A stretch of 64,000 nucleotides of DNA. Origin: a virus. Each line of letters opens with the position of its first letter. Within the stretch, counting starts at the first letter, position 1. The notes under the pieces are model-generated. The model was not told the origin of the DNA and did no database searches. It saw nothing but the letters and a program-made list of their open reading frames with translations. Where the stretch lies: IMG/VR virus record IMGVR_UViG_3300046370_000603. One strand, written 5' to 3'. Shown piece after piece: positions 1 through 64,000 of this stretch. The position numbers were made by a program, and so were the translations under genes.

Positions 1-291
1 AATTGGAAACCATCTGAAGAAGATAATGACCTTAGTGGTGATTTTAATTGTGTTGAGTTGCAATTAACTAGGGCAGACCTTTATGATTTGCAAGATGATA
101 TTGTGAATTTTAATTTGCCCGAAGCAAATGGATTCTTTTGGGGTAGTGATTCATATTTTTGGAGAGATGAAAATGATAAACCATATCCCGAAAATGAATA
201 CTATTATAAGGAGCAAGATTTGAATTTTGTCGCAGAAGCACATAAAATGCTTGACAAAGGTTATCGAGTATTTTATAGTTGTTGGTATTGA
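1..291 (+). CDS. Hypothetical phage protein, 5'-partial
   Basis: Frame is open from base 1 (NWKPSEED...FNCVELQLT...GFFWGSD...VFYSCWY) to TGA 291. Confidence 0.75.
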   Translation, partial: NWKPSEEDNDLSGDFNCVELQLTRADLYDLQDDIVNFNLPEANGFFWGSDSYFWRDENDKPYPENEYYYKEQDLNFVAEAHKMLDKGYRVFYSCWY

Positions 292-293
292 TT

Positions 294-521
294 ATGGCAC
301 ACGATGAATTTAATAGTGGAGCAAAGCATGGATTCAACATGGCATTGTATGCAGTAAGAAATGTTGATAAACAAATAAAGTTTCCCGAAACTCATGGCGA
401 ACTTGGTGAAATCCCTTGGCAAGAGCAAAACACAATTTATCACGCACAAAAAGATTTATTATATAAAATATACGAAGAAATAAAAAAAGAAATGAAAGAA
501 GAAGTACATGAGGACGATTAA
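294..521 (+). CDS. Hypothetical protein
   Basis: ATG at 294 just after previous stop; overlaps next gene. Confidence 0.7.
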   Translation: MAHDEFNSGAKHGFNMALYAVRNVDKQIKFPETHGELGEIPWQEQNTIYHAQKDLLYKIYEEIKKEMKEEVHEDD

Positions 522-828
522 TAATTTATTAATTATTTTGGTATTGACAGGATGCAATCATTCCTCTAATTTAAATCCAACAGATACAAAAGTCTCTCGT
601 TCATCAGAGATGCAAGCAGAGATAGATTCAGTTCTCTCAAAAGATGCCGATAATAAAAAATTAGAAAAAGAATATTTAGAAGAAATAAGGAGGGCAGAAG
701 AAAATAATGATCAAGAAGCATTTAAATTTTATTTATCAGAATATGTTAAAGTAGAAAGATTAAAATTACCCGAATGGATAAAGAAAGAACCAAATTATGT
801 CCAAGGGGGAGTTAATATTAAATATTAA
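508..828 (+). CDS. Putative lipoprotein
   Basis: Hydrophobic N-terminus with lipobox-like LLIILVLTG-C. Confidence 0.65.
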   Translation: MRTINNLLIILVLTGCNHSSNLNPTDTKVSRSSEMQAEIDSVLSKDADNKKLEKEYLEEIRRAEENNDQEAFKFYLSEYVKVERLKLPEWIKKEPNYVQGGVNIKY

Positions 829-845
829 TACAAAACAATTTAATT

Positions 846-920
846 CGCATGGTAGCCAAGTGGTAAGGCAGGAGTCTGCAAAACTCTTATTCGTCAGTTC
901 GATTCTGATCCATGCGTCCA
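846..920 (+). tRNA. tRNA-Cys(GCA)
   Basis: Acceptor stem CGCATGG/CCATGCG, discriminator T, encoded CCA; D-arm GCC-AAGTGGTAA-GGC; anticodon arm GGAGT-CTGCAAA-ACTCT; T-arm GTCAG-TTCGATT-CTGAT. Confidence 0.95.
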
Positions 921-1059
921 CTTTTAGGTTCACCTCTTTTTGTTCTCTCCAAAAGAACACTCCCTGCTTGATCAACTAAAAAAGACTAGAAAGTAATTCG
1001 ATTACTACTATATCGGAGTTAGTCATGGATACTCTCCATGCAAATATTTAAAGTAAACT

Positions 1060-1320
1060 ATGAAAATACAATTAGGAATAAGGGGTAGTGAAGATGCCAT
1101 GAATCACATCTTAATTAAAATAGATGATCTTATTTTAATGAATAAAGATAATTTATTTCTAGCAGGGAATGAAGGTAGAGATAACACAGGAAAAAATTTA
1201 GTTCAATTATTAAATACTCTATCCAAAGATCACGAAATATCTGTTAGTGAAAATGTTGCAGAACTTATAGAGAGCGAATTAGACATAAAAAACAACGAAA
1301 TTAAAAAATATTCAAAATAG
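1060..1320 (+). CDS. Hypothetical protein
   Basis: ORF, co-oriented with neighbours. Confidence 0.65.
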   Translation: MKIQLGIRGSEDAMNHILIKIDDLILMNKDNLFLAGNEGRDNTGKNLVQLLNTLSKDHEISVSENVAELIESELDIKNNEIKKYSK

Positions 1321-1322
1321 TG

Positions 1323-1351
1323 TTGACATAAATAAAAAACTATTTTAGTAT
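1323..1351 (+). promoter_or_regulatory. Sigma70-like promoter (leaderless)
   Basis: TTGACA-N17-TAGTAT, 7 nt before ATG 1359. Confidence 0.7.
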
Positions 1352-1358
1352 TTTTGTT

Positions 1359-1592
1359 ATGAATACAACAGAAGCATTCCTAGAAAGCATAAATCAATCA
1401 ATCGCCAATGCTGAGAAGATAGCAAACTCGATTCCCAAGAAGGGTCTTAATGTTTATCTCGACAAATCAACTATGGTCATGCAAACATTCAATGATCCTA
1501 GTGCGTTTGCTCATGCCAAGAAAGTTACTTCAAGAGCAGGGCAATCAAGTTGTCTTCGCAATGTATTAGATGCAGGGGGTAGATTGCAATAA
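1359..1592 (+). CDS. Hypothetical protein
   Basis: ORF with own promoter. Confidence 0.7.
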   Translation: MNTTEAFLESINQSIANAEKIANSIPKKGLNVYLDKSTMVMQTFNDPSAFAHAKKVTSRAGQSSCLRNVLDAGGRLQ

Positions 1593-1701
1593 TGCATGAT
1601 AAAAGATGCAAAATAATTGTTTAACTATATAAATACTATTTTTTTATCGAAAACACAACAAAATGCTTGACATATCATGCAAAATCAACTTGAATAACGA
1701 C

Positions 1702-1908
1702 ATGGAAAAATTACCAACATACGAAGAGTGGACAAAAGACATGGACTTAGAAGCTCAAATAAAATTCTATTATGATGTTGACATTGACAATTATTTAGGT
1801 GATCCTTGGCAAATAGTAGCAGAGATTGCAGAGGAATGTCCTAATTGGTTGGCAGAGTTTAAAATTAATTTTAAAGAATATTTACAAGAAAAGGAATATA
1901 TTCAATGA
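1702..1908 (+). CDS. Hypothetical protein
   Basis: Start moved to ATG 1702, 6 nt after TTGACA-N17-TTGAAT. Confidence 0.65.
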   Translation: MEKLPTYEEWTKDMDLEAQIKFYYDVDIDNYLGDPWQIVAEIAEECPNWLAEFKINFKEYLQEKEYIQ

Positions 1909-2165
1909 AAGAAACAAGAGATCACTTTAGAGAAAAAAATCTTCATGTTCAAATGAAGTGGAATATTGAGCCACAAGAAATGCTAGATTATATTATTGAA
2001 GCAGATAAATCCAATGGAAGAGATTCAGATGAATATTCTCCTTCGTTTTATGTAGGCAAATCTCTCAAATATATTCGTGAAGTTTATGAAGATTATAATG
2101 GTCTTGAATCTTTAACTGATACTGAATTAATCGAGAATGGTTATTATAGATTGGAGATCGCATGA
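1905..2165 (+). CDS. Hypothetical protein
   Basis: ATGA-coupled ORF. Confidence 0.7.
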   Translation: MKETRDHFREKNLHVQMKWNIEPQEMLDYIIEADKSNGRDSDEYSPSFYVGKSLKYIREVYEDYNGLESLTDTELIENGYYRLEIA

Positions 2166-2392
2166 AAGAATTAAAAGAAAAATTAAATAAAGTTATCTCT
2201 AAACAAGTTGAGATGGTAAATAAATATGGCTCAAATACTCTCTCTACTTGTGATCATTATAATTGGGACAGGGATATTTGGAATTATAGGCATTCTATCG
2301 TTGACAAGTTAATTGATCTAGGTTTTAATGTCGATACTCAAATGAATTGGGGGGTATTAGATATAACAACAACAAAGGAATTAAAATTATGA
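2162..2392 (+). CDS. Hypothetical protein
   Basis: ATGA-coupled ORF. Confidence 0.7.
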   Translation: MKELKEKLNKVISKQVEMVNKYGSNTLSTCDHYNWDRDIWNYRHSIVDKLIDLGFNVDTQMNWGVLDITTTKELKL

Positions 2393-2574
2393 ATAATTAC
2401 ACAGACGATTATATAGACGATTATATAGAAGAAAACTTAAATAAGTTAGAATACGACTCTTTTACAGGCACTTATTGGTTGCAAGATGAAGAGTGGGAAG
2501 AGCCAAGGGAGTTTACTGCTGACGAATTAATTAACGAAGGAATTTATTTAAATGAATACTGCGAAAGAGTATAA
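2389..2574 (+). CDS. Hypothetical acidic protein
   Basis: ATGA overlap at 2389 gives the likely start. Confidence 0.65.
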   Translation: MNNYTDDYIDDYIEENLNKLEYDSFTGTYWLQDEEWEEPREFTADELINEGIYLNEYCERV

Positions 2575-2770
2575 TGTAGAAATAGGCTTGACTCCAAGCG
2601 ATATTCAAGCTATTCTCGATGGAGAAATGTCAACACTTCACTTTTTACCAACTGATGATACTGATTACGAAGATAAGATTAGCGTTCATCTCAAGCCAAT
2701 TAGTGAAGATGCACCTTTATCAGAGCAAATGAATTTAGTTGTTGACACATGGAGCAGAAAAGAGTTATAG
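2552..2770 (+). CDS. Hypothetical protein
   Basis: ORF in tightly packed run. Confidence 0.65.
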   Translation: MNTAKEYNVEIGLTPSDIQAILDGEMSTLHFLPTDDTDYEDKISVHLKPISEDAPLSEQMNLVVDTWSRKEL

Positions 2771-2791
2771 TATCGACATATCAATAACTAT

Positions 2792-3049
2792 ATGTTTACA
2801 AAAGGAGAAAACATCGACATGAATTACATAACAGAAGAAATTAAGTTTCGAGTTCCACAAAATGGTGGAGATCAATATCGCTTATATGAGTGTGTTGATC
2901 AAGTGGCAGATTTAATTGATATGTATTTCGGTACTGCAATAGAAGATACAACTAATATACATAATTTAATTGAAGAAGAAATTAAAACAAGTAAACTTAG
3001 AGAAGTAGAGCATAATAGATTAGAAAATATAAATGGGGGAATTAAATAA
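2792..3049 (+). CDS. Hypothetical protein
   Basis: ORF in tightly packed run. Confidence 0.65.
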   Translation: MFTKGENIDMNYITEEIKFRVPQNGGDQYRLYECVDQVADLIDMYFGTAIEDTTNIHNLIEEEIKTSKLREVEHNRLENINGGIK

Positions 3050-3146
3050 AAATATTTAGAAGATTAAATTAATTCTTTATTAAAATAAATTTTAATATTC
3101 AAATTAATTTATTTAATAAATTGTTAAAATAAAAATTATAAGAAAA

Positions 3147-3293
3147 ATGAAAGAAGTAATACAATTAATTGAAGAAAAAATTTTAGAGATTAACAATTTT
3201 CCGATTACAACACAAGAGCAAGAGCAAATGCACATATTAGAAGTGGGATGCTTAAATCAGTTACTTAGAGTAGCAAAAGAACTTTCTGAATAA
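3147..3293 (+). CDS. Small hypothetical protein (48 aa, not in ORF track)
   Basis: MKEVIQLIEEKILEINNF...KELSE read by hand. Confidence 0.55.
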   Translation: MKEVIQLIEEKILEINNFPITTQEQEQMHILEVGCLNQLLRVAKELSE

Positions 3294-3343
3294 AAAACAA
3301 AAAAAGCATTGACTTATCATCATGCGTATTTTAGTATAACATC

Positions 3344-3682
3344 ATGAATCTAGCAAGAGAAATAAACGAAAAATTGGATGCAATCTTATTTATGCGTAGT
3401 GAGATGCAACGCATGGATCACGACTTGGATGACGATCAAGTTCTTAATAATATACAAACAGGTGAGAAGACAAATAAGGAACAAGCGTTTGAAATAGTTG
3501 AAGGCATGATAAATGATGTAAAAAAAGAACTAAACCAAATAACAAATAATGGTTTAAATGTAAAAGATATTTTTACAAATAATTATTATATAAATGATTT
3601 CACGCAAGATAAGATTTGTTCTGAAATTGAAACAAATAATACGCTAAATAATAATCAACCAAATAATATAGGATTAAATTAA
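3344..3682 (+). CDS. Hypothetical protein
   Basis: TTGACT-N17-TAGTAT-N6-ATG. Confidence 0.7.
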   Translation: MNLAREINEKLDAILFMRSEMQRMDHDLDDDQVLNNIQTGEKTNKEQAFEIVEGMINDVKKELNQITNNGLNVKDIFTNNYYINDFTQDKICSEIETNNTLNNNQPNNIGLN

Positions 3683-3684
3683 TC

Positions 3685-3879
3685 ATGATACAGATAATAC
3701 AACATTCTAACTTTAAAGAATTTTTTCAAGTTTTAAATTTCGGCAAAATCGTTGATGAATATCGAGGGGAAGCAATAGCGATAAGAAAAGCGTCTCGAAT
3801 TGCTAGAAAACAAAAGCAAGATAGCATTGAAGTATTGACCGAAAAGCAAGATAAAGTAATCCAAGTAAAAAAAGTTTGA
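3685..3879 (+). CDS. Hypothetical protein, paralog of 21006-21176
   Basis: MIQIIQHSNFKEFFQVLNFGKIVD aligns with MIKILRNPNFSNWFDIRLFGELID. Confidence 0.7.
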   Translation: MIQIIQHSNFKEFFQVLNFGKIVDEYRGEAIAIRKASRIARKQKQDSIEVLTEKQDKVIQVKKV

Positions 3880-3938
3880 CAACCCGAAAATCATTTGCTA
3901 GGATGTAATCATAACATTCAAAATAGGAGAAAAAAATT

Positions 3939-4130
3939 ATGGCAAACATAGCAAAATGTGCAAGAGCAACCGCAGTAATGAACAAAGTGAAAGGCAAAGA
4001 CCCATTTGCTTTTACTCGTAGGTTCTTAGGTTATAACGAAGCAACCGAAGGTATTCTCGCCCAACAAAGAGAGGCAGATCGTAGATTGAAACAAATTCAA
4101 GCCAAAAGATTAGCTAAGGGGGTAGCATAA
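3939..4130 (+). CDS. Hypothetical basic protein
   Basis: ORF with AGGAG upstream. Confidence 0.7.
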   Translation: MANIAKCARATAVMNKVKGKDPFAFTRRFLGYNEATEGILAQQREADRRLKQIQAKRLAKGVA

Positions 4131-4131
4131 C

Positions 4132-4368
4132 ATGGAAATAGTAACTCCATTAAATAAAAAAGTGAGTATATTTGCATCTAATGAAGAATTATATGAAAAA
4201 TTAACTCCACAAGAAATAATGTTAATTAAATTAGCCAAGATAGAGGAATTTGCAGATGATTTATATAGATCACACGATTCTGAAGCAAATAAAAAATTAT
4301 TTCCACCCGAAAAAAGTTGGTTTAAAATAAAAGAATTGTTAAGAGAATGTAGAAACTTGAACAAATGA
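4132..4368 (+). CDS. Hypothetical protein
   Basis: ORF in run. Confidence 0.65.
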   Translation: MEIVTPLNKKVSIFASNEELYEKLTPQEIMLIKLAKIEEFADDLYRSHDSEANKKLFPPEKSWFKIKELLRECRNLNK

Positions 4369-4775
4369 AATTTGTAAAATTAATTATACTTTTTTTTATA
4401 TGTAATACATTGTATGGTAATTGTAAAAAATGGGAATTGCGTTTTACAGATAGTACGAGATATTACAGAGAAGATTTAGGGCTTAAATTTTTTAATGTTC
4501 GTATTGGCAACCACATTAAACATACAAGAACATTTCCGTATGGACATAAGTTTCAAAACATATCTGTATATCCAAGTTTAAACAAAATAACAATTCAAAA
4601 TTGGCGAACATTTAATCCTTGGATGGAAGCAGTTAGAAAAAACATGAAAGAAAAATATCCAAATAAAATTGTAAAACTAACATACTCCGAACATGGTGGA
4701 GCAAGCATTGAGCCACAATTCAGAAAACATATTTATTATTTATTTGTTCTTGACAAAGATCAATATTCATACTAA
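4365..4775 (+). CDS. Hypothetical exported protein
   Basis: Signal-peptide-like MKFVKLIILFFIC. Confidence 0.6.
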   Translation: MKFVKLIILFFICNTLYGNCKKWELRFTDSTRYYREDLGLKFFNVRIGNHIKHTRTFPYGHKFQNISVYPSLNKITIQNWRTFNPWMEAVRKNMKEKYPNKIVKLTYSEHGGASIEPQFRKHIYYLFVLDKDQYSY

Positions 4776-4810
4776 TATGATAATCTCACACACAAAAAAG
4801 GAAAACAAAA

Positions 4811-7108
4811 ATGATAATCACACAGGAAAAATCTAAGGAAGTAATTAGTTCACACGATTTCGAGCAAGTTAATTGCACGATTGATGCAGAAGATATGCGT
4901 TATGTTGCATCTCTTCTTCGCAATAACTACTCTAACACTCGTCTTGCAGTAGTTAGAGAAATTAGTGCCAATGCTCTTGATGCCAATGCTGAAGCAGGTG
5001 TTACTCGTCCAATCGAAATCAAGTTACCAACTTCCATGAATCCAACATTTGCAGTTCGTGATTTTGGGGGTGGACTTAGCCAAGAAGATGTTTTCGGACT
5101 TTATTCCAAGTATGGTAAATCAACCAAACGCACATCCAACAATTACATTGGTGCTTTCGGTATTGGTAAATTTGCTCCACTTTCTTATGGTGACAATTTT
5201 ACTTGCGTTTCTTACCATGATGGCACAAAAACTTCTTACAATGTATTTGTTGATGAAAATGACGATACCAAGATCACAAAGTTGTTTGAAGAACCAAGCA
5301 ATGAACCAACAGGTTTAAGCATCGAAGTTGCAGTCTCCGAAGAAGATCGTAACGAATTTAGAGATGTTGTGCAAAAATTCTTTCGTTTCTTTTCTGATTC
5401 TGATATGCCAAAATTTCTTGGAGTCGAAGAAGATTTTATACAAACTCCTAAAAAAGTTTTGTCAAGTAAAACTGATGAATGGTTCTTTGCAGAAGATGAC
5501 AATAGGCATGGGTACAACCATTATTATTCTCATGTTCTTATGGGTAGAGTTGCTTATCCAATTGATCCAAATGCAATTATTGTTAGCAATTTTGTTTCCA
5601 ACGAAGATTCTCGCAGAATAATTCAACAACTTTTACAACAAAGTAATTTCTACTTTCGTGTGCCTCTTGGTTCAGTAAGATTGCATCATAGTCGTGAGTC
5701 GCTAGAATATAACAAAGCAACTCAAAAAGAAATTTGTGCGATTCTTTACAGAGTAAGTCAAGATATTCAAACTATTGCAAAAGAAAAACTTGCCGATAGT
5801 GAAGATTTGTGGGACGCAAAGAAAAACTATGCTCAAGTCGTTAATGCTCTACCTTATCAAGTAAGAGGAATATTTGAGAATAGTTTCGAGTGGAAAGGTA
5901 TCAAAATTGATAATTCTACATTCCAAAGAGACTATCAATTATCAGAAGATTTGATTATTACTCAATACGAAAAAGTTGAAGATAAAGATTCTCGCAATGG
6001 ATTCAAGGTAAGAGCAGATAAAACAAATCGCATTTATTGTCAAGACGATTATCTTGTGATGATGCAAGACATTGATTCTTCTCATGGCAACAATCTTAGA
6101 GTTCGCACTTTGATGAATGATTTACCCGATCTTAAAGGGGTTTTCGTTGTTCATCCTACTAGCGAATGTGGCAAATCAGAAGTTTATGATAATTGGCAAT
6201 TTGATCTTGTTGATGGAAAACATATTAGATATTCTTCTCTAGTAGAAAAGGAAAAAATTGTTCGCAATAAAGTTTCGGGTACAAGTCGTGCTTGTATTCC
6301 ATTGTTCAAGATGAAGTTTGACAAATCTAGTTATGCTTATCGTAATGCAGATTATTGGCAAAATGTCAACGAACCAATCAATTCACTTGAGCTAGGCGAA
6401 ATTGAAGGTTCTGTCAATGGTAAAATCATTTATGTTCCAATCAAAAACTACAAGGTTGATAGTGAATCTTATGATCTTGACAGAGTTTACAAAATCTGCA
6501 AGGGAGTTCGCAAAAAAGCCGAAGATAATTCTGATGAAAAAAATCTTCAATTATTCGGTGTGCGTTCAGCAGATGTCAAAAAACTAGATAAAAGTACATG
6601 GGTATCATTTTTTGATTTTTATCTTGACTATTGCAAGAACATCATTCGTAACAATAAGAAAGAATGTCAATCAGCATACAAAATAATTCAATTCAAAAAA
6701 TCTACCGATAATAATTTCGCTGAATATCGTTGGAGTTATGGTCAAGTATTTACCAATAACACATTTGATGTTTCTCTTTTCGGTGACCATTTATTTGCTC
6801 GTTGTGCAGAAAATTGGAAACTCCTTATGGAAGAGAATACAGATGATCGTAGATTTAGTGTTGCTATCAATGTCGTTAAGTTGGGTGATGAAGCATGGTT
6901 AGATGATATATTGGATACAAAAGTTGATGCAGAATCAATTATGCAGGATTTCAAATTACTTGATAAAAATTATCCTTTACTTCAAGTTGTTACAAGTCAT
7001 GTTAGCAATTGGGTCAATCTAAAACAAGACAATGACAAAAATGTAACCAACGAAACTCTCTTTGAATACATTTCCTTATGTGATGTGAATGGGGGAGAGA
7101 GAGCGTAA
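4811..7108 (+). CDS. rIIA: rIIA-like protein (N-terminal GHKL/HATPase domain)
   Basis: GHKL motifs YSN..LAVVREISANALDA, VRDFGGGL, STKR.SN..IGAFGIGK; directly upstream of rIIB-like gene. Confidence 0.85.
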   Translation: MIITQEKSKEVISSHDFEQVNCTIDAEDMRYVASLLRNNYSNTRLAVVREISANALDANAEAGVTRPIEIKLPTSMNPTFAVRDFGGGLSQEDVFGLYSKYGKSTKRTSNNYIGAFGIGKFAPLSYGDNFTCVSYHDGTKTSYNVFVDENDDTKITKLFEEPSNEPTGLSIEVAVSEEDRNEFRDVVQKFFRFFSDSDMPKFLGVEEDFIQTPKKVLSSKTDEWFFAEDDNRHGYNHYYSHVLMGRVAYPIDPNAIIVSNFVSNEDSRRIIQQLLQQSNFYFRVPLGSVRLHHSRESLEYNKATQKEICAILYRVSQDIQTIAKEKLADSEDLWDAKKNYAQVVNALPYQVRGIFENSFEWKGIKIDNSTFQRDYQLSEDLIITQYEKVEDKDSRNGFKVRADKTNRIYCQDDYLVMMQDIDSSHGNNLRVRTLMNDLPDLKGVFVVHPTSECGKSEVYDNWQFDLVDGKHIRYSSLVEKEKIVRNKVSGTSRACIPLFKMKFDKSSYAYRNADYWQNVNEPINSLELGEIEGSVNGKIIYVPIKNYKVDSESYDLDRVYKICKGVRKKAEDNSDEKNLQLFGVRSADVKKLDKSTWVSFFDFYLDYCKNIIRNNKKECQSAYKIIQFKKSTDNNFAEYRWSYGQVFTNNTFDVSLFGDHLFARCAENWKLLMEENTDDRRFSVAINVVKLGDEAWLDDILDTKVDAESIMQDFKLLDKNYPLLQVVTSHVSNWVNLKQDNDKNVTNETLFEYISLCDVNGGERA

Positions 7109-7206
7109 TTGCTCCTCTCCCTCAAATTTTTAAAAATAATTCTTGACAATATATACAAAACAATTTAAGATATAGATATATTAAACAAAAATAGGAGAAT
7201 AAAATT

Positions 7207-8361
7207 ATGAATCAAGTACCATATCAATTAACAGAAAATTCACTCACAATCTTTTGGGAAGGCAAGCCACACACAATTCGCAAAGATCATGTAAATTTCC
7301 AACTCGCCAAGAAAGCTATTCTTGATGCTAGATATGATGATCTCGGTGATCTTATTGATGTTGCCAAGGCAGTCGAAAATTTTGTTGAAGGTGATATTGA
7401 AGTTAAGGATGAAGTCGTTTATTACAAAGGTCATCGCTTGCATGGTGTTGTTGTTGACAAATTACTTGATATGCTTCGTGCAGGAATGAAAGATTCTGCT
7501 CCTCTTACCAACTTTATCACTCGCTTGCAAGCTAATCCAAGTGCAAATTCAGTAAATGAACTTTATTCTTTTATGAGTTATAAGTCTCTTGCGAATACTC
7601 CCGAAGGTAAGGTTTTGGGGTACAAAGGTGTGCAATCTGATTATTGGAGTACAACAGGTAATGCCGATACAATTGTATTGCAAGGGAAAACTAATGATCG
7701 TCACCAAATTCTCAATGAGGTTGGTGCAACAATTGAAGTTGCTCGTAGATGCGTAGATGACAATAAGGATAATCATTGTTCTTTTGGTCTTCATGTTGGT
7801 TCATTCGATTATGCTGATAGTTGGGCAGGAGAAGATGGAAGATTGCTTCTTGTGGAGTTTGATCCTGCTGATGCAGTATCTGTACCAACTGATTGTGACT
7901 TTCAAAAACTTAGGGTTTCTAAGTACAAGGTGATCTCTGATATTAGCGACACAAGAAAAGAGTTAAATAAACCTGTCTACGAGGCTAATAAGCCCATTTA
8001 TGGATCAGATGATGATGAAGACTGCGATTATGACGATGATGATTCTGATTTTGTTGATGAAGAGATGGCAGATAGAGTTGCCGATCATTATCTTAATAAT
8101 CCTAAAGATTTATTAGCTAATAATCCTCATTTGCTAGATAGTTATGAAGATAGAGTTGATTCAGTTGTGGAGAGCGTTCGCAAGTATGTTACTAATAAAT
8201 TAAATCTAGGAATTTTTCCAACAATTAAAGATATAGCAGATTTAAGAATTTGTAAATCCAATAAAATTGGATATGTTGGAGTAAAAAGTATTGTCGAAGA
8301 GTTAGGTTATGTTCTTGATTTTCTTGACTTGCCTCTTGGTCAACAAATTGTGGTCGAGTGA
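7207..8361 (+). CDS. rIIB: rIIB-like protein
   Basis: Motifs LYSF, GYKGV, CSFGLHVGSFDYA, AVSVPTD...KLRVSKY; paired with rIIA. Confidence 0.85.
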   Translation: MNQVPYQLTENSLTIFWEGKPHTIRKDHVNFQLAKKAILDARYDDLGDLIDVAKAVENFVEGDIEVKDEVVYYKGHRLHGVVVDKLLDMLRAGMKDSAPLTNFITRLQANPSANSVNELYSFMSYKSLANTPEGKVLGYKGVQSDYWSTTGNADTIVLQGKTNDRHQILNEVGATIEVARRCVDDNKDNHCSFGLHVGSFDYADSWAGEDGRLLLVEFDPADAVSVPTDCDFQKLRVSKYKVISDISDTRKELNKPVYEANKPIYGSDDDEDCDYDDDDSDFVDEEMADRVADHYLNNPKDLLANNPHLLDSYEDRVDSVVESVRKYVTNKLNLGIFPTIKDIADLRICKSNKIGYVGVKSIVEELGYVLDFLDLPLGQQIVVE

Positions 8362-8405
8362 TATTTTTGTAGAATTTTATTACTTGTAATATATAATATA
8401 TGTAT

Positions 8406-8546
8406 ATGAGTAAAACAATTCAAACATTAGAAGATGTATCAAATATTGACGAGCTAAATGAATTAATAGGAGAAGATGATATTTCCGAAGAAGAGTATCA
8501 AGATATGGTAAAATATATTCAAGATAAAAATTCTTCTAATAAATAG
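8406..8546 (+). CDS. Small acidic hypothetical protein (46 aa)
   Basis: MSKTIQTLEDVSNIDELNELIGEDD... read by hand. Confidence 0.5.
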   Translation: MSKTIQTLEDVSNIDELNELIGEDDISEEEYQDMVKYIQDKNSSNK

Positions 8547-9099
8547 GTAATCCTTTCTCTCCTATGGGTATTGTGGCGAGGTTTCTCTTTGTCCTTGGTC
8601 AGAATTCATCACCCGATCCGTAACCACATAAAAGCGTGATCTAATTTATTTTCAAATAAACCTTACAACTATGAATTTACACAAGAAAATGATAATTTCA
8701 AATAATTTTTACTTTGTGCTTGCTTTATATATCAATATTCATTAGTATATATAACATAATACAATATATATAGAGAGAGAATATAAGATATAATATAATA
8801 AATCACACAAGAAATAATAAATATATTGAAATGTAATAGATTATAAATATAATGATTGAGGAGTACGCAAATTAATTATATAAAAATAAGATGAGAATAA
8901 AAGTATTGGCAATTATAAAAAATTATTTATTAAATAAAAAAATAAAAGATAAACAAAATAATTCAAAAGAAAAAAATTTAAAATATGTACGAAATAAATA
9001 TGGTTTTTTTTCACTTGAAAATAACAAAAAATAAACAATAATAAAAAATTTTACAATTAAATAAATAAATTAATTAAATAATAAATTATTACAAATAAA

Positions 9100-9315
9100 A
9101 TGAGCATCGAAGATCAAAGTGTAAATTTCGTAGAAAATCACATGGAAACGAGTTTCAGCGAAATAATGTCTTCAAAAATCATCAAAGAAATGTATTGGAT
9201 TGATGTTAAGGAAGGTGCAAGGGCGGTAGCAATAATGGGCGAAATAACTGAAGAGAAAAAAATAGAGAGTAATTTAATATGTCTCTTTCCAATATTTAAA
9301 CCAAAAGAAGATTAA
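9100..9315 (+). CDS. Hypothetical protein
   Basis: Isolated ORF in very AT-rich tract. Confidence 0.45.
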   Translation: MSIEDQSVNFVENHMETSFSEIMSSKIIKEMYWIDVKEGARAVAIMGEITEEKKIESNLICLFPIFKPKED

Positions 9316-9409
9316 CGCAAATAATTACTTATTAGGATAAAAAATAAAAATAATTAAAACAAATATTATTGTTAATAAAAAAACATCCCACAATTCTAAA
9401 AAAGTCATA

Positions 9410-9610
9410 TTATTTATTATTATTAATTTTTTTGTTTATTTCTATTTTTCTTAATAATATTTCAAATTGAGTGTCACTCATATTGTTATATTGATGCCAA
9501 GCATATTCCTTTATCCTCATTAATCTTTTTTCGGGAGTTCCATTCACCCAATAAAACGCACTAGAGCTTAATAAGTCTCTTACAATGTAATTATATATCT
9601 CCATATTCAT
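9410..9610 (-). CDS. Hypothetical protein
   Basis: MNMEIYNYIVRDLL...; GTGTAA late-type motif just upstream on the minus strand. Confidence 0.5.
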   Translation of the reverse strand: MNMEIYNYIVRDLLSSSAFYWVNGTPEKRLMRIKEYAWHQYNNMSDTQFEILLRKIEINKKINNNK

Positions 9611-9759
9611 AATAATAATTACACCCAAATAATTATACAAAAAATTTAATATAATAAAACACACATAAAATAATTCTTGACAATGTGTGAAAAATATATT
9701 AATGTATTTCTATCAATCATAAATAAAGCGTTAAAAGCGTAAAACAAAAAAAACATTCT

Positions 9760-9891
9760 ATGAAATATATATTAATTACATTATTATTTTTTATAAGTAG
9801 TTGTAGGCATTGTGAATATAATGTCAGCAACATTTCACATAGTTGCCCGAAAATAGGACACGGACCTTGCTACCTCTGCGATACCAAATAA
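9760..9891 (+). CDS. Small Cys-rich putative lipoprotein (43 aa)
   Basis: MKYILITLLFFISS-C, CxxC near C-terminus. Confidence 0.5.
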   Translation: MKYILITLLFFISSCRHCEYNVSNISHSCPKIGHGPCYLCDTK

Positions 9892-9895
9892 TATT

Positions 9896-10288
9896 ATGAA
9901 AATTTTAACCATATTAATCTTATCTGTCTTACCAATATTCGGTGCTATTAATCCTTTTGATGATATAGCAGAAATAAAAGCAAAAAAATTAGACATGAAG
10001 CGTCAAGTATATTTCTTTTGTGCTGATATAAATTGGGCTTGCCAACAAATGACTAGCTTATCAAAGAAATGGGATCCCCAACGCATGGGTATTGAATTCA
10101 CTCCACCGCCCCTTACCATGCCATTAAAAAGCCTACCCAAATATAAATGGCACACTAATAGCAAAAAATTTATTGATGTAATAAAAGAAATTGGTGATAA
10201 ATATAATTGTATTTGGGAATTTAAAGGTGGTAAAGTTATATTTAAATATGTCGAAAATAAATATATCAAAAATAAAGTTGACAAATAA
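9896..10288 (+). CDS. Hypothetical exported protein
   Basis: Signal-peptide-like MKILTILILSVLPIFG. Confidence 0.65.
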   Translation: MKILTILILSVLPIFGAINPFDDIAEIKAKKLDMKRQVYFFCADINWACQQMTSLSKKWDPQRMGIEFTPPPLTMPLKSLPKYKWHTNSKKFIDVIKEIGDKYNCIWEFKGGKVIFKYVENKYIKNKVDK

Positions 10289-10306
10289 CATATTATATTA
10301 TATAAT
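10278..10306 (+). promoter_or_regulatory. Consensus sigma70 promoter
   Basis: Exact TTGACA-N17-TATAAT; no ORF downstream until 10761. Confidence 0.8.
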
Positions 10307-10312
10307 GTATAT

Positions 10313-10733
10313 ATAAAATTGAGAAAGATAAACTCAAATAAATAAAATAATCTAAAATTTTTGTTCTTTATAGTATTGGTAGACCTCTCCGAGCAGTTGG
10401 AAATTGTTGGAGGCTCGGAGGGGTCGCTTAAATTTTGGAAGGGCTTATAATCCTTCCTGTGGGTGACCCGAATAAGCCTGTCGTGAGCGGGCTAAGGTAT
10501 GCAAATTCCCTGTGGTGGGGCGGTAGAGTTCAATCGAATGAGCCGATGACAAATACCATGTCTAATTTGTAGTTGGAAGTAGGTACACCATGAACTGATG
10601 TTCACGCCGAAAACTTGAAGGTATACAGTAATCCTTCCCCACACTCTATTTATCATCCCCCACCCCAACCCTTCTCGGTAACTGCCTAGTAATATCCCAT
10701 TACTAACCGAGAAGGGTTTTTTGTTTTGACAAC
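10313..10733 (+). ncRNA. Putative structured ncRNA, class unknown
   Basis: GC-enriched ORF-free tract between a consensus promoter and an intrinsic terminator, with several helices (see findings). Confidence 0.6.
10667..10731 (+). terminator. Intrinsic terminator-like hairpin
   Basis: AACCCTTCTCGGT...ACCGAGAAGGGTT followed by T-tract. Confidence 0.7.
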
Positions 10734-10760
10734 TGCGTTTTTATTTATTATAGTATACTC

Positions 10761-11015
10761 ATGAAAACATTAAAAGACATACTATCAAATTACGGGTACA
10801 TCAACAGCAATCAACTTAAGGAGATAGCAGAGCACTTTCCTGCGTTCAGGGTGGTAATAAAATGGAGCGGGCTCCCCCGCGAGCGTCTTCCAGCCTGGGA
10901 GGCAATATCTAGAATCAAATCTGTAGAGGATCAAGATATCGATTACTGTAGAGAAGTATTTATATCAGGTAAAGAATATAATATATTACTAGACGCCTTT
11001 AATATTGCAAAATAA
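10761..11015 (+). CDS. Hypothetical protein
   Basis: TTGACA-N17-TATAGT-N6-ATG. Confidence 0.7.
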   Translation: MKTLKDILSNYGYINSNQLKEIAEHFPAFRVVIKWSGLPRERLPAWEAISRIKSVEDQDIDYCREVFISGKEYNILLDAFNIAK

Positions 11016-11037
11016 AAATAAATAACAAAAATATATT

Positions 11038-11100
11038 ATGGAAATAATACTCGTATTAACGGTAGCCCTAGGAGTAAAAATGTTATTAGATGAAATATAA
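11038..11100 (+). CDS. Putative 20-aa hydrophobic peptide
   Basis: MEIILVLTVALGVKMLLDEI, before terminator. Confidence 0.35.
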   Translation: MEIILVLTVALGVKMLLDEI

Positions 11101-11165
11101 AAATAAATAAAATATAAAGTAAATAAATAAATGATGAAATAAATTTGATTATGATTACCTCCTTG

Positions 11166-11194
11166 ACCCCCACTGTAACAGGTGGGGGTTTTTT
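11166..11194 (+). terminator. Intrinsic terminator
   Basis: ACCCCCAC-loop-GTGGGGGT plus T-tract, just before repeat R1. Confidence 0.8.
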
Positions 11195-11216
11195 GTTGCA
11201 CAATTCTACTGTTTCA

Positions 11217-11288
11217 TAAGTCTTTAATTATCAAGCACTTGCGAGCGCGGCTGCCGTGCTACATAAGTCCTTGATTGACAAGCTTTTA
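11217..11288 (+). repeat. Nested-palindrome repeat R1 (25+22+25)
   Basis: TAAGTCTTTAATTATCAAGCACTTG-CGAGCGC GGCTGCC GTGCTACA-TAAGTCCTTGATTGACAAGCTTTTA. Confidence 0.92.
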
Positions 11289-11314
11289 CAAAAGCATTTT
11301 TATTTACTTTTTAT

Positions 11315-11343
11315 TTGACAGAAACTAAAAATTAGTTTAGTTT
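11315..11343 (+). promoter_or_regulatory. Cassette promoter (leaderless)
   Basis: TTGACA-N17-TAGTTT-N6-ATG 11350. Confidence 0.75.
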
Positions 11344-11349
11344 TATATT

Positions 11350-11538
11350 ATGCAAGAGACAATAGATATTACACCAACATGGTCAGCACTCATTCTTCCG
11401 ATGATTGAGGTGTTGAAGAACCCAAAAGCAGGATACGAAGACAAGCAAAATGTTATATTTGAATTAAAGCGTTTGGCTAAAATCGTTGACGACCAAAACG
11501 CAAAGATCAAAGCAAATGACAAAAACAAAACTAATTAA
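11350..11538 (+). CDS. Hypothetical protein
   Basis: First gene after R1. Confidence 0.7.
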   Translation: MQETIDITPTWSALILPMIEVLKNPKAGYEDKQNVIFELKRLAKIVDDQNAKIKANDKNKTN

Positions 11539-11650
11539 AGAAATTTTAGATCAAATGAATTATCTAAGCCCACGAGAATTGATGAAAATTTTCGAGATGA
11601 TTTATGGTCAAGGAGAAGTTGAACTAAAAGAAGTAGATTGGAGTAAGTAA
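11516..11650 (+). CDS. Small hypothetical protein (44 aa)
   Basis: MTKTKLIKEILDQMNYLSPREL... fills gap; TAATG overlap with next gene. Confidence 0.55.
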   Translation: MTKTKLIKEILDQMNYLSPRELMKIFEMIYGQGEVELKEVDWSK

Positions 11651-11874
11651 TGACATTATCAGAATCAATTATGGACATCGTTAGAGGCAACCTCGCATGG
11701 TCAGACCCCATGTCAACAGTTTGCCTCGATCAACATGAGCGTCACCCCGAAAAGTTTCCAAAGGGTAGCTCGTTTCAAACTGAAGATGAATCTTTAGCAG
11801 ACATCATTCGAGACTTGACATTATTACAAAATGAGCTTAGGATAGAATCATCTTTTCAATCAGCACAACTATAA
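11650..11874 (+). CDS. Hypothetical protein
   Basis: Coupled ORF. Confidence 0.65.
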   Translation: MTLSESIMDIVRGNLAWSDPMSTVCLDQHERHPEKFPKGSSFQTEDESLADIIRDLTLLQNELRIESSFQSAQL

Positions 11875-11888
11875 CACAAGGAAAAATC

Positions 11889-12104
11889 ATGACAACAGTA
11901 TTAGACACACCCGAACAAATCGAAATGTTTCGCTACAAAACTCTTCTTAAAGGGTTAAGGCTCGAGACTTTAGGAATGCAAATGAGCAGGGGCAAATCTT
12001 GCTATTCTATCATCAAACAAGAGTTCGGTCTCAAAGGTAGCAAGCAAAAAGTTTTCGATCAATTCAAATTAATGTTAGAACAAGTAAACGAAAGGGCAGT
12101 ATAA
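11889..12104 (+). CDS. Hypothetical phage protein
   Basis: Coupled ORF; LKGLRLE..GMQMSRG.S.Y. Confidence 0.7.
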   Translation: MTTVLDTPEQIEMFRYKTLLKGLRLETLGMQMSRGKSCYSIIKQEFGLKGSKQKVFDQFKLMLEQVNERAV

Positions 12105-12316
12105 TGACAGCATCACAAGTAGAAGCGAGAGTAGAAAGTTGGAATTGGAATATGAATATCTTTGAGATTTATGATGAACTTAGAGATGGACATTCAGCAA
12201 AAGATCAAGAAAATTTACTTTCTTTTGCCTATCGTTATTTTAACAAAGACAAAATGATTTTAGAGCTTGCCTCTCATTTTGGAATCTATAACATAGAGGA
12301 TGATAACAATGAATAA
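12104..12316 (+). CDS. Hypothetical protein
   Basis: TAATG-coupled ORF. Confidence 0.65.
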   Translation: MTASQVEARVESWNWNMNIFEIYDELRDGHSAKDQENLLSFAYRYFNKDKMILELASHFGIYNIEDDNNE

Positions 12317-12551
12317 TTACATAGAAGCAACCTGCATCGGCAGTCCACTAGGTTTGCCCGAATACAATGAAGATACTGAGCAATGGGAAGTATTTTTTGA
12401 AGAATCAGAAACGCCTTGGTTTCCATACGATATTCCAAGAGACATTCTATCCGTGAGCTTTGAGTCGGCAGATTTGGCTTGCGATGTTTACAATCACTAC
12501 AACCAAAACCCCGTAAAAGAAGAAACTCAAGATGAAGAAATTACTAATTAA
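12309..12551 (+). CDS. Hypothetical acidic protein
   Basis: Overlapping ATG 12309. Confidence 0.65.
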   Translation: MNNYIEATCIGSPLGLPEYNEDTEQWEVFFEESETPWFPYDIPRDILSVSFESADLACDVYNHYNQNPVKEETQDEEITN

Positions 12552-12765
12552 AATTTATCGCTTTTTTAATCCGCTATACCAAGTGGTTTATCAAACCAAA
12601 GATGGTAGAACCGAAATGTACACAATTACAAAACCTATGCACGAAAATGAATTCGGCAACCAACAAGAGGGAAAAGATGTCGTTGGCTTCAGATCTTTTT
12701 GCGTGAATAAAGATGGTATCAGATCTTTTCGTTATGACCACATTGTATCCCTAACCAAAATCTAA
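12532..12765 (+). CDS. Possible WYL-like domain protein
   Basis: Y.TKDG...and C-terminal RSFRYDHIVSL resemble the WYL/Sm-fold signature. Confidence 0.5.
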   Translation: MKKLLIKIYRFFNPLYQVVYQTKDGRTEMYTITKPMHENEFGNQQEGKDVVGFRSFCVNKDGIRSFRYDHIVSLTKI

Positions 12766-12767
12766 TT

Positions 12768-12929
12768 ATGAAGAAAGAAATACAAAATAAAAATACCCTA
12801 CAAGAGAGCTTGAGAAGATTTGGGCATATGCTTGCCATGCGTGAGCAGCGCGGCGATAATTCAACGGAATACAAAAAGAAACAGGCTATGCACGAATCTA
12901 TGCTAAGAAAGCTTTACAACCAATCGTAA
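12768..12929 (+). CDS. Small hypothetical protein (53 aa)
   Basis: MKKEIQNKNTLQESLRRF...; its TAA stop is the first 3 nt of R2. Confidence 0.6.
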   Translation: MKKEIQNKNTLQESLRRFGHMLAMREQRGDNSTEYKKKQAMHESMLRKLYNQS

Positions 12930-12998
12930 GTCATTGATGCTCAGCCACTTAGGTGGCGGGCTGCCGTGCTACATAAGTCCTTGATTGACAAGCGTTTA
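12927..12998 (+). repeat. Nested-palindrome repeat R2
   Basis: TAAGTCATTGATGCTCAGCCACTTA-GGTGGCG GGCTGCC GTGCTACA-TAAGTCCTTGATTGACAAGCGTTTA. Confidence 0.92.
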
Positions 12999-13060
12999 AA
13001 AATTTAAAATTATTTAACTTTTTTCTTGCAGTAATTAAAAAAATTGCTTAGTATGTTTAC

Positions 13061-13474
13061 ATGATACTAAGAAACCAACAAGATCCACGATACACAATCA
13101 AAAAGAATCGTCCCGTATATGTTTACAAGAATCTACATAAAGATTGTTGGAGCATCAAGCAACATGGATTAGTAAAAGCTCACATTCCAAAGGATCATGC
13201 TATTGGATTATGGGATTGCTATTTTCATGTCGATGCCAAAGGCAGAGAAAAAGTTCTTCGTGAGAAGCGTAAGAATGTTCATGCTTTTGTCAAGGGCTAC
13301 CTTCAAGATGCTGAGAATGTATCTCGCAATCCCCAAGTTGTCACCAGGAAAGTCGAGGTAACATATAATCCTTACAAGTATGAGACTTTTGTCGAGAAGG
13401 ATACCGAAAAGTTTGCGTACTATGCAGACGAAGTTTTATTAACACACAACAAAGTAACCGCTTATATGTCATGA
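13061..13474 (+). CDS. Conserved-looking phage hypothetical protein
   Basis: YKNLHKDCWS...GREKVLREKRKNVHAFV motif; TTGCAG-N17-TAGTAT-N6-ATG. Confidence 0.75.
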   Translation: MILRNQQDPRYTIKKNRPVYVYKNLHKDCWSIKQHGLVKAHIPKDHAIGLWDCYFHVDAKGREKVLREKRKNVHAFVKGYLQDAENVSRNPQVVTRKVEVTYNPYKYETFVEKDTEKFAYYADEVLLTHNKVTAYMS

Positions 13475-13626
13475 ATATTACAACAGCATTAGAAATTGTA
13501 TTAGACCTAGCCAATCAAAATGTTATTGACGATCCTGAAATGAAAGAGGAGGCATCAAAACAAAATGAAGCTATTGAATGGGTTGCATATTATTTAGAAA
13601 ATTTTATAAAGAAAGGTAAACATTAA
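13471..13626 (+). CDS. Small hypothetical protein (51 aa)
   Basis: ATGA-coupled, MNITTALEIVLDLANQN... Confidence 0.6.
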   Translation: MNITTALEIVLDLANQNVIDDPEMKEEASKQNEAIEWVAYYLENFIKKGKH

Positions 13627-13627
13627 A

Positions 13628-13831
13628 ATGAAAGAAGAATTATACTCAATTAAAACCGCCATTGACGGACTCAGCGATGAGATACTAGAACATCGCAGAC
13701 ACGCAAACATGGACGACCTCGTCAAGGTAATGAAGAATATCAACGACAATCTTGTTGCAATTAGTTTCGACTTAAAAGATCTAGTTGAAGCAAAAAAGTT
13801 TCAAAATGAGTTGACAACCGCACTCAGATAG
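13628..13831 (+). CDS. Hypothetical coiled-coil protein
   Basis: Stop lies 1 nt before R3. Confidence 0.65.
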   Translation: MKEELYSIKTAIDGLSDEILEHRRHANMDDLVKVMKNINDNLVAISFDLKDLVEAKKFQNELTTALR

Positions 13832-13832
13832 G

Positions 13833-13904
13833 TAAATCCTTTATAGTCAGTCACTTAGGTGACGGGCTGCCGCGCGATCTAAGTGCTTGATATTCAACGA
13901 TTTA
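13833..13904 (+). repeat. Nested-palindrome repeat R3
   Basis: TAAATCCTTTATAGTCAGTCACTTA-GGTGACG GGCTGCC GCGCGATC-TAAGTGCTTGATATTCAACGATTTA. Confidence 0.9.
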
Positions 13905-13967
13905 AAAAAATCAAAATTACTTAACTTTTTTCTTGCTATAATTAGGTATTTAGCCTACTATGTATAT

Positions 13968-14084
13968 ATGAAAGCGAGAGAGATAAAGATCAGAAAACCA
14001 ATTCTTTTTACTAAGTCCCGCCCGCACAAAGTTAAAAACAAGACAATCCACAGAAAACTCAAACATAAGGAATTATTAGCATGA
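13968..14084 (+). CDS. Small basic protein (38 aa)
   Basis: Start moved to ATG 13968 (TTGCTA-N17-TACTAT-N6-ATG); K/R/H-rich. Confidence 0.6.
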   Translation: MKAREIKIRKPILFTKSRPHKVKNKTIHRKLKHKELLA

Positions 14085-14308
14085 ATATCAGCGAAGACTA
14101 TTTAGACAATGAAAACCCAAATGCAGACGAAGTAATGACTCGAGCCATGAGTTGGCTTTGGAAACACTTCATTGAACCTAACACAGATCACATTACAGAA
14201 GAACAAGCTGAAATGCTTACAATGATTGGCGTTAGCTTTAAAATGATTGCAGAACAAGCTGATGCTTACGATCAAACTTTTGAAGAAAGTCCATATTTAA
14301 ACAATTAA
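14081..14308 (+). CDS. Hypothetical protein
   Basis: ATGA-coupled. Confidence 0.65.
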   Translation: MNISEDYLDNENPNADEVMTRAMSWLWKHFIEPNTDHITEEQAEMLTMIGVSFKMIAEQADAYDQTFEESPYLNN

Positions 14309-14346
14309 CTCTTGACAAAAAACATTATAACTATTATTATACTATC

Positions 14347-15219
14347 ATGAATACAGAAGAAAACAACATTAACGCTCCTCGCAAATCCGTAAACTTACAC
14401 ATTTGTGGAGGTAATCGTACTTTAGTAGATTTTGATCAAGTGCAAGCAGTACCAACTCCTTTGGCAACCATGCGTAGCAAACCAAACAAAAGAACAGGTG
14501 AGCTTGCTGTTTCTCATCAGCCAATCGCTCATGATGAGCTTATCGTTCGCACTAGAGAATCTTTAACTCAAAAAGGTTTTGCTATTCAAGATGAAGTTCA
14601 CTCTCTCGCTAGAGGCGATCAGCACTATTTCGGTTTATTTGCCGTAGATCATCCTAATCGAGTTGCAACTGATCGTGGTTGCGTTGTGGGCGTTCGTAAC
14701 TCTCACGACAAAACATTCCCCGCAGGACTTTGTGCAGGTGATGCTCCATTCGTTTGCGATAATTTAATTTTTACCAATACCATTAAACTTGCTCGCAGAC
14801 ATACTCGCAACATTCTCAACGATCTTGACTTTATGATCAATCGTGCTTTGGGTAAGTTGTTCGGATTTTGGCATGGACAAGATCAAAGAATTGAAGCCTA
14901 CAAAGATCGTTCTATCGGCAATGTTCTTGCTCACGATCTAATCATCAAAGCGGTTCGTGCAGGTGCTTTACCAAAATCTAAAATTCTTGATGTTGCAGAT
15001 CAATGGGAATCAAGCGATCATGTTGAATTTAAGGATCGCAATGTCAATTCTCTTTATAATGCTTTCACCGAAATTTACAAAGGCAACTTAGTTGCCTTGC
15101 CAAATCGCTCGGATGCTCTTCATTCTGTTCTTGACAACTATGTTGATTTTAATATCGACAACCATGTTGAAAATACTCTTGATATGGAAGTTGTTGAAGG
15201 CGAATTGGTTGAAGTTTAA
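14347..15219 (+). CDS. DUF932/DUF945-family protein
   Basis: RNSHDKT..AG...G...FVCDNL.F and RRHT motifs, LYNAFTE near C-terminus. Confidence 0.75.
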   Translation: MNTEENNINAPRKSVNLHICGGNRTLVDFDQVQAVPTPLATMRSKPNKRTGELAVSHQPIAHDELIVRTRESLTQKGFAIQDEVHSLARGDQHYFGLFAVDHPNRVATDRGCVVGVRNSHDKTFPAGLCAGDAPFVCDNLIFTNTIKLARRHTRNILNDLDFMINRALGKLFGFWHGQDQRIEAYKDRSIGNVLAHDLIIKAVRAGALPKSKILDVADQWESSDHVEFKDRNVNSLYNAFTEIYKGNLVALPNRSDALHSVLDNYVDFNIDNHVENTLDMEVVEGELVEV

Positions 15220-15242
15220 AAATTGGTTTGTCGTTTCGTTTT

Positions 15243-15270
15243 GCTCCCCCGATTGGGGGAGCTTTTTTTT
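15243..15270 (+). terminator. Intrinsic terminator
   Basis: GCTCCCCC-GATT-GGGGGAGC plus T8, just before R4. Confidence 0.85.
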
Positions 15271-15289
15271 GGAATGATTTAGGCTTTTG

Positions 15290-15361
15290 TAAGTCTTTGG
15301 TTATCAAGCACTTAGGGGCGCGGCTGCCGCGCGCCATAAGTCGCTGATGTTCAACGATTTA
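15290..15361 (+). repeat. Nested-palindrome repeat R4
   Basis: TAAGTCTTTGGTTATCAAGCACTTA-GGGGCGC GGCTGCC GCGCGCCA-TAAGTCGCTGATGTTCAACGATTTA. Confidence 0.92.
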
Positions 15362-15423
15362 AGAATGTCATTTTAGTTCATTTTTTTCTTGCGTTAAATT
15401 GTTTTTTTTGCGATAGTGTAACC

Positions 15424-15630
15424 ATGAAAAGAATAGTAAAAATCTTAATGGAGCGTGACGGGCTTTCCCGCGAAGACGCTATTCACCAAACCGCAACTTT
15501 TTTCCGTGAAATGTCTGAAGACATTGCAATGGGTGGTGATCCATTCGAATGGGAAGAAACATTTACCAGTGAGTTTTCTCTAGAACCAGATTTTTTTGAA
15601 GATCTTATTTTTTCGCTTGCAATTGCATAA
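15424..15630 (+). CDS. Hypothetical phage protein
   Basis: ILMERDGLS.EDA...FSLEPDF; TTGCGT-N17-GATAGT-N6-ATG. Confidence 0.7.
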   Translation: MKRIVKILMERDGLSREDAIHQTATFFREMSEDIAMGGDPFEWEETFTSEFSLEPDFFEDLIFSLAIA

Positions 15631-15651
15631 AAATTTGGTTAGTTTTATATT

Positions 15652-16377
15652 ATGAATCTATTATCAAACCCATCTAAAATGCCTTGCTTAGGCTTTAACA
15701 TTCCCGCTTTCAAGTATTGCCCTGCAGCTCAACTCATGGCAAAGGTCAAGGACAAAGCAAAAAAGTTTATTTGTGATGCTTGTTATGCTTGCAAAGGTTT
15801 TTATATGTTTAACAATGTCAAACAAAGTTTGCAAGACAAGGCAAATTTTGTCACCAAGTCTTTACATCGAGACAATGGGCAAACTTTTGTAAATGAGATA
15901 TCCAAGCAAATCAAGGCAAAGTATTTTGACAAGCAAGGCAACAAAAAAGTTTTAAAGAATGTCAACACAGATCTTTTTCGTGTTCATGATTCAGGAGATC
16001 TTTTTTCCCCAAAGTATATCGAGGCATGGATTAAGATTTGCGAAAATTTTCCTTCAATTCGCTTTTGGTTTCCAACTCGTGAGTGGGCAAGAGATAGTCA
16101 ATTGCCTTCACTTCGCAAGCTCGCAAGTTTAAAGAATGTTTGCTTAAAACCAAGTGCTTTATATGTTGATGAACCCGCTCCACAAATCGATGGTCTAGAT
16201 GCGGGAACTTCCGTCTATAGCTCAAAAGAGAAAGCTGAGCAAGACGGGCATTTTGTTTGTCCCGCAACTTATGTTAAGGGCGAAGACGGCAAGGTTCTTG
16301 CAACTTGTAAAGCTCATAATTGCAACTTATGTTTTATCAAAGGATGCAAAAAAGGTATTGCATATTTAGCTCATTAA
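15652..16377 (+). CDS. GP88-family (radical-SAM-like) protein
   Basis: SKMPC..FNIPA..YCP...CDACYACKG.Y and FRVHDSGD motifs; C-terminal C..CNLC. Confidence 0.7.
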   Translation: MNLLSNPSKMPCLGFNIPAFKYCPAAQLMAKVKDKAKKFICDACYACKGFYMFNNVKQSLQDKANFVTKSLHRDNGQTFVNEISKQIKAKYFDKQGNKKVLKNVNTDLFRVHDSGDLFSPKYIEAWIKICENFPSIRFWFPTREWARDSQLPSLRKLASLKNVCLKPSALYVDEPAPQIDGLDAGTSVYSSKEKAEQDGHFVCPATYVKGEDGKVLATCKAHNCNLCFIKGCKKGIAYLAH

Positions 16378-16392
16378 TCTATAATTAAAGCC

Positions 16393-16572
16393 ATGAATGA
16401 AGAAACTTATTTTGACTCAGCCCAAGGAATTGACATTTCACAAGATCGTGCCTTAGAAGAATTAGCCAGGCACGGCATTACTTCCAGTGAGGAAATTATT
16501 GAATTTTTTGAAGACATGGGCGACAAGGAAGGGTATTCAGCCCAAAAAGTTCTTGAGTGGTTAGGCTACTAA
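16393..16572 (+). CDS. Small hypothetical protein (59 aa)
   Basis: MNEETYFDSAQG...VLEWLGY; TAA stop is first 3 nt of R5. Confidence 0.65.
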   Translation: MNEETYFDSAQGIDISQDRALEELARHGITSSEEIIEFFEDMGDKEGYSAQKVLEWLGY

Positions 16573-16641
16573 AGCCTTGACTATCAAGCACTTAGGGGCG
16601 CGGCAGCCGCGCAAGCTAACTGCCTGTTAGCCAACGACTTA
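16570..16641 (+). repeat. Nested-palindrome repeat R5
   Basis: TAAAGCCTTGACTATCAAGCACTTA-GGGGCGC GGCAGCC GCGCAAGC-TAACTGCCTGTTAGCCAACGACTTA. Confidence 0.9.
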
Positions 16642-16703
16642 CACAAGCATTTTTATTTAACTTTTTTCTTGCGTTAATTGTAGAAAGAGTTTAATGTGTT
16701 TAT

Positions 16704-17099
16704 ATGATTAACTACGACATACCAAACTCAATCTCACAATTCAACCCAAAACCTTCTATGTTAGATTTTGACGATCTAGATTTTCAACCACATCGTGGTG
16801 CTGATGATGCAGTCCAAGCAAGACTTGACTTTGGCAACGGGCTAGAAATTTCTGTTGTTGCAAGTAAAGATGGCAGAGCAGGATTATATGGTAGTGTGGA
16901 GGAAGATTTGTACGAAGTTGCAGTTTTTTACAACAATGAAATGATTCCGCTTTCTCGTTCTGACGATGTTGTTGGCTGGCAATCTCCTGCTCAAGTATCT
17001 ATCCTAATGGCGAAAGCTCAATCCGAAGGAAGCGTTTGGGTTGATGAGCTAATTGCAGACAAAGCAGAATTTAGAAGAGATTTAGGGCTTGACGACTAA
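16704..17099 (+). CDS. Conserved-looking phage hypothetical protein
   Basis: FDDLDFQPH...FGNGLEISVV...YG...LYEVAV...DDVVGW. Confidence 0.7.
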   Translation: MINYDIPNSISQFNPKPSMLDFDDLDFQPHRGADDAVQARLDFGNGLEISVVASKDGRAGLYGSVEEDLYEVAVFYNNEMIPLSRSDDVVGWQSPAQVSILMAKAQSEGSVWVDELIADKAEFRRDLGLDD

Positions 17100-17123
17100 A
17101 CCAAACTAAACTATATTATTACT

Positions 17124-17387
17124 ATGACAGAAGAACAAAGACTCGCAGTTATCGCTAACGCATATCGTGAATCCAAAGGTTTGCCAACTAATTCCTCAGT
17201 ATTAGAATTAGTCGCAGACTTACAAGCAGAACAATTGGTTGTCGAGCATGGATTGAAAGATGTTGAAAGAGATGACATTACAGATGAAACTCAGTTCTTA
17301 CTTACTGATGTCGCTGAAGATATTGATGAGGAAGATGAAGAAATCGGATTATCCGATGAAATGAAAGGAATATATTATGATAGTTGA
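17124..17387 (+). CDS. Hypothetical acidic protein
   Basis: TTGACG-N17-TATATT-N6-ATG. Confidence 0.7.
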   Translation: MTEEQRLAVIANAYRESKGLPTNSSVLELVADLQAEQLVVEHGLKDVERDDITDETQFLLTDVAEDIDEEDEEIGLSDEMKGIYYDS

Positions 17388-17454
17388 ATTGTTTTTATTA
17401 TCGCCTTGGCTTCTTGTTTTTTATATTATGTGGAAAGATATGATAGAAGAATGA
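17377..17454 (+). CDS. Putative 25-aa hydrophobic peptide
   Basis: MIVELFLLSPWLLVFYIMWKDMIEE, overlaps previous stop. Confidence 0.4.
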   Translation: MIVELFLLSPWLLVFYIMWKDMIEE

Positions 17455-17507
17455 TGCCAATTTTAATTATATTATCGATTCTACTTTATCTTTATATCCA
17501 AGACTAA
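17451..17507 (+). CDS. Putative 18-aa hydrophobic peptide
   Basis: MMPILIILSILLYLYIQD, ATGA-coupled. Confidence 0.35.
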   Translation: MMPILIILSILLYLYIQD

Positions 17508-17573
17508 ATTTCTCAAATAGCAAATAACTTTTTTTAGTAGTATTAGTTGAAGTTGTTGGATTAGCCCTCGTCC

Positions 17574-17645
17574 TAAGTGATTGATAATCAAGCACTTAGG
17601 GCGGGCGGCTGCCAAATTCATAAGTCCTTGATTATTAAGGATTTA
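17574..17645 (+). repeat. Nested-palindrome repeat R6
   Basis: TAAGTGATTGATAATCAAGCACTTA-GGGCGGGC GGCTGCC AAATTCA-TAAGTCCTTGATTATTAAGGATTTA. Confidence 0.92.
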
Positions 17646-17697
17646 TTTTTTTTATTTTTTTCTTGCAAGTTTTATTTTTTTATAGTAGTTTACTTTT

Positions 17698-17892
17698 ATG
17701 GATAATCAACAAGACTCTCTCGAAAACATTGCTCACGCCTACGGCATCACTGATGCTGATCTTGATGAACGCGAATCTGTGCTTGCTCAAATAGCACAGG
17801 AAGAACTTGAAGAGTATGACCGCCAAGCTCTCAAAAAATTCTCTGAAAACGAGGATTTTGACTGGGGTTATCACGCCCAATGGGATTTCTAA
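17698..17892 (+). CDS. Hypothetical acidic protein (single-gene cassette)
   Basis: TTGCAA-N17-TAGTTT-N6-ATG; TAA stop is first 3 nt of R7. Confidence 0.7.
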   Translation: MDNQQDSLENIAHAYGITDADLDERESVLAQIAQEELEEYDRQALKKFSENEDFDWGYHAQWDF

Positions 17893-17961
17893 CTCGTTGG
17901 TAGTCAGTCACTTAGGTGACGGGCTGCCGACAAGCTTAAGTCTTTGATTATCAAGCTTTTG
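17890..17961 (+). repeat. Nested-palindrome repeat R7
   Basis: TAACTCGTTGGTAGTCAGTCACTTA-GGTGACG GGCTGCC GACAAGCT-TAAGTCTTTGATTATCAAGCTTTTG. Confidence 0.9.
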
Positions 17962-18023
17962 CAAAAGCATTTTTATTTACTTTTTTTCTTGCGTATTTTA
18001 AAATTTTGTTCTAGTGTGTATAC

Positions 18024-18230
18024 ATGAAACATTCAGAAAGTGGAACTCGCAAAGTGTTAAAACAATTACGGAAATGTCCTGAAATCGAAAAGATTCGTGA
18101 GACTGCAAGTGGGCATATGATCCTTGCTAGAAATGGAGAGCAGTATCTCGCCCATTTTAGTGCAAGAGCATTTCACCCATTGCGTAGATGGTTAAAAAGA
18201 AACACTTCATTAAAAACATTAAAATTCTAA
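18024..18230 (+). CDS. Small basic protein, possibly HicA-like fold
   Basis: 68 aa, helix followed by RETASGHMIL (G-H motif); weak similarity by eye. Confidence 0.5.
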   Translation: MKHSESGTRKVLKQLRKCPEIEKIRETASGHMILARNGEQYLAHFSARAFHPLRRWLKRNTSLKTLKF

Positions 18231-18234
18231 AATT

Positions 18235-18456
18235 ATGGATACTTACAACGGCTGGAAAAACTGGGCGACCTGGAATGTTGCTCTTTGGTTAGGGAATGAC
18301 GAATATCTTTACAAACTTTCTCGTAGGTTTGTTAATTACAAAGATCTTGCAAATACGCTCATAGAAATGGGTAGTCCTTGTACGCCTGACGGGGCAAGGT
18401 ATGCAGATGAAGACTTAGACACCTACGCCCTCGATGAATTGTTGCAAGAAGAGTAA
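18235..18456 (+). CDS. Conserved-looking phage hypothetical protein
   Basis: YNGWKNWATWNVALWLGNDE motif; TAA stop is first 3 nt of R8. Confidence 0.75.
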   Translation: MDTYNGWKNWATWNVALWLGNDEYLYKLSRRFVNYKDLANTLIEMGSPCTPDGARYADEDLDTYALDELLQEE

Positions 18457-18524
18457 GTCGTTGATTATCAAGCACTTAGGTGCTTGGCAGCCGCACCCAT
18501 AAGGGCTTGGCTATCAGTGACTTA
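18454..18524. repeat. Nested-palindrome repeat R8 (21-bp spacer; at convergence point)
   Basis: TAAGTCGTTGATTATCAAGCACTTA-GGTGCTT GGCAGCC GCACCCA-TAAGGGCTTGGCTATCAGTGACTTA. Confidence 0.92.
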
Positions 18525-18526
18525 TG

Positions 18527-18754
18527 TCAGCAATCTTTTTGTGATTCCCATTTTAGTTTCCAATCCCTGCAACGGCAGGAAGTTTTTAGTGCGGGTGTTG
18601 AAAGTTTTGCAATTTGTTGCCCGACATCAAATCGTGCTTGCCAAGCTTTGCCGTAAGCAACCGATTGATCTTGCAAACTCTTTGAATTATCCCAAAGATT
18701 ATAGCAACGGGCATTTAAGTCATTCCATTTTTGATTTAATTCTTGCAATGTCAT
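18527..18754 (-). CDS. Hypothetical protein
   Basis: Last gene of minus-strand block, stop 2 nt from R8. Confidence 0.6.
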   Translation of the reverse strand: MTLQELNQKWNDLNARCYNLWDNSKSLQDQSVAYGKAWQARFDVGQQIAKLSTPALKTSCRCRDWKLKWESQKDC

Positions 18755-18767
18755 AATTATTTTCCCC

Positions 18768-19022
18768 TTATAGTTTTTCGGTTAACATTTCTTCCCTTAC
18801 CGCATTGTTTGCAATGTTGTTAATTTCGGTCATCCATTTATCAACATTTTCATTGAACACTTTTCCATCGCCTGAAATGTTTTCTGCAACTGTGTTTTTA
18901 ATAGCTCTTGCTTGAGCCGCAATGCCTAAGAGTGCTCTTGACAAGTTGTAAGCTTGGTGATTTTTATATGAATCGTTTTCTATTAAGTCAACGATTGAGA
19001 TGGTGTCCGTATTAGCTTTCAT
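18768..19022 (-). CDS. Hypothetical protein
   Basis: TCGCAA-N17-TACCTT-N6-ATG on minus strand. Confidence 0.65.
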   Translation of the reverse strand: MKANTDTISIVDLIENDSYKNHQAYNLSRALLGIAAQARAIKNTVAENISGDGKVFNENVDKWMTEINNIANNAVREEMLTEKL

Positions 19023-19060
19023 ATATATAAGGTAAACGATTTATTAAGTAATTGCGAATT

Positions 19061-19294
19061 TTATTTTAGTAAATTTAAAAGATCATTTACGCATGGTTCA
19101 GTGATGTGTCCATCTACTTTCATTGCGTCGATGATTTCTTTATTTGTTACATCTTTAGATGCTTCGACTATTTGATCCCAAGTCCAAACATTATTTGCGA
19201 CATCTTCCCACAGGGAAACGCCCGACTTTTCGTCGCGTGAAAACTCAAGAAGCCCATTGACTCCGATTACATGATTGATTCTGATCTTATCCAT
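19061..19294 (-). CDS. Hypothetical protein
   Basis: Start moved to ATG 19294 (MDKIRINHV...): TTGCAA-N17-TACCTT-N6-ATG. Confidence 0.65.
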   Translation of the reverse strand: MDKIRINHVIGVNGLLEFSRDEKSGVSLWEDVANNVWTWDQIVEASKDVTNKEIIDAMKVDGHITEPCVNDLLNLLK

Positions 19295-19477
19295 AAAAAC
19301 AAGGTAAACTAGTGGTGCGTGTTTTGCAAGCAAATACAGATTTTTTTTTGTCTTTTTATTTAAATACCAAATAGTCAAATAGTGCAACTTTTTAGGAGTG
19401 GCGGGATTGTGCAACTTTATAGTTGTAGTAGTATTGGGCAACTTTATAGTTGGCACACTTCCTGAACTCCTCTTTTG

Positions 19478-19548
19478 TAAGTCGTTGTTTATTAAGCACT
19501 TACAGCAGCGGCAGCCGCCTCCCTAAGTGCTTGATTATCAGTGACTTA
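19478..19548 (-). repeat. Nested-palindrome repeat R9 (21-bp spacer)
   Basis: Plus strand TAAGTCGTTGTTTATTAAGCACTTA-CAGCAGC GGCAGCC GCCTCCC-TAAGTGCTTGATTATCAGTGACTTA. Confidence 0.92.
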
Positions 19549-19559
19549 GGAGGCTGATC

Positions 19560-19733
19560 TTATCGGTGTGCTAGACCTTCCAATCGTGCTATTTGATTGT
19601 CCAATTCTATTTGTATGGCTTCAATGTCTGAAGCCTTCTTTTTATTGTTTAATTTCATCGCCTTGACTCTTTCGTTATTCAACGCCATGATTTGAGTTCT
19701 TAATTTGTTTATTGTGTTTTTTATGTATTCCAT
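19560..19733 (-). CDS. Small coiled-coil protein (57 aa)
   Basis: MEYIKNTINKLRTQIMALNNERV...LAHR read by hand. Confidence 0.6.
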   Translation of the reverse strand: MEYIKNTINKLRTQIMALNNERVKAMKLNNKKKASDIEAIQIELDNQIARLEGLAHR

Positions 19734-19735
19734 GA

Positions 19736-20071
19736 TTAGATTAAATCGTAGTATTGTGGCGAGTAGTCAACATGGCAAGAGTGGGATTCTATCTCTTCAT
19801 CCATGTTGTCGTTAAGTTCTTTTTTAATTGCTTTGACAAGATCCAAATTGATTGAATCAATCTCTTTGCCGTTACCATCAAAACGCTTTACGCTTTCAAG
19901 AGTATCAAAGTAAGCTACCAAGTGAACGGCTGAGACTTGGTCTCCATAAAGAGACTCCTCTGTATCTGTCGATGCTCTACCTTGCAGTTCGTAGTATTCT
20001 TCGCCCACTTCAGCATAGGCGGAAAACTCTTCTTCGGTTACTTCGTCGAATTCTATTTTTATTTCTGTCAT
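19736..20071 (-). CDS. Hypothetical acidic protein
   Basis: TTGACA-N17-GATAGT-N5-ATG on minus strand. Confidence 0.7.
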   Translation of the reverse strand: MTEIKIEFDEVTEEEFSAYAEVGEEYYELQGRASTDTEESLYGDQVSAVHLVAYFDTLESVKRFDGNGKEIDSINLDLVKAIKKELNDNMDEEIESHSCHVDYSPQYYDLI

Positions 20072-20117
20072 ACCTTACTATCGTCTATTTTTTAACTTTT
20101 GTCAAATTTATTTTGAA

Positions 20118-20468
20118 TTATTTTTGAAACATTATTTCAAGGCAAGTGTCGAATTGTTCACGAAAGAGTCTTGGTGCATCTGTGACAAACCAAGTTTTGC
20201 TAGTGTTTGTGATTAACCTTTCTGTGATCTTTTTGCTTACGACATCTAAAAGATCTGTATTCTCGTAAATGTTGGATTCTGTCAATTCGTTTGTTTGTTC
20301 GTTTACTAGCTTTGCCATGTAGACATCTATATATTCGGGTTTATATGAATCATTTATCAAGATGTCATCTTGACAAGCTACTGCCTCAACCCTGTAAGTT
20401 GTGCCGCTTATTCCCATCAGGAAGTTAAAAGTGAATTCTTCTGTGTCTGTATTGTATATTGATTTCAT
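20118..20468 (-). CDS. Hypothetical protein
   Basis: TTGACT-N17-TAGTTT-N6-ATG 20468. Confidence 0.7.
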   Translation of the reverse strand: MKSIYNTDTEEFTFNFLMGISGTTYRVEAVACQDDILINDSYKPEYIDVYMAKLVNEQTNELTESNIYENTDLLDVVSKKITERLITNTSKTWFVTDAPRLFREQFDTCLEIMFQK

Positions 20469-20584
20469 ATACATAAACTAAGGCATATATTAACTAAAGT
20501 CAAATTTATTTTGAATTATTTGGCAACTATTTTATTGCATTATTCTATCACATGAATTGGCATGGTTTCTGTACATGCGTCTCG

Positions 20585-20655
20585 TAAGTCGTTGTTTATT
20601 AAGCACTTACGAGGGCGGCAGCCGCCGCCCTAAGTGCCTGATTATCAGTGACTTA
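20585..20655 (-). repeat. Nested-palindrome repeat R10 (21-bp spacer)
   Basis: Plus strand TAAGTCGTTGTTTATTAAGCACTTA-CGAGGGC GGCAGCC GCCGCCC-TAAGTGCCTGATTATCAGTGACTTA. Confidence 0.92.
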
Positions 20656-20669
20656 GGAAAGCGTTTTAG

Positions 20670-20720
20670 TTATAGTGTATAGATGTATAGTGCAACCGAT
20701 AAGAGGATTATGCAAGTCAT
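20670..20720 (-). CDS. Putative 16-aa hydrophobic peptide
   Basis: MTCIILLSVALYIYTL, ATGA-coupled to upstream gene. Confidence 0.35.
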   Translation of the reverse strand: MTCIILLSVALYIYTL

Positions 20721-21013
20721 ACATACACCTCCTCTGTATGTGTTACCCAATCGTATTCGTCAATTTCTTGCCCGTTTAGCATAGGGGTAAAGTTCTTTTG
20801 ATAAATGCCTAATCCTGTTATGCCGTTGACTCTTTCCCTTGTTGTTGGAGTGTTCCAACCTGCAAGCGTTGCCATTACAAGCCCGCTTACATCTCGTTTG
20901 ATTATCTCGTTGCCATGTAAGAAGACGCTTGTGCCGTCTGTTCTTGTGTTGCCAACCTTTAGAGAAGTGCCTTGCTCAAAGGCTTTTTTAATTCTTTCTG
21001 TTACTTTACGCAT
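20717..21013 (-). CDS. Conserved-looking phage hypothetical protein
   Basis: MRK....GNT....VFLHGNEI...GWNTPTTRERVN motif. Confidence 0.75.
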   Translation of the reverse strand: MRKVTERIKKAFEQGTSLKVGNTRTDGTSVFLHGNEIIKRDVSGLVMATLAGWNTPTTRERVNGITGLGIYQKNFTPMLNGQEIDEYDWVTHTEEVYV

Positions 21014-21176
21014 TTGTTTCTTCCTCTGTTATGATTTGAAAATGTGGATTGTTTCGTTTTATTTGTTTTGCAATTTGCAAGGCTTTTGCTTGTGATTTTG
21101 CGTTGTCTATTAGTTCCCCAAAAAGGCGAATGTCAAACCAATTTGAAAAGTTAGGATTTCGTAGTATTTTAATCAT
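21006..21176 (-). CDS. Small hypothetical protein (56 aa), paralog of 3685-3879
   Basis: MIKILRNPNFSNWFDIRLFGELIDNAKSQAKALQIAK...; not in ORF track. Confidence 0.65.
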   Translation of the reverse strand: MIKILRNPNFSNWFDIRLFGELIDNAKSQAKALQIAKQIKRNNPHFQIITEEETNA

Positions 21177-21213
21177 TTCTATTTTTACCTTTCCTTGTGT
21201 GTTGTGTCAAGAC

Positions 21214-21426
21214 TTACCTTTTAAAGTAAGCCTTGACTTGATCGGCAGTTGCCTTGATTAGGTCAGAGATAAAAACCTCTGACTCGAAAAGATGATCTTG
21301 CGAATGATGCTTGATCGTTGCGACCCGTTGAGATCCGACTCTGTCGATAGACACGAGACGAACAACTTTATTATTAACCTTTGAGTGGTAAAGGCTTCCG
21401 ACTTTTAATCCTTTAGTAATGTTCAT
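21214..21426 (-). CDS. Hypothetical protein
   Basis: TTGACA-N17-TACCTT-N6-ATG on minus strand. Confidence 0.7.
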   Translation of the reverse strand: MNITKGLKVGSLYHSKVNNKVVRLVSIDRVGSQRVATIKHHSQDHLFESEVFISDLIKATADQVKAYFKR

Positions 21427-21680
21427 ATATACAAGGTAAACGAATTGGTGCGTTGTGTCAAACTATTTGAGTAAAAAAAACGCTTTTTTTAAAAGTTTTT
21501 TTGGTTGCACTATACCCCCATTTTTTGAATTTTTTCCCGCCCCTCAATCTCAGATTTGGCGGGGGGGTGGGTTTTCTCAAAAAGTTTCCCGCGTATTCTC
21601 ACTGAAATAACCTTTTTTGAAAAAAAAACGACGCATATTTGAATTCTAACTGTATATAATGATAATAATATTATATAAAT

Positions 21681-22409
21681 ATGCCAAGACGAAAAAAACC
21701 TGAAATTACTAATGATCAGGATATTGAAAATATAGTAGGTACTATTGGAAAAACTAAAATAAAAACACACAAAATTAGTTTTACCGATAAACAAACTGAG
21801 TTATTAAAAATCATATTTGATAGAAATACTAAAATAGTTTTTGTTAGTGGTCCTGCGGGCACTAGTAAAACTTTTATGGCTATATACGGCGCTATACAGC
21901 TGTTTAATATGAATAATGACTACTCTATTGGATATGTTCGAACAATTATAGAAAGTGCAGATAGAGGCATGGGCGCCCTTCCTGGTAACGTAGATGAAAA
22001 GTTCTGTCCTTTCATGATGCCTTTAACCGACAAGCTTTATGAACTTAGCCCAGCGTCCGACGCAAAAAAAATGATTGACAAGGAAATAGTAAAAGCTATG
22101 CCAATAAATTATTTACGGGGAGCTAGTTTTAAAGATCAGATCATTATAGCTGATGAATCACAAAATTTCACAACAAAAGAACTAATTACTTTAATTACTA
22201 GAATTGGCGAAAATACCAAACTAATAATTTGCGGCGACTCTATGCAAGCTGATATTAATGGAAAGAGCGGCTTTAACCCAATCAAAGATCTTTTTAGTAA
22301 TGAAGCAAGTGAAAAGCAAGGTATATATAATTTCGAGTTTGATTATAAAGATATAAAACGTAGCGAAATATTAAAATATATAGTTAAAAAATTAGAGGAA
22401 TTAGATTAA
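21681..22409 (+). CDS. phoH: PhoH-family ATPase
   Basis: GPAGTSKT Walker A, G.LPG...EK, YLRGASF, IIADESQN, TRIGE..K.IICGD..Q.D. Confidence 0.92.
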   Translation: MPRRKKPEITNDQDIENIVGTIGKTKIKTHKISFTDKQTELLKIIFDRNTKIVFVSGPAGTSKTFMAIYGAIQLFNMNNDYSIGYVRTIIESADRGMGALPGNVDEKFCPFMMPLTDKLYELSPASDAKKMIDKEIVKAMPINYLRGASFKDQIIIADESQNFTTKELITLITRIGENTKLIICGDSMQADINGKSGFNPIKDLFSNEASEKQGIYNFEFDYKDIKRSEILKYIVKKLEELD

Positions 22410-22484
22410 TTTCCTTTTAAAATTATTTAGTGTAATAATCTATATGGAGATTATTAACAATAATAACAAGAAAGCGGGAACAAT

Positions 22485-23267
22485 ATGATTGCAGTTCATC
22501 ATAGAGGTTCAACGGGAAATATTTTTTTGCAGCTTATGCGGGCAATAAGAGTTTCGAAAGAGCGCAATATGCCAATCAAGAATTTATGGACTACTTATCG
22601 TGGAGCGCCTACAGGTCATTGGAACGAATCAATGTACAATAATTTTGTAAGTTTTGAAAATCCAATTGCGGAACCAAATGCCTCAATAGAGTATAAGGCC
22701 GAATATTTTTATCAAGACCCAAAAGATATAAAATGGATTTTAGATAATACAGATTCGATATTAAAAACTCGTCCTCCACTAAGGCAAGGAGTATTTGTTC
22801 ATGCTAGATTAGGAGACATTGTACATGCTCCACACTACGTAAGCTCCTTAAAAGGAGATCTAGAGCCTTTTAGGAAAGCTAGCAAATCGAATAAAAACCA
22901 AAGTTTTGAATATTTTTGCAAAGCCATCGAGCAATGTTCACACTCTAGAAGATTTAATACGCCAGGTCATCCTGAAGGTTATATATCAACTAACCCTCAA
23001 TCGGTAAATTGCATTTTAATAAAAGCCCTTGTTGAAAAATATAACCTCAAGGTTTATACGCAAGATGTAGAATCTACTATAGATTTTGGTAGCCAATTTT
23101 CCCATAAAGTTTTATCAACTGGAACCTTCAGTTTGATGATTGGGCTACTTGGGCAAAAATGTACAAAAATACTTTTACCTAATCCCGAATTGTACCATCA
23201 ATGGCATCCAGATTTTATCTCATTTTTAGATGCCTATAGACATAACTTTCAAATTGTAAATGGATAA
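22485..23267 (+). CDS. GT11-like (alpha-1,2-fucosyltransferase-like) glycosyltransferase
   Basis: G.TGN.F.Q N-terminus, VHARLGD (HxRxGD) motif, S.GTFS motif. Confidence 0.6.
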   Translation: MIAVHHRGSTGNIFLQLMRAIRVSKERNMPIKNLWTTYRGAPTGHWNESMYNNFVSFENPIAEPNASIEYKAEYFYQDPKDIKWILDNTDSILKTRPPLRQGVFVHARLGDIVHAPHYVSSLKGDLEPFRKASKSNKNQSFEYFCKAIEQCSHSRRFNTPGHPEGYISTNPQSVNCILIKALVEKYNLKVYTQDVESTIDFGSQFSHKVLSTGTFSLMIGLLGQKCTKILLPNPELYHQWHPDFISFLDAYRHNFQIVNG

Positions 23268-23475
23268 CCAATTTATTGAAAATCAATTTGTTAGTTTTAC
23301 ATACGATGGTAAAGAATTACGTGGAGAAATTATAAAAATATATACTCAAATTGGCTTTTCTGAACACGGACAAACATTCGCTATTATAAGAATCGAAGGG
23401 CAAAAAGGATTGTTCAATAAAAATACATTAAGAATTGAAATTAATGAACTTGCAAATATTGCGCGACTACACTAA
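23260..23475 (+). CDS. Hypothetical protein
   Basis: Coupled ORF. Confidence 0.65.
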   Translation: MDNQFIENQFVSFTYDGKELRGEIIKIYTQIGFSEHGQTFAIIRIEGQKGLFNKNTLRIEINELANIARLH

Positions 23476-23513
23476 AAATTGAAAAAAGATAAAAAAAAGA
23501 TATAATATATATT

Positions 23514-23747
23514 ATGGAAATCATAATTTCTTCTGTAGTTGGTGCAATTTCTGCAATTGTTGTTGCAATTATTCACAATAAAGCTATTGAGAGGAAGAAA
23601 AGTCAAACTTGCGACAGAATAATCAATACCCTAAACGTAGATAATAAAAATATTTATATTATCGACTCGAAAGAAGAAGAGCGCGGCAAGCAACCAATGC
23701 ATTACTCAAAAGCAAGTACCGAAAAAATAATTTTTATAATAAAATGA
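23514..23747 (+). CDS. Small membrane protein
   Basis: N-terminal hydrophobic helix IIISSVVGAISAIVVAII. Confidence 0.6.
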   Translation: MEIIISSVVGAISAIVVAIIHNKAIERKKSQTCDRIINTLNVDNKNIYIIDSKEEERGKQPMHYSKASTEKIIFIIK

Positions 23748-24049
23748 GCGTTAAATATTGTAAATCGTGTGGAGCTAAAAATAGCTACGTGGGTCTCGAA
23801 CCTAAGTTTTGTAGTAGCTGCGGGGCGCCTTTAAATCAAAGTTTAAAGAAAGTCTCAAGGGGCTCAATAGCAAATTCAAATATATCTGAAAGCTTAGTTA
23901 ATAATGATGATACAACCAATATAGATTTCGTACCTCATATAGGTAGATTGCAGTACGATATAGAAGTTTCTAATAAGAAAACTTTCACTTTTGAAGAAAT
24001 TGCTGGACGACCTTTAAATGAGTCAAAATCAACCGAAGAAGAGAGGTAG
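23744..24049 (+). CDS. Zinc-ribbon domain protein
   Basis: YCKSCGAK...PKFCSSCGAPL. Confidence 0.75.
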   Translation: MSVKYCKSCGAKNSYVGLEPKFCSSCGAPLNQSLKKVSRGSIANSNISESLVNNDDTTNIDFVPHIGRLQYDIEVSNKKTFTFEEIAGRPLNESKSTEEER

Positions 24050-24749
24050 GCCGAGAAAGATAACTTTTGTAGAAAAGTATGAGCATGTCTTAGAAAAAAT
24101 TGAATCTCGAAAGAAAAATTGGTTCTTAAATAGCTCAGGCTGGATTGGGTGGGAAGATGTTAAGCAAATTATCGCTACCCATATTTTTAATAAATGGCAC
24201 CTTTGGGACCAATCAAGAAATCTAGATCCTTGGTTGAATAGAATTATATCTAACCAGCTTAAAAATTTATTAAGAAATACTTACGGTAATTTTTTACGTC
24301 CATGCGCTAGATGTCCTTTTAATCTTAACGGCGCAATTGATAACATTAATGAATCAAACAATACATGCACGTGGACGAAAAGCGGAAAACAAGATTGCAC
24401 TTGTCCTTTATTCAAGAAATGGAATAAAAGTAAAAAACATTCTTTTCATATAAATACTGCATCAAGTATAGATGTAGATGATTTTCAAGAGAAATGTAGA
24501 AATAGTTTTGATATTGATGTAGCTAGTCAAAAATTGCATAAATTAATGAAAAAAAGTTTAAGTGAAAAACAATATAGAATATATGAAATGTTATATATTA
24601 AAAATTTAGATATAAATAAAGCTGCAGAAGAGTTGGGTTACAAAACAAGCGAGAAGGGGCGCAGCGCGGGGTACAAACAAATTAAAAACTTTGAAAAAAT
24701 ATTTAAAAAACTAGCTAAAAAGCTAATAGAAAAAAATGATATAATATGA
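24018..24749 (+). CDS. Phage RNA polymerase sigma factor (sigma70/ECF-like)
   Basis: Region-2-like WEDVKQ...WDQSRNLDPWLNRIISNQLKNLLR; region-4 HTH LSEKQYRIYEMLY..LDINKAAEELG; Cys-rich linker. Confidence 0.7.
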   Translation: MSQNQPKKRGRPRKITFVEKYEHVLEKIESRKKNWFLNSSGWIGWEDVKQIIATHIFNKWHLWDQSRNLDPWLNRIISNQLKNLLRNTYGNFLRPCARCPFNLNGAIDNINESNNTCTWTKSGKQDCTCPLFKKWNKSKKHSFHINTASSIDVDDFQEKCRNSFDIDVASQKLHKLMKKSLSEKQYRIYEMLYIKNLDINKAAEELGYKTSEKGRSAGYKQIKNFEKIFKKLAKKLIEKNDII

Positions 24750-25795
24750 AGCTAACAAAACAACAACAAAAATTTATCACAGATAACGCTGATAAGATTA
24801 GCGATTTAATCGAATTGACTAGGCAGACTTTTAATAACGAAAAGCTAGACGGGCGAACCAAAGAAGGTAGAGCTGTTAGAAAATTTTTAGTAGATAATAA
24901 CTTAAAATACAAAACTACAGAAAAAGAAAAAAGGGAAGAAATAGAGTTTAATCAAGAACAAAGAGAATTCATAATTCAGTATGCCAAAGAAGGAATGAGT
25001 GCCTATGAGATATCTAAAGTTCTGTTTCCTGAGGTTAACGTAACCAACTTAAGTAAAGAGGTTCTGGAAATAGCAAAGTTCATCGAAGATATAGATTTTA
25101 AATTATTGCATCCTAATGAAAGCGCTATGAATGCTCAGTATTTCGCGCCCAAATCAATTTCTAGAGTTTTAAAAAAAGTTAATGAATATTGTCAGCAAGA
25201 ACTAACAGAAAAAGAGTTAACTCGTAATGATTTAGATAATCTTGAGAGTACCTTGCGTTTTTTAGCTGCTCCCAGGTTTATTCAAGTTATCAACACGTAT
25301 AGCGCTATGGATGATAGAACGTTATTTGAAGCTGAGTATATAAGATCTGTATGGGATAAACCAGACTTAACAAGTGATGAATTAAATTTATATATTAATG
25401 TTTGCATGGATTATATACATTTAAAAAATATAAGTAGAGCTATAGATAAATTAAATAGAATGTTTGAAGATTGTGAAGATCAACAAGATATGACTGTTAG
25501 ATTAGCAGAATTATTAAAAACAAAGAGTGAGGAATATAATCAATGTGAAAAGAGACAAGAGACATTAATAGCAAGATTAAATGGAGATAGAAAAGAAAGA
25601 ATAAAAAATAAACATAAAGATAATGCATCTATATTATCATTAGTTAGAGTATTTCAAAATGAAAATGATAGACAACGAATGGTAGACATGGCAGAGAAGC
25701 AAAAACTACTAATTGAGCAGGAAGCGTCCAATTTAGAGAATATGGACATCTGGAAGGCTAGAGTATTAGGAATATCCAAAGAAGACGTTCTATGA
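24746..25795 (+). CDS. Hypothetical protein with HTH and coiled coil (terminase small subunit candidate)
   Basis: GMSAYEISKVL HTH-like segment; position upstream of terminase large subunit. Confidence 0.45.
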   Translation: MKLTKQQQKFITDNADKISDLIELTRQTFNNEKLDGRTKEGRAVRKFLVDNNLKYKTTEKEKREEIEFNQEQREFIIQYAKEGMSAYEISKVLFPEVNVTNLSKEVLEIAKFIEDIDFKLLHPNESAMNAQYFAPKSISRVLKKVNEYCQQELTEKELTRNDLDNLESTLRFLAAPRFIQVINTYSAMDDRTLFEAEYIRSVWDKPDLTSDELNLYINVCMDYIHLKNISRAIDKLNRMFEDCEDQQDMTVRLAELLKTKSEEYNQCEKRQETLIARLNGDRKERIKNKHKDNASILSLVRVFQNENDRQRMVDMAEKQKLLIEQEASNLENMDIWKARVLGISKEDVL

Positions 25796-25893
25796 GGCTG
25801 TACAGGGAGTTTTCGCGGTATTTAAATCTCTTGTTGCCATTAAGGCAATTGGAGAGTTTCTATCTTTCTTAAACATAAACAGATTTTATTACG

Positions 25894-26823
25894 GTGAGTG
25901 TAAAATGTAAAATATGCGGAGCAGAGTTTAAAACTGAGCGTTCCTTGCACACTCACATCAAGGCGCATGGCATATTGTTGTCTGAATATTATATTACATA
26001 TTATCCTAGATATAATTTATATACAGGTGAGTTAATTCCTTTTAAAAATAAAGAACAATATTTTAATACATTTTTTTCTAATAATATTGAATTGGAGAAA
26101 TGGGCGGCGACAGCCGAACATGAGCATGTACAACAAATATTATTATTAATGTTAAAAAATAGAATAATTAGTAAAAATTTAAAATACGCGCCTAATCATT
26201 TAGAATTAAAATTACTTGAGTTACCTGAGATAAAGATATATAAAGAATTTTTTGGTTCATATAACGAAGCCTGTCGCAGGCTTCAGGTTGAACCATTATT
26301 AAATAAAAGTATAAAAAGTAAATTTTTAAAAGAAAATAAAAATTTAAATGAGTTAGAGATATTGATTGACACTAGAGAGCAGCAACCCCTTACCTTTAAA
26401 AATAGCATTTTACAAAAATTAGACTTTGGAGATTATACAGCTGCGGGAGAAATGTACAGCAGGACTTACATAGATAGAAAAAGTGAAACAGATTTTAAGT
26501 CTACAATGACTGTAGGTTACGATAGATTTTGTAACGAGATGGATAGGTGCGTCAGCTTTGACTCATTTATGTATATTGTCGTAGAAAGCTCAATAGAGAA
26601 AATAATCAGAAATAATAACTATGGAGCACATAAATCAAATTTAACTTTTGTATGGCACCAAATGAGACTTATATCTCATAATTTCGCAAAGAATTGCCAA
26701 TTCATTTTTTCAGGAGGGAGAAAACGATCAGAGAATTTAATTAAACTATTGTTACATGCAGGACCTGAAATGTGGAATAGTGACATCCAATATTACATAG
26801 ATAACAGAATATTAAATGTATGA
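25894..26823 (+). CDS. C2H2 zinc finger + ERCC4 (XPF/Mus81) nuclease-domain protein
   Basis: CKIC...LHTHIKAH; IDTREQ...LDFGDY...IDRKS..DF; GTG start. Confidence 0.75.
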   Translation: MSVKCKICGAEFKTERSLHTHIKAHGILLSEYYITYYPRYNLYTGELIPFKNKEQYFNTFFSNNIELEKWAATAEHEHVQQILLLMLKNRIISKNLKYAPNHLELKLLELPEIKIYKEFFGSYNEACRRLQVEPLLNKSIKSKFLKENKNLNELEILIDTREQQPLTFKNSILQKLDFGDYTAAGEMYSRTYIDRKSETDFKSTMTVGYDRFCNEMDRCVSFDSFMYIVVESSIEKIIRNNNYGAHKSNLTFVWHQMRLISHNFAKNCQFIFSGGRKRSENLIKLLLHAGPEMWNSDIQYYIDNRILNV

Positions 26824-27257
26824 AAAAAGAAATTAAAATTGTATTAATAGATTTAGATAAAACACTGTGGAGATTTGACAGTTGGAATCAAGGTGTAGTC
26901 TCCGAAGAAAAACTTAGAAATTTTTTATTCCCAGAAGCTCTAGAGGCTATAGAATTAATTAAAAATAAAGGTTACAAGATAGGTATAGCATCTGCCAGCC
27001 CTTCGTCAACAATTTGTCATATTTATTTAGATAAATTATTTCCAAAAGATTATTTTGATATAATAATTATTCACCCTACATACCCATATAAAACTTATCA
27101 CTTTAATCAAGTTGTAGAAAAATTTGGTTATAGTTATAATAATATATTAATGATTGATGATTTAGAACCTATTATCGAGAACGCTAAAGCTTTAGGGGTT
27201 CAAACAATTCACGCAAAATCAGGATTATCAAAAAACTCTATAATTGACTTATTGTAA
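26820..27257 (+). CDS. HAD-superfamily phosphatase (MDP-1-like)
   Basis: DLDKTLW motif I, IAS motif II, K..H, IDD motif IV. Confidence 0.75.
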   Translation: MKKEIKIVLIDLDKTLWRFDSWNQGVVSEEKLRNFLFPEALEAIELIKNKGYKIGIASASPSSTICHIYLDKLFPKDYFDIIIIHPTYPYKTYHFNQVVEKFGYSYNNILMIDDLEPIIENAKALGVQTIHAKSGLSKNSIIDLL

Positions 27258-29116
27258 TGACTTGGGAACCAGGAATTCAAAAACGTAAAACACTTACAAA
27301 AGATGTAAACGAGGAGATTAAATCTTTAGAAGGATTTCTATCTGAAAACGAAGCTAAAATATTACTATATAAATTTTTAAGAGAAAATATCACTTTTAGC
27401 ACAAACTTAATAGCTGGAGTGGATTTATTTCCTTTTCAGCACATGGCTATTAAGGCTATGTTTGAATCAGATTATTTTTTAGGTATATGGTCTCGAGGAA
27501 TGTCCAAGTCCTGGACAACGGGGATTTTTGCCTTTATGGACGCCATTATGAACCAAGGTGTGGATATCGGTATATTATCAAAATCTTTTAGGCAAGCAAA
27601 AATGATTTTTAAAAAAATTGAGGATATTGCAGCCAAACCTGAAGCTAAATACTTAGCAAATTGTATAACAAGAGTTTCTAAACAAAACGACGAATGGGTC
27701 ATGGAGATAGGATCTAGTTCAATTAGAGCGTTGCCTCTGGGTGACGGTTCCAAGCTTAGAGGTTTTAGGTTTCATAGAATTATTATCGATGAGATGCTAC
27801 TCATGCCTGAGAGAGTTTACAACGAAGTTATTGTGCCATTCTTGTCTGTCGTTCAAAACCCAAAAGAACGAGAGGATATGTATAACCTTGAAACAAAGCT
27901 GATTAAACAAGGCAAAATGAAAGAAGAAGATAGATATGTGTGGCCTAACAATAAATTGATTATGCTATCTTCAGCTAGTTACAAATTTGAATATTTATAC
28001 AAATTATATGAAAACTTCGAACAACTTATATTAAATGAGAATGACAGTAATGCAAATAGATCTATAATGCATTTCTCATATGACTGCGCCCCGAAACAAT
28101 TGTATGACCAGAATCTAGTTGAACAAGCTAAATCAACAATGAGCCAAAGTCAGTATGACCGAGAGTTTGGAGCAATTTTTACTGACGATAGCTCAGGATA
28201 CTTTAAAATATCAACAATGCAAGAGTGTACCATTCCAGAAGGGTCTGCGCCAAGTGTTGAAGTAAAAGGGCTGGAGGGTGATAAATATATATTAGCATTT
28301 GACCCGAGTTGGGCAGAGTCCGAAAGTTCTGACGATTTTGCCATGCAAGTTTTTAAGCTTAGTGAAAAAACTGGTGTCGCAACCTTAGTTCACGTTTACG
28401 CTATGGCTGGAGAGAGTTTAAAAAATCATATTAATTATTTTTATTATTTATTAAATAATTTTAATATTGTTGCTATTGTAGGTGATTATAATGGAGGAGT
28501 TCAATTTATAAATGCTGTAAAGGAAAGTTCTTTATTTAAATCTTCTAATATTAAAATCAATATAATTGAAACAGAATTTGATGATTTAGAGAATTACCAA
28601 AAGTCTTTAAGAAGCGCTAAAAGAGAATTTGCTAAAGAAGGATTACCTTGCATACTCAGGAAACCTACTTCGGAATGGATACGCCGAGCCAATGAACTTC
28701 TTCAAGCTAATTTTGACCACAAAAGAATATGGTTCGCTTCACAAGCTATAGACGATCATTTTCAGTCTCAAAGAAGAAAAAAAATTCCAATTAAAAATCT
28801 AAGGTTTATGAATTTCGCTGAAGAAGAAGAGAAACAAAGCGATGGCGCTAAAATGATAGATTTAATTGAACATCAATACGATATGATATCGTATACAAAA
28901 GGACAGTGCGCGTTAATTGAAGTGCGTTCTTCGCCCCAAGGAAATCAAACTTTTGATTTGCCATTAACCTTAAAGAAAACAACTGGCCCGAGTAAAGCCA
29001 GAAAAGACTGCTACTCAGCATTAGTTTTGGGAAGCTGGATGATTAAGATATACTCAGACATTCATCACTTTAAAGACGAGACTTTAAATACGTTTGTGCC
29101 AATGTTCATAAAGTAA
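27257..29116 (+). CDS. terL: Terminase large subunit
   Basis: LFPFQ, SRGMSKS Walker A, LRGFR..IIIDE Walker B, SSAS, ILAFDPS nuclease motif, C-terminal KD.YSAL. Confidence 0.9.
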   Translation: MTWEPGIQKRKTLTKDVNEEIKSLEGFLSENEAKILLYKFLRENITFSTNLIAGVDLFPFQHMAIKAMFESDYFLGIWSRGMSKSWTTGIFAFMDAIMNQGVDIGILSKSFRQAKMIFKKIEDIAAKPEAKYLANCITRVSKQNDEWVMEIGSSSIRALPLGDGSKLRGFRFHRIIIDEMLLMPERVYNEVIVPFLSVVQNPKEREDMYNLETKLIKQGKMKEEDRYVWPNNKLIMLSSASYKFEYLYKLYENFEQLILNENDSNANRSIMHFSYDCAPKQLYDQNLVEQAKSTMSQSQYDREFGAIFTDDSSGYFKISTMQECTIPEGSAPSVEVKGLEGDKYILAFDPSWAESESSDDFAMQVFKLSEKTGVATLVHVYAMAGESLKNHINYFYYLLNNFNIVAIVGDYNGGVQFINAVKESSLFKSSNIKINIIETEFDDLENYQKSLRSAKREFAKEGLPCILRKPTSEWIRRANELLQANFDHKRIWFASQAIDDHFQSQRRKKIPIKNLRFMNFAEEEEKQSDGAKMIDLIEHQYDMISYTKGQCALIEVRSSPQGNQTFDLPLTLKKTTGPSKARKDCYSALVLGSWMIKIYSDIHHFKDETLNTFVPMFIK

Positions 29117-29158
29117 CTTTTAAGTTGACTTTGTAACTTTTAGGTGTATCATGTATGA

Positions 29159-31234
29159 GTGAGCGCGCCAAAAAAAAGAAAATACGAAAAAAAATCTAGC
29201 TACTGGAAGAAATTTGAAAACAAAACTCAAGCTTCTGCTCCAGAAGTAAATAGCAGTGTGGAACCAATGCTTTGTGGTGACAACTATTACACGAGCAACG
29301 CAAGCAACACACAGAAACCTCAATTGTTTGAAACAAAAAGTAGTTGTAATACTGTAAGCGATGCCTTAAGAGGCGCAGATAGAGCGACTACAGGAATGCG
29401 AGGCAGATATGGGTCAAAAGTTAAATCAGATAAATATAAAAATATTGCAGAAGGGTTATTGCCGTATAATATTAACGTCGATGGTGTTGACGTAAGAGAA
29501 TCTATAGAGCTGTGCCAAAAGGCGTATGCAAATATTCCAATCTTTAGAAATGCTATAGATGTTATGTCTGAATTCTCAAATTCAGAAATCTACCTAGAAG
29601 GGGGTAGTGAAAACGCTAGAAACTTTATATATAAATGGTTTGAAAAAATTAATCTTTGGAAACTAAAAGATCAATACTTTAGAGAGTATTATAGGAGTGG
29701 GAATATTTTCTTTTATAGAATTGATGGTGAATTTTCAAAAGAAGATGTTTTAAAGTTAAATAAAATTTACGGTAGCGCAAATCATAAATATCTTGATCCA
29801 GAAAAAATACCTGTTAGATATATTTTACTAAATCCATATGATATTGTTGCCTCAAGAACCAGTTCCTTTAGTGAAGGAGTTTACAAAAAAGTTTTATCAG
29901 AGTACGAATTAGAAAAATTAAAAAACCCAACAAACGAAGAAGATCAAAAAATATTTGATTCTTTGCCTCCAGAAGTCCAACAAAAAATTTCTAAAAACAG
30001 TTATCATAGAACGGGAGTATTAATACCTCTAGATCCTGAAAAAATAATATATTCTTTTTATAAAAAACAAGACTATGAGCCATTTGCAACTCCTTTTGGA
30101 TTTCCTGTATTAGATGACTTAAATTGGAAAATAGAATTAAAAAAAATTGATCAAGCTATTAGCAGAACAATAGAAAACGTGGTTCTCTTAATAACAATGG
30201 GAGCTGAACCAGATAAAGGCGGAATAAATCCTCATAGCATGAGTGCAATGCAATGCTTGTTTCAGAACGAAAGTGTTGGTAGGGTTTTAGTTAGTGACTA
30301 TACCACAAAGGCTGATTTCGTTATTCCAGATGTTAATAAAATATTAGGTCCACAAAAATACGAAATCGTCAATCAAGATATTCGAGAGGGTTTGCAAAAC
30401 ATTATCGTCGGAAAAGAAAATTACTCAAGTACCCAAATTAAAGCTCAAATATTTTTGGAAAGATTGAAGGAAGCTCGGAATGCTTTTATTAATGATTTCA
30501 TAATGCCACAAGTAAAAGTTTTATGTAAAAATATGGGATTCAGAAAATATCCTACAGTTAAATTTCAAGAAGTCGATATTAAAGATGAAGTGCAATTTCA
30601 AAGGGTAATCACTAGATTGTTAGAAATTGGAGTTATCTCTCCAGAACAAGGTATGGATTCCATAAGAACGGGGTTGTTTCCAAACGCAGACACTTTACAA
30701 CCAGCTCAAGAAAAATATTTAGAAGATCGAGAAAAGGGTATGTATAATCCATTGATTGGTGGAGTACCTTTGGTTGAAGCTCCTGGAGCTGAGGAAGAAA
30801 GAGATTTAAAAGAAAAGCAAATTAATAAGATCGCAAAACAATCTTCTGTTAACAACGCTCCAAATAATCAACAGGAAAAACCTCCTAAAGAAGTTGGCAG
30901 ACCGACTGGAGCAACTGCAAAAACATTATATTCTAGAAAAAATCTTCAGTCAACTGTTTACGATATTGAAAAATTAAGATCCTTTGCAACAACAAAAATA
31001 AAAAATAAATTTAAAGTTAAAAGACTCAACAAGCAGCAAACAGAAACTTTAGACAGTTTGATTGAAGCTGTTGTAGTGTCAAATCATAAAAAAGACTGGG
31101 AAAAGCAAATTGAGGCATGCATTAAAAACCCAGAAAAAATTGAGCAGTGCTCAGCGCTCCCTGAGATATTAAATGTATCTTCTGCGCATCAGTTGACTGA
31201 TTATCCAGCGGCAATACTTTTTCATAGTAAATAA
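29159..31234 (+). CDS. Portal protein
   Basis: Directly after terL; AY.NIPIFRNAIDVM, YYRSGNIFFYR; size and helical pattern; GTG start. Confidence 0.8.
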   Translation: MSAPKKRKYEKKSSYWKKFENKTQASAPEVNSSVEPMLCGDNYYTSNASNTQKPQLFETKSSCNTVSDALRGADRATTGMRGRYGSKVKSDKYKNIAEGLLPYNINVDGVDVRESIELCQKAYANIPIFRNAIDVMSEFSNSEIYLEGGSENARNFIYKWFEKINLWKLKDQYFREYYRSGNIFFYRIDGEFSKEDVLKLNKIYGSANHKYLDPEKIPVRYILLNPYDIVASRTSSFSEGVYKKVLSEYELEKLKNPTNEEDQKIFDSLPPEVQQKISKNSYHRTGVLIPLDPEKIIYSFYKKQDYEPFATPFGFPVLDDLNWKIELKKIDQAISRTIENVVLLITMGAEPDKGGINPHSMSAMQCLFQNESVGRVLVSDYTTKADFVIPDVNKILGPQKYEIVNQDIREGLQNIIVGKENYSSTQIKAQIFLERLKEARNAFINDFIMPQVKVLCKNMGFRKYPTVKFQEVDIKDEVQFQRVITRLLEIGVISPEQGMDSIRTGLFPNADTLQPAQEKYLEDREKGMYNPLIGGVPLVEAPGAEEERDLKEKQINKIAKQSSVNNAPNNQQEKPPKEVGRPTGATAKTLYSRKNLQSTVYDIEKLRSFATTKIKNKFKVKRLNKQQTETLDSLIEAVVVSNHKKDWEKQIEACIKNPEKIEQCSALPEILNVSSAHQLTDYPAAILFHSK

Positions 31235-31236
31235 TT

Positions 31237-31262
31237 TTTCATTTAATTTTTTTTTGCGTGTA
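31237..31262 (+). promoter_or_regulatory. Putative late promoter
   Basis: TTTCAT-N16-TGTA; same arrangement at 32671 and 39649. Confidence 0.5.
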
Positions 31263-31272
31263 TTAGCATGGT

Positions 31273-31878
31273 ATGCCTATGCAAAAAATTTATATTGATT
31301 TATCTAACAGAATTAAAAATCATGATTTGTTTTGTAATTGTGATGAAGAAGGTGTTGCTATCACCAACGAGATTTGGGCCGAGGAAAAGAATAAAGGGAA
31401 AAAATTAAACAAACCTTTTCGAACTCCAGGCGGACCAAAAAAGTTTTCAGTCTATGTTAAAAATGAAAAAGGTAACGTAGTAAAAGTTAACTTTGGTGAT
31501 CCAAACATGTCTATTAAGCGAGATAACCCAGAAAGAAGAAAAGCTTTTAGGGCAAGACATAATTGCTCAAACCCTGGCCCTAAAACAAAAGCTAGATACT
31601 GGTCATGCAGGCAATGGAGAGCTGGATCAAAAGTTCAAGGAGCAGAAGTATTTTTATCAGAGGAGCAGATTGAGGCAGTGATATTAGATGAGCTAGACGA
31701 ATCTGAAGGAAAGAAAAATAAACCTGGGCTTTGGGAAAATATCAGAAGAAAGAAAGCTAGAATGGGGAAAAATTACAAACCAGCTAAACCAGGCGATAAA
31801 GATTACCCTGATGAAAAATCTTTAAAGAAAGCTCAAAAATCTTCAAAAGATAAAAAAAAGAAAAGCGATAAAAAATGA
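31273..31878 (+). CDS. Basic head-region protein
   Basis: KKFSVYV...VNFGDP...RRKAFRARHNC...ARYWSC and PGLWENI motifs seen in marine phage head modules. Confidence 0.6.
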   Translation: MPMQKIYIDLSNRIKNHDLFCNCDEEGVAITNEIWAEEKNKGKKLNKPFRTPGGPKKFSVYVKNEKGNVVKVNFGDPNMSIKRDNPERRKAFRARHNCSNPGPKTKARYWSCRQWRAGSKVQGAEVFLSEEQIEAVILDELDESEGKKNKPGLWENIRRKKARMGKNYKPAKPGDKDYPDEKSLKKAQKSSKDKKKKSDKK

Positions 31879-33437
31879 ACTTTAAATACAAGACTACATT
31901 TTCTGATAATTTAAAAATTGATCAATTAATATCAATTGCAAATTCTTATCAAAGTCAGGCATCTTTAGATAATTTACAAGATTTAATTCCTGGTGATATA
32001 GATTTTGAAAAAAATATTGATATATTAGGAGTCGCTTTTAATGCTGCAGTTGTTAATTCCATCAATAAAAATGATGATGGTATAGATACAGTTACAGCAA
32101 AAAAAATTAAAAAATATTTTTTAAATAAACCAACCAATATTGAGCATAATAAAAAGAAAGTGGTTGGACATATTGTATCAACAGGATTTTCTAAATTTGG
32201 CACGGATGAATTGGTTGATGATATAGATGACGATTTTTCTGGGAAATTTAATATAGCTCTTGGATCTATTATATACTCTCATTCTTTTCCAGAATTTAGT
32301 CAACTAGTATTACAATCAAACGATGAAGGGCATGAGCTATATCAATCGGTGTCCGCCAGTTGGGAGCTTGGATTTAATGAATATAATATTGCTTTAGGTA
32401 GTAAAGATTTAAATGAAGCAGAAATAATCACAGATGAAAAACAGATTCGAGAATTGTCTGTATATTTAAGAGGGTTTGACGGCGAAGGCGAATTAAACGA
32501 CGGAACTCCAGTATATCGAGTTGTAGCAGGTGAAGTTTATCCATTAGGCATTGGTTTTACAGGCAACCCCGCTGCTGATGTTAAGGGTTTAATTACTAAT
32601 AAAAAAAAAGTAGAGAGTGACTTAGAGGAGTACGTAGAGGAACACGCTGAAAATAAAAATGAAAAAAAAATTTCACAAAACGAAAAAATTGATGTAAATA
32701 ACAATATTAACCAAATTTCTAATATGCAAAAACAAGAACTCATTGAAGAATTTAAAGTGCTTCTAGACGAAAAAATGCCCGAGCATAATTTCACCCAAGA
32801 GGCTGTAGCGAATATTAGTCGCGTTATCGGAGATGCAATAAAATCCAAAAGCGACGAATATGAAAAAGAACTTTCAGCTATCGACTCTCAAAAAGAAGAG
32901 CTCGAAAAAGTTGAAGCTAACCTTAAGGAGGAGATTGAAAACCTCAAAGCTCAATTAGCTAAATCTGAAGAAACTGTTGATTCCTTAAATGGTGAAATCT
33001 TGGAGTCTCAACAGGAGCAAGCTTTCAACGCCAGAATGGAAACTGTTGAAGCTACTTATGAAATCAACGAAGAAGATCGTAAAGTTTTAGCTAAAGAAAT
33101 TCAAGAGCTCGACATTGAAGATAAATCTTTTGAAGATTATCAATCAAAGCTTGAAGTTATGTGGGCTCACAAAAACAAAGAGTATTTAGCGAAGCAGGAA
33201 AAACTTTTCGCAGAAAAAGTTGAAGCTGAAGTTCAAAAAAGATTGTCTGGGGAAACTTCCGAAGCAACAGAATCTCAGGAAGAAACTGAAGAAGTTGAAG
33301 AAGTTCTCGCAGATGTACAAGAAGAAGTTTCCGAAGTTGCAACTAACAATAACTTAGATAGCGCAACTGAAGAACCATCATTGAGAGACAAATTTTCCAT
33401 GGCTTTTGCTAAAGAAAATATATCTATAAAATTTTAA
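31875..33437 (+). CDS. Prohead protease fused to acidic scaffold
   Basis: NKNDD...EH...VG.I...S.SWE protease-like N-half; Glu-rich coiled-coil C-half; upstream of capsid genes. Confidence 0.75.
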   Translation: MNFKYKTTFSDNLKIDQLISIANSYQSQASLDNLQDLIPGDIDFEKNIDILGVAFNAAVVNSINKNDDGIDTVTAKKIKKYFLNKPTNIEHNKKKVVGHIVSTGFSKFGTDELVDDIDDDFSGKFNIALGSIIYSHSFPEFSQLVLQSNDEGHELYQSVSASWELGFNEYNIALGSKDLNEAEIITDEKQIRELSVYLRGFDGEGELNDGTPVYRVVAGEVYPLGIGFTGNPAADVKGLITNKKKVESDLEEYVEEHAENKNEKKISQNEKIDVNNNINQISNMQKQELIEEFKVLLDEKMPEHNFTQEAVANISRVIGDAIKSKSDEYEKELSAIDSQKEELEKVEANLKEEIENLKAQLAKSEETVDSLNGEILESQQEQAFNARMETVEATYEINEEDRKVLAKEIQELDIEDKSFEDYQSKLEVMWAHKNKEYLAKQEKLFAEKVEAEVQKRLSGETSEATESQEETEEVEEVLADVQEEVSEVATNNNLDSATEEPSLRDKFSMAFAKENISIKF

Positions 33438-33449
33438 CCTAATAAAAAA

Positions 33450-34121
33450 ATGCATAAATTACTACCATTTAGACAGTACGACGAAAAAGATGTTATCAAT
33501 CTTCTTTCTCTTGACGTAAGTTCTGGCGCAGGAAGCGAGTACATTAATCTCAAACCTGGCGACAAGGCTTTTAACAATGGAGGCAATTGGTCAGGAACTC
33601 TTGTCGATACAGCCTCCACAAACAACAAGATTGGAGCTGATCAACCAGCAAGAACTAATGATAGTTATCTTGGAGCAATTGGATCTGGAGATCAAGGATT
33701 TGCAATGCAAGAAGGTAGCATTTACCCAACTACTCAAATGAATGTTGGGATTGTCGCAGCAGATGCTGGTGCAGCATTAGGTTTGACATTACGCCCAACA
33801 CTCGCATGGGATGAGAACTTGATGAAGTTGCTCAATTATGATGTAAAGAAAGATGAGCTTCAAGCCGTGCTTCCTGGTGAAGCAGTGCCTGTAGCTACAA
33901 AAGGTTTCTTTACTGTAAAAGTTGGAACAGCTGAAGGAGATGGAGCTGGTATCTTCCATGCAAGTGGAATAGGTGCTGGAGGTATTGTCCCAGGAGCTAT
34001 TTTAAAAGCTGGTGGAAGTGGACAACTTACACTTAATGGCGATAGTCAAGTCACTTTCGCTAAAGTTATTGCTACTGGAGCAGGAGCTGGAGACGATGTT
34101 GCTTTAATTCAACTAGGATAA
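33450..34121 (+). CDS. Head decoration/minor capsid protein
   Basis: Gly/Ala-rich beta protein between scaffold and major capsid gene. Confidence 0.6.
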   Translation: MHKLLPFRQYDEKDVINLLSLDVSSGAGSEYINLKPGDKAFNNGGNWSGTLVDTASTNNKIGADQPARTNDSYLGAIGSGDQGFAMQEGSIYPTTQMNVGIVAADAGAALGLTLRPTLAWDENLMKLLNYDVKKDELQAVLPGEAVPVATKGFFTVKVGTAEGDGAGIFHASGIGAGGIVPGAILKAGGSGQLTLNGDSQVTFAKVIATGAGAGDDVALIQLG

Positions 34122-34141
34122 TTTAGAAAGATTTAAATATT

Positions 34142-35341
34142 ATGAATATTACACTAAAACGTACAGAAGAACAAGTTGAGCTCATTAAAGCGATGGCTTC
34201 CAAGAATCGCAATGTAGCACATGAAGCGCAAGCCGCTGCTGCAGAATTTATTGCTCCAGTTTTGGCTGAGGTTATTAATAACGCTCCTAGTTTGAGCAAT
34301 ATGTTCACAAGCTTTTCATTCAATGAAGATGATAATCCATCAATTCCTTTGGATTTGTACCACGACATTACTGATACTGATTACATTAGTATTTACGTTC
34401 AGAATGTTCCTGGTGGATTACCTTCTAACTCAATCATGCCTTCACATAGTGAGCTTAAATTCACTACCTACAGGCTCGAAACAGCTCTTGATTTTGATCG
34501 TAGATACGCTGCAAGATCACGACTTGACGTAGTTAGTAAAACATTTTCTAGGTTGGCTCAAGAATTGATGCTTAAACAAGAAGCTACTTCAGCCAATCTT
34601 ATTTTAGGAGTTTTGGCTGCAGCTCAGACAAACACAAAAGATCACGTTGTGACTTCTCACAACCAAGGTCAATTCTTACTCGCTGATGTTAATAAACTTA
34701 TTACTCACGCAAAAAGAATCAATACTGCTTGGAATAAAGGAACACCTATAACCAAGAATCGTGGAGTAACTGATTTGCTTATTTCTCCAGAAGTTATGGG
34801 CGAAATTCGCGCAATGGCTTACAACCCAATCAATACTCGCGGTCTTGAGACTAACCTTACTGGTACTATTGATGGCACTCCTGGTGTTGCTGGCGATGCA
34901 AGTATTGGTGATGGCGTTACTGTTAACAGTACTGGTGGAGGAGTTATTCCTGCAACTGATGAAATGCGTAACGCATTGTACAACAACGCTGGCGCTTCCG
35001 AGCTATACGGACTTAGCTTTACTGAGCTCAATGAACTTGGTCAAGAACAAAAGTTCAATGGTGTATTTTCTACACTTGACGGAGCAGGTTCATCCAACAA
35101 AGGTTGGAGCGGAGGGGCCTTCTCTAACGGCGCAGGAGGAGATCAATTGATCATTGGTATTGATCGCTCCAGAGAATCTCTCATGAGGGCTATCGCCGTT
35201 GATTCGGAAACAGGTGCTGAACTTAATTTAGCAGCTGATGATCAATATACTGTTCGCCAACAAAAAATCGGATACTATGGTTCGATTGAAGAAGGCAGAA
35301 TGGTTGTTGACAGCCGAGCTCTTACAGGTATTGTTATGTAA
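34142..35341 (+). CDS. Major capsid protein
   Basis: 399 aa, synteny, followed by strong terminator. Confidence 0.8.
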   Translation: MNITLKRTEEQVELIKAMASKNRNVAHEAQAAAAEFIAPVLAEVINNAPSLSNMFTSFSFNEDDNPSIPLDLYHDITDTDYISIYVQNVPGGLPSNSIMPSHSELKFTTYRLETALDFDRRYAARSRLDVVSKTFSRLAQELMLKQEATSANLILGVLAAAQTNTKDHVVTSHNQGQFLLADVNKLITHAKRINTAWNKGTPITKNRGVTDLLISPEVMGEIRAMAYNPINTRGLETNLTGTIDGTPGVAGDASIGDGVTVNSTGGGVIPATDEMRNALYNNAGASELYGLSFTELNELGQEQKFNGVFSTLDGAGSSNKGWSGGAFSNGAGGDQLIIGIDRSRESLMRAIAVDSETGAELNLAADDQYTVRQQKIGYYGSIEEGRMVVDSRALTGIVM

Positions 35342-35370
35342 GAGTAGAACATCAGTAAGTTCTAACTTTA

Positions 35371-35398
35371 AAAATCCACCCTATGGGTGGATTTTTTT
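35371..35398 (+). terminator. Intrinsic terminator
   Basis: AAAATCCACCC-TAT-GGGTGGATTTT plus T-tract. Confidence 0.85.
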
Positions 35399-35444
35399 GT
35401 TCCCAGGGGTAATATAAAGGTGTAACAATTAATATTGAATACTC

Positions 35445-35825
35445 ATGAGCAAAACAAAACGCAATAAGAAAAAAATAGAAAAAACTCCACTATATACCGA
35501 CGGAAAAGCAGCTGGAGCTTCAGAAATCGAAAAAATAAGAGATCTGGAAAATTTACTACGACCAAACATTGAGAATCCATTTGGTACTGATAGTCAAGAA
35601 AAGTTCGAAGAAGATCTTGCGAATATGAATTTAACAGATTTACAATCATTAGCTGTAAGCGCTGGAGTTTTTCCTTCTGGTAATAAAACAACATTAAAAA
35701 ATAAACTTAAAAAAGAATTTAATGCTGTTGTAGTTGGAGGTAAAGGACGATCTTTTCAGGTTACTAAACCAATGATTGATGTAAATGATTTAACAGAAGA
35801 TCAAAAAAAACTGTTCAACCTATAA
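35445..35825 (+). CDS. Hypothetical protein
   Basis: ORF after capsid terminator with GGTGTAA upstream. Confidence 0.7.
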   Translation: MSKTKRNKKKIEKTPLYTDGKAAGASEIEKIRDLENLLRPNIENPFGTDSQEKFEEDLANMNLTDLQSLAVSAGVFPSGNKTTLKNKLKKEFNAVVVGGKGRSFQVTKPMIDVNDLTEDQKKLFNL

Positions 35826-35937
35826 GGTAATGCGATATGAAAATACTCACAACAATTAACCTAAGTGGGTATTTGCGTATTAACATAATTAAAAACACAT
35901 CAATACTGCGCTAAAGCGCTGATGAAAGGTCTTAATC

Positions 35938-37722
35938 ATGTCTGAAGACTGCGATTGCGAATATAGTCAAATCAATGAAATAGCTGAAAGCATATATAAT
36001 TCAGAATTTTATGATTTTTTTGACGAGAGCAATTCAGAAGATTTGCCAAAAATTAAGAATTTTAAAACTAAAATTGCTGCTTGGCTAGAAACAAATATAG
36101 GTCAATTAAATATTTTAATTCACTCGAGCTATCGCATAACAAAAAAAAATGATATATGCCCGCGATTAAAACCTGAGGAAATTTCGATACTCATACAACT
36201 TTACCTCAGGGAATTTTATAAAAGAGAAAGTCAGCTAGCTTTAAAAGGTGTAAGTTCTAGCAGCTCAACAACTACCACAGGAGAATCCTCAGTCACAATG
36301 ACTGATTGGGTAGAATTAAGAGAAGGGGATTCATCTATAAAAAGAAATTCTCTAATATCTACGCCTCAACAAAAAATCCAAGCCGCAGCAGCGTATAAAT
36401 CAATTTCGCAAGATGCCAATGTCAAGTTGCAAGATATGGTGCAATATTATAATATGTATAATGCTTTACCTAGGCAAGTGGTTAGCCAGGGAATTACAAA
36501 AGCTAACTGTGACACAAAATCAAAAGACTGTAAAGAAGAATTGGTGGACTGCCCCGAAAAGACTCCTACATCTTCTCAAACAGCTTCATCCTCACCATCA
36601 ACTACATTTTCAGCTACTCCAACAAATACTGAAACTATACTGCCGACCCCCACTTCAAGCGCAACTTCTTCAGCTACTTTAACATTAACATCGACATCTA
36701 CCCCAACATCTAGTGCGACATCTAGTACGACATCTACCCCCACATCTAGTGCGACATCTAGTATGACATCTACCCCAACATCTAGTGCGACATCTAGTAT
36801 GACATCTACCCCAACATCTAGTGCGACATCTAGTATGACATCTACCCCAACATCTAGTACGGCATCTACCCCGACATCTAGTGCAACAATGACAATATTT
36901 GATTGCTGCCATGAAGGTGGAGAAGTAATTCTAATAAATAGCTCAGGAGAAGATTCTTCGAGGCTTGGTGCAGATATTCAAAATGCAGCACCAGTTTTAA
37001 ATTCATCCAGGATTTGCCTAGGAAAGCCTTTGGATTCAAGTCCTTCAGTTATAGAACTCCTAATCAATGGATCTAAGGTTTGTGACATATTGGTGCCATC
37101 AAAAAACTTAACTACAGATGTATTATATTTTTCAAAATCATTGTCTGAAGTCTTCGGTGTTGGAAGCTTTATATATGAATCTAAAGGTAGTTTCTTTAAT
37201 ATTTTTAATTCTCAGAAAAATTTACCAGGCAGTGGAACAGCTCAAACCGACTGTGGTTTTGGGTTTTGTTCAGAATATGCAGCTTGCAACGAAGAACAGC
37301 TTGATCCAACAAGATGCATAGACAGATTACATTGCCCTGAAAATATAGAAGGTATTGAAAATCAATTTTTTGGATATGCCGAAGGTGAAATTGCACTAAA
37401 TGCATTTATGGCTGATGGTAGATGCTATTCACTGGTTAATCAAAATGTTCCAGTGAAGCAATGTTTTTCTTTTGTGCAGGACGATACTGGATGCGGGGGA
37501 GAAGGATTAAAATTCTTAAACTCAACAGCTTATAGTAGTAATTTCGTTAAAAAAGTTGCTCAAGAAGGCGAGCATGTTTTTGAAAATTGTGCTGCATGCT
37601 GTCAGTGCGATGAATCTACAGATTGTATGAGTGCAAACATTGAATGGAGCGAACATGAATTTACAGGCGTCTGTAATTTGGTTATTAATGCTAAACCTAC
37701 GCCGACCCCTACAATAGTATAA
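35938..37722 (+). CDS. Head-tail adaptor-like protein with Ser/Thr/Pro-rich stalk and Cys-rich C-terminal domain
   Basis: Neck-gene position; helical N-terminus, TSTPTSSATSSM repeats, many Cys. Confidence 0.6.
   Translation: MSEDCDCEYSQINEIAESIYNSEFYDFFDESNSEDLPKIKNFKTKIAAWLETNIGQLNILIHSSYRITKKNDICPRLKPEEISILIQLYLREFYKRESQLALKGVSSSSSTTTTGESSVTMTDWVELREGDSSIKRNSLISTPQQKIQAAAAYKSISQDANVKLQDMVQYYNMYNALPRQVVSQGITKANCDTKSKDCKEELVDCPEKTPTSSQTASSSPSTTFSATPTNTETILPTPTSSATSSATLTLTSTSTPTSSATSSTTSTPTSSATSSMTSTPTSSATSSMTSTPTSSATSSMTSTPTSSTASTPTSSATMTIFDCCHEGGEVILINSSGEDSSRLGADIQNAAPVLNSSRICLGKPLDSSPSVIELLINGSKVCDILVPSKNLTTDVLYFSKSLSEVFGVGSFIYESKGSFFNIFNSQKNLPGSGTAQTDCGFGFCSEYAACNEEQLDPTRCIDRLHCPENIEGIENQFFGYAEGEIALNAFMADGRCYSLVNQNVPVKQCFSFVQDDTGCGGEGLKFLNSTAYSSNFVKKVAQEGEHVFENCAACCQCDESTDCMSANIEWSEHEFTGVCNLVINAKPTPTPTIV
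36694..36888 (+). repeat. 36-bp coding tandem repeat (~5 copies, 12-bp sub-period)
   Basis: ACATCTACCCCAACATCTAGTGCGACATCTAGTAYG, encodes TSTPTSSATSS(M/T). Confidence 0.9.
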
Positions 37723-37727
37723 TCAAA

Positions 37728-38174
37728 ATGACTGATTTAATATCAAATTCAGATAAAGATAATTTTGATAAAGCATTTGACGATATTCATGATACATTTG
37801 CTAGAGAAATCACTATATTTAAAAAAGAGAAGCAAGTTTTTGTCGCTACTAATAATACATATAACGCTTTGTACTCTAGAATTAAAAACCAAAAGGGTAA
37901 CGATAAAATTGTTGAAACAATAAAATTAAAAGCTAGGATTGCCTACGCTGGAAACTTTGAATTTTTAAGACAGAGTAATGAAAATGAAATACTAGGAATA
38001 GATATTCCGTCAGATCATATCAGAATAAAAATTAATGAACAAGGCTATAATCTATTAAAAAAAGCTACAGATATAGAAGTTGATGGAGAGCTTTTTAATA
38101 TTTCTTCAGATGCAGCAAAATCAGGAATGTTTTCTGTAAAATATTACAATATTCTACTCAAGAGAAGGGGGTAA
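37728..38174 (+). CDS. Head-closure protein (putative)
   Basis: Size and synteny in neck module. Confidence 0.55.
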   Translation: MTDLISNSDKDNFDKAFDDIHDTFAREITIFKKEKQVFVATNNTYNALYSRIKNQKGNDKIVETIKLKARIAYAGNFEFLRQSNENEILGIDIPSDHIRIKINEQGYNLLKKATDIEVDGELFNISSDAAKSGMFSVKYYNILLKRRG

Positions 38175-38175
38175 T

Positions 38176-38772
38176 ATGAAAATTAAAATAAACCAAAACG
38201 CCCTTAAAAAAATAGAAGATAGTCAAGTAGGGCCAATTGTAGGTAGATATATTGAAAAGAAAATTATTCAAGGGGTTAATCAAGCCCATCAAGACATGGT
38301 TAAAGAATTTGAGTCTCATCCAGTTACAAAAGAAATTGAATCTGGTCCAGAAGGTTGGAATCAAAGTGGTACACTGGGTGGATATGGGAATTTATTCTCT
38401 TACATTGGATTTGAAGAGGGTATGGATCCCCTAGCACCTGTTAGGAATTTATTAAAAAAAGCACTGAAAGTCAAATCGATACCGCAAAGCCAAAAATCAA
38501 TGATTTTAAAATTTCAAGTAGAACTACCATCGAAAGAAGACATCTTCAATGCTACTCCCATGCCTTGGGTTAGTGGCAGAAGTTGGGTAGAGGGAATAGA
38601 AAAGGGTATATCTGGTTTAGGAAATTATATCAATAGAATGACTTTTACTGGTAGATCTGGTCAAGGTATTCAAGCTAAAAATAAAATAAGATCGGGACAG
38701 TTTAGGAACACAAAATATTTATCAAATATACTTAACAACCTTAAGGTTAATATCAATAAGTCTATAAAATGA
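38176..38772 (+). CDS. Neck/tail-completion protein (putative)
   Basis: Synteny. Confidence 0.5.
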   Translation: MKIKINQNALKKIEDSQVGPIVGRYIEKKIIQGVNQAHQDMVKEFESHPVTKEIESGPEGWNQSGTLGGYGNLFSYIGFEEGMDPLAPVRNLLKKALKVKSIPQSQKSMILKFQVELPSKEDIFNATPMPWVSGRSWVEGIEKGISGLGNYINRMTFTGRSGQGIQAKNKIRSGQFRNTKYLSNILNNLKVNINKSIK

Positions 38773-39647
38773 ATGTAGGATTTGATCATAAATTACTGTC
38801 TAGTTTCTATCTGTGGTGCGATGATAGATTGTCATATTTTGCTGAAGCATATCAACCAGCTGTTAATCACACTTTTGAGTATGTAGATACTATTGATACT
38901 CCATTAAATTATAATGCGTTTTACAGTCCTTATAGGCAGTTTATGTGGTCTTCTGACAGAATTGCTGTTCCAGATGAAGTAACCATTGATGGCGCCATCG
39001 TGAAAGATAAAGATGGTATATATATAGATTACAATAATGGCAGAGTATTAGTAGATACCAATAGCAGACATGGATCTAGTCAAACATTAAATATTACAGG
39101 TGATTTTTCATATAAAACAGTTAATATTTATATTACAGATGATACTGAAGAAAGTGTTATACTAAATAGTGATTTTATTATATCACCAACAAATCAAACT
39201 TATTTGCAAACCAATGGTGGATTTAGTGATAAAATTTATACAGTTCCAGCAATGTTTATAACATTAGAAAATTCTGAAAATGTTCCATTCGCAATGGGGG
39301 GTATGGACAGTACGGTGTTAAACATGAGATCTGTTATAGTAGCAGACTCTAATTACACTTTAGATGGGGTTCTGTCAATTTTTAGAGATTCAGCTAGAAC
39401 GCAATTTGGATTGGTTGAATTCGAAGATTTTCCTTTTGGTGAATTTTCTCATATTAAAAATCATCCCTATAAATATACTGATTTAATTGATAAATCTTCA
39501 GAATTTGTATTTGTTGAAGAAATTAGATCATCTAAGTTAACAGACAGATCCAGAGAGAGAATTACATCTTCTCAGGATTATAAAATAGGATTTTTAGATT
39601 TCACATTGTGTAAGCCGAGAAATCCCAGAAAAATTTTTCAAAGATAA
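38769..39647 (+). CDS. Tail terminator-like protein (putative)
   Basis: Directly upstream of tail tube gene. Confidence 0.5.
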   Translation: MNVGFDHKLLSSFYLWCDDRLSYFAEAYQPAVNHTFEYVDTIDTPLNYNAFYSPYRQFMWSSDRIAVPDEVTIDGAIVKDKDGIYIDYNNGRVLVDTNSRHGSSQTLNITGDFSYKTVNIYITDDTEESVILNSDFIISPTNQTYLQTNGGFSDKIYTVPAMFITLENSENVPFAMGGMDSTVLNMRSVIVADSNYTLDGVLSIFRDSARTQFGLVEFEDFPFGEFSHIKNHPYKYTDLIDKSSEFVFVEEIRSSKLTDRSRERITSSQDYKIGFLDFTLCKPRNPRKIFQR

Positions 39648-39706
39648 ATTTCACATTTATTGAAAATTACTGTAAATAAGTATATAATAAACCTTTTTTA
39701 AAAATT

Positions 39707-40948
39707 ATGGCAACAGACAGAGTAATATATCAAAGTGAATCTCTTTACACTAGTAAGCTTAAAGGAAGCGGAGCTGGTGAATTAATCAATGATAGTGATT
39801 TGAAAGAGATTAATAGAGTGCAGGATATGAGTTATAATCTAGAAGTAACTCGTACTGACATTAATGAATTTGGACAGCTTGCTGCTCTTTCAAGAGAAGT
39901 TACAGAACCTCCTACAGTTGGATTAGATTTTTCTTACTATCTCACAGATGGAACTCAAGAAAAAAATCTAGGATTCAATGTAAACGACGCAAGTCAGTTT
40001 ACTTTCACGAGCGCTGTACCCATGACTAAACAGCTTTTAGATGGATCAAACGATTTTGATGAACTTAACTATTATGTTGTCACCGTACCAGAAGGAGAAG
40101 ATGTTCACGGACAAAGTCCAGTAGCTGCCTCAGATCATGGAGTTATTGGAATTGGTAATGGATTTATTACAAGTTATGGAATTTCTGCAGCTGTTGGAGA
40201 ATTAGCTACTGCTAGTGTTTCTGTAGAAGCTTCTAATATTATGTTTAAAAATGGATTAAACGCAGCATTTGACAACCCAGCTGTAGATGTTTCATCGGCT
40301 ACAGGAGCTAGACTCACTAATCAAGTAGATTTCGCCAGCGTGACATCCAGCGATGGAGACATTCAAGTTGACAGCGAAGAACTTTTTGCTATTAGACCTG
40401 GAGACATCTTTATTGACTTTGATGCTAAAGGATATTTTAATGCAAATGAAGCTGGTAAATTAAATGTTGGAGGAGCTGTTCTTCCAGGAGTTAATGAAAC
40501 CACATCAAAAAGCGCTATCCACGTTCAAAACATATCGCTTGATGTACCTGTTGCAAGAAGTCCTCTTAACAGACTTGGCAGCTTGTACCCATTTAAAAGA
40601 AAAGTTGACTTTCCTGTTAACATGACCTTGAGTGTTTCAGCTCTTATGACTGAATTTTCTGAAGGCAGCCTTGATGGATTACTCTGCGGTAGCGAGCAAA
40701 AACGAGATATCGCAATCGTATTAAACACAAGATGCGGAAAGAAAAACGCTTTGGTTTATGTTATGAGAAACGCTATTCTTGACACTCAATCATTCTCGGC
40801 TTCGATTGGAGATAACAAAACTGTAGACTTGACATTCTCCTCTCAAGTTGGAGGAGCTAATGATTCCGACAACGGTATTTTCCTTATCGGAGAAGCAGCT
40901 AATAAAGTTGGCTTCGATAGCGGTATTCCTACAACTCCTACAATATAA
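39707..40948 (+). CDS. Major tail (tube) protein
   Basis: RVQ..SY.....R.DINEFG and a second R..L..LG repeat (two tube-like domains); followed by terminator. Confidence 0.7.
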   Translation: MATDRVIYQSESLYTSKLKGSGAGELINDSDLKEINRVQDMSYNLEVTRTDINEFGQLAALSREVTEPPTVGLDFSYYLTDGTQEKNLGFNVNDASQFTFTSAVPMTKQLLDGSNDFDELNYYVVTVPEGEDVHGQSPVAASDHGVIGIGNGFITSYGISAAVGELATASVSVEASNIMFKNGLNAAFDNPAVDVSSATGARLTNQVDFASVTSSDGDIQVDSEELFAIRPGDIFIDFDAKGYFNANEAGKLNVGGAVLPGVNETTSKSAIHVQNISLDVPVARSPLNRLGSLYPFKRKVDFPVNMTLSVSALMTEFSEGSLDGLLCGSEQKRDIAIVLNTRCGKKNALVYVMRNAILDTQSFSASIGDNKTVDLTFSSQVGGANDSDNGIFLIGEAANKVGFDSGIPTTPTI

Positions 40949-40975
40949 TAGGACTAGTCATATACCACTTAACAA

Positions 40976-41003
40976 AAAACCTCGTCAATGGCGAGGTTTT
41001 TTT
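40976..41003 (+). terminator. Intrinsic terminator
   Basis: AAAACCTCGTC-AAT-GGCGAGGTTTT plus T-tract. Confidence 0.8.
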
Positions 41004-41066
41004 GTGTACATTATCATATAATATGTTATAATAAATATATTATATTAAAGGAATAAGGTTACAGTT

Positions 41067-41351
41067 ATGAAAAAAGAAAGGGAATTGCTTGAATTTCAAG
41101 TAGTTAGATCAATTACAAGTTTATATAAATATTTTTTAGGTTTAGTTGAAGAACTGCAAAAGGATCATGATACGCAGTTTGATAAGTTAAAACAGGCTAT
41201 ACCTGACCAAGAAAATATATTAAATCAAGCGGAGTATTTAGATGAAGCTCAATTAAATTTTTTGAGAAAAAAAATACTAGATTCGGGCAATGATGCCAGG
41301 AGGGAATTAATTTCTTATATGGAAAATTTTGATATAAAAATCAAAAAATAA
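41067..41351 (+). CDS. Hypothetical protein
   Basis: ORF in tail module. Confidence 0.7.
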   Translation: MKKERELLEFQVVRSITSLYKYFLGLVEELQKDHDTQFDKLKQAIPDQENILNQAEYLDEAQLNFLRKKILDSGNDARRELISYMENFDIKIKK

Positions 41352-41366
41352 TTTTATTATATAAGT

Positions 41367-42074
41367 ATGGCAAAAATAAACCACGATAAGAAAGCTCTCT
41401 TCTTTCACGTTCCTAAAAATGCAGGAACATCTTTAAGTGTATTTTTAAATTCTCAAGGGTGGGAAAATGTAAGATATTCTCCAATTGATGGAGAGAGAGA
41501 TGATGTTGCCCCTAGTTTTAGTTACGCGAGGGGATGTTGTCAAAGAATTAAACATAACTTTAAATTAATTGCTAAAAAAAATATCGTAGCAAGCTTGGCA
41601 GACTCCAAGCCTATTTATATTGATATAATCAATGATAATGAAAAAAAATGCTACAAAAACATTAATCAAAATACATGGAAAGACTATTTCAAATTTGCAT
41701 TTACTAGAAACCCTTGGGATAGGGTAGTATCTGCTTGGAAAAACCGATCAAGTATTGAAAAGTTTGAAGATTTTGTAAATGTTTTACCAGCTCCCAAGAA
41801 TAAGATTGATCTATGTTGGCATACTATGCCTCAGTATGATCATCTTTTTGATGAAGATGATAATCTTATGGTCGATAAGTTATATCGAGTGGAAAATTTA
41901 CAAGATGATTTAAAAGAAATTTGTGATCAATTTCAATTAAATTACACAACTATCGGAAAAATAAATTCATCAAAAAGGAAACCGTATTGGGAATACTACA
42001 CTGATGAAATGGCGGAAAAAATATCAATAATATACAAAAATGATATTGAAAAATTTAACTACAAATATAGGTAA
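41367..42074 (+). CDS. Sulfotransferase (Sulfotransfer_2-like)
   Basis: PAPS-binding FFHVPKNAGTS and FAFTRNPWDRVVSAW; H..PQ, ENL..DL, Y..D...F.Y. Confidence 0.85.
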   Translation: MAKINHDKKALFFHVPKNAGTSLSVFLNSQGWENVRYSPIDGERDDVAPSFSYARGCCQRIKHNFKLIAKKNIVASLADSKPIYIDIINDNEKKCYKNINQNTWKDYFKFAFTRNPWDRVVSAWKNRSSIEKFEDFVNVLPAPKNKIDLCWHTMPQYDHLFDEDDNLMVDKLYRVENLQDDLKEICDQFQLNYTTIGKINSSKRKPYWEYYTDEMAEKISIIYKNDIEKFNYKYR

Positions 42075-42082
42075 AAGGAATT

Positions 42083-42934
42083 ATGAATATTACAGAAAAA
42101 AACACATTATACTCATTCTCAATTGATTTAAATAAAGAAGTTGAGGAAGAGGTTGAAAAAAAGTCAAAAAGAAAAAACAAGGAGACTGGAAAAATGGAAG
42201 TTATTACATCCAAAGAAAAAGTAACAGTCAAAAAAGATGTTCCATATAAAATTGTGATCAAAAAACCTAATCGAAGCGAACTCGAAGAAGGTGACATGTT
42301 TTACAGTTTGGAACTTAATAAATTTATAAAAATGGGCATGCTTACAAAAGCCATGCTAGCAAAACAATACGGAAACCAAGGCGGAGTTTGGTCAGAAAAA
42401 GAGCAGAAATTGTATTCTGAATTGTTGTATAAAATGCACAGCAAGCAATTAGAGGTTCAGCAGTTTTCTATTTTAGGAGATAATGGCAAACTATCAGAAA
42501 GGCAACAAGCTAAGCTTGAGCAAGCTGTTAGAGAGATGTCTGAGATAAAAAAAGACTTAACAGAATATGAAATGGTTCAAAATTCTTTGTTTGATCATAC
42601 TGCAGATGTCAAGGCTAGAAATAGAGCTATCATGTGGTACATTCTGCATTTAACTTATTTCGTTGAAGGTGATGCAGATGACGCGCCATTTGAAAACATG
42701 TTTGAAGGAGATTCTTTTAAAGAAAAATATGAATCTTACGAACAGTCAGAAGAAGAAGGTGATGAGTTATATCAAAAAATTATCGATAAGGTATCTTCTA
42801 TTGTGACTATTTGGTACGTAAGTGGAACTCAAGGTCAAGAAGGTTTAGATGATATTTTTAACGAAATGAAACAACAAAATCAAGACGAGGATGAACTTGT
42901 TGAGCCCACGGAAGAAGTGGAGGAGCCCGCTTAA
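42083..42934 (+). CDS. Tail assembly chaperone (putative)
   Basis: Between tail tube and tape measure. Confidence 0.5.
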   Translation: MNITEKNTLYSFSIDLNKEVEEEVEKKSKRKNKETGKMEVITSKEKVTVKKDVPYKIVIKKPNRSELEEGDMFYSLELNKFIKMGMLTKAMLAKQYGNQGGVWSEKEQKLYSELLYKMHSKQLEVQQFSILGDNGKLSERQQAKLEQAVREMSEIKKDLTEYEMVQNSLFDHTADVKARNRAIMWYILHLTYFVEGDADDAPFENMFEGDSFKEKYESYEQSEEEGDELYQKIIDKVSSIVTIWYVSGTQGQEGLDDIFNEMKQQNQDEDELVEPTEEVEEPA

Positions 42935-42943
42935 TCATGGTTC

Positions 42944-43933
42944 ATGAACGAAAAAGATTTAGATAATTTATTCGTAGAGATTAAGAGAGGCTTTTCTGTT
43001 TTAAAATTCCAGGAAAGCCTTTTTTATGTAAAGCACCCAGGAATAAAAGAAATTGAACTACTCAATAAGGATAGAGCCAATCTCTTATTGAAAGCTAAAA
43101 AAAAAGGTATACCAACAGAAGAAGAGCTTTTTCAAACATTGAATGAAACTGAACAATGGACAAGCGAAGATGAAAAAAAATTATCAAACAATCTATTAGA
43201 AGTCAAGAATCTTGAGCAAACCATGATGAATCTAATGAAAGATTCTGAAAAAGCTCCTCTTCAAAGCAGGCTTGATGAAATTAAAAATGAAACCCAAGAG
43301 CTGCAAAGCATAAGGAGTAGTCTTATTAGAATAAGTGCTGAAAAATACGCAAACAAAAAAAGTAATGAAAATTTTCTTCAAAAATCTTTATACAAAGATT
43401 CTGAATGCATGCAACATCATTGGACAGAAGATGAGTTTAATGAAATAGATATTATAACTATACAAAATTTATATGATTCTTACAATAAACTCATGGAAAA
43501 ATTTAGTGATAAAAACATTCAGCAAATATCTATATCAGGAATTTTTAAAAGTTTATTAAATCTTTATGATAAAAATATATCTAATTTTTTTAAAAAACAT
43601 CCTTTGGATTTAAGTTATTATCAAATTAATTTATTAAATTATGGAAAAATGTTTACAACCATTTTTGAAAATAAAGAAATCCCAGAAGATATATCAAATG
43701 ATGCTGAAAAAATAATAAAGTATTTAGAAGAATCAAAAATAAAGAAAAAGAAAGCTCAAAGAGTTTTAGATAAATCAAACAGTTCTGATGGATTTTCATA
43801 TGTTGGAGCAACGCGTAAAGACTTAGATAGTATGGGGGTCAAGAAACAAGGAGGGAAAGACATTCATAGCCTAGCTGCAGACAAGGGCGGGGAATTGAGT
43901 ATGGAAGATTTCATGAAGATCCATAAGAAATGA
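42944..43933 (+). CDS. Tail assembly chaperone (putative)
   Basis: Directly upstream of tape measure. Confidence 0.5.
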   Translation: MNEKDLDNLFVEIKRGFSVLKFQESLFYVKHPGIKEIELLNKDRANLLLKAKKKGIPTEEELFQTLNETEQWTSEDEKKLSNNLLEVKNLEQTMMNLMKDSEKAPLQSRLDEIKNETQELQSIRSSLIRISAEKYANKKSNENFLQKSLYKDSECMQHHWTEDEFNEIDIITIQNLYDSYNKLMEKFSDKNIQQISISGIFKSLLNLYDKNISNFFKKHPLDLSYYQINLLNYGKMFTTIFENKEIPEDISNDAEKIIKYLEESKIKKKKAQRVLDKSNSSDGFSYVGATRKDLDSMGVKKQGGKDIHSLAADKGGELSMEDFMKIHKK

Positions 43934-43962
43934 GTGTATATCTATAAAAGGCAAAAGGAATC

Positions 43963-46900
43963 ATGAGTGTTGTAAACATACCTACAGCTGCTACAGGTTA
44001 TAGGCAGAGTATTATTAGAGACGCGCAAGGAGCTCAGCGCGTAGTTAATCGTATGCAAATGTCTCCAACCCTAAACCCATCTGGAATCATTCAGCCTTTG
44101 GGTAGAATAACTAATTCAGCAAGCGAATTTCAAAAATCAATGGATGCATCTGCAGCCCGTGTTTTTGCTTTTGGCGCCGCAGTGGGTGTTATTAATGGGG
44201 TTAGTGAAGCTTTTAGGGCGATGATAGCAGCTACAGCAGAAGTTGAAAAATCTCTGAAAGATATTCAGGTTGTAATGGAAGCTTCAAACAGTGCTATGCA
44301 AAAATTTGGAGATGGATTATTTGATGTAGCCAGAAATACTGCCACGTCTTTCAAGGATGTAGCTGAGTCAGCCACGGAACTGGCTAGGCAAGGTTTAAGT
44401 GCAGAAGAAACGTTAGCCAGGGTAAATTCAGCCTTAATACTTAGCAGGCTTTCTGGCCTAGATGCTGTCAAATCTACAGAGACTTTAACAGCGGCAATCA
44501 ACTCTTTTAATAAAGAGGGTATAACTCATTCAGAAATTGTAAATAGAATGGCTAATGTTGACGCTGCATTTGCGGTATCTTCAGCTGATTTAGCAGAAGC
44601 GATCTCAAGAGCTGGAGCTGTTGCGCAATCTTCTGGAGTTTCTTTTAATCAGTTAGCAGCTGTAGTTACTGCAGTGCAGCAAAGAACTGCCAGAGGCGGA
44701 TCTGTAATAGGTAATGGATTTAAGAGTATTTTTACTAGAATAAAAAGGAGTGGTGTTCGAGAGGCTTTAGAGGAAATAGGAGTTGCTACTAAAAACAACG
44801 ACGGAAGCTTTAGGGACTCAATGTCTGTTATTTTGGATTATGCAGATGTATATAAAAATTTGAGCGATAGCCAAAAAGCTTACACAGCGGAACAATTAGC
44901 TGGAGTTTATCAAATACAAAATTTACAAGCATTAATCCAAGATCTGAATAGTGGATATTCAATATATAATAAAGCTTTAGGAGTCGCTAATAATACAACA
45001 AACGAAGCAATTCAAAGAAATAAAGACTTAAATACAACTCTATCCGCAATGTTTACGCAAACTCAACTAAGCGCTAAAGAATTAGCTTCCTCTTTAGGTG
45101 AATTGGCGCTATCAGGAAACTTTAAAGAAATATTAACTTTTTTAAATAACTTAGCTCAAAAACTGAATGATCTTTTATCTGAGGATGGAGGCAATAATTT
45201 AGCTAAAAATTTAGTGCGAGGCATTGGTAGTTTTTTAACTGGCCCTGGGATGGTAATACTTGGAGCAGCTTTCCTTAAGATTTTTGGATTAGTTACGAAA
45301 TTTGCTAAAGAAGCTTTTTCCGACATCTTAGGTTTAAATAAAGAATCTAAAAGGCAGCAAAGCCTACAAGCTGCAATAGGGCAAGTATTGAGCACCAACT
45401 CTGGAATTTACCAAAAAATATTGGCTGCTGGAAGTAATACCGCAAAACAAGAGCAGATAATACTGAATTTAATAAGGCAAGAAACAGCTGAAAGAATCAA
45501 GCAAGAAGCTCTGATAAAAAGAATTGCAGCTAGTTCGCGATTGGTTGGTATAGGTGCGTCAGAATCTGGATTTGTACCAATGGGCAAAAAAACAGCTCAA
45601 GCAAGAGGCCGAAAAGTTTTAGGCATGTCAAATGGGTTTTTACCCGCTTTTAACAGAGAGCAAAGAGATATAAATACTGGAGTAGGCGGAGCAAGAAAAT
45701 CAGATAAACCTGTCTTACTTAAAAACCATAAAATGGGCGGCGGTAAAGTTAATGATGTTGTAGCTCATACTGGTGAATGGACTGTTAGGAATTTTAAAGG
45801 CTCGGGGGGTACAGCTATTTTTAATAGAGACATGGCATCAGCTTATGGACTGCCTTCTGGTGCAAAAAAAATTAATGCATCTAGCGGATTTATCCCGAAT
45901 TTTGCAAAATTTACCAACGAAAGCCATACAATGACATCCGCCCAACTAGGAGGGTCTCAATCTGGCAAGGGGCCAATATCTAGACTTTCAGATGTGATTG
46001 ATAGTTTCACTGGAAAAATAAAAGTCGCTAAAATGGATTTTACCAATAAAGACTTAGGTAAAAATGCAACAGATATTGTCAGAGGAAATAAGGCGCAAAA
46101 CATACCTGGATTGATAGAGTCCGACCCAAAAGCTTTAAGAGCTGGGAGAACTAAATATAGAGTTAATAAAAAAGCAGTTGGAATGCTTAATAAAAGATAC
46201 GGGAATTTAGTAAAAGATGGTCCTTATGCTGGTATAGTTACAACGGCGAAAAGCATTAGCGAGAGCAAATATAACAATTATAAAACATCACAAGGTCAGC
46301 CTGATCAAATAAAAGATTATTTTAAAAGTGTTACTGGACTTCTAAAGGGTGTTGAAGGAGAGCATCAAAGTATTAAATATTTAGCTAATAGCGGTTTGAA
46401 AAATGTTAAACCTATACAAGGGGCAGGAAGTTTTGATTTATCCGCAAAAAACTCAAAGGGCAAAAAAGCAAAAATGTTTGAAGTTAAGGCTAAAGAAAAA
46501 CAAAACGTGGTGGTTGGACTAAAAAAAGCTGCAGATCAATATTTAAAATTAAAAGCAATTACTCAAAAAAACTCAGGGCAAGACCCGATTGGCATCAAAA
46601 ACGGAAGACCAGATAAAATAAATTTAACTTCAGGCAACGCATTGTTTGCTGGGGGCATTAATATGTTAACAGCTGCAGATACAAAACTTTCAGCTAATAA
46701 AATCAGTCCTCTTTCAGAAGAAAATAAAAAATTCAAACAAGAAGAGGTTTTCAAACAAATAAAAAGTTTTACAAATTTAGATTTTAAAGACAGGCAAGCT
46801 TTATATAAAGATAAAACTAATGAAGAAATTTGGTCAAAAGCCAGAAAAGCTCTAGAAGATAAACCCAAAGATCAATTAAATTTTTACCTCAGAAGTTTGC

Positions 46901-49900
46901 AGAATAAGAACTCAGAGGAGTCTGAAGTTGTAAAAAATTATTTAAAGAATTTAATAAAGAAAAAAGAAGATCGAAACTCTAAAGCTCATTCTTTGTTTTT
47001 AGATCCTAATTATAATATTCCACCTGGAGGAATAAGAAACGCTGTAAGCGGATTTGTGCCTAATTTTATGGTCAAGAGACCTGGCATGGGTAAGAGTGGG
47101 TCAGTTTATTCTATACAAAGAGGAAAAGATAGAGTTCTGAACGTGTCTCATATAAGAGCTAATGAAGGTGAGTTTGGGTCAACTATATATAGAAACTTAA
47201 TTAATGAAATAGTTAATGCGGCAAAATCAGGAAATCCTTATACTAAAATTGATGCAGGCTCTATTATTGGACCAAGAATACCAAGAGCTTTATTAGCTGC
47301 AAAAAAAATACTAGACCGAAAAAGAATTACTCAAAATATACCAAAGTTAGAACTAGAAGGAGTTCTTGTCCCCAAACAATTAAGGCGCAGAGTTGAGGAG
47401 TTTAGGCAAAATAATTATACTCGTAGTGGCGGAAAGTTTAATACTGAAGATTCGGTTGAATATTTGCCAGGAGAAGAATCAAAGCTTATAGATTCATTAA
47501 GAAGAATTGGGTTAGGTAGAAACGCTCACAAAAGAAAAAACCTTGTAAGGTTGGAAAACTTGCCAATTGGTAAAAACTTTTCTGACGGATTTATTCCTAA
47601 TTTTGCAAAAAACGCTTTATCTGAAGCTATTAATAGAGAAAGAGAAGCTGGAGTACCTCAATCAAGAATTAGGGTAGAAAGAAGTGCTGATTTAGTATCA
47701 AAACATAACCCAATGGGATTAGCAGTAACTAATACCAGAGATGAACCACTTGGTTTAAATCAAGGTATCAGAAGAGCAAAGATGGAAGGTGTTAATCCCA
47801 AAACTTATGGATCAGGTAGAAATACAACTCCAAATTTTGCAGCGGGAGTCCAAACCACCAAAGGATTTTTTACCACACAAAGAATTAATAGATTAAAAGA
47901 TGGTGATTTTGCCAAGGATAGCAGCGGAAATAAAGTCTATTTAAATATGTTTTCGCCTGATGATCAAAAGAAAATATTGGGCTTTAAAGCTACACATTCA
48001 AAGGAAAATATAGCTAAAGCAAAACAAGTCTCTAGAGATAAAAAAAATAAAACACCTCTGATTGACGCATCTACTCAAGCAACAATGCTTGTAGCAACAA
48101 ATAATTTAAGAAGAAGAGTAGATACGAAATTCAAAACTGACAAAGGTGACGTAAGATTAAAGTATAGAGTTGAAGGGTTAAAACCAGGAGCCCTTAAAAA
48201 TACCGAGGGGAAAATAAGAGACAGAATTGGTGACTTAATGCTAAAGGAGTCTACCTTTTTAGCGAAAGAAATGTCTGGAGCTGGAAAATTCGGTATGAAT
48301 GTTCCGAATGTTACTAGAATGGCAAATGCAGGTAGCATAGGATCTGCCGCTGGATCAATTTTTGAAACAGCCTTGCAGACTGTAGGGAAAAATAAATTAT
48401 TTACAAGAAACAATGCTAGCTTCGATATAGCTGGTGCACCTGATGAAAAATTACAAAAACTTTTTGGATATTACACTCCTTATGCTGATGCAAAAATAGG
48501 TTTAAACCCAGATACAAAAAGAGATTTTAATCAAAAAGTTTTAAAAATTCCTCAAAATGCGGTTCAGTTATCCAAAACTCAAAAAACTAAACAAGCTGAA
48601 GTCTCTAGGGCTACTAGAAAAAGCTATGGACCGCTTACAAGAGCAACAGTAGGTTATATCCCTAATTTTGCAAAACTAACTAAAAGACAGAAACAAGATT
48701 TTGTCAATTCTGGTTTTGCAAAAAATCACAGAGAAGCGAATGCTAAATATAATTTTAGGGATCATCATTACTTAATAGAGAAAAAACTATCTAATAAAGA
48801 ATGGTTGAAGCAGAAAGCGTTTGATCGTGACTATGCAAAAATGACTGGTGTTACAAAAAGAAATACAGCGTATTACGGAACTTATCCAGGATCACAGCGG
48901 GATTACCCAGTTCAACAATCAAGGGCTGTAGCGAGAAACGCTAATGTAGGAGCGAGAGGCGCTGCAATGTCAACTGGAATAGTTAATCAGTTAAATAGCA
49001 CGGTTCAAGGCTTAGTTAGTAGAGTATCTAATATCGAAAAACAATTAAATATAGAAAATCTATCTAATGGTTATATACCAAATTTTGCTAAAAAAGAATC
49101 GTTTAAGCAAAAACAAGCAAGACTACGTAAAGCTGTGAAAAACAACCCTAATGATAAGGGAGCTAAAGAAGCTTTACAAAAGGCTGAGGCCACAAGACGT
49201 GGTAATATAAAACAAAACCAAAAAGACAATCAAGAAAGTAAAGATTCTAAAAGAACAAAAGGTTCCACTTACAGCACAGATTATAATAAAAAATCTCAAG
49301 ATCCGTCAGTTTCCAACCAAGACAAACTTAGAGAAATTATGAGATCTGCTCCAGCTGAAAGTATATCGCAAGTAGAAGTCGAAGAGTTTGAAAGAAATAA
49401 AAAAGCTAAAAATTATATTCCTACGGAAGGTGAAATCACTAGAATCTCAAATCGTGTCGAAAGTGTTTCAAGCGCAAACACCGCTACAAAACTTTCGCAA
49501 GCTGTTGCTCAAGCCCAAATCCCTAAAGGAGAGGCTAAAGAGATTATCAAGGCTGTAAATGTTGCTACTGATGGAGATTTTAAAAAATTGAAAAATCCAG
49601 AAGTGGCGAGGGGGGTACAAAACCAATTATCGAAAATTGAAGATAGAATAACTATTGTTAACCGAGCTCAATCCACAATTCAAGAAATAAGAAAATTAGT
49701 ACAAGAAGCTAGTGCTCAGAAAATTGATTCAACTAAAAATGGGTGGAAAAACTTTGTAAAGCAGATTGACGCTAAAGCAAGCATGAAAAAACTACTTGAA
49801 AAATCTCAAGATTTTATCATGAAAGGAGCTGGAAGTGGAAAGAATCCCTATATATCCGCGATACAGCGGCAAAAAAGATATTTAAAAAAATATAAATATA

Positions 49901-52900
49901 AAAGAGAGCCTGATAATTCATTTCAAAGATTTGGAAATGAAATCAAAAAAAGTGCAGAGAGAAGATATGCAGAAATAATGGGCATCAAACGAGAGGTAGT
50001 AAATCCATTTAAATCTATATATAAAGGTGGCACTTCATTCTTGGATTCAGCAGGAGCAAAAGCATTTAAAGGAGTATCAAAAGGATTAAAATTCATAGGC
50101 AGTGCGGGTAAAAGTATCGGTGGTCCATCTGCAAAATATTTAAAAGAAAGTATATCAGGCGTACCTGTTATGATTGGTAATGATCAAGTACATCTCAAGC
50201 GAGAAGACGCTAAAACTTTTAAAATTAAAAACAGCAATATAAAAGCTGATTTCGCTGCCACCCAGGAAGATTTGATGGATTTATTAAGAGGTAGAAAAGC
50301 TGGTAGTAACGATGATGTTTTTGAGCTGGAAAAAAAATTAGATAGAATAAAAATTCAAAAACAAGCAATTGACGATTTTTACAAAAAATATTCTAAAAAA
50401 ATTGTACCACAAAAAAAATCTAGAACATTTAACACTAAATCTAGATTCGGACGAAGAAGATTTGCTGGAGGTTTTATTCCAAACTTTAGTAAGCTAGCAA
50501 ACTTAATACTCGCTCACAATAAAAAAGTTCAAGCGTCTAAACCTTTAGGCGATAAAGAATACTCAAGTTTAAGTGGTAGGATAGCTGATTTCAATAAAAG
50601 AGTTCAGGGCTCAGGTAAAAGCTCAATGAAGAATAGGCCTATAACTTCTTTGGACAGAAAACAGCCTTTCAAGATTAGCAGAAGAAATAGACTAGAGGAC
50701 CTAGATAATGTAAAAAGATTCGTAAACTCGGATGAGTTCAAGATGTTAGATAAAAACTTACAAAGTAAACTTTTATTATATTACAACAAACGGAAATCTG
50801 AAATTGCATCACTGAAGGATTTAGATCCTCAATACCTTAGGCATTCTAGCGATCCAATGTATCAAGGAAAAATTGCAAACAGGAGTTCTGGTTTTGTTCC
50901 TAACTTTAGTAAGTTGGCGAATTTAATACTGACGCACAATAAAAAAGTTCAAGCGTCTAAACCTTTAGGCGATAAAGAATACTCAAGTTTAAGTGGTAGG
51001 ATAGCTGATTTCAATAAAAGAGTTCAGGGCTCAGGTAAAAGCTCAATGAAGAATAGGCCTATAACTTCTTTGGACAGAAAACAGCCTTTCAAGATTAGCA
51101 GAAGAAATAGACTAGAGGACCTAGATAATGTAAAAAGATTTATGAACTCGGATGAGTTCAAGATGTTAGATAAAAACTTACAAAGTAAACTTTTATTATA
51201 TTACAACAAACGGAAATCTGAAATTGCATCACTGAAGGATTTAGATCCTCAATACCTTAGGTATTCTAGCGATCCAATGTATCAAGGAAAAATTGCTAAT
51301 TACGGAAATGGATTTATGCCAAATTTTGCGCTAGATCAGGCTATAGCTAGAGAATCCGAGGCTTTAAAGAAAAGGGGGGTTTCTTCAAATAAAATAAAAG
51401 TAGAAAAAAGTTCATATTTAAAAAGTGCAATGAATCCCATGGGCCTTGCTGTAACGAATGCAGTCGATGAGCCGATGGGTGTTCAGCAAGGAATCAATAG
51501 AGTAAAAAAACAAGGGTTAAATCCAAAAACTTACGGTGTACCTTCATTCGCTTTATCTGCAGAAGAAAAAAGGTTAGAAAAAGAAAAAGCTGACTTCAAA
51601 TTAGAGCAAGAAAGTAAACGAGGTAGATTTTTAGGTAGATCACAATTTTTGAATCCTTACGCTGGGCTGGATGATGATGAAGCTTTTAAACTTAAAAAAG
51701 ATCAAGAGGCATATAAGGAAAAAACAAAAGGCACTAAAGGTATCAAAAGGTATATGCAGCACGGCATGTCTCCAGAAGGTCAAAGAAGAATGTCTGTAGT
51801 GGGAGGCAAAATGGGTAACGCTGCAATGGGAGCTATGTTTATGGGGCCAATGGCTGCAGAAATGATTCGAGATGGAAGAGAAGATGCTGCTATAGGCGGA
51901 GGAGGAAGAATGGGTATGGATGTAATGAATTCAGCGGCACTAGGAGCTGCTTTTGGACCTTGGGGCATGGCGCTTGGAGCTGGTTATGGAGTTGGAAAAG
52001 GTATAACAGAATTTGGTCAAAGAGATAAGCAAGCTAATACCTTCAAAGCTTTAGAGGGAGCTAAAAAGAAGCTTGATGAAATCATGAGTGATACTTCCAG
52101 TATGCAAAGTTTTGCTCAGGGAGTTCAAGAGTTGCATGTTGCTACTCAATCAGGTGATTCAAAAGGTATTGTTGCAGCAAATAAACAAATCAGGCAATCT
52201 ATTAATAATATAGCCGACCCAGAGGTTAGAAAGAGAATGCAGTCGCTTGCAAAATCAAGCATGAGCTCTTCAAAAAAATTAGAGTTGCTAGGTGCAGCAA
52301 TTGGTAACATGGGCGAAGAAGCTGAAAAAAGATCTGGCATGCTTGCAGCTGGGAAAAGTGCAAATGACGAAAGATTTGCTGGAGCTAATGGGTTTCAAGA
52401 TAGTTGGTTCGGAACTGGGGTTCAGGGAACAGTTGCTGGAGCAAAAACAGCGTTTGATTTTTTAACAGGGGGTGGGAATACTTTCGATTACAACATGAAA
52501 ACTTTAGGCGGAGAAGATGCTTTTCAAGGAAATCTTGGAGCAGCTAAAGACCAAGCAAGGTCATTAAACCAAGCCTTTAAAGCAGAAGCTAAAAGAATGG
52601 CTAGAGAAAACTTATACACAGATTTATCGAAAGGTAGGGGTCCGATAGCCGCTCCAGAACTCGTAGGAAAAACTAGTGAAGAAATTGAGCTCATGCGACA
52701 AAATGATGTAGGGTTAGACGCAAAATTAAGCCAAGAGCAGGATATAGCGTATGCACAATTGTATAAAGATACAATAAAGCAGTTTATGAATAATAAAAAA
52801 TTATCTGATACAGATATAGGAAAAAACTTAAAACAGCTTCCTGGCGGCGAAGAAAGTTTCGAAAATTTTGATCGACAAACTACATTTGAGGATGGTAGTT

Positions 52901-54564
52901 TGGCAACGTTTGGAGGGGCAATATTAAAAGAATTTGCCGACACAGCTTTAGATGCAAAAGATGGGCTGGAAGGACATAGTGAAGCTATAAAAGCAGCTAT
53001 TGAGACTCAACAAAAAATTGTAAACCTCGAACAAAAATTATTGTCTGAATATCAAAATATGCTTCAAGCTCAACAAAATGTTAATCAAATGATGAGTAGG
53101 TTTGCGACCAATCAAGACATTGGAAGTTATAGACAACAAACAGATTCTATGGTAAGAACAAAAGCTAATGATTATTTAACTGATAGAAATTATATTGATC
53201 CAAGGCAATATATTGCTAGAGATGCAGGAAATCAGAAACGCGACATTATTGCGGAAGGTGAATCAGGAATGCGTCAAGAGTTCATGAATTTGATTGCAGG
53301 AATTGATGTGACTAAAATGTTCAACCCAAGCGGTACTCAAAAAAAAGAGATGGGTATCAAGGATCCTGTTCCAACCAGTGGAACTGGGGCATTTCAACAA
53401 AAAGTTGACCAACGAGAATCTCAAGCAGACCAACAATTAGCAAGAGCATTAGCTGATTTTGCGGCTCAAAATAAAGACGGAAATGTAACTTTAAATGAGA
53501 TGAGAGGATTTTTGAGCAAGATTGACAGAACGGGGCAGGCAGGAAATAGAATAGCTAGCGCAGCTAAAGATATAGAAAATGCTACAAGTCAGAAGATGAT
53601 TGCTCAACTAGAAAGACTTGCAGTAACAACTATGATCAGAGAGGGGGAAGCAGCTTCTGGAAGATTACAACAACAAGGAGGAAAAAGATTAGGGGATGGA
53701 GAAATAAAAGCTGGAGTAGACGCTGCGGTAGAAAGTGATAAAGATATTCTTGATCTCGTTAATAATTATATGAGTCAAGGTTCTTTGCCTGGAGATAGTA
53801 TCATAGCAGGTGCAGCAGATAGTATAGATGCCTTTAGGCAATTGGCTGCAGTAATGGGCGTAAGCTCAACTCTATTTACTGGACTTAATGATGATACATC
53901 AAATTATTTAACAGCTTTAGCGGATGTTAATGGGATGATGGAGCAGTTGGAAAATTTTGATCCTCAAAAAGCATCCGAATTAAAACCTGTTTTTGAAAAA
54001 ATTAAATCTAGCTTAGATGCAGATTATAAAACTACTCAAATTGTGGCTGAAGAATTAAAAAGAATGGCTGGTGAAGGAGGAGTGGATCCAAATTTAGTAA
54101 AAGATCCTATAAAAGCTCTTACTGTACAACTAGGAAATTTATGGGGACAGGGATTAAAAATCACTAACTTGCAAGAGCTTACAACTCCATTAACACAATT
54201 ATTAACTAATCAAGACGGCAATGGCGATGGCTCAGGTTCCCCTATAACCCCGTCAGGTGCACCCGTAGGAACAAGCGATGACGGTACACCAAAAGGAACT
54301 GAGGGCACAGAAGTAGATTTTTCCTCTGCGATAAAAGCTTTAGAGGAATTACCTGGTCAAATAAGCTCGCAATTAAGTGAGTTGGTTATTAATCATGAAG
54401 TTACTGGCGGAATAACTTTTGACTTCAATTCAGATGTTGTGCAAGGAGTCTTAACTCCAGTCATGAGAGATCAATTAAAAAGTATTTTGCAGGAAGGAGT
54501 TATATTAGATTATCTTGCCACAGCGTTAAAGAAAAAAGTTGACCCTCAAGGAGTTTTAGAATAA
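43963..54564 (+). CDS. Tape measure protein (TP901-type core) with modular central insert
   Basis: N-terminal ELARQG...V....A.S.ADLAEAISRAG...RGGSVIGNGFKSIFTR core; 3533 aa; G[FY]xPNF-bounded modules. Confidence 0.9.
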   Translation: MSVVNIPTAATGYRQSIIRDAQGAQRVVNRMQMSPTLNPSGIIQPLGRITNSASEFQKSMDASAARVFAFGAAVGVINGVSEAFRAMIAATAEVEKSLKDIQVVMEASNSAMQKFGDGLFDVARNTATSFKDVAESATELARQGLSAEETLARVNSALILSRLSGLDAVKSTETLTAAINSFNKEGITHSEIVNRMANVDAAFAVSSADLAEAISRAGAVAQSSGVSFNQLAAVVTAVQQRTARGGSVIGNGFKSIFTRIKRSGVREALEEIGVATKNNDGSFRDSMSVILDYADVYKNLSDSQKAYTAEQLAGVYQIQNLQALIQDLNSGYSIYNKALGVANNTTNEAIQRNKDLNTTLSAMFTQTQLSAKELASSLGELALSGNFKEILTFLNNLAQKLNDLLSEDGGNNLAKNLVRGIGSFLTGPGMVILGAAFLKIFGLVTKFAKEAFSDILGLNKESKRQQSLQAAIGQVLSTNSGIYQKILAAGSNTAKQEQIILNLIRQETAERIKQEALIKRIAASSRLVGIGASESGFVPMGKKTAQARGRKVLGMSNGFLPAFNREQRDINTGVGGARKSDKPVLLKNHKMGGGKVNDVVAHTGEWTVRNFKGSGGTAIFNRDMASAYGLPSGAKKINASSGFIPNFAKFTNESHTMTSAQLGGSQSGKGPISRLSDVIDSFTGKIKVAKMDFTNKDLGKNATDIVRGNKAQNIPGLIESDPKALRAGRTKYRVNKKAVGMLNKRYGNLVKDGPYAGIVTTAKSISESKYNNYKTSQGQPDQIKDYFKSVTGLLKGVEGEHQSIKYLANSGLKNVKPIQGAGSFDLSAKNSKGKKAKMFEVKAKEKQNVVVGLKKAADQYLKLKAITQKNSGQDPIGIKNGRPDKINLTSGNALFAGGINMLTAADTKLSANKISPLSEENKKFKQEEVFKQIKSFTNLDFKDRQALYKDKTNEEIWSKARKALEDKPKDQLNFYLRSLQNKNSEESEVVKNYLKNLIKKKEDRNSKAHSLFLDPNYNIPPGGIRNAVSGFVPNFMVKRPGMGKSGSVYSIQRGKDRVLNVSHIRANEGEFGSTIYRNLINEIVNAAKSGNPYTKIDAGSIIGPRIPRALLAAKKILDRKRITQNIPKLELEGVLVPKQLRRRVEEFRQNNYTRSGGKFNTEDSVEYLPGEESKLIDSLRRIGLGRNAHKRKNLVRLENLPIGKNFSDGFIPNFAKNALSEAINREREAGVPQSRIRVERSADLVSKHNPMGLAVTNTRDEPLGLNQGIRRAKMEGVNPKTYGSGRNTTPNFAAGVQTTKGFFTTQRINRLKDGDFAKDSSGNKVYLNMFSPDDQKKILGFKATHSKENIAKAKQVSRDKKNKTPLIDASTQATMLVATNNLRRRVDTKFKTDKGDVRLKYRVEGLKPGALKNTEGKIRDRIGDLMLKESTFLAKEMSGAGKFGMNVPNVTRMANAGSIGSAAGSIFETALQTVGKNKLFTRNNASFDIAGAPDEKLQKLFGYYTPYADAKIGLNPDTKRDFNQKVLKIPQNAVQLSKTQKTKQAEVSRATRKSYGPLTRATVGYIPNFAKLTKRQKQDFVNSGFAKNHREANAKYNFRDHHYLIEKKLSNKEWLKQKAFDRDYAKMTGVTKRNTAYYGTYPGSQRDYPVQQSRAVARNANVGARGAAMSTGIVNQLNSTVQGLVSRVSNIEKQLNIENLSNGYIPNFAKKESFKQKQARLRKAVKNNPNDKGAKEALQKAEATRRGNIKQNQKDNQESKDSKRTKGSTYSTDYNKKSQDPSVSNQDKLREIMRSAPAESISQVEVEEFERNKKAKNYIPTEGEITRISNRVESVSSANTATKLSQAVAQAQIPKGEAKEIIKAVNVATDGDFKKLKNPEVARGVQNQLSKIEDRITIVNRAQSTIQEIRKLVQEASAQKIDSTKNGWKNFVKQIDAKASMKKLLEKSQDFIMKGAGSGKNPYISAIQRQKRYLKKYKYKREPDNSFQRFGNEIKKSAERRYAEIMGIKREVVNPFKSIYKGGTSFLDSAGAKAFKGVSKGLKFIGSAGKSIGGPSAKYLKESISGVPVMIGNDQVHLKREDAKTFKIKNSNIKADFAATQEDLMDLLRGRKAGSNDDVFELEKKLDRIKIQKQAIDDFYKKYSKKIVPQKKSRTFNTKSRFGRRRFAGGFIPNFSKLANLILAHNKKVQASKPLGDKEYSSLSGRIADFNKRVQGSGKSSMKNRPITSLDRKQPFKISRRNRLEDLDNVKRFVNSDEFKMLDKNLQSKLLLYYNKRKSEIASLKDLDPQYLRHSSDPMYQGKIANRSSGFVPNFSKLANLILTHNKKVQASKPLGDKEYSSLSGRIADFNKRVQGSGKSSMKNRPITSLDRKQPFKISRRNRLEDLDNVKRFMNSDEFKMLDKNLQSKLLLYYNKRKSEIASLKDLDPQYLRYSSDPMYQGKIANYGNGFMPNFALDQAIARESEALKKRGVSSNKIKVEKSSYLKSAMNPMGLAVTNAVDEPMGVQQGINRVKKQGLNPKTYGVPSFALSAEEKRLEKEKADFKLEQESKRGRFLGRSQFLNPYAGLDDDEAFKLKKDQEAYKEKTKGTKGIKRYMQHGMSPEGQRRMSVVGGKMGNAAMGAMFMGPMAAEMIRDGREDAAIGGGGRMGMDVMNSAALGAAFGPWGMALGAGYGVGKGITEFGQRDKQANTFKALEGAKKKLDEIMSDTSSMQSFAQGVQELHVATQSGDSKGIVAANKQIRQSINNIADPEVRKRMQSLAKSSMSSSKKLELLGAAIGNMGEEAEKRSGMLAAGKSANDERFAGANGFQDSWFGTGVQGTVAGAKTAFDFLTGGGNTFDYNMKTLGGEDAFQGNLGAAKDQARSLNQAFKAEAKRMARENLYTDLSKGRGPIAAPELVGKTSEEIELMRQNDVGLDAKLSQEQDIAYAQLYKDTIKQFMNNKKLSDTDIGKNLKQLPGGEESFENFDRQTTFEDGSLATFGGAILKEFADTALDAKDGLEGHSEAIKAAIETQQKIVNLEQKLLSEYQNMLQAQQNVNQMMSRFATNQDIGSYRQQTDSMVRTKANDYLTDRNYIDPRQYIARDAGNQKRDIIAEGESGMRQEFMNLIAGIDVTKMFNPSGTQKKEMGIKDPVPTSGTGAFQQKVDQRESQADQQLARALADFAAQNKDGNVTLNEMRGFLSKIDRTGQAGNRIASAAKDIENATSQKMIAQLERLAVTTMIREGEAASGRLQQQGGKRLGDGEIKAGVDAAVESDKDILDLVNNYMSQGSLPGDSIIAGAADSIDAFRQLAAVMGVSSTLFTGLNDDTSNYLTALADVNGMMEQLENFDPQKASELKPVFEKIKSSLDADYKTTQIVAEELKRMAGEGGVDPNLVKDPIKALTVQLGNLWGQGLKITNLQELTTPLTQLLTNQDGNGDGSGSPITPSGAPVGTSDDGTPKGTEGTEVDFSSAIKALEELPGQISSQLSELVINHEVTGGITFDFNSDVVQGVLTPVMRDQLKSILQEGVILDYLATALKKKVDPQGVLE
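50470..51309 (+). repeat. 420-bp direct tandem duplication inside tape measure
   Basis: 50470-50889 and 50890-51309 nearly identical; each starts at a GF(I/V)PNF codon run. Confidence 0.95.
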
Positions 54565-57500
54565 GTGAATTTTAATAATGTAGAAATTTTAGGAATTTCA
54601 TTCCAGAATAATAAATTTGATTCTGATTTAACTTTTAATCGGACTAAAACAATTAGTGTTTCTGGTTATTTATTAAGCTTATCTAATACAGAGGGCGTAA
54701 AAACTATACTACAAGAAACAAATGATATTATTGAGATTGAAAACAATTTAAATACTCAAGATGGATCAATAACTCATGGACTGCAAGAAATATTTATTAA
54801 CAGTGTAAGTTTTGGGGAGGGCTTGGTATCCAATTACTCTATAAAGGGAGATCAAATTCAAGACGCTAGATATACGGCGACAATAAATTTTATAGAATCA
54901 ATTGATATAGCCAACCTAAAACTTAGTGAAAATAAAAACAATAATTTAAGCTTTGGAGATTCAGATATTTCTGCAAATGATTTTAAATATTTACGGTCCA
55001 TAGATGAAGATTTTGATTTTAAAAATAATGGAGATGAAGTAGAGGTAAATCATTCAATTAATTGCTCTTTTTCAAGAAAGCAGTCCTTATTACCAAAAAG
55101 AAAAAACTTATGGCAGAACGCTAGTATTCAAACAAGTAAATTAATTAATTTAAGAAACAAAGGAAAAGGATCTGTAAAAGTTTTAGCGGGAAATACATCT
55201 ACTCAAAGTATAAATTTGGAAGCTGGAACTTATGTGCTAGAGTTTGAGTACCTTGGACAAAACTCAACATCTTCAGGAAATTGTACTGTTGATTGCTCGG
55301 GATCGTCTATAACCTTAAATACAAAAAAGGGGAACAAGAGGCTAGAATTTGAAGTTTCTTCAACTTCTTCTGTTAACATTAATTTAGTAGCAAATTCTAC
55401 TAGAGATACATTTTTTGATAATTTTTATTTATGTAATAAAACAGATCTTCCATTAGAAAAATCAAGGAGTCTCGCAAATTTTTTACTATCTTCAACCCCT
55501 GAATATCCAATTGTATTAGATAGTATATCAGATAAATATTCTGTAACTCAATTTTTTGATAATTTTGAAACTACAGAAAGTTTTGATCAGATAAATTTAA
55601 ATTATTCGATATCAAAAAAACTTACATTTGGAGATTTAGATTCCAGTAATAATTATTCAAATAAAAATACTTTAACAATTGAAATAAGCGAAGCAGGGAT
55701 TATTACAGTTACAGAAAAAAATGAAATAAAATGCTTGACCGAAAAAACTGACGCTAAAATTAAAAACTTTACAAGCATAGTAGAGGCTGCCTCGAGGGAC
55801 AGGTGTGTTAGCGCGCTAAGCTCGTATAATAACTATTATAAATCTGGATGCCCTACTCCAACAAGGACTCAGGTTATTGACGAAAATCAAATTTATGATA
55901 TAGAAGAAAGTAAAAGTTTAGTCTATAATTTTAAAAATGGAACATCTGAGTTGACCATGGTTTACTCGAATGACCCTCAAAATATAAAATCTACCGATAA
56001 GTATTATAAACTTCAAGATTCAGTTAATATAGAAAATACAGAAGGTTATCAATTATTGTCATTTAATGGATCTGCTAAAGGAAAAGGCGATGATTCAAAT
56101 ACAAGAAAATTAAACGGAAAACAAGCGCTGCTAGATTTTGATACCAATAAAGATGCCTTAATTAATCAAATAAAAACAGACCATAATCTGTCGGGCGAAT
56201 TTGTGGAGATAGGTCGAACCCTTTCAACAGAAGGGTTTTCTGGATCAATAACATATGGTTTAACTTTTAGTAATAAACCATCATATAGTGATATGCCTGA
56301 GTCCGTAAAGAGCTTAGTTAAGAAATATGAAATAGAAGTTGTGTCTGATGAAAGAGTTGGTTTATTTAATGAATTTGCGATTAATTGTAATGCTGTCGCT
56401 CAAGTCATGGGAGATTTATTTCAACCAAAAGCTTTAAATGTTAGTATATCAGTATTTGGGAAAAAGAATGTGGGAATTGTTGATTTAGTTAACGCATCTA
56501 AAGCTATATTAGTGCATAAAAATTTAATGTTTGGCTTAGGATCAGAAGGGTCAAAGCAAGATGTTGAAAATAATTATAATAAAGAAGAGTATACAGTAAA
56601 GGAAGATTTTTCCTACAACCAAGTAGAAGATAAAGTTCAATATAATAGATCAGTTTTAGACTTATCTGAATGCTTAGAGTCAGATAAAGGGGATGCGAAT
56701 CACGGGTGGATAGATTTAGGTAATGTACCAACCCCAACTCCTTTTGCTTCTTACGTATATAACGAAACTGAATTTGAATACTCCTACACACCGCCACCAG
56801 TAGAAGATTGGAACTACGACGAATATGGTTATAATTTTTCAACCCCAATACCTTTTCCAACTCCAACAGAAATAATTGATCCAACTCCAACTACTTACTA
56901 CGTACCTACGTTCACTCCAACAATAACAAAAACGCCAACTAATTTTCCGACGCCAATAATAACAACTCCAACCCCCACCCAGCAATTCGAAAATGTCGAA
57001 GTTTTTATTCCAGAAAACTGGAATAATAGCATTAATAGTTTAATGAGTATTAGTGACTATCAACTTTTATACGGAAAACAATGTTTTGATGATAGTGCGT
57101 CTATAACAGATTTAAACGAAAGATTAATTTCAAATTCCTATGCAAATAATAGTTCGGTTAAAGACTGCATCAGAGCTGGAAGTGGAGATAGGTGGTATAG
57201 TTTTATTTTTGCTATACCTACTGGATCTAATTTTACGCCACCACACTCAGATGATTGTGAGTTTTTTGAGGTAGAAGTGCCTGTTTTCTTTCAAGAAAGT
57301 ATAGAGTGTTTAATAAAATCAAAAACTGATGGATCATGCTTGGGGACTAATCAAAATTATGTAGGAGCAATGGTTAACCCTGGAACTTTTGAATACTCGT
57401 ATGAACAAGTAGATGTGAGTTCAAAAATAATAAATTCATCTTCAAATAATTCTTCGCACCCTTATTTTAATAATGGTATAGTTGTTACAGGTAGCACAGT

Positions 57501-58176
57501 TTTTAAAATATGCGGGAATGATAAAAATAATTTCAACAAAGCGAGTGAAAATTTTGTGACTCAAGAAATTTTAATTCCAACTGGATCAAGTTTAAATTTA
57601 GCCGAGCAAATAATTAGCGGTGTATCAGGTTGGAGCCCTGGAAAGTGTTATGAAATCATAGGTTATAAAAATTGCTCCTTACAGAATGAATTTAACAGAG
57701 GAGATAGAGTATTAAGCAAGAATCAGGTGTACGATAATTGCTCAGAATTTTCAGAAAATGAATTATTGTTCTCGGTAATAGTGAAAGAAATAAATTGTAA
57801 TCAAAATTCTCTAACAGTAAATTCTGTGATTGAATATCAAACACCGTTGACACCCAGCCCAACAGCATCTACAACTCCAACAACTTCACCAACAGCTTCA
57901 GCCACAACTAGTGCTACAACTAGCCCAACAACTAGCGCCACAACTAGCCCAACAACTAGCGCCACAACTAGCCCAACAACCAGTGCTACAGTAACTCCTA
58001 CGCCTGCGGGGGTAAATTGCTCTGGATGTGAGGCTCAATATGACGATTTCTTTGAAATGTATGCAACAAATTGTAACCTAGGTAGTTGCCCATGCTCATG
58101 TAGCATATTATTAACAGATGGTCCAAACTCTGGCCAGATGATGCCTTGTACAGACGATCTTTTCTCTGGTTGTTAA
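54565..58176 (+). CDS. Tail/baseplate protein with Thr/Pro-rich linkers and Cys-rich C-terminus
   Basis: Post-tape-measure position; GTG start; PTPT tracts. Confidence 0.65.
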   Translation: MNFNNVEILGISFQNNKFDSDLTFNRTKTISVSGYLLSLSNTEGVKTILQETNDIIEIENNLNTQDGSITHGLQEIFINSVSFGEGLVSNYSIKGDQIQDARYTATINFIESIDIANLKLSENKNNNLSFGDSDISANDFKYLRSIDEDFDFKNNGDEVEVNHSINCSFSRKQSLLPKRKNLWQNASIQTSKLINLRNKGKGSVKVLAGNTSTQSINLEAGTYVLEFEYLGQNSTSSGNCTVDCSGSSITLNTKKGNKRLEFEVSSTSSVNINLVANSTRDTFFDNFYLCNKTDLPLEKSRSLANFLLSSTPEYPIVLDSISDKYSVTQFFDNFETTESFDQINLNYSISKKLTFGDLDSSNNYSNKNTLTIEISEAGIITVTEKNEIKCLTEKTDAKIKNFTSIVEAASRDRCVSALSSYNNYYKSGCPTPTRTQVIDENQIYDIEESKSLVYNFKNGTSELTMVYSNDPQNIKSTDKYYKLQDSVNIENTEGYQLLSFNGSAKGKGDDSNTRKLNGKQALLDFDTNKDALINQIKTDHNLSGEFVEIGRTLSTEGFSGSITYGLTFSNKPSYSDMPESVKSLVKKYEIEVVSDERVGLFNEFAINCNAVAQVMGDLFQPKALNVSISVFGKKNVGIVDLVNASKAILVHKNLMFGLGSEGSKQDVENNYNKEEYTVKEDFSYNQVEDKVQYNRSVLDLSECLESDKGDANHGWIDLGNVPTPTPFASYVYNETEFEYSYTPPPVEDWNYDEYGYNFSTPIPFPTPTEIIDPTPTTYYVPTFTPTITKTPTNFPTPIITTPTPTQQFENVEVFIPENWNNSINSLMSISDYQLLYGKQCFDDSASITDLNERLISNSYANNSSVKDCIRAGSGDRWYSFIFAIPTGSNFTPPHSDDCEFFEVEVPVFFQESIECLIKSKTDGSCLGTNQNYVGAMVNPGTFEYSYEQVDVSSKIINSSSNNSSHPYFNNGIVVTGSTVFKICGNDKNNFNKASENFVTQEILIPTGSSLNLAEQIISGVSGWSPGKCYEIIGYKNCSLQNEFNRGDRVLSKNQVYDNCSEFSENELLFSVIVKEINCNQNSLTVNSVIEYQTPLTPSPTASTTPTTSPTASATTSATTSPTTSATTSPTTSATTSPTTSATVTPTPAGVNCSGCEAQYDDFFEMYATNCNLGSCPCSCSILLTDGPNSGQMMPCTDDLFSGC
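57901..57990 (+). repeat. 24-bp coding tandem repeat (TTSATTSP)
   Basis: GCCACAACTAGCCCAACAACTAGC repeated. Confidence 0.85.
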
Positions 58177-58178
58177 TT

Positions 58179-59846
58179 ATGAAAAAAGTAACAATATTAT
58201 ATAATAATTTAGATTTCTTTTCTAGTAAAGATTTGCCCACGCCTAAAATATCAAGAAGTATTTCAGATATATATTTTGGAGATAAAAAGGGAGTGAAAGA
58301 AACTATAATGCTTGATGGTGACATATTTTTCGAGCAAGATATTGCTGATTGCGATTACTTTAATTTTTTACAACAGAGGAGAGACGAATTAGTTAATGCT
58401 TTTTCTCAAGATTTCAAGCAATTAATAATAAAAGAAGATAATGATATTATTTTAGAAAAAGATTTTTGTATAATAAATGATATATCTTTTCCTGATCAAG
58501 GGTACAAAAAAACATTAGCTTATTCAATAGAAATTGAATGTTATGACGAGTTAACTCATAATGAATTTTATGGAATTGAAAATCCAGTTAATTCAACAAC
58601 TATAGAAAAATCAGAAGAAGAAGTTTACTCTATACAAAGATCTATATCAGCATCAGGGGTTAACACTCAAGACGGGAATCTAAATGGATCTAATGATACT
58701 GACACATCTTCTTCTCTTCAAAATGCTATTGATTTTGTTTTGAATTTATCGGGAGAAGACAATGTAATAAAGCCAAATGATGCTGGTGATGCTAAATTAG
58801 TTTTAATATCTCAATCTGAAAAAATAGACAGAATTAAAAATTCCATTGAAGTTCAAGAGAGTTATGTTTTGGATAAATTTGGATCGAGTTCAGACACTGG
58901 TGTTGTTCGGTATGTTATCAATAAATCACAACCATTTTCAAGTATAATTCAAGTTGAAATAAGTGGAGAAATAAAAGGGGGTATAAACTCAAATTTTGAA
59001 GATTTAAGAACTCAATTAAAAAATATAGATTTTTATCAAGAAATCATTGATGGATTTGGAGATGAAGGTTATAACAAAATTCCTAAAACAATAAATTTTA
59101 ATGAAAATAAAAAAGTAGGTGTGATATCATTTTCAATATCGTTTGATAATGACAGTACTTTTAATGATTGTGGGGTTTCTACCGCATTAGATGTATCCAT
59201 GGAGAGGGGCGAAGATAGTGTTATCAATGTTTCTGTCGAAGGAACATTATCAGCTTTAGGCCCAGTTTCTAAAAGATGGGATTTAGTGTCTTCAGAGTTT
59301 TTTAATAAACCGTATGATAATACTTTATATAAAAGCTGGATACATTCAGCAGCTCAACAAGAAATTAATAATTTTTTAAATAATGTAACATTATTGGGTG
59401 AGCCAGAAAATAGTAGTATAGAAGAAAATAAAAAAGCAGGTGAACTAAAATTTAGTTATACTTTTTCAAACAAAGAAAAGCCTGAAGATTTTAAAAACTT
59501 ACAATGTTCATCTACAGTTAATTTAAGATCGCCAAAATATTCTGTAGACATGAATTTTGGGGGAACCATGGATAGTTATAAAGTAACGCGGTCAGGATTC
59601 TCAAAAGGATCTATATCTATAGTTGCTGCAGGTGAATATATAAATAAAACTGGGAATGAAACAACAGATAAAAATAACGCCCTAGCAAAACTTAGAGAAA
59701 AAATTAATACATTATTTTCTGAAATAGAAAATGAGTTTTTCCAAAATGAAGAGTCTCTAAAAATTGGTGATAGTGTATCTTATAATACAAATAATAGCCA
59801 AGCATCAATAAATGAAACTAGAGAATATTTTGACTCAATAGTATAA
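58179..59846 (+). CDS. Tail/baseplate protein
   Basis: ATG 58179 two nt after previous stop; beta-rich. Confidence 0.65.
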   Translation: MKKVTILYNNLDFFSSKDLPTPKISRSISDIYFGDKKGVKETIMLDGDIFFEQDIADCDYFNFLQQRRDELVNAFSQDFKQLIIKEDNDIILEKDFCIINDISFPDQGYKKTLAYSIEIECYDELTHNEFYGIENPVNSTTIEKSEEEVYSIQRSISASGVNTQDGNLNGSNDTDTSSSLQNAIDFVLNLSGEDNVIKPNDAGDAKLVLISQSEKIDRIKNSIEVQESYVLDKFGSSSDTGVVRYVINKSQPFSSIIQVEISGEIKGGINSNFEDLRTQLKNIDFYQEIIDGFGDEGYNKIPKTINFNENKKVGVISFSISFDNDSTFNDCGVSTALDVSMERGEDSVINVSVEGTLSALGPVSKRWDLVSSEFFNKPYDNTLYKSWIHSAAQQEINNFLNNVTLLGEPENSSIEENKKAGELKFSYTFSNKEKPEDFKNLQCSSTVNLRSPKYSVDMNFGGTMDSYKVTRSGFSKGSISIVAAGEYINKTGNETTDKNNALAKLREKINTLFSEIENEFFQNEESLKIGDSVSYNTNNSQASINETREYFDSIV

Positions 59847-59859
59847 TAATATATAAATT

Positions 59860-62244
59860 ATGACAACAAATTGCACAAGTAAACATATCGAGGAATTCTG
59901 CTCTGTATTTGTATCATTGAACATGAATTTATCGCCTGCATCAGGCCCCACTATAGACGCTGCTTTACTTGGAGAAATTAATGATTACACTGATTTAAGT
60001 TTTAAGATTACAAACTACTTGAAAACAATTGGGATTCCAATTTTAAACCCATCGGAGTGGGTTGTGGCCTCTGTGACTGTAGATAAATCTTCTTCTGGGG
60101 TTGTCACTAATGTTAGATTAGTGGACGGAGTATGGATGGAATACTCAACAAAATATTTAGGGGCTGGACCAGCAAGTGGATTTTATGACACTCAGATAGG
60201 AAAAGAGTATTATAATGTTAATGGAATACCGATTTCAAGTTGGGACGATAAAATACCAAGAAATATTTTAGTTGAAAGATCATTTTTATTAAGCCAGTAT
60301 CGATTTCTGAATTCGGGCACTAGATTTATTAATAATGATGGTTTGCCTGAAGACGTATCAGGTATTACCGCAGCAGAGTTTGTCAAGAATCATAGTCCTG
60401 GATTACCTGATCCAAATGTTGAGTTTGGAGAATATTTTTACACATCAAGAGAATTGTTTGACGAATTTGATAAAGTTAAAAATGCTGATAGCATAAAAGG
60501 TTTATTTAATGATACAGGTACTTATTTTGATGTTCTTTCGGCTGTCGGAAGCAGGTTTGGCAAGCTATTTGTTGCAAATTCTATATGGGGTACTCAATAT
60601 TTAAATATAGATTCAGGGTACGGAACTAAAGAAAAGTTAACAAGTAATGGAATATCCGTGCCTGATTCAGCAATTAGTTCAAGTGTTACAAAAGATTATA
60701 GTGCAGGATATACAACTGAATACCAATTAGTAACAAGAACGCCAGGTAGATACCGAAGAGATCAACAAGAAGCTATTTCAAATACTACTAATAATTATTA
60801 TGTAAACCCTAGTGGAACATTTAAGCACGGAAAAGTTTTGCTGGGCAGTAAATTAGAATTTGATGATTTATATGATGTTCGTTTCATGGCTTGGAGTATA
60901 GTGAAAGATCATCCAATTTTTCAAGAACTCGGAGCTGCTTACGCTATACAGAAGTATGCTACCGAAATTGACGAAGGGGTTTCCGCGTTATATGACATGG
61001 GGCATTTACAAGGTTATACTTGGTATAAAGGAGCCCAAGAAGCATTGCAGGGTGAAGATTTTTTACAGAACGCTGAAGATTCTTTGTTTAATCATTCAGC
61101 TGCAACGGTATTACCGAACGACATAGACTTTGATGACGCAGTAACCGCATGGGAAAATTATAGAAGGTTTTGGTACTCCACAACAGCTGACAGTTATCCA
61201 ATAACTCAACAAGGTGATGCAAATGACAATCTTTATCCAGACACTTTTGGTTTTGAAAATTTTGGAACAGCTGCAAAACCACTGGGTAGTAGGACCTGGA
61301 CAATCAGTGGAGTAGCCAATTTAAGTTATATCCCTGGATCAACACAGAGTAGAGATTTTGGGTACACGGGTGATAATGCAACAGCTTCTATAGCAAGCAA
61401 AGTTGGAATTGAGCAAACAGAAGGAATTATTTTAGCAGATTATGGACCGATACCTTTTCCTTCTATTTCAATTGAAGCTAATATTAATGGAGCAGAAAAT
61501 TTTATAGATTTGAGTAACTCTACTTTAGCTAAAGGAGGCACTCAACTTGGTGGCGTGGCTGCTATTAATTATTCAGAAATACGAAGTCGAGCTTGGGATG
61601 TTTTTGATAGCGCTGTAAACACAATAAATGATCATGGTAAAAAAAGAACTGGATCAGCGACTACATGTTTTTGGAGCGGCGTTCAAGACCCTAATATGAT
61701 ATACACCTCAAATACAGCGGCGCTTGACAGTAATGGTAATAGAAAAAACAACAGCGAGTTAACTGAGTCAGAGCAAATAACGACTATTAATGAAAAAGTT
61801 GCAGTTCATAGAAGAGAGCATGTGCAAAATTGTAAGTCTAGTTTTGGATCAGTGGAGCCTGATAGTCAAGCTTATAGGCTTAATAGGCATTTATTTCATA
61901 AAGTTAGTACATTATCTTGGTATGAAGGGTATGTTTATAATTCAGAGAAACAAGGGGTGAGAGTTTTATGGAGAGAAGGGGGTAAAAATTATGCCCAATT
62001 TTATCCGTATGTATTTAATTGCGGGCAACCCCATTCCGTTCCTTTTATCGAAACAATATCTTTTAGTTTAGTTAATGAATTATACCAACTAACAGATGAG
62101 CAAATGAGATTTTTAGAATCTTTATCTATAACCATTAACGACGGAAAAATGAACGCAAAATACGCATTTTCAGAAAAGTCAAGTACCCCTGATTTTAGGG
62201 GAATGGACGCGGCAAAAGTTTCACTTCAAAATGTAATAAGATAA
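59860..62244 (+). CDS. Tail/baseplate hub-like protein
   Basis: Synteny, 794 aa. Confidence 0.55.
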   Translation: MTTNCTSKHIEEFCSVFVSLNMNLSPASGPTIDAALLGEINDYTDLSFKITNYLKTIGIPILNPSEWVVASVTVDKSSSGVVTNVRLVDGVWMEYSTKYLGAGPASGFYDTQIGKEYYNVNGIPISSWDDKIPRNILVERSFLLSQYRFLNSGTRFINNDGLPEDVSGITAAEFVKNHSPGLPDPNVEFGEYFYTSRELFDEFDKVKNADSIKGLFNDTGTYFDVLSAVGSRFGKLFVANSIWGTQYLNIDSGYGTKEKLTSNGISVPDSAISSSVTKDYSAGYTTEYQLVTRTPGRYRRDQQEAISNTTNNYYVNPSGTFKHGKVLLGSKLEFDDLYDVRFMAWSIVKDHPIFQELGAAYAIQKYATEIDEGVSALYDMGHLQGYTWYKGAQEALQGEDFLQNAEDSLFNHSAATVLPNDIDFDDAVTAWENYRRFWYSTTADSYPITQQGDANDNLYPDTFGFENFGTAAKPLGSRTWTISGVANLSYIPGSTQSRDFGYTGDNATASIASKVGIEQTEGIILADYGPIPFPSISIEANINGAENFIDLSNSTLAKGGTQLGGVAAINYSEIRSRAWDVFDSAVNTINDHGKKRTGSATTCFWSGVQDPNMIYTSNTAALDSNGNRKNNSELTESEQITTINEKVAVHRREHVQNCKSSFGSVEPDSQAYRLNRHLFHKVSTLSWYEGYVYNSEKQGVRVLWREGGKNYAQFYPYVFNCGQPHSVPFIETISFSLVNELYQLTDEQMRFLESLSITINDGKMNAKYAFSEKSSTPDFRGMDAAKVSLQNVIR

Positions 62245-62498
62245 TGAAAACTGTAAAAGCAACTAAATTAATAAAAATGTATGCCGATGATAATGGGAAT
62301 GCTCAAATTATAATCACAAGTGACGGGCAAGATTTTAAAATAGATATAGACTCTGGAGATGAAGTTGAAGAAATTTCTTTGCTGGAAAATAAACCTAACC
62401 TATTGGAGCTAAAAATTAGAGAAATAGAGTATTGCTCAGAAGATGGAACAAAATACAAAATGTATGTACTTGGAACCCAAGCTTGGAAGGAAGAATAA
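62244..62498 (+). CDS. Hypothetical protein
   Basis: TAATG-coupled. Confidence 0.65.
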   Translation: MKTVKATKLIKMYADDNGNAQIIITSDGQDFKIDIDSGDEVEEISLLENKPNLLELKIREIEYCSEDGTKYKMYVLGTQAWKEE

Positions 62499-62500
62499 AA

Positions 62501-64000
62501 GTGGGGATTGGTAATTGTTGTAATATTGAAGAAAAAGAAATTGCTGATGATAGAATTAAATATTATGGCAGACCTTCAATTAAAACGCAAAAATATTTAG
62601 CAGGGGAATATTTTGCATCTAGAATAGAATCATTAAATGTTCGTAACCTAGGTGGATCTTTGAATCCATACTTTACTTACGATTTGAAAGTTAGTTCTGA
62701 TTATTTGGTTTCTTGCCATGGGTCTTCAGGTGTTGTTATTAATAGATACTCGAATAAGTCTATAAATTTTCACACTCATATAACGGGAAGTGGAGGTAAT
62801 ACAGGTTTATTTAATGGCTCAAAACAAGGCGATAAACAATATCAATTCTGGAAAGGTGGCGCGGGGGGGACTAGATATGGTTTTGATAATTTTGTTGGTT
62901 CTTACGGGGTAGACTTTTACACTTCATCATCAATATTTATTGCTAGAGGGCAGGATGTTGTTTATTACGATATAGAAAATAATAGTTACAAAAATGTAGA
63001 CTCCTTTTCTGGAACAATAGCGAATAAAGTTGCATGCTTTGGGGGATATCTTTTTGTGGGAACCTGTGGGTATAAAAATCCATCAACTTACACAGGCTAT
63101 AATTCTTCTAATTTTCCTGAGTATGGAAGTTTTATGGAAAATTTAATTCAACAAGCTAATCAAAAGCAATCGTCTGGCATTTTTGTATATGACATTGATA
63201 AGATACTTAAGGGGCAAAATGGTTTTGTTAAAGTAATAACTAATAGTAATTGGGGTAATATATCAGATGTAACGTGCATGAAATCTGGCGTTGGAAGAGT
63301 AGCTTTTGGCACAGTAAATGGCGCGGGCTACATAGAAATTGAAACGGACCCCGCAACAAACCTACAGACTCCTGTTGCTTATGGCTTAGGGGTTGGAGAT
63401 ATTATAACATCTATAGATATGGTTGGAGAAGATATATTTACCACAACAGCTAGACATTCTTCTGGCGCCGTTTTTAAAAACGGTCATCAATTGTTTTCGA
63501 CAGAAAATTATCAAAATCAACAATGGTGTTCTGATAGTTTTATTGGGTGTCTCGATTTTGATAGTTTTGAATTTTATGATGGAGCTTTTGCCGCAGTTAT
63601 GCCACAACCTTTAGATACTTACGGAATTTCTCAAAGAGTTTTGTCCGCAGCGTGTCCACCAATCAATTCCAAAAACACTCTAGAGCAAATAGGGACATTC
63701 CCTACGGGTATAGGCGCAGACGAAAATCTGGTAGCTGTAAGTTTGTGGCAAAATGGAATATACTTTTTTACTCATTCAGGGCAATTAGTTGGATCAAGAA
63801 AAAGTTGGGTATCAATACCAGAATCTTGTAATGAGTTTATTAGACAAGATGGGAGTACAGATCCCTCTGCCTATAACGCAGAATACTCTATTTCAGCTGG
63901 GCCAATAGCTGTTGGGGATGGTGATGTATTTGTGGCAGACTCTGTGCAATTTGCGTTAGGTGGAGTTTCTGGTCCTTTGATTTATAATCCAATGAAGATG
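62501..64000 (+). CDS. Tail-associated protein, possible beta-propeller, 3'-partial (not in ORF track)
   Basis: GTG 62501, frame appears open to window end (MGIGNCCNIEE...YLFVGT...GIFVYDI...VFVADS). Confidence 0.7.
   Translation, partial: MGIGNCCNIEEKEIADDRIKYYGRPSIKTQKYLAGEYFASRIESLNVRNLGGSLNPYFTYDLKVSSDYLVSCHGSSGVVINRYSNKSINFHTHITGSGGNTGLFNGSKQGDKQYQFWKGGAGGTRYGFDNFVGSYGVDFYTSSSIFIARGQDVVYYDIENNSYKNVDSFSGTIANKVACFGGYLFVGTCGYKNPSTYTGYNSSNFPEYGSFMENLIQQANQKQSSGIFVYDIDKILKGQNGFVKVITNSNWGNISDVTCMKSGVGRVAFGTVNGAGYIEIETDPATNLQTPVAYGLGVGDIITSIDMVGEDIFTTTARHSSGAVFKNGHQLFSTENYQNQQWCSDSFIGCLDFDSFEFYDGAFAAVMPQPLDTYGISQRVLSAACPPINSKNTLEQIGTFPTGIGADENLVAVSLWQNGIYFFTHSGQLVGSRKSWVSIPESCNEFIRQDGSTDPSAYNAEYSISAGPIAVGDGDVFVADSVQFALGGVSGPLIYNPMKM

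Follow-up and report, generated by a model that had tools for sequence, protein, structure and literature searches.

An uncultured phage of about 206 kb carries, between its early genes, ten repeats of 71–72 bp. We interpret these repeats as architectural boundary and promoter modules of an IHF/HU type that double as dispersed homology for the shuffling of gene cassettes, in the manner of the promoter-early stem-loop (PeSL) cassettes of T4-type phages (Arbiol et al. 2010, PMC2839356; Comeau et al. 2014, PMC4122927). Protein binding is predicted here, and we place the chances of this composite reading somewhat above even. The elements are not an integron, and their shuffling is more likely to proceed by ordinary homology-driven recombination than through an integron-like enzyme.

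When a profile made from the ten copies is run over the window (the whole 64-kb stretch analysed, to which all coordinates refer), it picks out the ten elements that a preliminary description had recognised and no others. Each consists of a 25-bp arm, a GC-rich spacer of 21–22 bp, and a second 25-bp arm. The arm consensus is YAANNNNYTGATNATCARNNNNTTR; with up to three mismatches allowed, it is matched by 14 arms, every one of them part of one of the ten elements, whereas shuffles lead one to expect 0.01 matches. The arms had been called exactly 25-bp palindromes; the length is right, but the palindromes are imperfect, since the two NN dinucleotides mostly lack self-complementarity. Columns A2, A3, T9, C22, T23, and T24 and their equivalents in arm 2 never vary, whereas column 1 is T or C and column 25 is A or G. 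The spacer contains GGCWGCC in all ten window copies.

Seven elements are oriented on the plus strand: R1 (11217–11288; profile score 65 bits), which lies ahead of cassette B1, R2 (12927–12998), R3 (13833–13904), R4 (15290–15361), R5 (16570–16641), R6 (17574–17645), and R7 (17890–17961). R8 (18454–18524) sits between the convergent 3' ends of ORFs 18235–18456 (plus) and 18527–18754 (minus), whereas R9 (19478–19548) and R10 (20585–20655) are oriented on the minus strand and flanked by minus-strand genes; a TGnTAGAAT-type −10 box follows R10 about 38 nt downstream on that strand. The blocks between elements measure 244–1638 bp, as first reported, and other early observations also hold. The TAA stops of the ORFs ending at 12929 (12768–12929), 16572 (16393–16572), 17892 (17698–17892), and 18456 supply the arm's first three nucleotides at R2, R5, R7, and R8, respectively. 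The core reads GGCTGCC in the direction of the genes except at R5, where it reads GGCAGCC; the change is confined to the central base (T to A), and R5 is otherwise of the usual polarity.

Within each arm, the IHF consensus WATCARNNNNTTR occurs twice, in inverted orientation, such that the two WATCAR-N4-TTR halves share the central base and the ApA/TpT steps (T8-T9 and A17-A18) are 9 bp apart. In known IHF sites, WATCAA lies near the site centre with TTR 4 bp beyond, and prolines intercalate at AA steps 9 bp apart (PMC1874591). Pooling 196 half-sites gives frequencies of W.90, A.66, T.78, C.83, A.99, and R.99, followed by two unspecified positions, A, C, T 1.0, T 1.0, and R.99. Of these half-sites, 76 match WATCARNNNNTTR perfectly and 77 with one mismatch (153/196 with at most one), and 18 of the 32 perfect matches in the window fall within the 717 bp occupied by the elements. 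The invariant arm columns are the specified IHF positions, and the two arm sites of an element are 47–49 bp apart. The arms share WATCAR, TTR, and AA kinks 9 bp apart with Escherichia coli IHF sites (WATCAANNNNTTR; the lambda H' site; PMC1874591), but in those natural sites only one half follows the consensus and the other carries an A-tract, an asymmetry that the arms, with two consensus halves, do not have. Symmetry of this kind could accommodate a homodimer, or a protein that docks either way round.

No HU/IHF gene scored above the Pfam cut-off in the phage, which makes the host the most likely source of the binding protein. Weighing against the IHF-type reading, a manA RNA motif, a match to Kyano_Gp96, and a nearest TerL from a Microcystis phage hint at a possibly non-proteobacterial host that has HU only, and HU usually binds DNA without sequence specificity.

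The arms could instead be operators of a phage-encoded dimeric regulator unrelated to HU/IHF, acting in early shut-off or as an activator, with the likeness to IHF sites being coincidence or mimicry. The sites are indeed palindromic, paired, and upstream of all early promoters, and, over a large phage clade, the arms are retained even as the spacers vary. Positions beyond the E. coli IHF consensus are conserved too (the AC before TT and the S-S dinucleotide), and most ORFs of the region belong to no known family. We nevertheless regard such a regulator as unlikely: the arms agree with IHF sites at all nine specified positions, down to the Y/R ambiguities and the 9-bp distance between kinks, and no helix-turn-helix (HTH) or other DNA-binding family was detected among the 74 window ORFs. 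The preliminary description had listed, among the outcomes that would refute it, arms that are only repressor operators or transcription terminators; the match of the arms to a protein-site consensus comes close to such an outcome.

Two canonical intrinsic terminators lie on the plus strand, separate from the elements: one at 11165–11196 (10-bp stem and T run), 27 nt upstream of R1, and one at 15243–15270 (8-bp GC stem and T8), 28 nt upstream of R4. A terminator scan places terminators beside elements and never inside them, and no U tract follows the element hairpin. This bears on the possibility that the element acts as a folded nucleic acid, be it an RNA terminator, an RNase III or mRNA-stabilising hairpin, or a DNA cruciform extruded by supercoiling. 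Every 72-mer can form a long hairpin (−18 to −35 kcal/mol), and the elements are located at gene 3' ends. RNAalifold, however, yields no consensus structure for the elements, and for pairing within arms or between them, both paired cells and covariation are at or below shuffled values. As the arms lack compensatory changes, they are kept as sequence—that is, as a protein site—and not as stems. Hairpin potential in the spacer is barely above that of shuffles (mean z −0.6), being strong in some copies only (in the window, strongest in R4) and absent in many. One small hairpin, H1 (NNCAC-TTAG-GTGNN, formed by the end of arm 1 and the left spacer), does covary in about half of the copies, with the observed score reached by 2 of 500 shuffles, so the spacer may be under some selection for structure. 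A folded element as the general explanation is, in our estimation, very unlikely.

The arms, then, probably serve as protein sites in double-stranded DNA, and their placement relative to promoters is consistent with that role. Each of R1–R7 is followed by its own promoter of the type TTGNNN-17-TAGTAT and then by the first ATG of the cassette, 6 nt past the end of the −10 box; promoters of this type also follow the elements of relatives. The seven in the window all lie on the plus strand and comprise an A/T-rich tract (T-rich at R6), a −35 box, 17 nt, and a −10 box: R1, 11289–11352 (TTGACA 11315–11320, TAGTTT 11338–11343, ATG 11350); R2, 12999–13063 (TTGCAG 13026–13031, TAGTAT 13049–13054, ATG 13061); R3, 13905–13970 (TTGCTA 13933–13938, TACTAT 13956–13961, ATG 13968); R4, 15362–15426 (TTGCGT 15389–15394, GATAGT 15412–15417, ATG 15424); R5, 16642–16706 (TTGCGT 16669–16674, TAATGT 16692–16697, ATG 16704); R6, 17646–17700 (TTGCAA 17663–17668, TAGTTT 17686–17691, ATG 17698); and R7, 17962–18026 (TTGCGT 17989–17994, TAGTGT 18012–18017, ATG 18024). 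A promoter had been assigned to every block; this stands for the blocks of R1–R7 and fails at R8, which lies between convergent genes without an adjoining promoter. Because of R8, promoter activation cannot be the sole role of the elements.

Among R1–R7, the offset from element to −35 box is 26–28 bp, except at R6, where the promoter is 10 bp nearer (17 bp), one helical turn away from the others. Across the family, the offset from arm 2 is 6 bp in 8 copies, 16–18 bp in 7, and 26–29 bp in 28 (43/52 copies), and never 19–25 bp. This clustering (6, 16–17, and 26–28 bp) is helical phasing. In a non-redundant set, 22 of 30 copies fall into the three classes as against 25% for shuffled flanks, a statistic that overstates independence because the 26–28 bp class is largely one homologous module.

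The elements occur in dozens of IMG/VR contigs, in a single region of about 10 kb per genome. The clade that carries them consists of abundant, uncultured, aquatic phages of about 200 kb with more than 2000 TerL relatives, in which the elements are a conserved, clade-wide cis module. In 84 more diverged copies, both arm consensus sequences are kept around a spacer of 21–24 bp with 81% GC. The GGCWGCC core, described as invariant, is so in the window but is present in only 39 of 49 near copies and 6 of 84 distant ones. A search of 185,579 species genomes returned chance partial matches only. That the elements are selfish MITEs with TAAGT...ACTTA ends, spread within the phage genome, is thus highly improbable. 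They have the terminal inverted repeats, small size, and many copies of a MITE, and Correia-type MITEs also carry IHF sites and promoters (PMC3184786), but their restriction to one 10-kb region, constant polarity to genes, and phased promoter distance speak against mobility, and no transposase was found.

What does move are the cassettes. Relatives have the orders 1-2-3-4-5, 3-2-1-4-5, 2-1-3, and 1-3-4-2-5, each arrangement being found in at least two separate assemblies, and three independent arrangements supply ten order-changing junctions, every one of them inside an element. Some relatives have cassette B6 and others lack it, the empty site then being a hybrid R6/R7 element. The proposed gain, loss, and reordering of early-gene cassettes at these sites is thereby borne out. 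R1 is itself a mosaic: the left half most resembles R4, the right half shares 97% identity with R2, and the flank downstream is nearest to R7. Inferred break points, with a resolution limited by divergence, are scattered over columns 1–74 and beyond them in the promoter flank and are not fixed at GGCWGCC.

A site-specific system—a phage ‘integron’ in which an unrecognised recombinase exchanges strands in the spacer and IHF boxes are accessory, as in lambda attP—would account for permutations that map to elements, for the reassortment of left and right element halves, and for the average drop in identity to the upstream partner past the core. IHF is, moreover, a classical recombination cofactor, and no RecA/UvsX, RecT, or ERF genes were found in the 205.9-kb relative, a result that also counts against the explanation we prefer. 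We still consider such a system improbable. The preliminary description had found no recombinase in the window, as is the case among its 74 ORFs, and had advised looking beyond it; no tyrosine recombinase (PF00589), serine recombinase, or Y1/HUH enzyme is found in five related records, including a full genome of 205,857 bp. With exchange points scattered, the core unconserved in distant relatives, the arms free of covariation, and cassettes equipped with their own promoters, the integron-like, site-specific, or cruciform mechanism first suggested is not upheld. Similarly low is the probability we give to a variant in which paired IHF-type boxes would be assembly platforms for a dedicated, unrecognised phage activity that excises and reinserts promoter-bearing early cassettes, with host IHF/HU as architectural cofactor; if true, it would be a lytic-phage counterpart of the integron.

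Under the explanation that we prefer, the element would be a double-stranded protein-docking module at the boundary of an early transcription unit. Each arm would be a symmetric site for a DNA-bending protein of the HU/IHF family; the GC-rich spacer, presumably stiff, would keep the two sites apart, and the promoter-proximal site would lie on a fixed helix face relative to the A/T-rich tract and the sigma70-type promoter. We infer that the bound protein bends the DNA upstream of each promoter, which could strengthen early transcription, insulate the unit from its neighbour (from read-through, supercoil diffusion, or silencing of AT-rich DNA), or both. With some ten copies of a module of about 135 bp (element plus promoter) in a single 10-kb region, the repeats also offer dispersed homology. 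By general recombination or gene conversion from one copy to another, whole self-expressing cassettes could be excised, reinserted, deleted, or permuted with genes left unbroken. The identity of the binding protein, the effect on transcription, and the recombination pathway are the three parts that we infer.

The element links the docking of nucleoid proteins, the architecture of early promoters, and the modular way in which accessory genes evolve, which are usually studied apart. If IHF/HU binding is true, every early transcription unit of a lytic phage would be a point at which a DNA-bending protein of the host is recruited, and cassettes of small unknown genes would have a concrete substrate for exchange. 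In metagenomic phage genomes, the motif is also a practical marker of where early regions and cassette boundaries lie, and it may hint at the host.

Three known systems invite comparison. Integron attC sites are likewise imperfect palindromes that bound gene cassettes and sometimes contain a stop codon, but the elements here come without IntI, attI/Pc, attC-type conservation of structure, or a fixed crossover point, and integron cassettes are promoterless and expressed from a common Pc, whereas seven of the ten elements here are followed by promoters. BIME-1/RIB (RIP) repeats bind IHF and lie at the 3' ends of enterobacterial transcription units (Boccard and Prentki 1993, via PMC3333891; PMC3184786), and REP/BIME sequences have been proposed as topological insulators (PMC3333891, PMC3184786). 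They, too, are extragenic, occur repeatedly, and join IHF sites to GC-rich palindromic DNA, yet the order is REP-IHF-REP in E. coli and IHF-GC-IHF here, so that two REPs around an IHF site are not what is seen, and the present elements are phage-borne, clustered, and tied to promoters. The PeSL cassettes, rightly named as a precedent in the preliminary description, are alike in being repeated composite modules that hold a sigma70-type early promoter, in being concentrated in a hyperplastic region of small ORFs, in marking the places where relatives differ by indels, replacements, and reordering, and in crossing over at various points of homology. Mini-circles arising from recombination between modules are a further trait of PeSL cassettes. 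They differ in having a GGGG...CCCC terminator stem-loop where the present elements have two symmetric 25-bp IHF-consensus boxes around a GC-rich spacer that forms a strong hairpin in some copies, and in including a Shine-Dalgarno leader, for which the first ATG, 6 nt past the −10 box, leaves no place in the module here; they also belong to T4-type phages, whereas the present phage, with its 3533-aa tape measure and unrelated TerL, is not T4-like.

The ten elements that the preliminary description had placed at 11217, 12927, 13833, 15290, 16570, 17574, 17890, 18454, 19478 and 20585 (R1 to R10) are all present, and a profile built from these copies finds those ten only in the 64 kb. Their anatomy also holds, with two 25-bp arms around a spacer of 21–22 bp that carries GGCWGCC in the ten window copies, and stop codons within the arm at R2, R5, R7 and R8 are borne out. 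Searching the window with the arm consensus matched 14 arms where 0.01 was expected; in five related records, too, the arms are confined to one stretch of ~10 kb per record, and it is barely credible that the elements are MITEs. When 185,579 species genomes were scanned once, 13 of them showed a single partial match each, consistent with chance, among them a 205-kb ‘Rickettsiales’ contig without a match to the window. No elements lie within 10 kb of TerL in relatives with 71% identity, where gene order differs. In a distant relative, one interval (L058:9205–9330) has three successive arms (arm, spacer, arm, spacer, but no fourth arm), which represents a partial duplication of an element.

The window comes from a tailed phage whose DNA is AT-rich (~33% GC), and carries rIIA/rIIB at 4811–8361, PhoH at 21681 and TerL at 27257. 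The protein encoded at 43963–54564 on the plus strand is a tape-measure protein (PF10145, PhageMin_Tail domain at residues 123–314), which rules out a virion RNA polymerase acting at hairpin promoters of the N4 type; the tape measure's 3533 aa are far above the usual length. Megablast found no close cultured relatives among GenBank phages, TerL has only ~25% identity to Bacillus, Clostridium and Microcystis phages, and the cyanophage marker psbA is absent. The uncultured clade is large (>2000 TerL relatives, contigs of at most 208 kb), and related IMG/VR records stood in for the rest of the genome of the window phage. One relative, G001 (205,857 bp), shares matches with a second contig that keep a constant offset and wrap round the ends of that contig; the genome is therefore ~206 kb in length, and its assemblies are circular permutations.

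The window and eight related contigs supplied 49 distinct copies of the element, which we aligned in gene direction. Columns A2, A3, T9, C22, T23 and T24 and their arm-2 counterparts are invariant in this alignment, and four columns alternate between two bases (T/C at 1 and 8, A/G at 18 and 25), so that each arm reads YAANNNNYTGATNATCARNNNNTTR, i.e. the IHF consensus WATCARNNNNTTR twice, in opposite orientations, with the central base common to both. Among 196 pooled half-sites, the successive positions of WATCAR occur at frequencies of.90/.66/.78/.83/.99/.99 and those of TTR at 1.0/1.0/.99; 76 half-sites match the IHF consensus perfectly and 77 have one mismatch. The elements' 717 bp contain 18 of the 32 perfect matches in the window. 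Additionally, the T8-T9 and A17-A18 steps of the arm are 9 bp apart, as are the two kinks that proline intercalation makes in IHF complexes (PMC1874591). Because the search for a phage HU/IHF gene gave no match above the Pfam cut-off, the binder of the arms is probably a host protein; that the arms serve a phage regulator unrelated to IHF is unlikely.

A second scan of viral contigs with the profile yielded 84 more distinct copies, from more diverged phages, which have the same consensus in both arms and a spacer of 21–24 bp (81% GC). GGCWGCC, earlier taken for an invariant core, does not extend to the family as a whole: it is kept in only 6/84 of these copies, other lineages having runs such as GGGCC-TCCCCC, which indicates that the ‘core’ characterises a lineage and is not where the function is centred.

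We consider it very improbable that the element acts as folded RNA or DNA. RNAalifold gave no consensus fold, and for compensated pairing, whether in a hairpin within the arm or in a long hairpin between arm 1 and arm 2, covariation scores are at or below shuffled values, as is the fraction of paired cells (72–75%). The arms are therefore palindromic through a consensus in sequence, with no part played by compensated pairing, and RNA structure was rejected as an explanation. The central hairpin is weak (72/500 shuffles reach the observed score), and hairpin potential in the spacer (mean z -0.6) is barely above shuffles and missing in many copies; a small hairpin, NNCAC-TTAG-GTGNN, covaries in about half of the copies.

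Downstream (3′) of R1–R7, which precede the seven plus-strand cassettes, an A/T-rich tract is followed by a predicted promoter of the TTGNNN-17-TAGTAT type, the -35 box starting 26–28 bp past arm 2 (17 bp at R6). The conserved module served to define these promoters, in place of a generic sigma70 scan, which was uninformative (46 sites vs 34 expected). In all seven cases, the first ATG of the cassette (11350, 13061, 13968, 15424, 16704, 17698 and 18024, plus strand) lies exactly 6 nt past the predicted -10 box, without a Shine-Dalgarno sequence, and leaderless transcripts are therefore predicted for these first genes. There may be a connection with a promoter-like motif, GTG(T/G)A, that occurs elsewhere in the genome. 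Of 52 distinct copies with a recognisable promoter, 43 have -35 offsets of 6, 16–18 or 26–29 bp, with 19–25 empty; for the non-redundant set, 22/30 fall in these classes, compared with 25% for shuffled flanks. This clustering is a periodicity of one helical turn and puts the proximal IHF-type box near -54, -64 or -75, with the caveat that a single homologous module makes up most of the 26–28 class. Strong canonical intrinsic terminators occur on the plus strand 27 nt upstream of R1 (11165–11196) and 28 nt upstream of R4 (15243–15270), and at no other cassette end; R8, flanked by convergent genes, has no promoter. With terminators separate and R8 promoterless, the element marks transcription-unit boundaries in general. 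At minus-strand elements, a conserved motif, roughly TGTWCAGRAANYRTGCCAAYT (20525–20584 and 19418–19477, minus strand; also in related contigs L004, L005, L007, L047 and L093), replaces the A/T tract and TTGC promoter downstream, followed at R10 by a -10 box of the TGnTAGAAT type, and may represent a second promoter class.

The proposal that gene order and content would differ between relatives at the elements is supported: in BLAST alignments to the window, related contigs have the same cassettes in different orders. The cassette order is 1-2-3-4-5-6-7 in the window, 3-2-1-4-5-7 in contigs of samples 3300048556 and 3300046168, 2-1-3-4... in a contig of sample 3300024264, and 1-3-4-2-5-7 in contigs of samples 3300046746, 3300046751 and 3300046170. 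All ten order-changing junctions lie inside an element, where overlapping alignments meet. Each order was seen in at least two independent assemblies, and assembly chimeras are unlikely because copies within one genome are only 60–90% alike. Cassette 6 (one 64-aa ORF) is missing in several relatives, the empty site being a hybrid element (R6 left, R7 right); gene content also varies within cassettes, away from the elements. In two related contigs (L010:154–1134 and L004:4586–5890), the homologue of a cassette-7 gene (18024–18230) is joined to that of a cassette-5 gene (17124–17387).

Within the elements, exchange has no fixed position. Pairs with only the upstream cassette in common have a mean identity above background at columns 1–33 and at background after the core, and the best change-points, pair by pair, fall at columns 1, 6, 11, 14–15, 21, 27–30, 35, 41–44 and 74. 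The nearest kin of R1 within the window is R4 for the left half (84%), R2 for the right half (97%) and R7 for the downstream flank (87%). Scattered change-points and this mixed kinship indicate that exchange is spread over the element and promoter flank, the pattern to be expected if recombination is driven by homology or if gene conversion is at work; crossovers in PeSL mini-circles, as sequenced, are likewise spread over homology (PMC2839356). Tyrosine recombinases, serine recombinases and Y1 transposases went undetected in five related records, one of them the full genome, in searches in which control genomes scored, and the 74 window ORFs showed none either. The site-specific, integron-like exchange first proposed is not supported, given this result and the scattered change-points, and we regard it as improbable that the elements are true site-specific recombination sites, their hosting of every order-changing junction notwithstanding. 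RecA, RecT and ERF were not found in the phage either, and the recombination machinery may come from the host or may have diverged beyond recognition.

Several other features lie near or within the cassettes. A manA RNA motif (10437–10647, plus strand; Rfam RF01745, 79 bits vs a gathering score of 55) is located ~570 nt upstream of R1; identity to relatives reaches 97% over the motif stretch, compared with ~80% in the flanks of those relatives. Phage_L5_gp82 (13061–13474, Pfam E 3.5e-31), GP88 (15652–16377, E 7.9e-25) and, on the minus strand, Kyano_Gp96 (20717–21013, E 1.7e-07) are cassette genes whose families are known from phages but have no known function. Cassette 4 opens with a gene (15424–15630, plus strand) that encodes an acidic, conserved 68-aa protein with a predicted four-helix fold (pLDDT 88) and orthologues in six related contigs (L011, L015, L016, L010, L094 and L004). 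In the model, helices 1–2 are similar to the N-terminal helices through which HU/IHF dimerises; Foldseek superposes 34–37 residues on HU/IHF-alpha at 0.9–1.2 Å, which is not significant, nor are the PDB profile matches (HU E 0.065, IHF-alpha E 0.23), and PF00216 reaches 16.8 bits, below threshold, for one orthologue only. The protein is without DNA-binding beta arms, and its possible interaction with host HU/IHF is a weak lead.

On balance, we lean towards reading the elements as architectural modules of the IHF/HU type, each combining boundary and promoter, which would secondarily carry portable homology through which cassettes shuffle in the manner of PeSLs. Two known systems come closest. 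The PeSL cassettes of T4-type phages have the same evolutionary role and promoter content and match the scatter of exchange points seen here, but differ in the non-promoter part. The IHF-binding BIME-1/RIB repeats of enterobacteria, in turn, have the same ingredients in inverted order.

Follow-up and report, generated by a model that had tools for sequence, protein, structure and literature searches.

A conserved junction peptide marks module boundaries in a family of giant phage tape measure proteins

Tape measure proteins (TMPs) are, to our knowledge, usually regarded as proteins that set tail length and form a channel, with no more than one domain for wall degradation. The TMP gene in a 64,000-nucleotide stretch of viral DNA (IMG/VR record IMGVR_UViG_3300046370_000603; hereafter the window) raises the question of what else such a protein may carry, as a short peptide, G[FY][IVM]PNF, recurs behind its core between segments that are mostly unrelated to each other. 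A sequence-only reading had proposed that this peptide is a cleavage or chaperone-docking signal, and/or a recombination joint, by which a variable set of injected effector domains is loaded via the TMP. Across the family, modules are delimited by the peptide, and it is there that they are exchanged, duplicated and lost. The explanation considered best overall, a cassette-array TMP with nuclease-like modules in which the junction peptide would be a processing site, is given a probability of about 45%.

Layout of the gene and its modules

The open reading frame (ORF) encodes the TP901-type TMP of a phage lineage that is large, aquatic and uncultured. The N-terminus of the TMP scores 105 bits against the PhageMin_Tail model (Pfam cut-off 33) and matches TMP PHROGs with E-values down to 2e-48, which bears out the TP901-type core named by the sequence-only reading. 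Both in the window and in the locus of a relative (L161), it is the longest tail gene, with chaperone-position genes upstream and distal tail genes downstream. TP901-1-family TMPs (PF10145) share this placement as well as the N-terminal core and the hydrophobic segment (Table 1).

The peptide occurs in exactly eight copies, whose Gly codons lie at 45886, 47050, 47587, 48652, 49069, 50470, 50890 and 51310 (aa 642, 1030, 1209, 1564, 1703, 2170, 2310 and 2450), as had been read earlier; 0.0002 copies would be expected by chance from the composition of the protein. In all six frames of the window, it is confined to the TMP ORF. The three degenerate junctions reported before are also there, namely GFLPAF (45634), TTPNF and GVPSF (51535), with the correction that 47830, the position given for TTPNF, is its Pro codon, the Thr codon being 47824.

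Counting the sm0 domain and both copies of the sm domain, the middle part of the protein comprises ten motif-fenced modules. Six of them are additions to the core common to the family and lie between its sm0 and sm brackets. The segments between motifs measure 77-467 aa, all of them are basic (pI 9.9-10.5), and they are mutually unrelated with the exception of two pairs, 2170-2309 with 2310-2449 (97% identical) and 1209-1289 with 2450-2526 (58% identical), in agreement with the earlier description of mostly unrelated, basic segments of about 75-470 aa. They had also been described as unlike typical helical tape measure sequence, and the AF2 models of two modules, sm and C0, indeed have mixed alpha/beta folds instead of plain helices. 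In both models, pLDDT is low at the motifs, which appear linker-like; the sm model has an alpha-beta-beta-alpha core with a pLDDT of about 80, and its motifs reach 51 at most.

The sm domain is present in 185 of 188 TMPs according to its HMM, and sm0 matches it in a profile-profile comparison with 97% probability, a value partly driven by the motifs common to both; the two are related domains of about 80 residues. As both start and end with the motif, the peptide could be regarded as the edge of a repeated sm/sm0 domain, with the other modules as insertions between decayed sm copies. This is very improbable, since unrelated modules bear the motif without other sm-like sequence beside it, and the motifs lie outside the folded core in the sm model.

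Table 1. Features of the tape measure gene and of the two genes upstream of it (positions in the window)
Feature	Position	Strand	Evidence
Chaperone-position protein, 283 aa	42083..42934	+	Kept in 115 related loci; paralogue of next gene
Chaperone-position protein, 329 aa	42944..43933	+	Kept in 118 related loci; hhalign 96% to ORF 42083-42934
TMP gene	43963..54564	+	Single ORF, 3,533 aa; N-terminus matches PF10145 and TMP PHROGs
TP901-type PhageMin_Tail core, aa 123-314	44329..44904	+	Pfam PF10145, E 4.8e-30
Conserved hydrophobic segment, aa 417-449, upstream of motif zone	45211..45309	+	Hydropathy scan; present in all homologues checked
sm0 bracket domain, aa 558-647, degenerate GFLPAF to first exact motif	45634..45903	+	sm0 HMM match
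Module aa 642-1029 with invariant G796, E800, D825, E840-x-K842, K855	45886..47049	+	At least 90% conserved in 29 distinct homologues
Module aa 1030-1208, shuffled among relatives	47050..47586	+	Other positions in the TMPs P0005, P0010, P0025 and others
sm domain copy 1, aa 1209-1289	47587..47829	+	sm HMM match
Degenerate junction TTPNF	47824..47838	+	Sequence scan
C0 module, aa 1290-1563, with invariant G1464, F1467, E1468, D1488, D/E1509, K1511, K1525	47830..48651	+	197 C0 domains; AF2 pLDDT 79
Module aa 1564-1702	48652..49068	+	Bounded by motifs; few homologues
Module aa 1703-2169, Lys-rich orphan	49069..50469	+	Bounded by motifs; part common to the TMP P0008 only
Tandem duplicate of 140-aa module, two 420-nt copies starting on the motif Gly codon	50470..51309	+	TRF period 420, 96% matches; proteins 97% identical
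sm domain copy 2, aa 2450-2526, with degenerate GVPSF at its end	51310..51549	+	sm HMM match; 58% identical to copy 1
Acidic C-terminal region, pI 5.1	51550..54561	+	Weakly conserved across TMP family

Exchange of modules across the family

The motif is a trait of the whole family, with about 1,300 copies in a set of 401 related giant TMPs that come from metagenomes of marine and freshwater origin. The first homologue search used shared 5-mers as seeds and may be biased towards proteins with the motif. An extended logo built from 452 copies in 115 TMPs reads A-[AS]-x-G-[FY]-[IV]-P-N-[FY]-A, and over the approximately 1,300 sites its G and P are kept in 99.5% and its N in 94%. A profile search with C0, run without a word index but with a profile that spans both flanking motifs and is thus not fully motif-independent, returned 736 cluster representatives out of 1.84 billion; the 150 matches listed are TMP-sized or apparent fragments. 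At 50% identity, the family comprises at least 568 clusters (E up to 1e-10).

Homology between relatives ends at the motif: no more than 10 residues separate 78% of HSP ends from a copy, compared with 13% by chance. Between this TMP and one relative (P0002), identity breaks off and restarts exactly at motifs. The order of modules differs among the relatives' TMPs, which have up to 14 motif-fenced modules, falling into 98-107 clusters, half of them singletons. The TMPs of relatives span 1,700 to 5,700 aa. A core of sm0, C0 and sm is common to the family, with sm0 first and sm last, and the peptidoglycan hydrolase domains of relatives sit outside the motif zone. Homologues are therefore not collinear when aligned: modules are gained, lost, reordered and duplicated with breakpoints on the motif, and the proposal of a recombination joint between variable modules is strongly supported.

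The constraint on the junction acts on the protein. Codons of the motif follow background usage apart from an excess of CCT at Pro, and this synonymous variation shows that the peptide is under selection, not the DNA; a DNA-level recombination site is accordingly rejected as the primary constraint. Another candidate role, that of a tag on separately encoded cargo, is also rejected. In 2.7 Mb of related loci, 761 motif copies lie inside TMP ORFs and 9 outside, most of the latter in same-strand ORFs just upstream, which are probably fragments of TMPs disrupted by frameshifts. Among 253 proteins, none showed natural fission of the gene at the motif, and the short matches look like contig-edge fragments. 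Assignment of a host from matches in metagenome-assembled genomes failed, as these were few and came from bins of at least five unrelated lineages; they are probably mis-binned phage contigs.

Nuclease-like residue sets in two modules

Searched one by one against Pfam and PHROGs, the ten segments of the TMP had no match above noise; most modules are orphans without an enzyme signature. Two of them, C0 and the module at aa 642-1029, each keep an invariant E...D...(D/E)xK...K set that resembles PD-(D/E)xK nucleases. In C0, conservation over 197 domains amounts to 96% for E1468, 97% for D1488 and 99% for both D/E1509 and K1511. In these two modules, only residues of catalytic type stay invariant, and the remainder drifts to about 20% identity. 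Residues E800, D825, E840 and K842 of the first module align one by one on the E-D-ExK residues of the Pyrococcus furiosus Hjc resolvase (1gef), which we take to be catalytic, although this match has an E-value of 1.5. Despite the similar residue pattern, hhalign finds no relation between the two modules.

Comparisons of structure stayed below significance. Foldseek returned no match with E up to 0.001 for sm and C0 against the PDB or for C0 against BFVD, and VIA-align against 48,161 chains reached at best Z 3.6 for C0 and 3.1 for sm. The top matches of C0, all of them weak, include the PD-(D/E)xK restriction enzymes PspGI, BsoBI, Bse634I, Cfr10I, Ecl18kI and SgrAI, with Z 2.5-3.5. No Pfam match was obtained for C0, and its profile recovered only lectins from the sequences of the PDB (E 0.02). 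Single modules of relatives match models of PcfJ, GNAT, SNase and the polymorphic-toxin domain Ntox24, the last with one match (1.2e-5) among 101 module representatives.

From their residue patterns, C0 and module 642-1029 are probably phosphodiesterases of the PD-(D/E)xK type that would accompany the TMP on its passage through the tail and into the cell envelope or the cytoplasm. C0 belongs to the fixed core of the family and may therefore serve in assembly or DNA-end handling rather than in attack on the host. The proposal of injected effector domains is partly supported, by the two catalytic sets and the models matched by relatives. It is weakened by the orphan modules, with no significant fold or family assignment reached, and a variable set of cargo does not describe the most conserved modules, sm0, C0 and sm, which form the fixed core.

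A simpler reading takes the peptide as a mere hinge or turn (G...P-N) whose similarity between copies is enough for illegitimate or short-homology recombination, and the modules as filler of the lumen or part of the ruler with no effector role. The linker-like motifs in the models, the many orphans and the correlation between motif number and TMP length (r 0.77) agree with it. Conservation of ten positions over so many sites is, however, far beyond the needs of a hinge, the codons are conserved no further than the peptide requires, and a filler does not account for modules in which only catalytic-type residues are held; the reading is thus unlikely.

Possible roles of the junction peptide

In the mechanism proposed for the family, the middle of the TMP is an array of cassettes, in which the N-terminal core and the hydrophobic segment are followed by folded basic beads and then by the acidic C-terminal region. 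Each bead has the extended motif as a fence at either side. Any module could be swapped in without breaking assembly because each cassette brings its own copy of the peptide. The junction would then be cut during maturation of the tail or after ejection, as at the single cut of T5 Pb2, and the modules would act separately.

T5 Pb2 is cut after R1127, between a hydrophobic stretch and a peptidase domain (PMC10038345), so that there, too, the ruler is separated from an enzyme-like part. The site reads NANSFVPR|AEGG and contains the only F[IV]P in 1,219 residues; its SFVPR|A resembles the core of the junction, and 4 of 10 positions are in common with the motif. This resemblance suggests cleavage somewhat more than other roles, and proteolytic processing is tentatively the first choice for the peptide. 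The lambda protein gpH is without any [FYL][IVL]P tripeptide, and the degenerate junctions TTPNF, GVPSF and GFLPAF as well as the lack of gene fission at the motif are among the arguments against cleavage. A family search found no protease domain in the TMP and its modules or in ten genes around it; a novel protease could be among these neighbours, since almost all of them are orphans with no family matches. It is doubtful that the TMP is a true injected polyprotein which would be cut at every fence like T5 Pb2, freeing phage-specific nucleases and other effectors into the host.

The main rival to processing holds that the peptide is a docking signal for the two upstream paralogues or for the tube lumen, so that the modules are kept soluble and threaded and the TMP stays uncut. 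The tube protein is encoded at 39707-40948. A motif that is found in the TMP only and at every junction, and that is disordered in monomer models like short linear motifs, would suit such a role; that it hardly varies within so diverse a family implies a conserved partner encoded by the phage. The two upstream ORFs, kept in about 115 loci, are paralogues like the G/GT chaperone pair; the lambda gpG/gpGT chaperones reportedly bind the TMP, in work attributed to Xu, Hendrix and Duda in 2014. Neither upstream protein, however, matches a known chaperone family, a search with the 329-aa one returned only viral hypothetical proteins, and docking leaves the resemblance to the T5 cut site unexplained, so that this reading is rather unlikely.

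Other systems share parts of this design. The VENN motif of CdiA is at once a junction, a recombination point and a precise cut site (PMC9424206), and like the TMP junction it is a short conserved peptide that marks off variable modules and permits heterologous fusion and recombination (PMC9424206; PMC3482391). In CdiA, a single junction precedes the C-terminal toxin, which comes with an immunity gene, whereas the TMP has many serial junctions inside a virion protein. Polyvalent proteins are likewise giant and multi-domain, are delivered with the invading DNA and are believed to undergo processing into separate units (Iyer et al. 2017, PMC5512222). They depend on a peptidase domain, be it an MPTase or another, and most are packaged in the head, whereas here the carrier is a TMP, a type of protein never mentioned in that study, and the fence is a conserved peptide; Pfam finds no MPTase or other processing peptidase domain in this TMP (P0001) or its modules. 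In Sle1 of an actinobacterial contractile injection system (CIS), an exchangeable functional domain on a TMP-like scaffold is likewise carried inside a tail-like tube, but Sle1 has a single C-terminal functional domain and is no phage ruler with a serial array, and the abstract of its study reports no junction motif (PMC13277306). In contrast to the TP901-1-family TMPs and T5 Pb2, the modules here are nuclease-like or orphan, not muralytic. None of the papers searched in full text contained GFIPNF.

In this large, environmentally widespread TMP family, a nuclease-like core goes together with a hot spot for the insertion of unrelated modules behind one invariant peptide. Should the peptide act as a signal for cutting or handling, proteins could be loaded into a siphophage tail by a simple and portable rule, and TMP length would be no guide to tail length in these phages. 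Such a rule would matter for phage counter-defence, for the engineering of tail-borne cargo and for the unsolved question of TMP processing in T5 and lambda. Were the injected polyprotein real, hundreds of aquatic phages would run a polymorphic-effector system via the tail lumen, reshuffled at the junction peptide.

Beyond the module zone, a hydropathy scan places hydrophobic segments directly after the last sm domain in the TMPs of relatives. In the C-terminal region of the present TMP, a Gly/Met-rich stretch is visible by eye at approximately aa 2620-2700.

The junction peptide as a module boundary

The window carries a phage structural block whose tape measure protein (TMP) matches PF10145 PhageMin_Tail over residues 123-314 (Pfam, E 5e-30) and several tape-measure PHROGs over its first ~450 residues. 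The eight copies of G[FY][IVM]PNF (the motif) that a sequence-only reading had claimed after this core were recovered codon for codon, against 2e-4 expected from the protein's composition, together with its three degenerate copies, and a six-frame translation of the window shows the motif nowhere but in the TMP ORF. The segments between the copies are basic, as had been claimed (pI 9.9-10.5, whereas the last 1,007 residues of the protein have pI 5.1), and mutually unrelated except for two pairs, the tandem pair and the two copies of the sm module.

Features of the window and modules of its TMP (aa, residue positions)
Feature	Position	Strand	Remarks
ERCC4-type nuclease PHROG match	25894-26823	+	3e-11
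Large terminase	27257-29116	+	phrog_2, 2e-24
Family-2 sulfotransferase	41367-42074	+	PF03567, E 4e-14
Upstream paralogues	42083-42934; 42944-43933	+	hhalign 96%, 144 columns
TMP	43963-54564	+	3,533 residues; PF10145 and tape-measure PHROGs
1,203-aa ORF	54565-58176	+	GTG start
sm0	aa 558-647		sm relative with an insertion
sm, two copies	aa 1209-1289; 2450-2526		58% identical
C0	aa 1290-1563		
Tandem pair	aa 2170-2309; 2310-2449		97% identical

Comparison with the TMPs of relatives places the motif at the edges of exchanged segments. A motif stands no more than 10 residues away from 78% of the 650 HSP ends that fall inside residues 600-2560 of the window's TMP, where chance would give 13%. The relative P0002, 74% identical at the N-terminus, keeps its identity through SGF[VI]PNF at aa 1030 and loses it from the next residue, regains it right on the motif that precedes aa 1209, and loses it again past the motif at aa 1703. 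Module order also varies, the block matching aa 1290-1569 preceding that matching aa 1026-1215 in the relative P0005, and the tandem duplication in the window (period 420 nt) has its start at the Gly codon at 50470. Clustering the stretches from one motif to the next gave 98-107 groups, of which roughly half hold a single member. Relatives thus show the module turnover at the motif that had been proposed, rather than collinearity.

A search with residues 540-2560, seeded on shared 5-mers, which may favour motif bearers, found 114 giant TP901-type TMPs (2,000-5,756 aa), 111 of them with 1-13 motif copies. Later searches with sm and C0, whose queries still include the motif, reached the same family: the sm domain brought 69 IMG/VR loci as well as 7 MAG contigs and 80 of 368 metagenome loci, with TARA ocean and lake samples as sources, and a C0 profile matched 736 of 1.84 billion cluster representatives at an E threshold of 1e-3, of which 568 also passed 1e-10, with all of the 150 matches listed being TMP-sized or apparent contig-edge fragments. 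The first TMP set gave the logo A-[AS]-x-G-[FY]-[IV]-P-N-F-A (452 sites); across ~1,300 sites from 401 sequences, conservation reaches 99.5% for G and P and 94% for N (S in 4%), and the final aromatic position is F in 86% and Y in 12%. Related loci totalling 2.7 Mb hold 761 copies inside the TMP ORF and nine outside it, most of the nine in ORFs directly upstream on the same strand, which are probably TMP pieces split by frameshifts. Codon choice at the six positions is that of the background except for an excess of CCT at Pro, so the constraint acts on the peptide.

The family reaches extreme sizes. P0009 is a TMP of 5,756 aa, and the locus L075 holds a stop-free frame of ~5,940 codons (1730-19549) on a Neomarinimicrobiota-binned contig; if fully helical, such proteins would correspond to tails of roughly 0.8 micrometre.

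Module anatomy and content

Three modules, sm, sm0 and C0, are conserved across the family. The ~80-aa sm, with a motif at each end, is present in 185 of 188 TMPs; its profile-profile match to sm0 (probability 97%) is helped by the shared motifs. Among 203 full-length TMPs, the first recognised module is sm0 in 127 and the last is sm in 185, the commonest order being sm0 - C0 - sm. The window's TMP reads sm0 - [642-1029] - [1030-1208] - sm - C0 - [1564-1702] - [1703-2169] - [2170-2309] x2 - sm. Upstream of this motif zone lies a hydrophobic segment that is conserved (aa 417-449), and the relatives examined have hydrophobic segments soon after their last sm; at ~aa 2620-2700 the window's TMP has a Gly/Met-rich stretch, seen by eye in the translation and not flagged by the hydropathy scan. 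Family-wide, the median pI is 9.7 in the motif zone versus 6.1 in the C-terminal part. Some relatives (P0029, P0034, P0080, P0081, P0087) carry peptidoglycan hydrolase domains (SLT, VanY, GH19 chitinase-like, lysozyme) in the C-terminal part, downstream of the zone and not fenced by motifs; the window's TMP has none of these. Four others (P0028, P0059, P0094, P0096) have an extra motif pair ~90 aa apart in the C-terminal 300 aa, far from the main zone, which suggests another sm/sm0-like domain.

The modules of the window's TMP have no Pfam or PHROGs match. AlphaFold2 models sm as an alpha-beta-beta-alpha core (pLDDT 77-83, both motifs at most 51; 56-row alignment), for which fold searches found no match, and C0 as a mixed alpha/beta domain (pLDDT 79, pTM 0.66; 41-row alignment) with equally low-confidence motif ends. 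C0 sequences diverge to ~20% identity, and G1464, F1467, E1468, D1488, D/E1509, K1511 and K1525 are conserved at 96-99% in 197 domains; at the sequence level these are the E...D...(D/E)xK pattern of PD-(D/E)xK phosphodiesterases. Fold searches did not confirm this fold: Foldseek gave no match and VIA-align a best Z of only 3.6, with six PD-(D/E)xK restriction enzymes in its top 50, aligned to the appropriate region of the model. In module 642-1029, which has no detectable relation to C0, G796, E800, D825, E840-x-K842 and K855 are conserved in 29 homologues and align exactly onto the E, D and ExK residues that make up the catalytic set of Hjc, the Pyrococcus resolvase (1gef), at a profile E of just 1.5. 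Among 101 representatives of relatives' modules, single members match PcfJ (3e-7), Ntox24 (1e-5) and GNAT models, and weaker matches involve SNase, ParB_N and Mu Gam-like domains. The proposal that the modules are injected effectors thus gains partial support from catalytic-type residue sets and single enzyme-model matches: judged from sequence, some modules, though none is proven to be so, look enzymatic and nucleic-acid-directed, and the majority are orphans.

Possible roles of the junction peptide

Three roles would fit the anatomy of the TMP. The leading one, tentatively and with a probability of about 0.4, is that of a proteolytic processing site. In T5 and lambda the TMP is known to be cleaved while the tail is being assembled (T5 Pb2: PMC10038345); Pb2 reads NANSFVPR/AEGG at its cut site (slash), matching the motif at 4 of 10 positions, and this is where the only F[IV]P of the 1,219-residue protein lies. 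No similar sequence is present in lambda gpH. A further precedent is the VENN motif of CdiA, in which a single short peptide is junction, recombination point and precise cut site (PMC9424206). Against processing, no peptidase family was recognised in the TMP, its modules or ten neighbouring genes, a number of junctions are degenerate, and a search of 253 proteins turned up no natural gene split at the motif.

The main rival to processing, judged less likely, is that the peptide docks onto the tube lumen or onto the products of the two genes upstream of the TMP, a conserved, paralogous pair in chaperone position. In the window these genes are in frame with each other, with one stop codon plus 6 nt between them, and in the related locus L161 their equivalents occupy different frames with a 4-nt overlap; they are a duplicated pair, not a frameshifted G/GT pair. 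That the peptide is a plain hinge is slightly less likely again, and the depth of its conservation speaks against it.

GFIPNF was not found in the literature searched, nor was a motif-fenced architecture found described in work on tape measures combined with nuclease, polyprotein or modular terms; a survey of polyvalent proteins (PMC5512222) never mentions tape measures. These proteins are best filed with TMPs with embedded domains, polyvalent virion proteins and polymorphic-toxin junctions.

Genes around the tape measure gene

The ERCC4-type nuclease match lies just upstream of the large terminase, which is followed by a run of orphan genes, and the other structural genes are mostly without any family match. 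Within the tail gene block, the sulfotransferase is flanked by a 94-aa ORF on one side and by the chaperone-position genes on the other; the matching place in L161 has no Pfam match. The 1,203-aa ORF starts directly behind the TMP stop codon, with no base between, and just 10 of the fetched loci hold relatives of it, which makes it far less conserved than the genes preceding the TMP.
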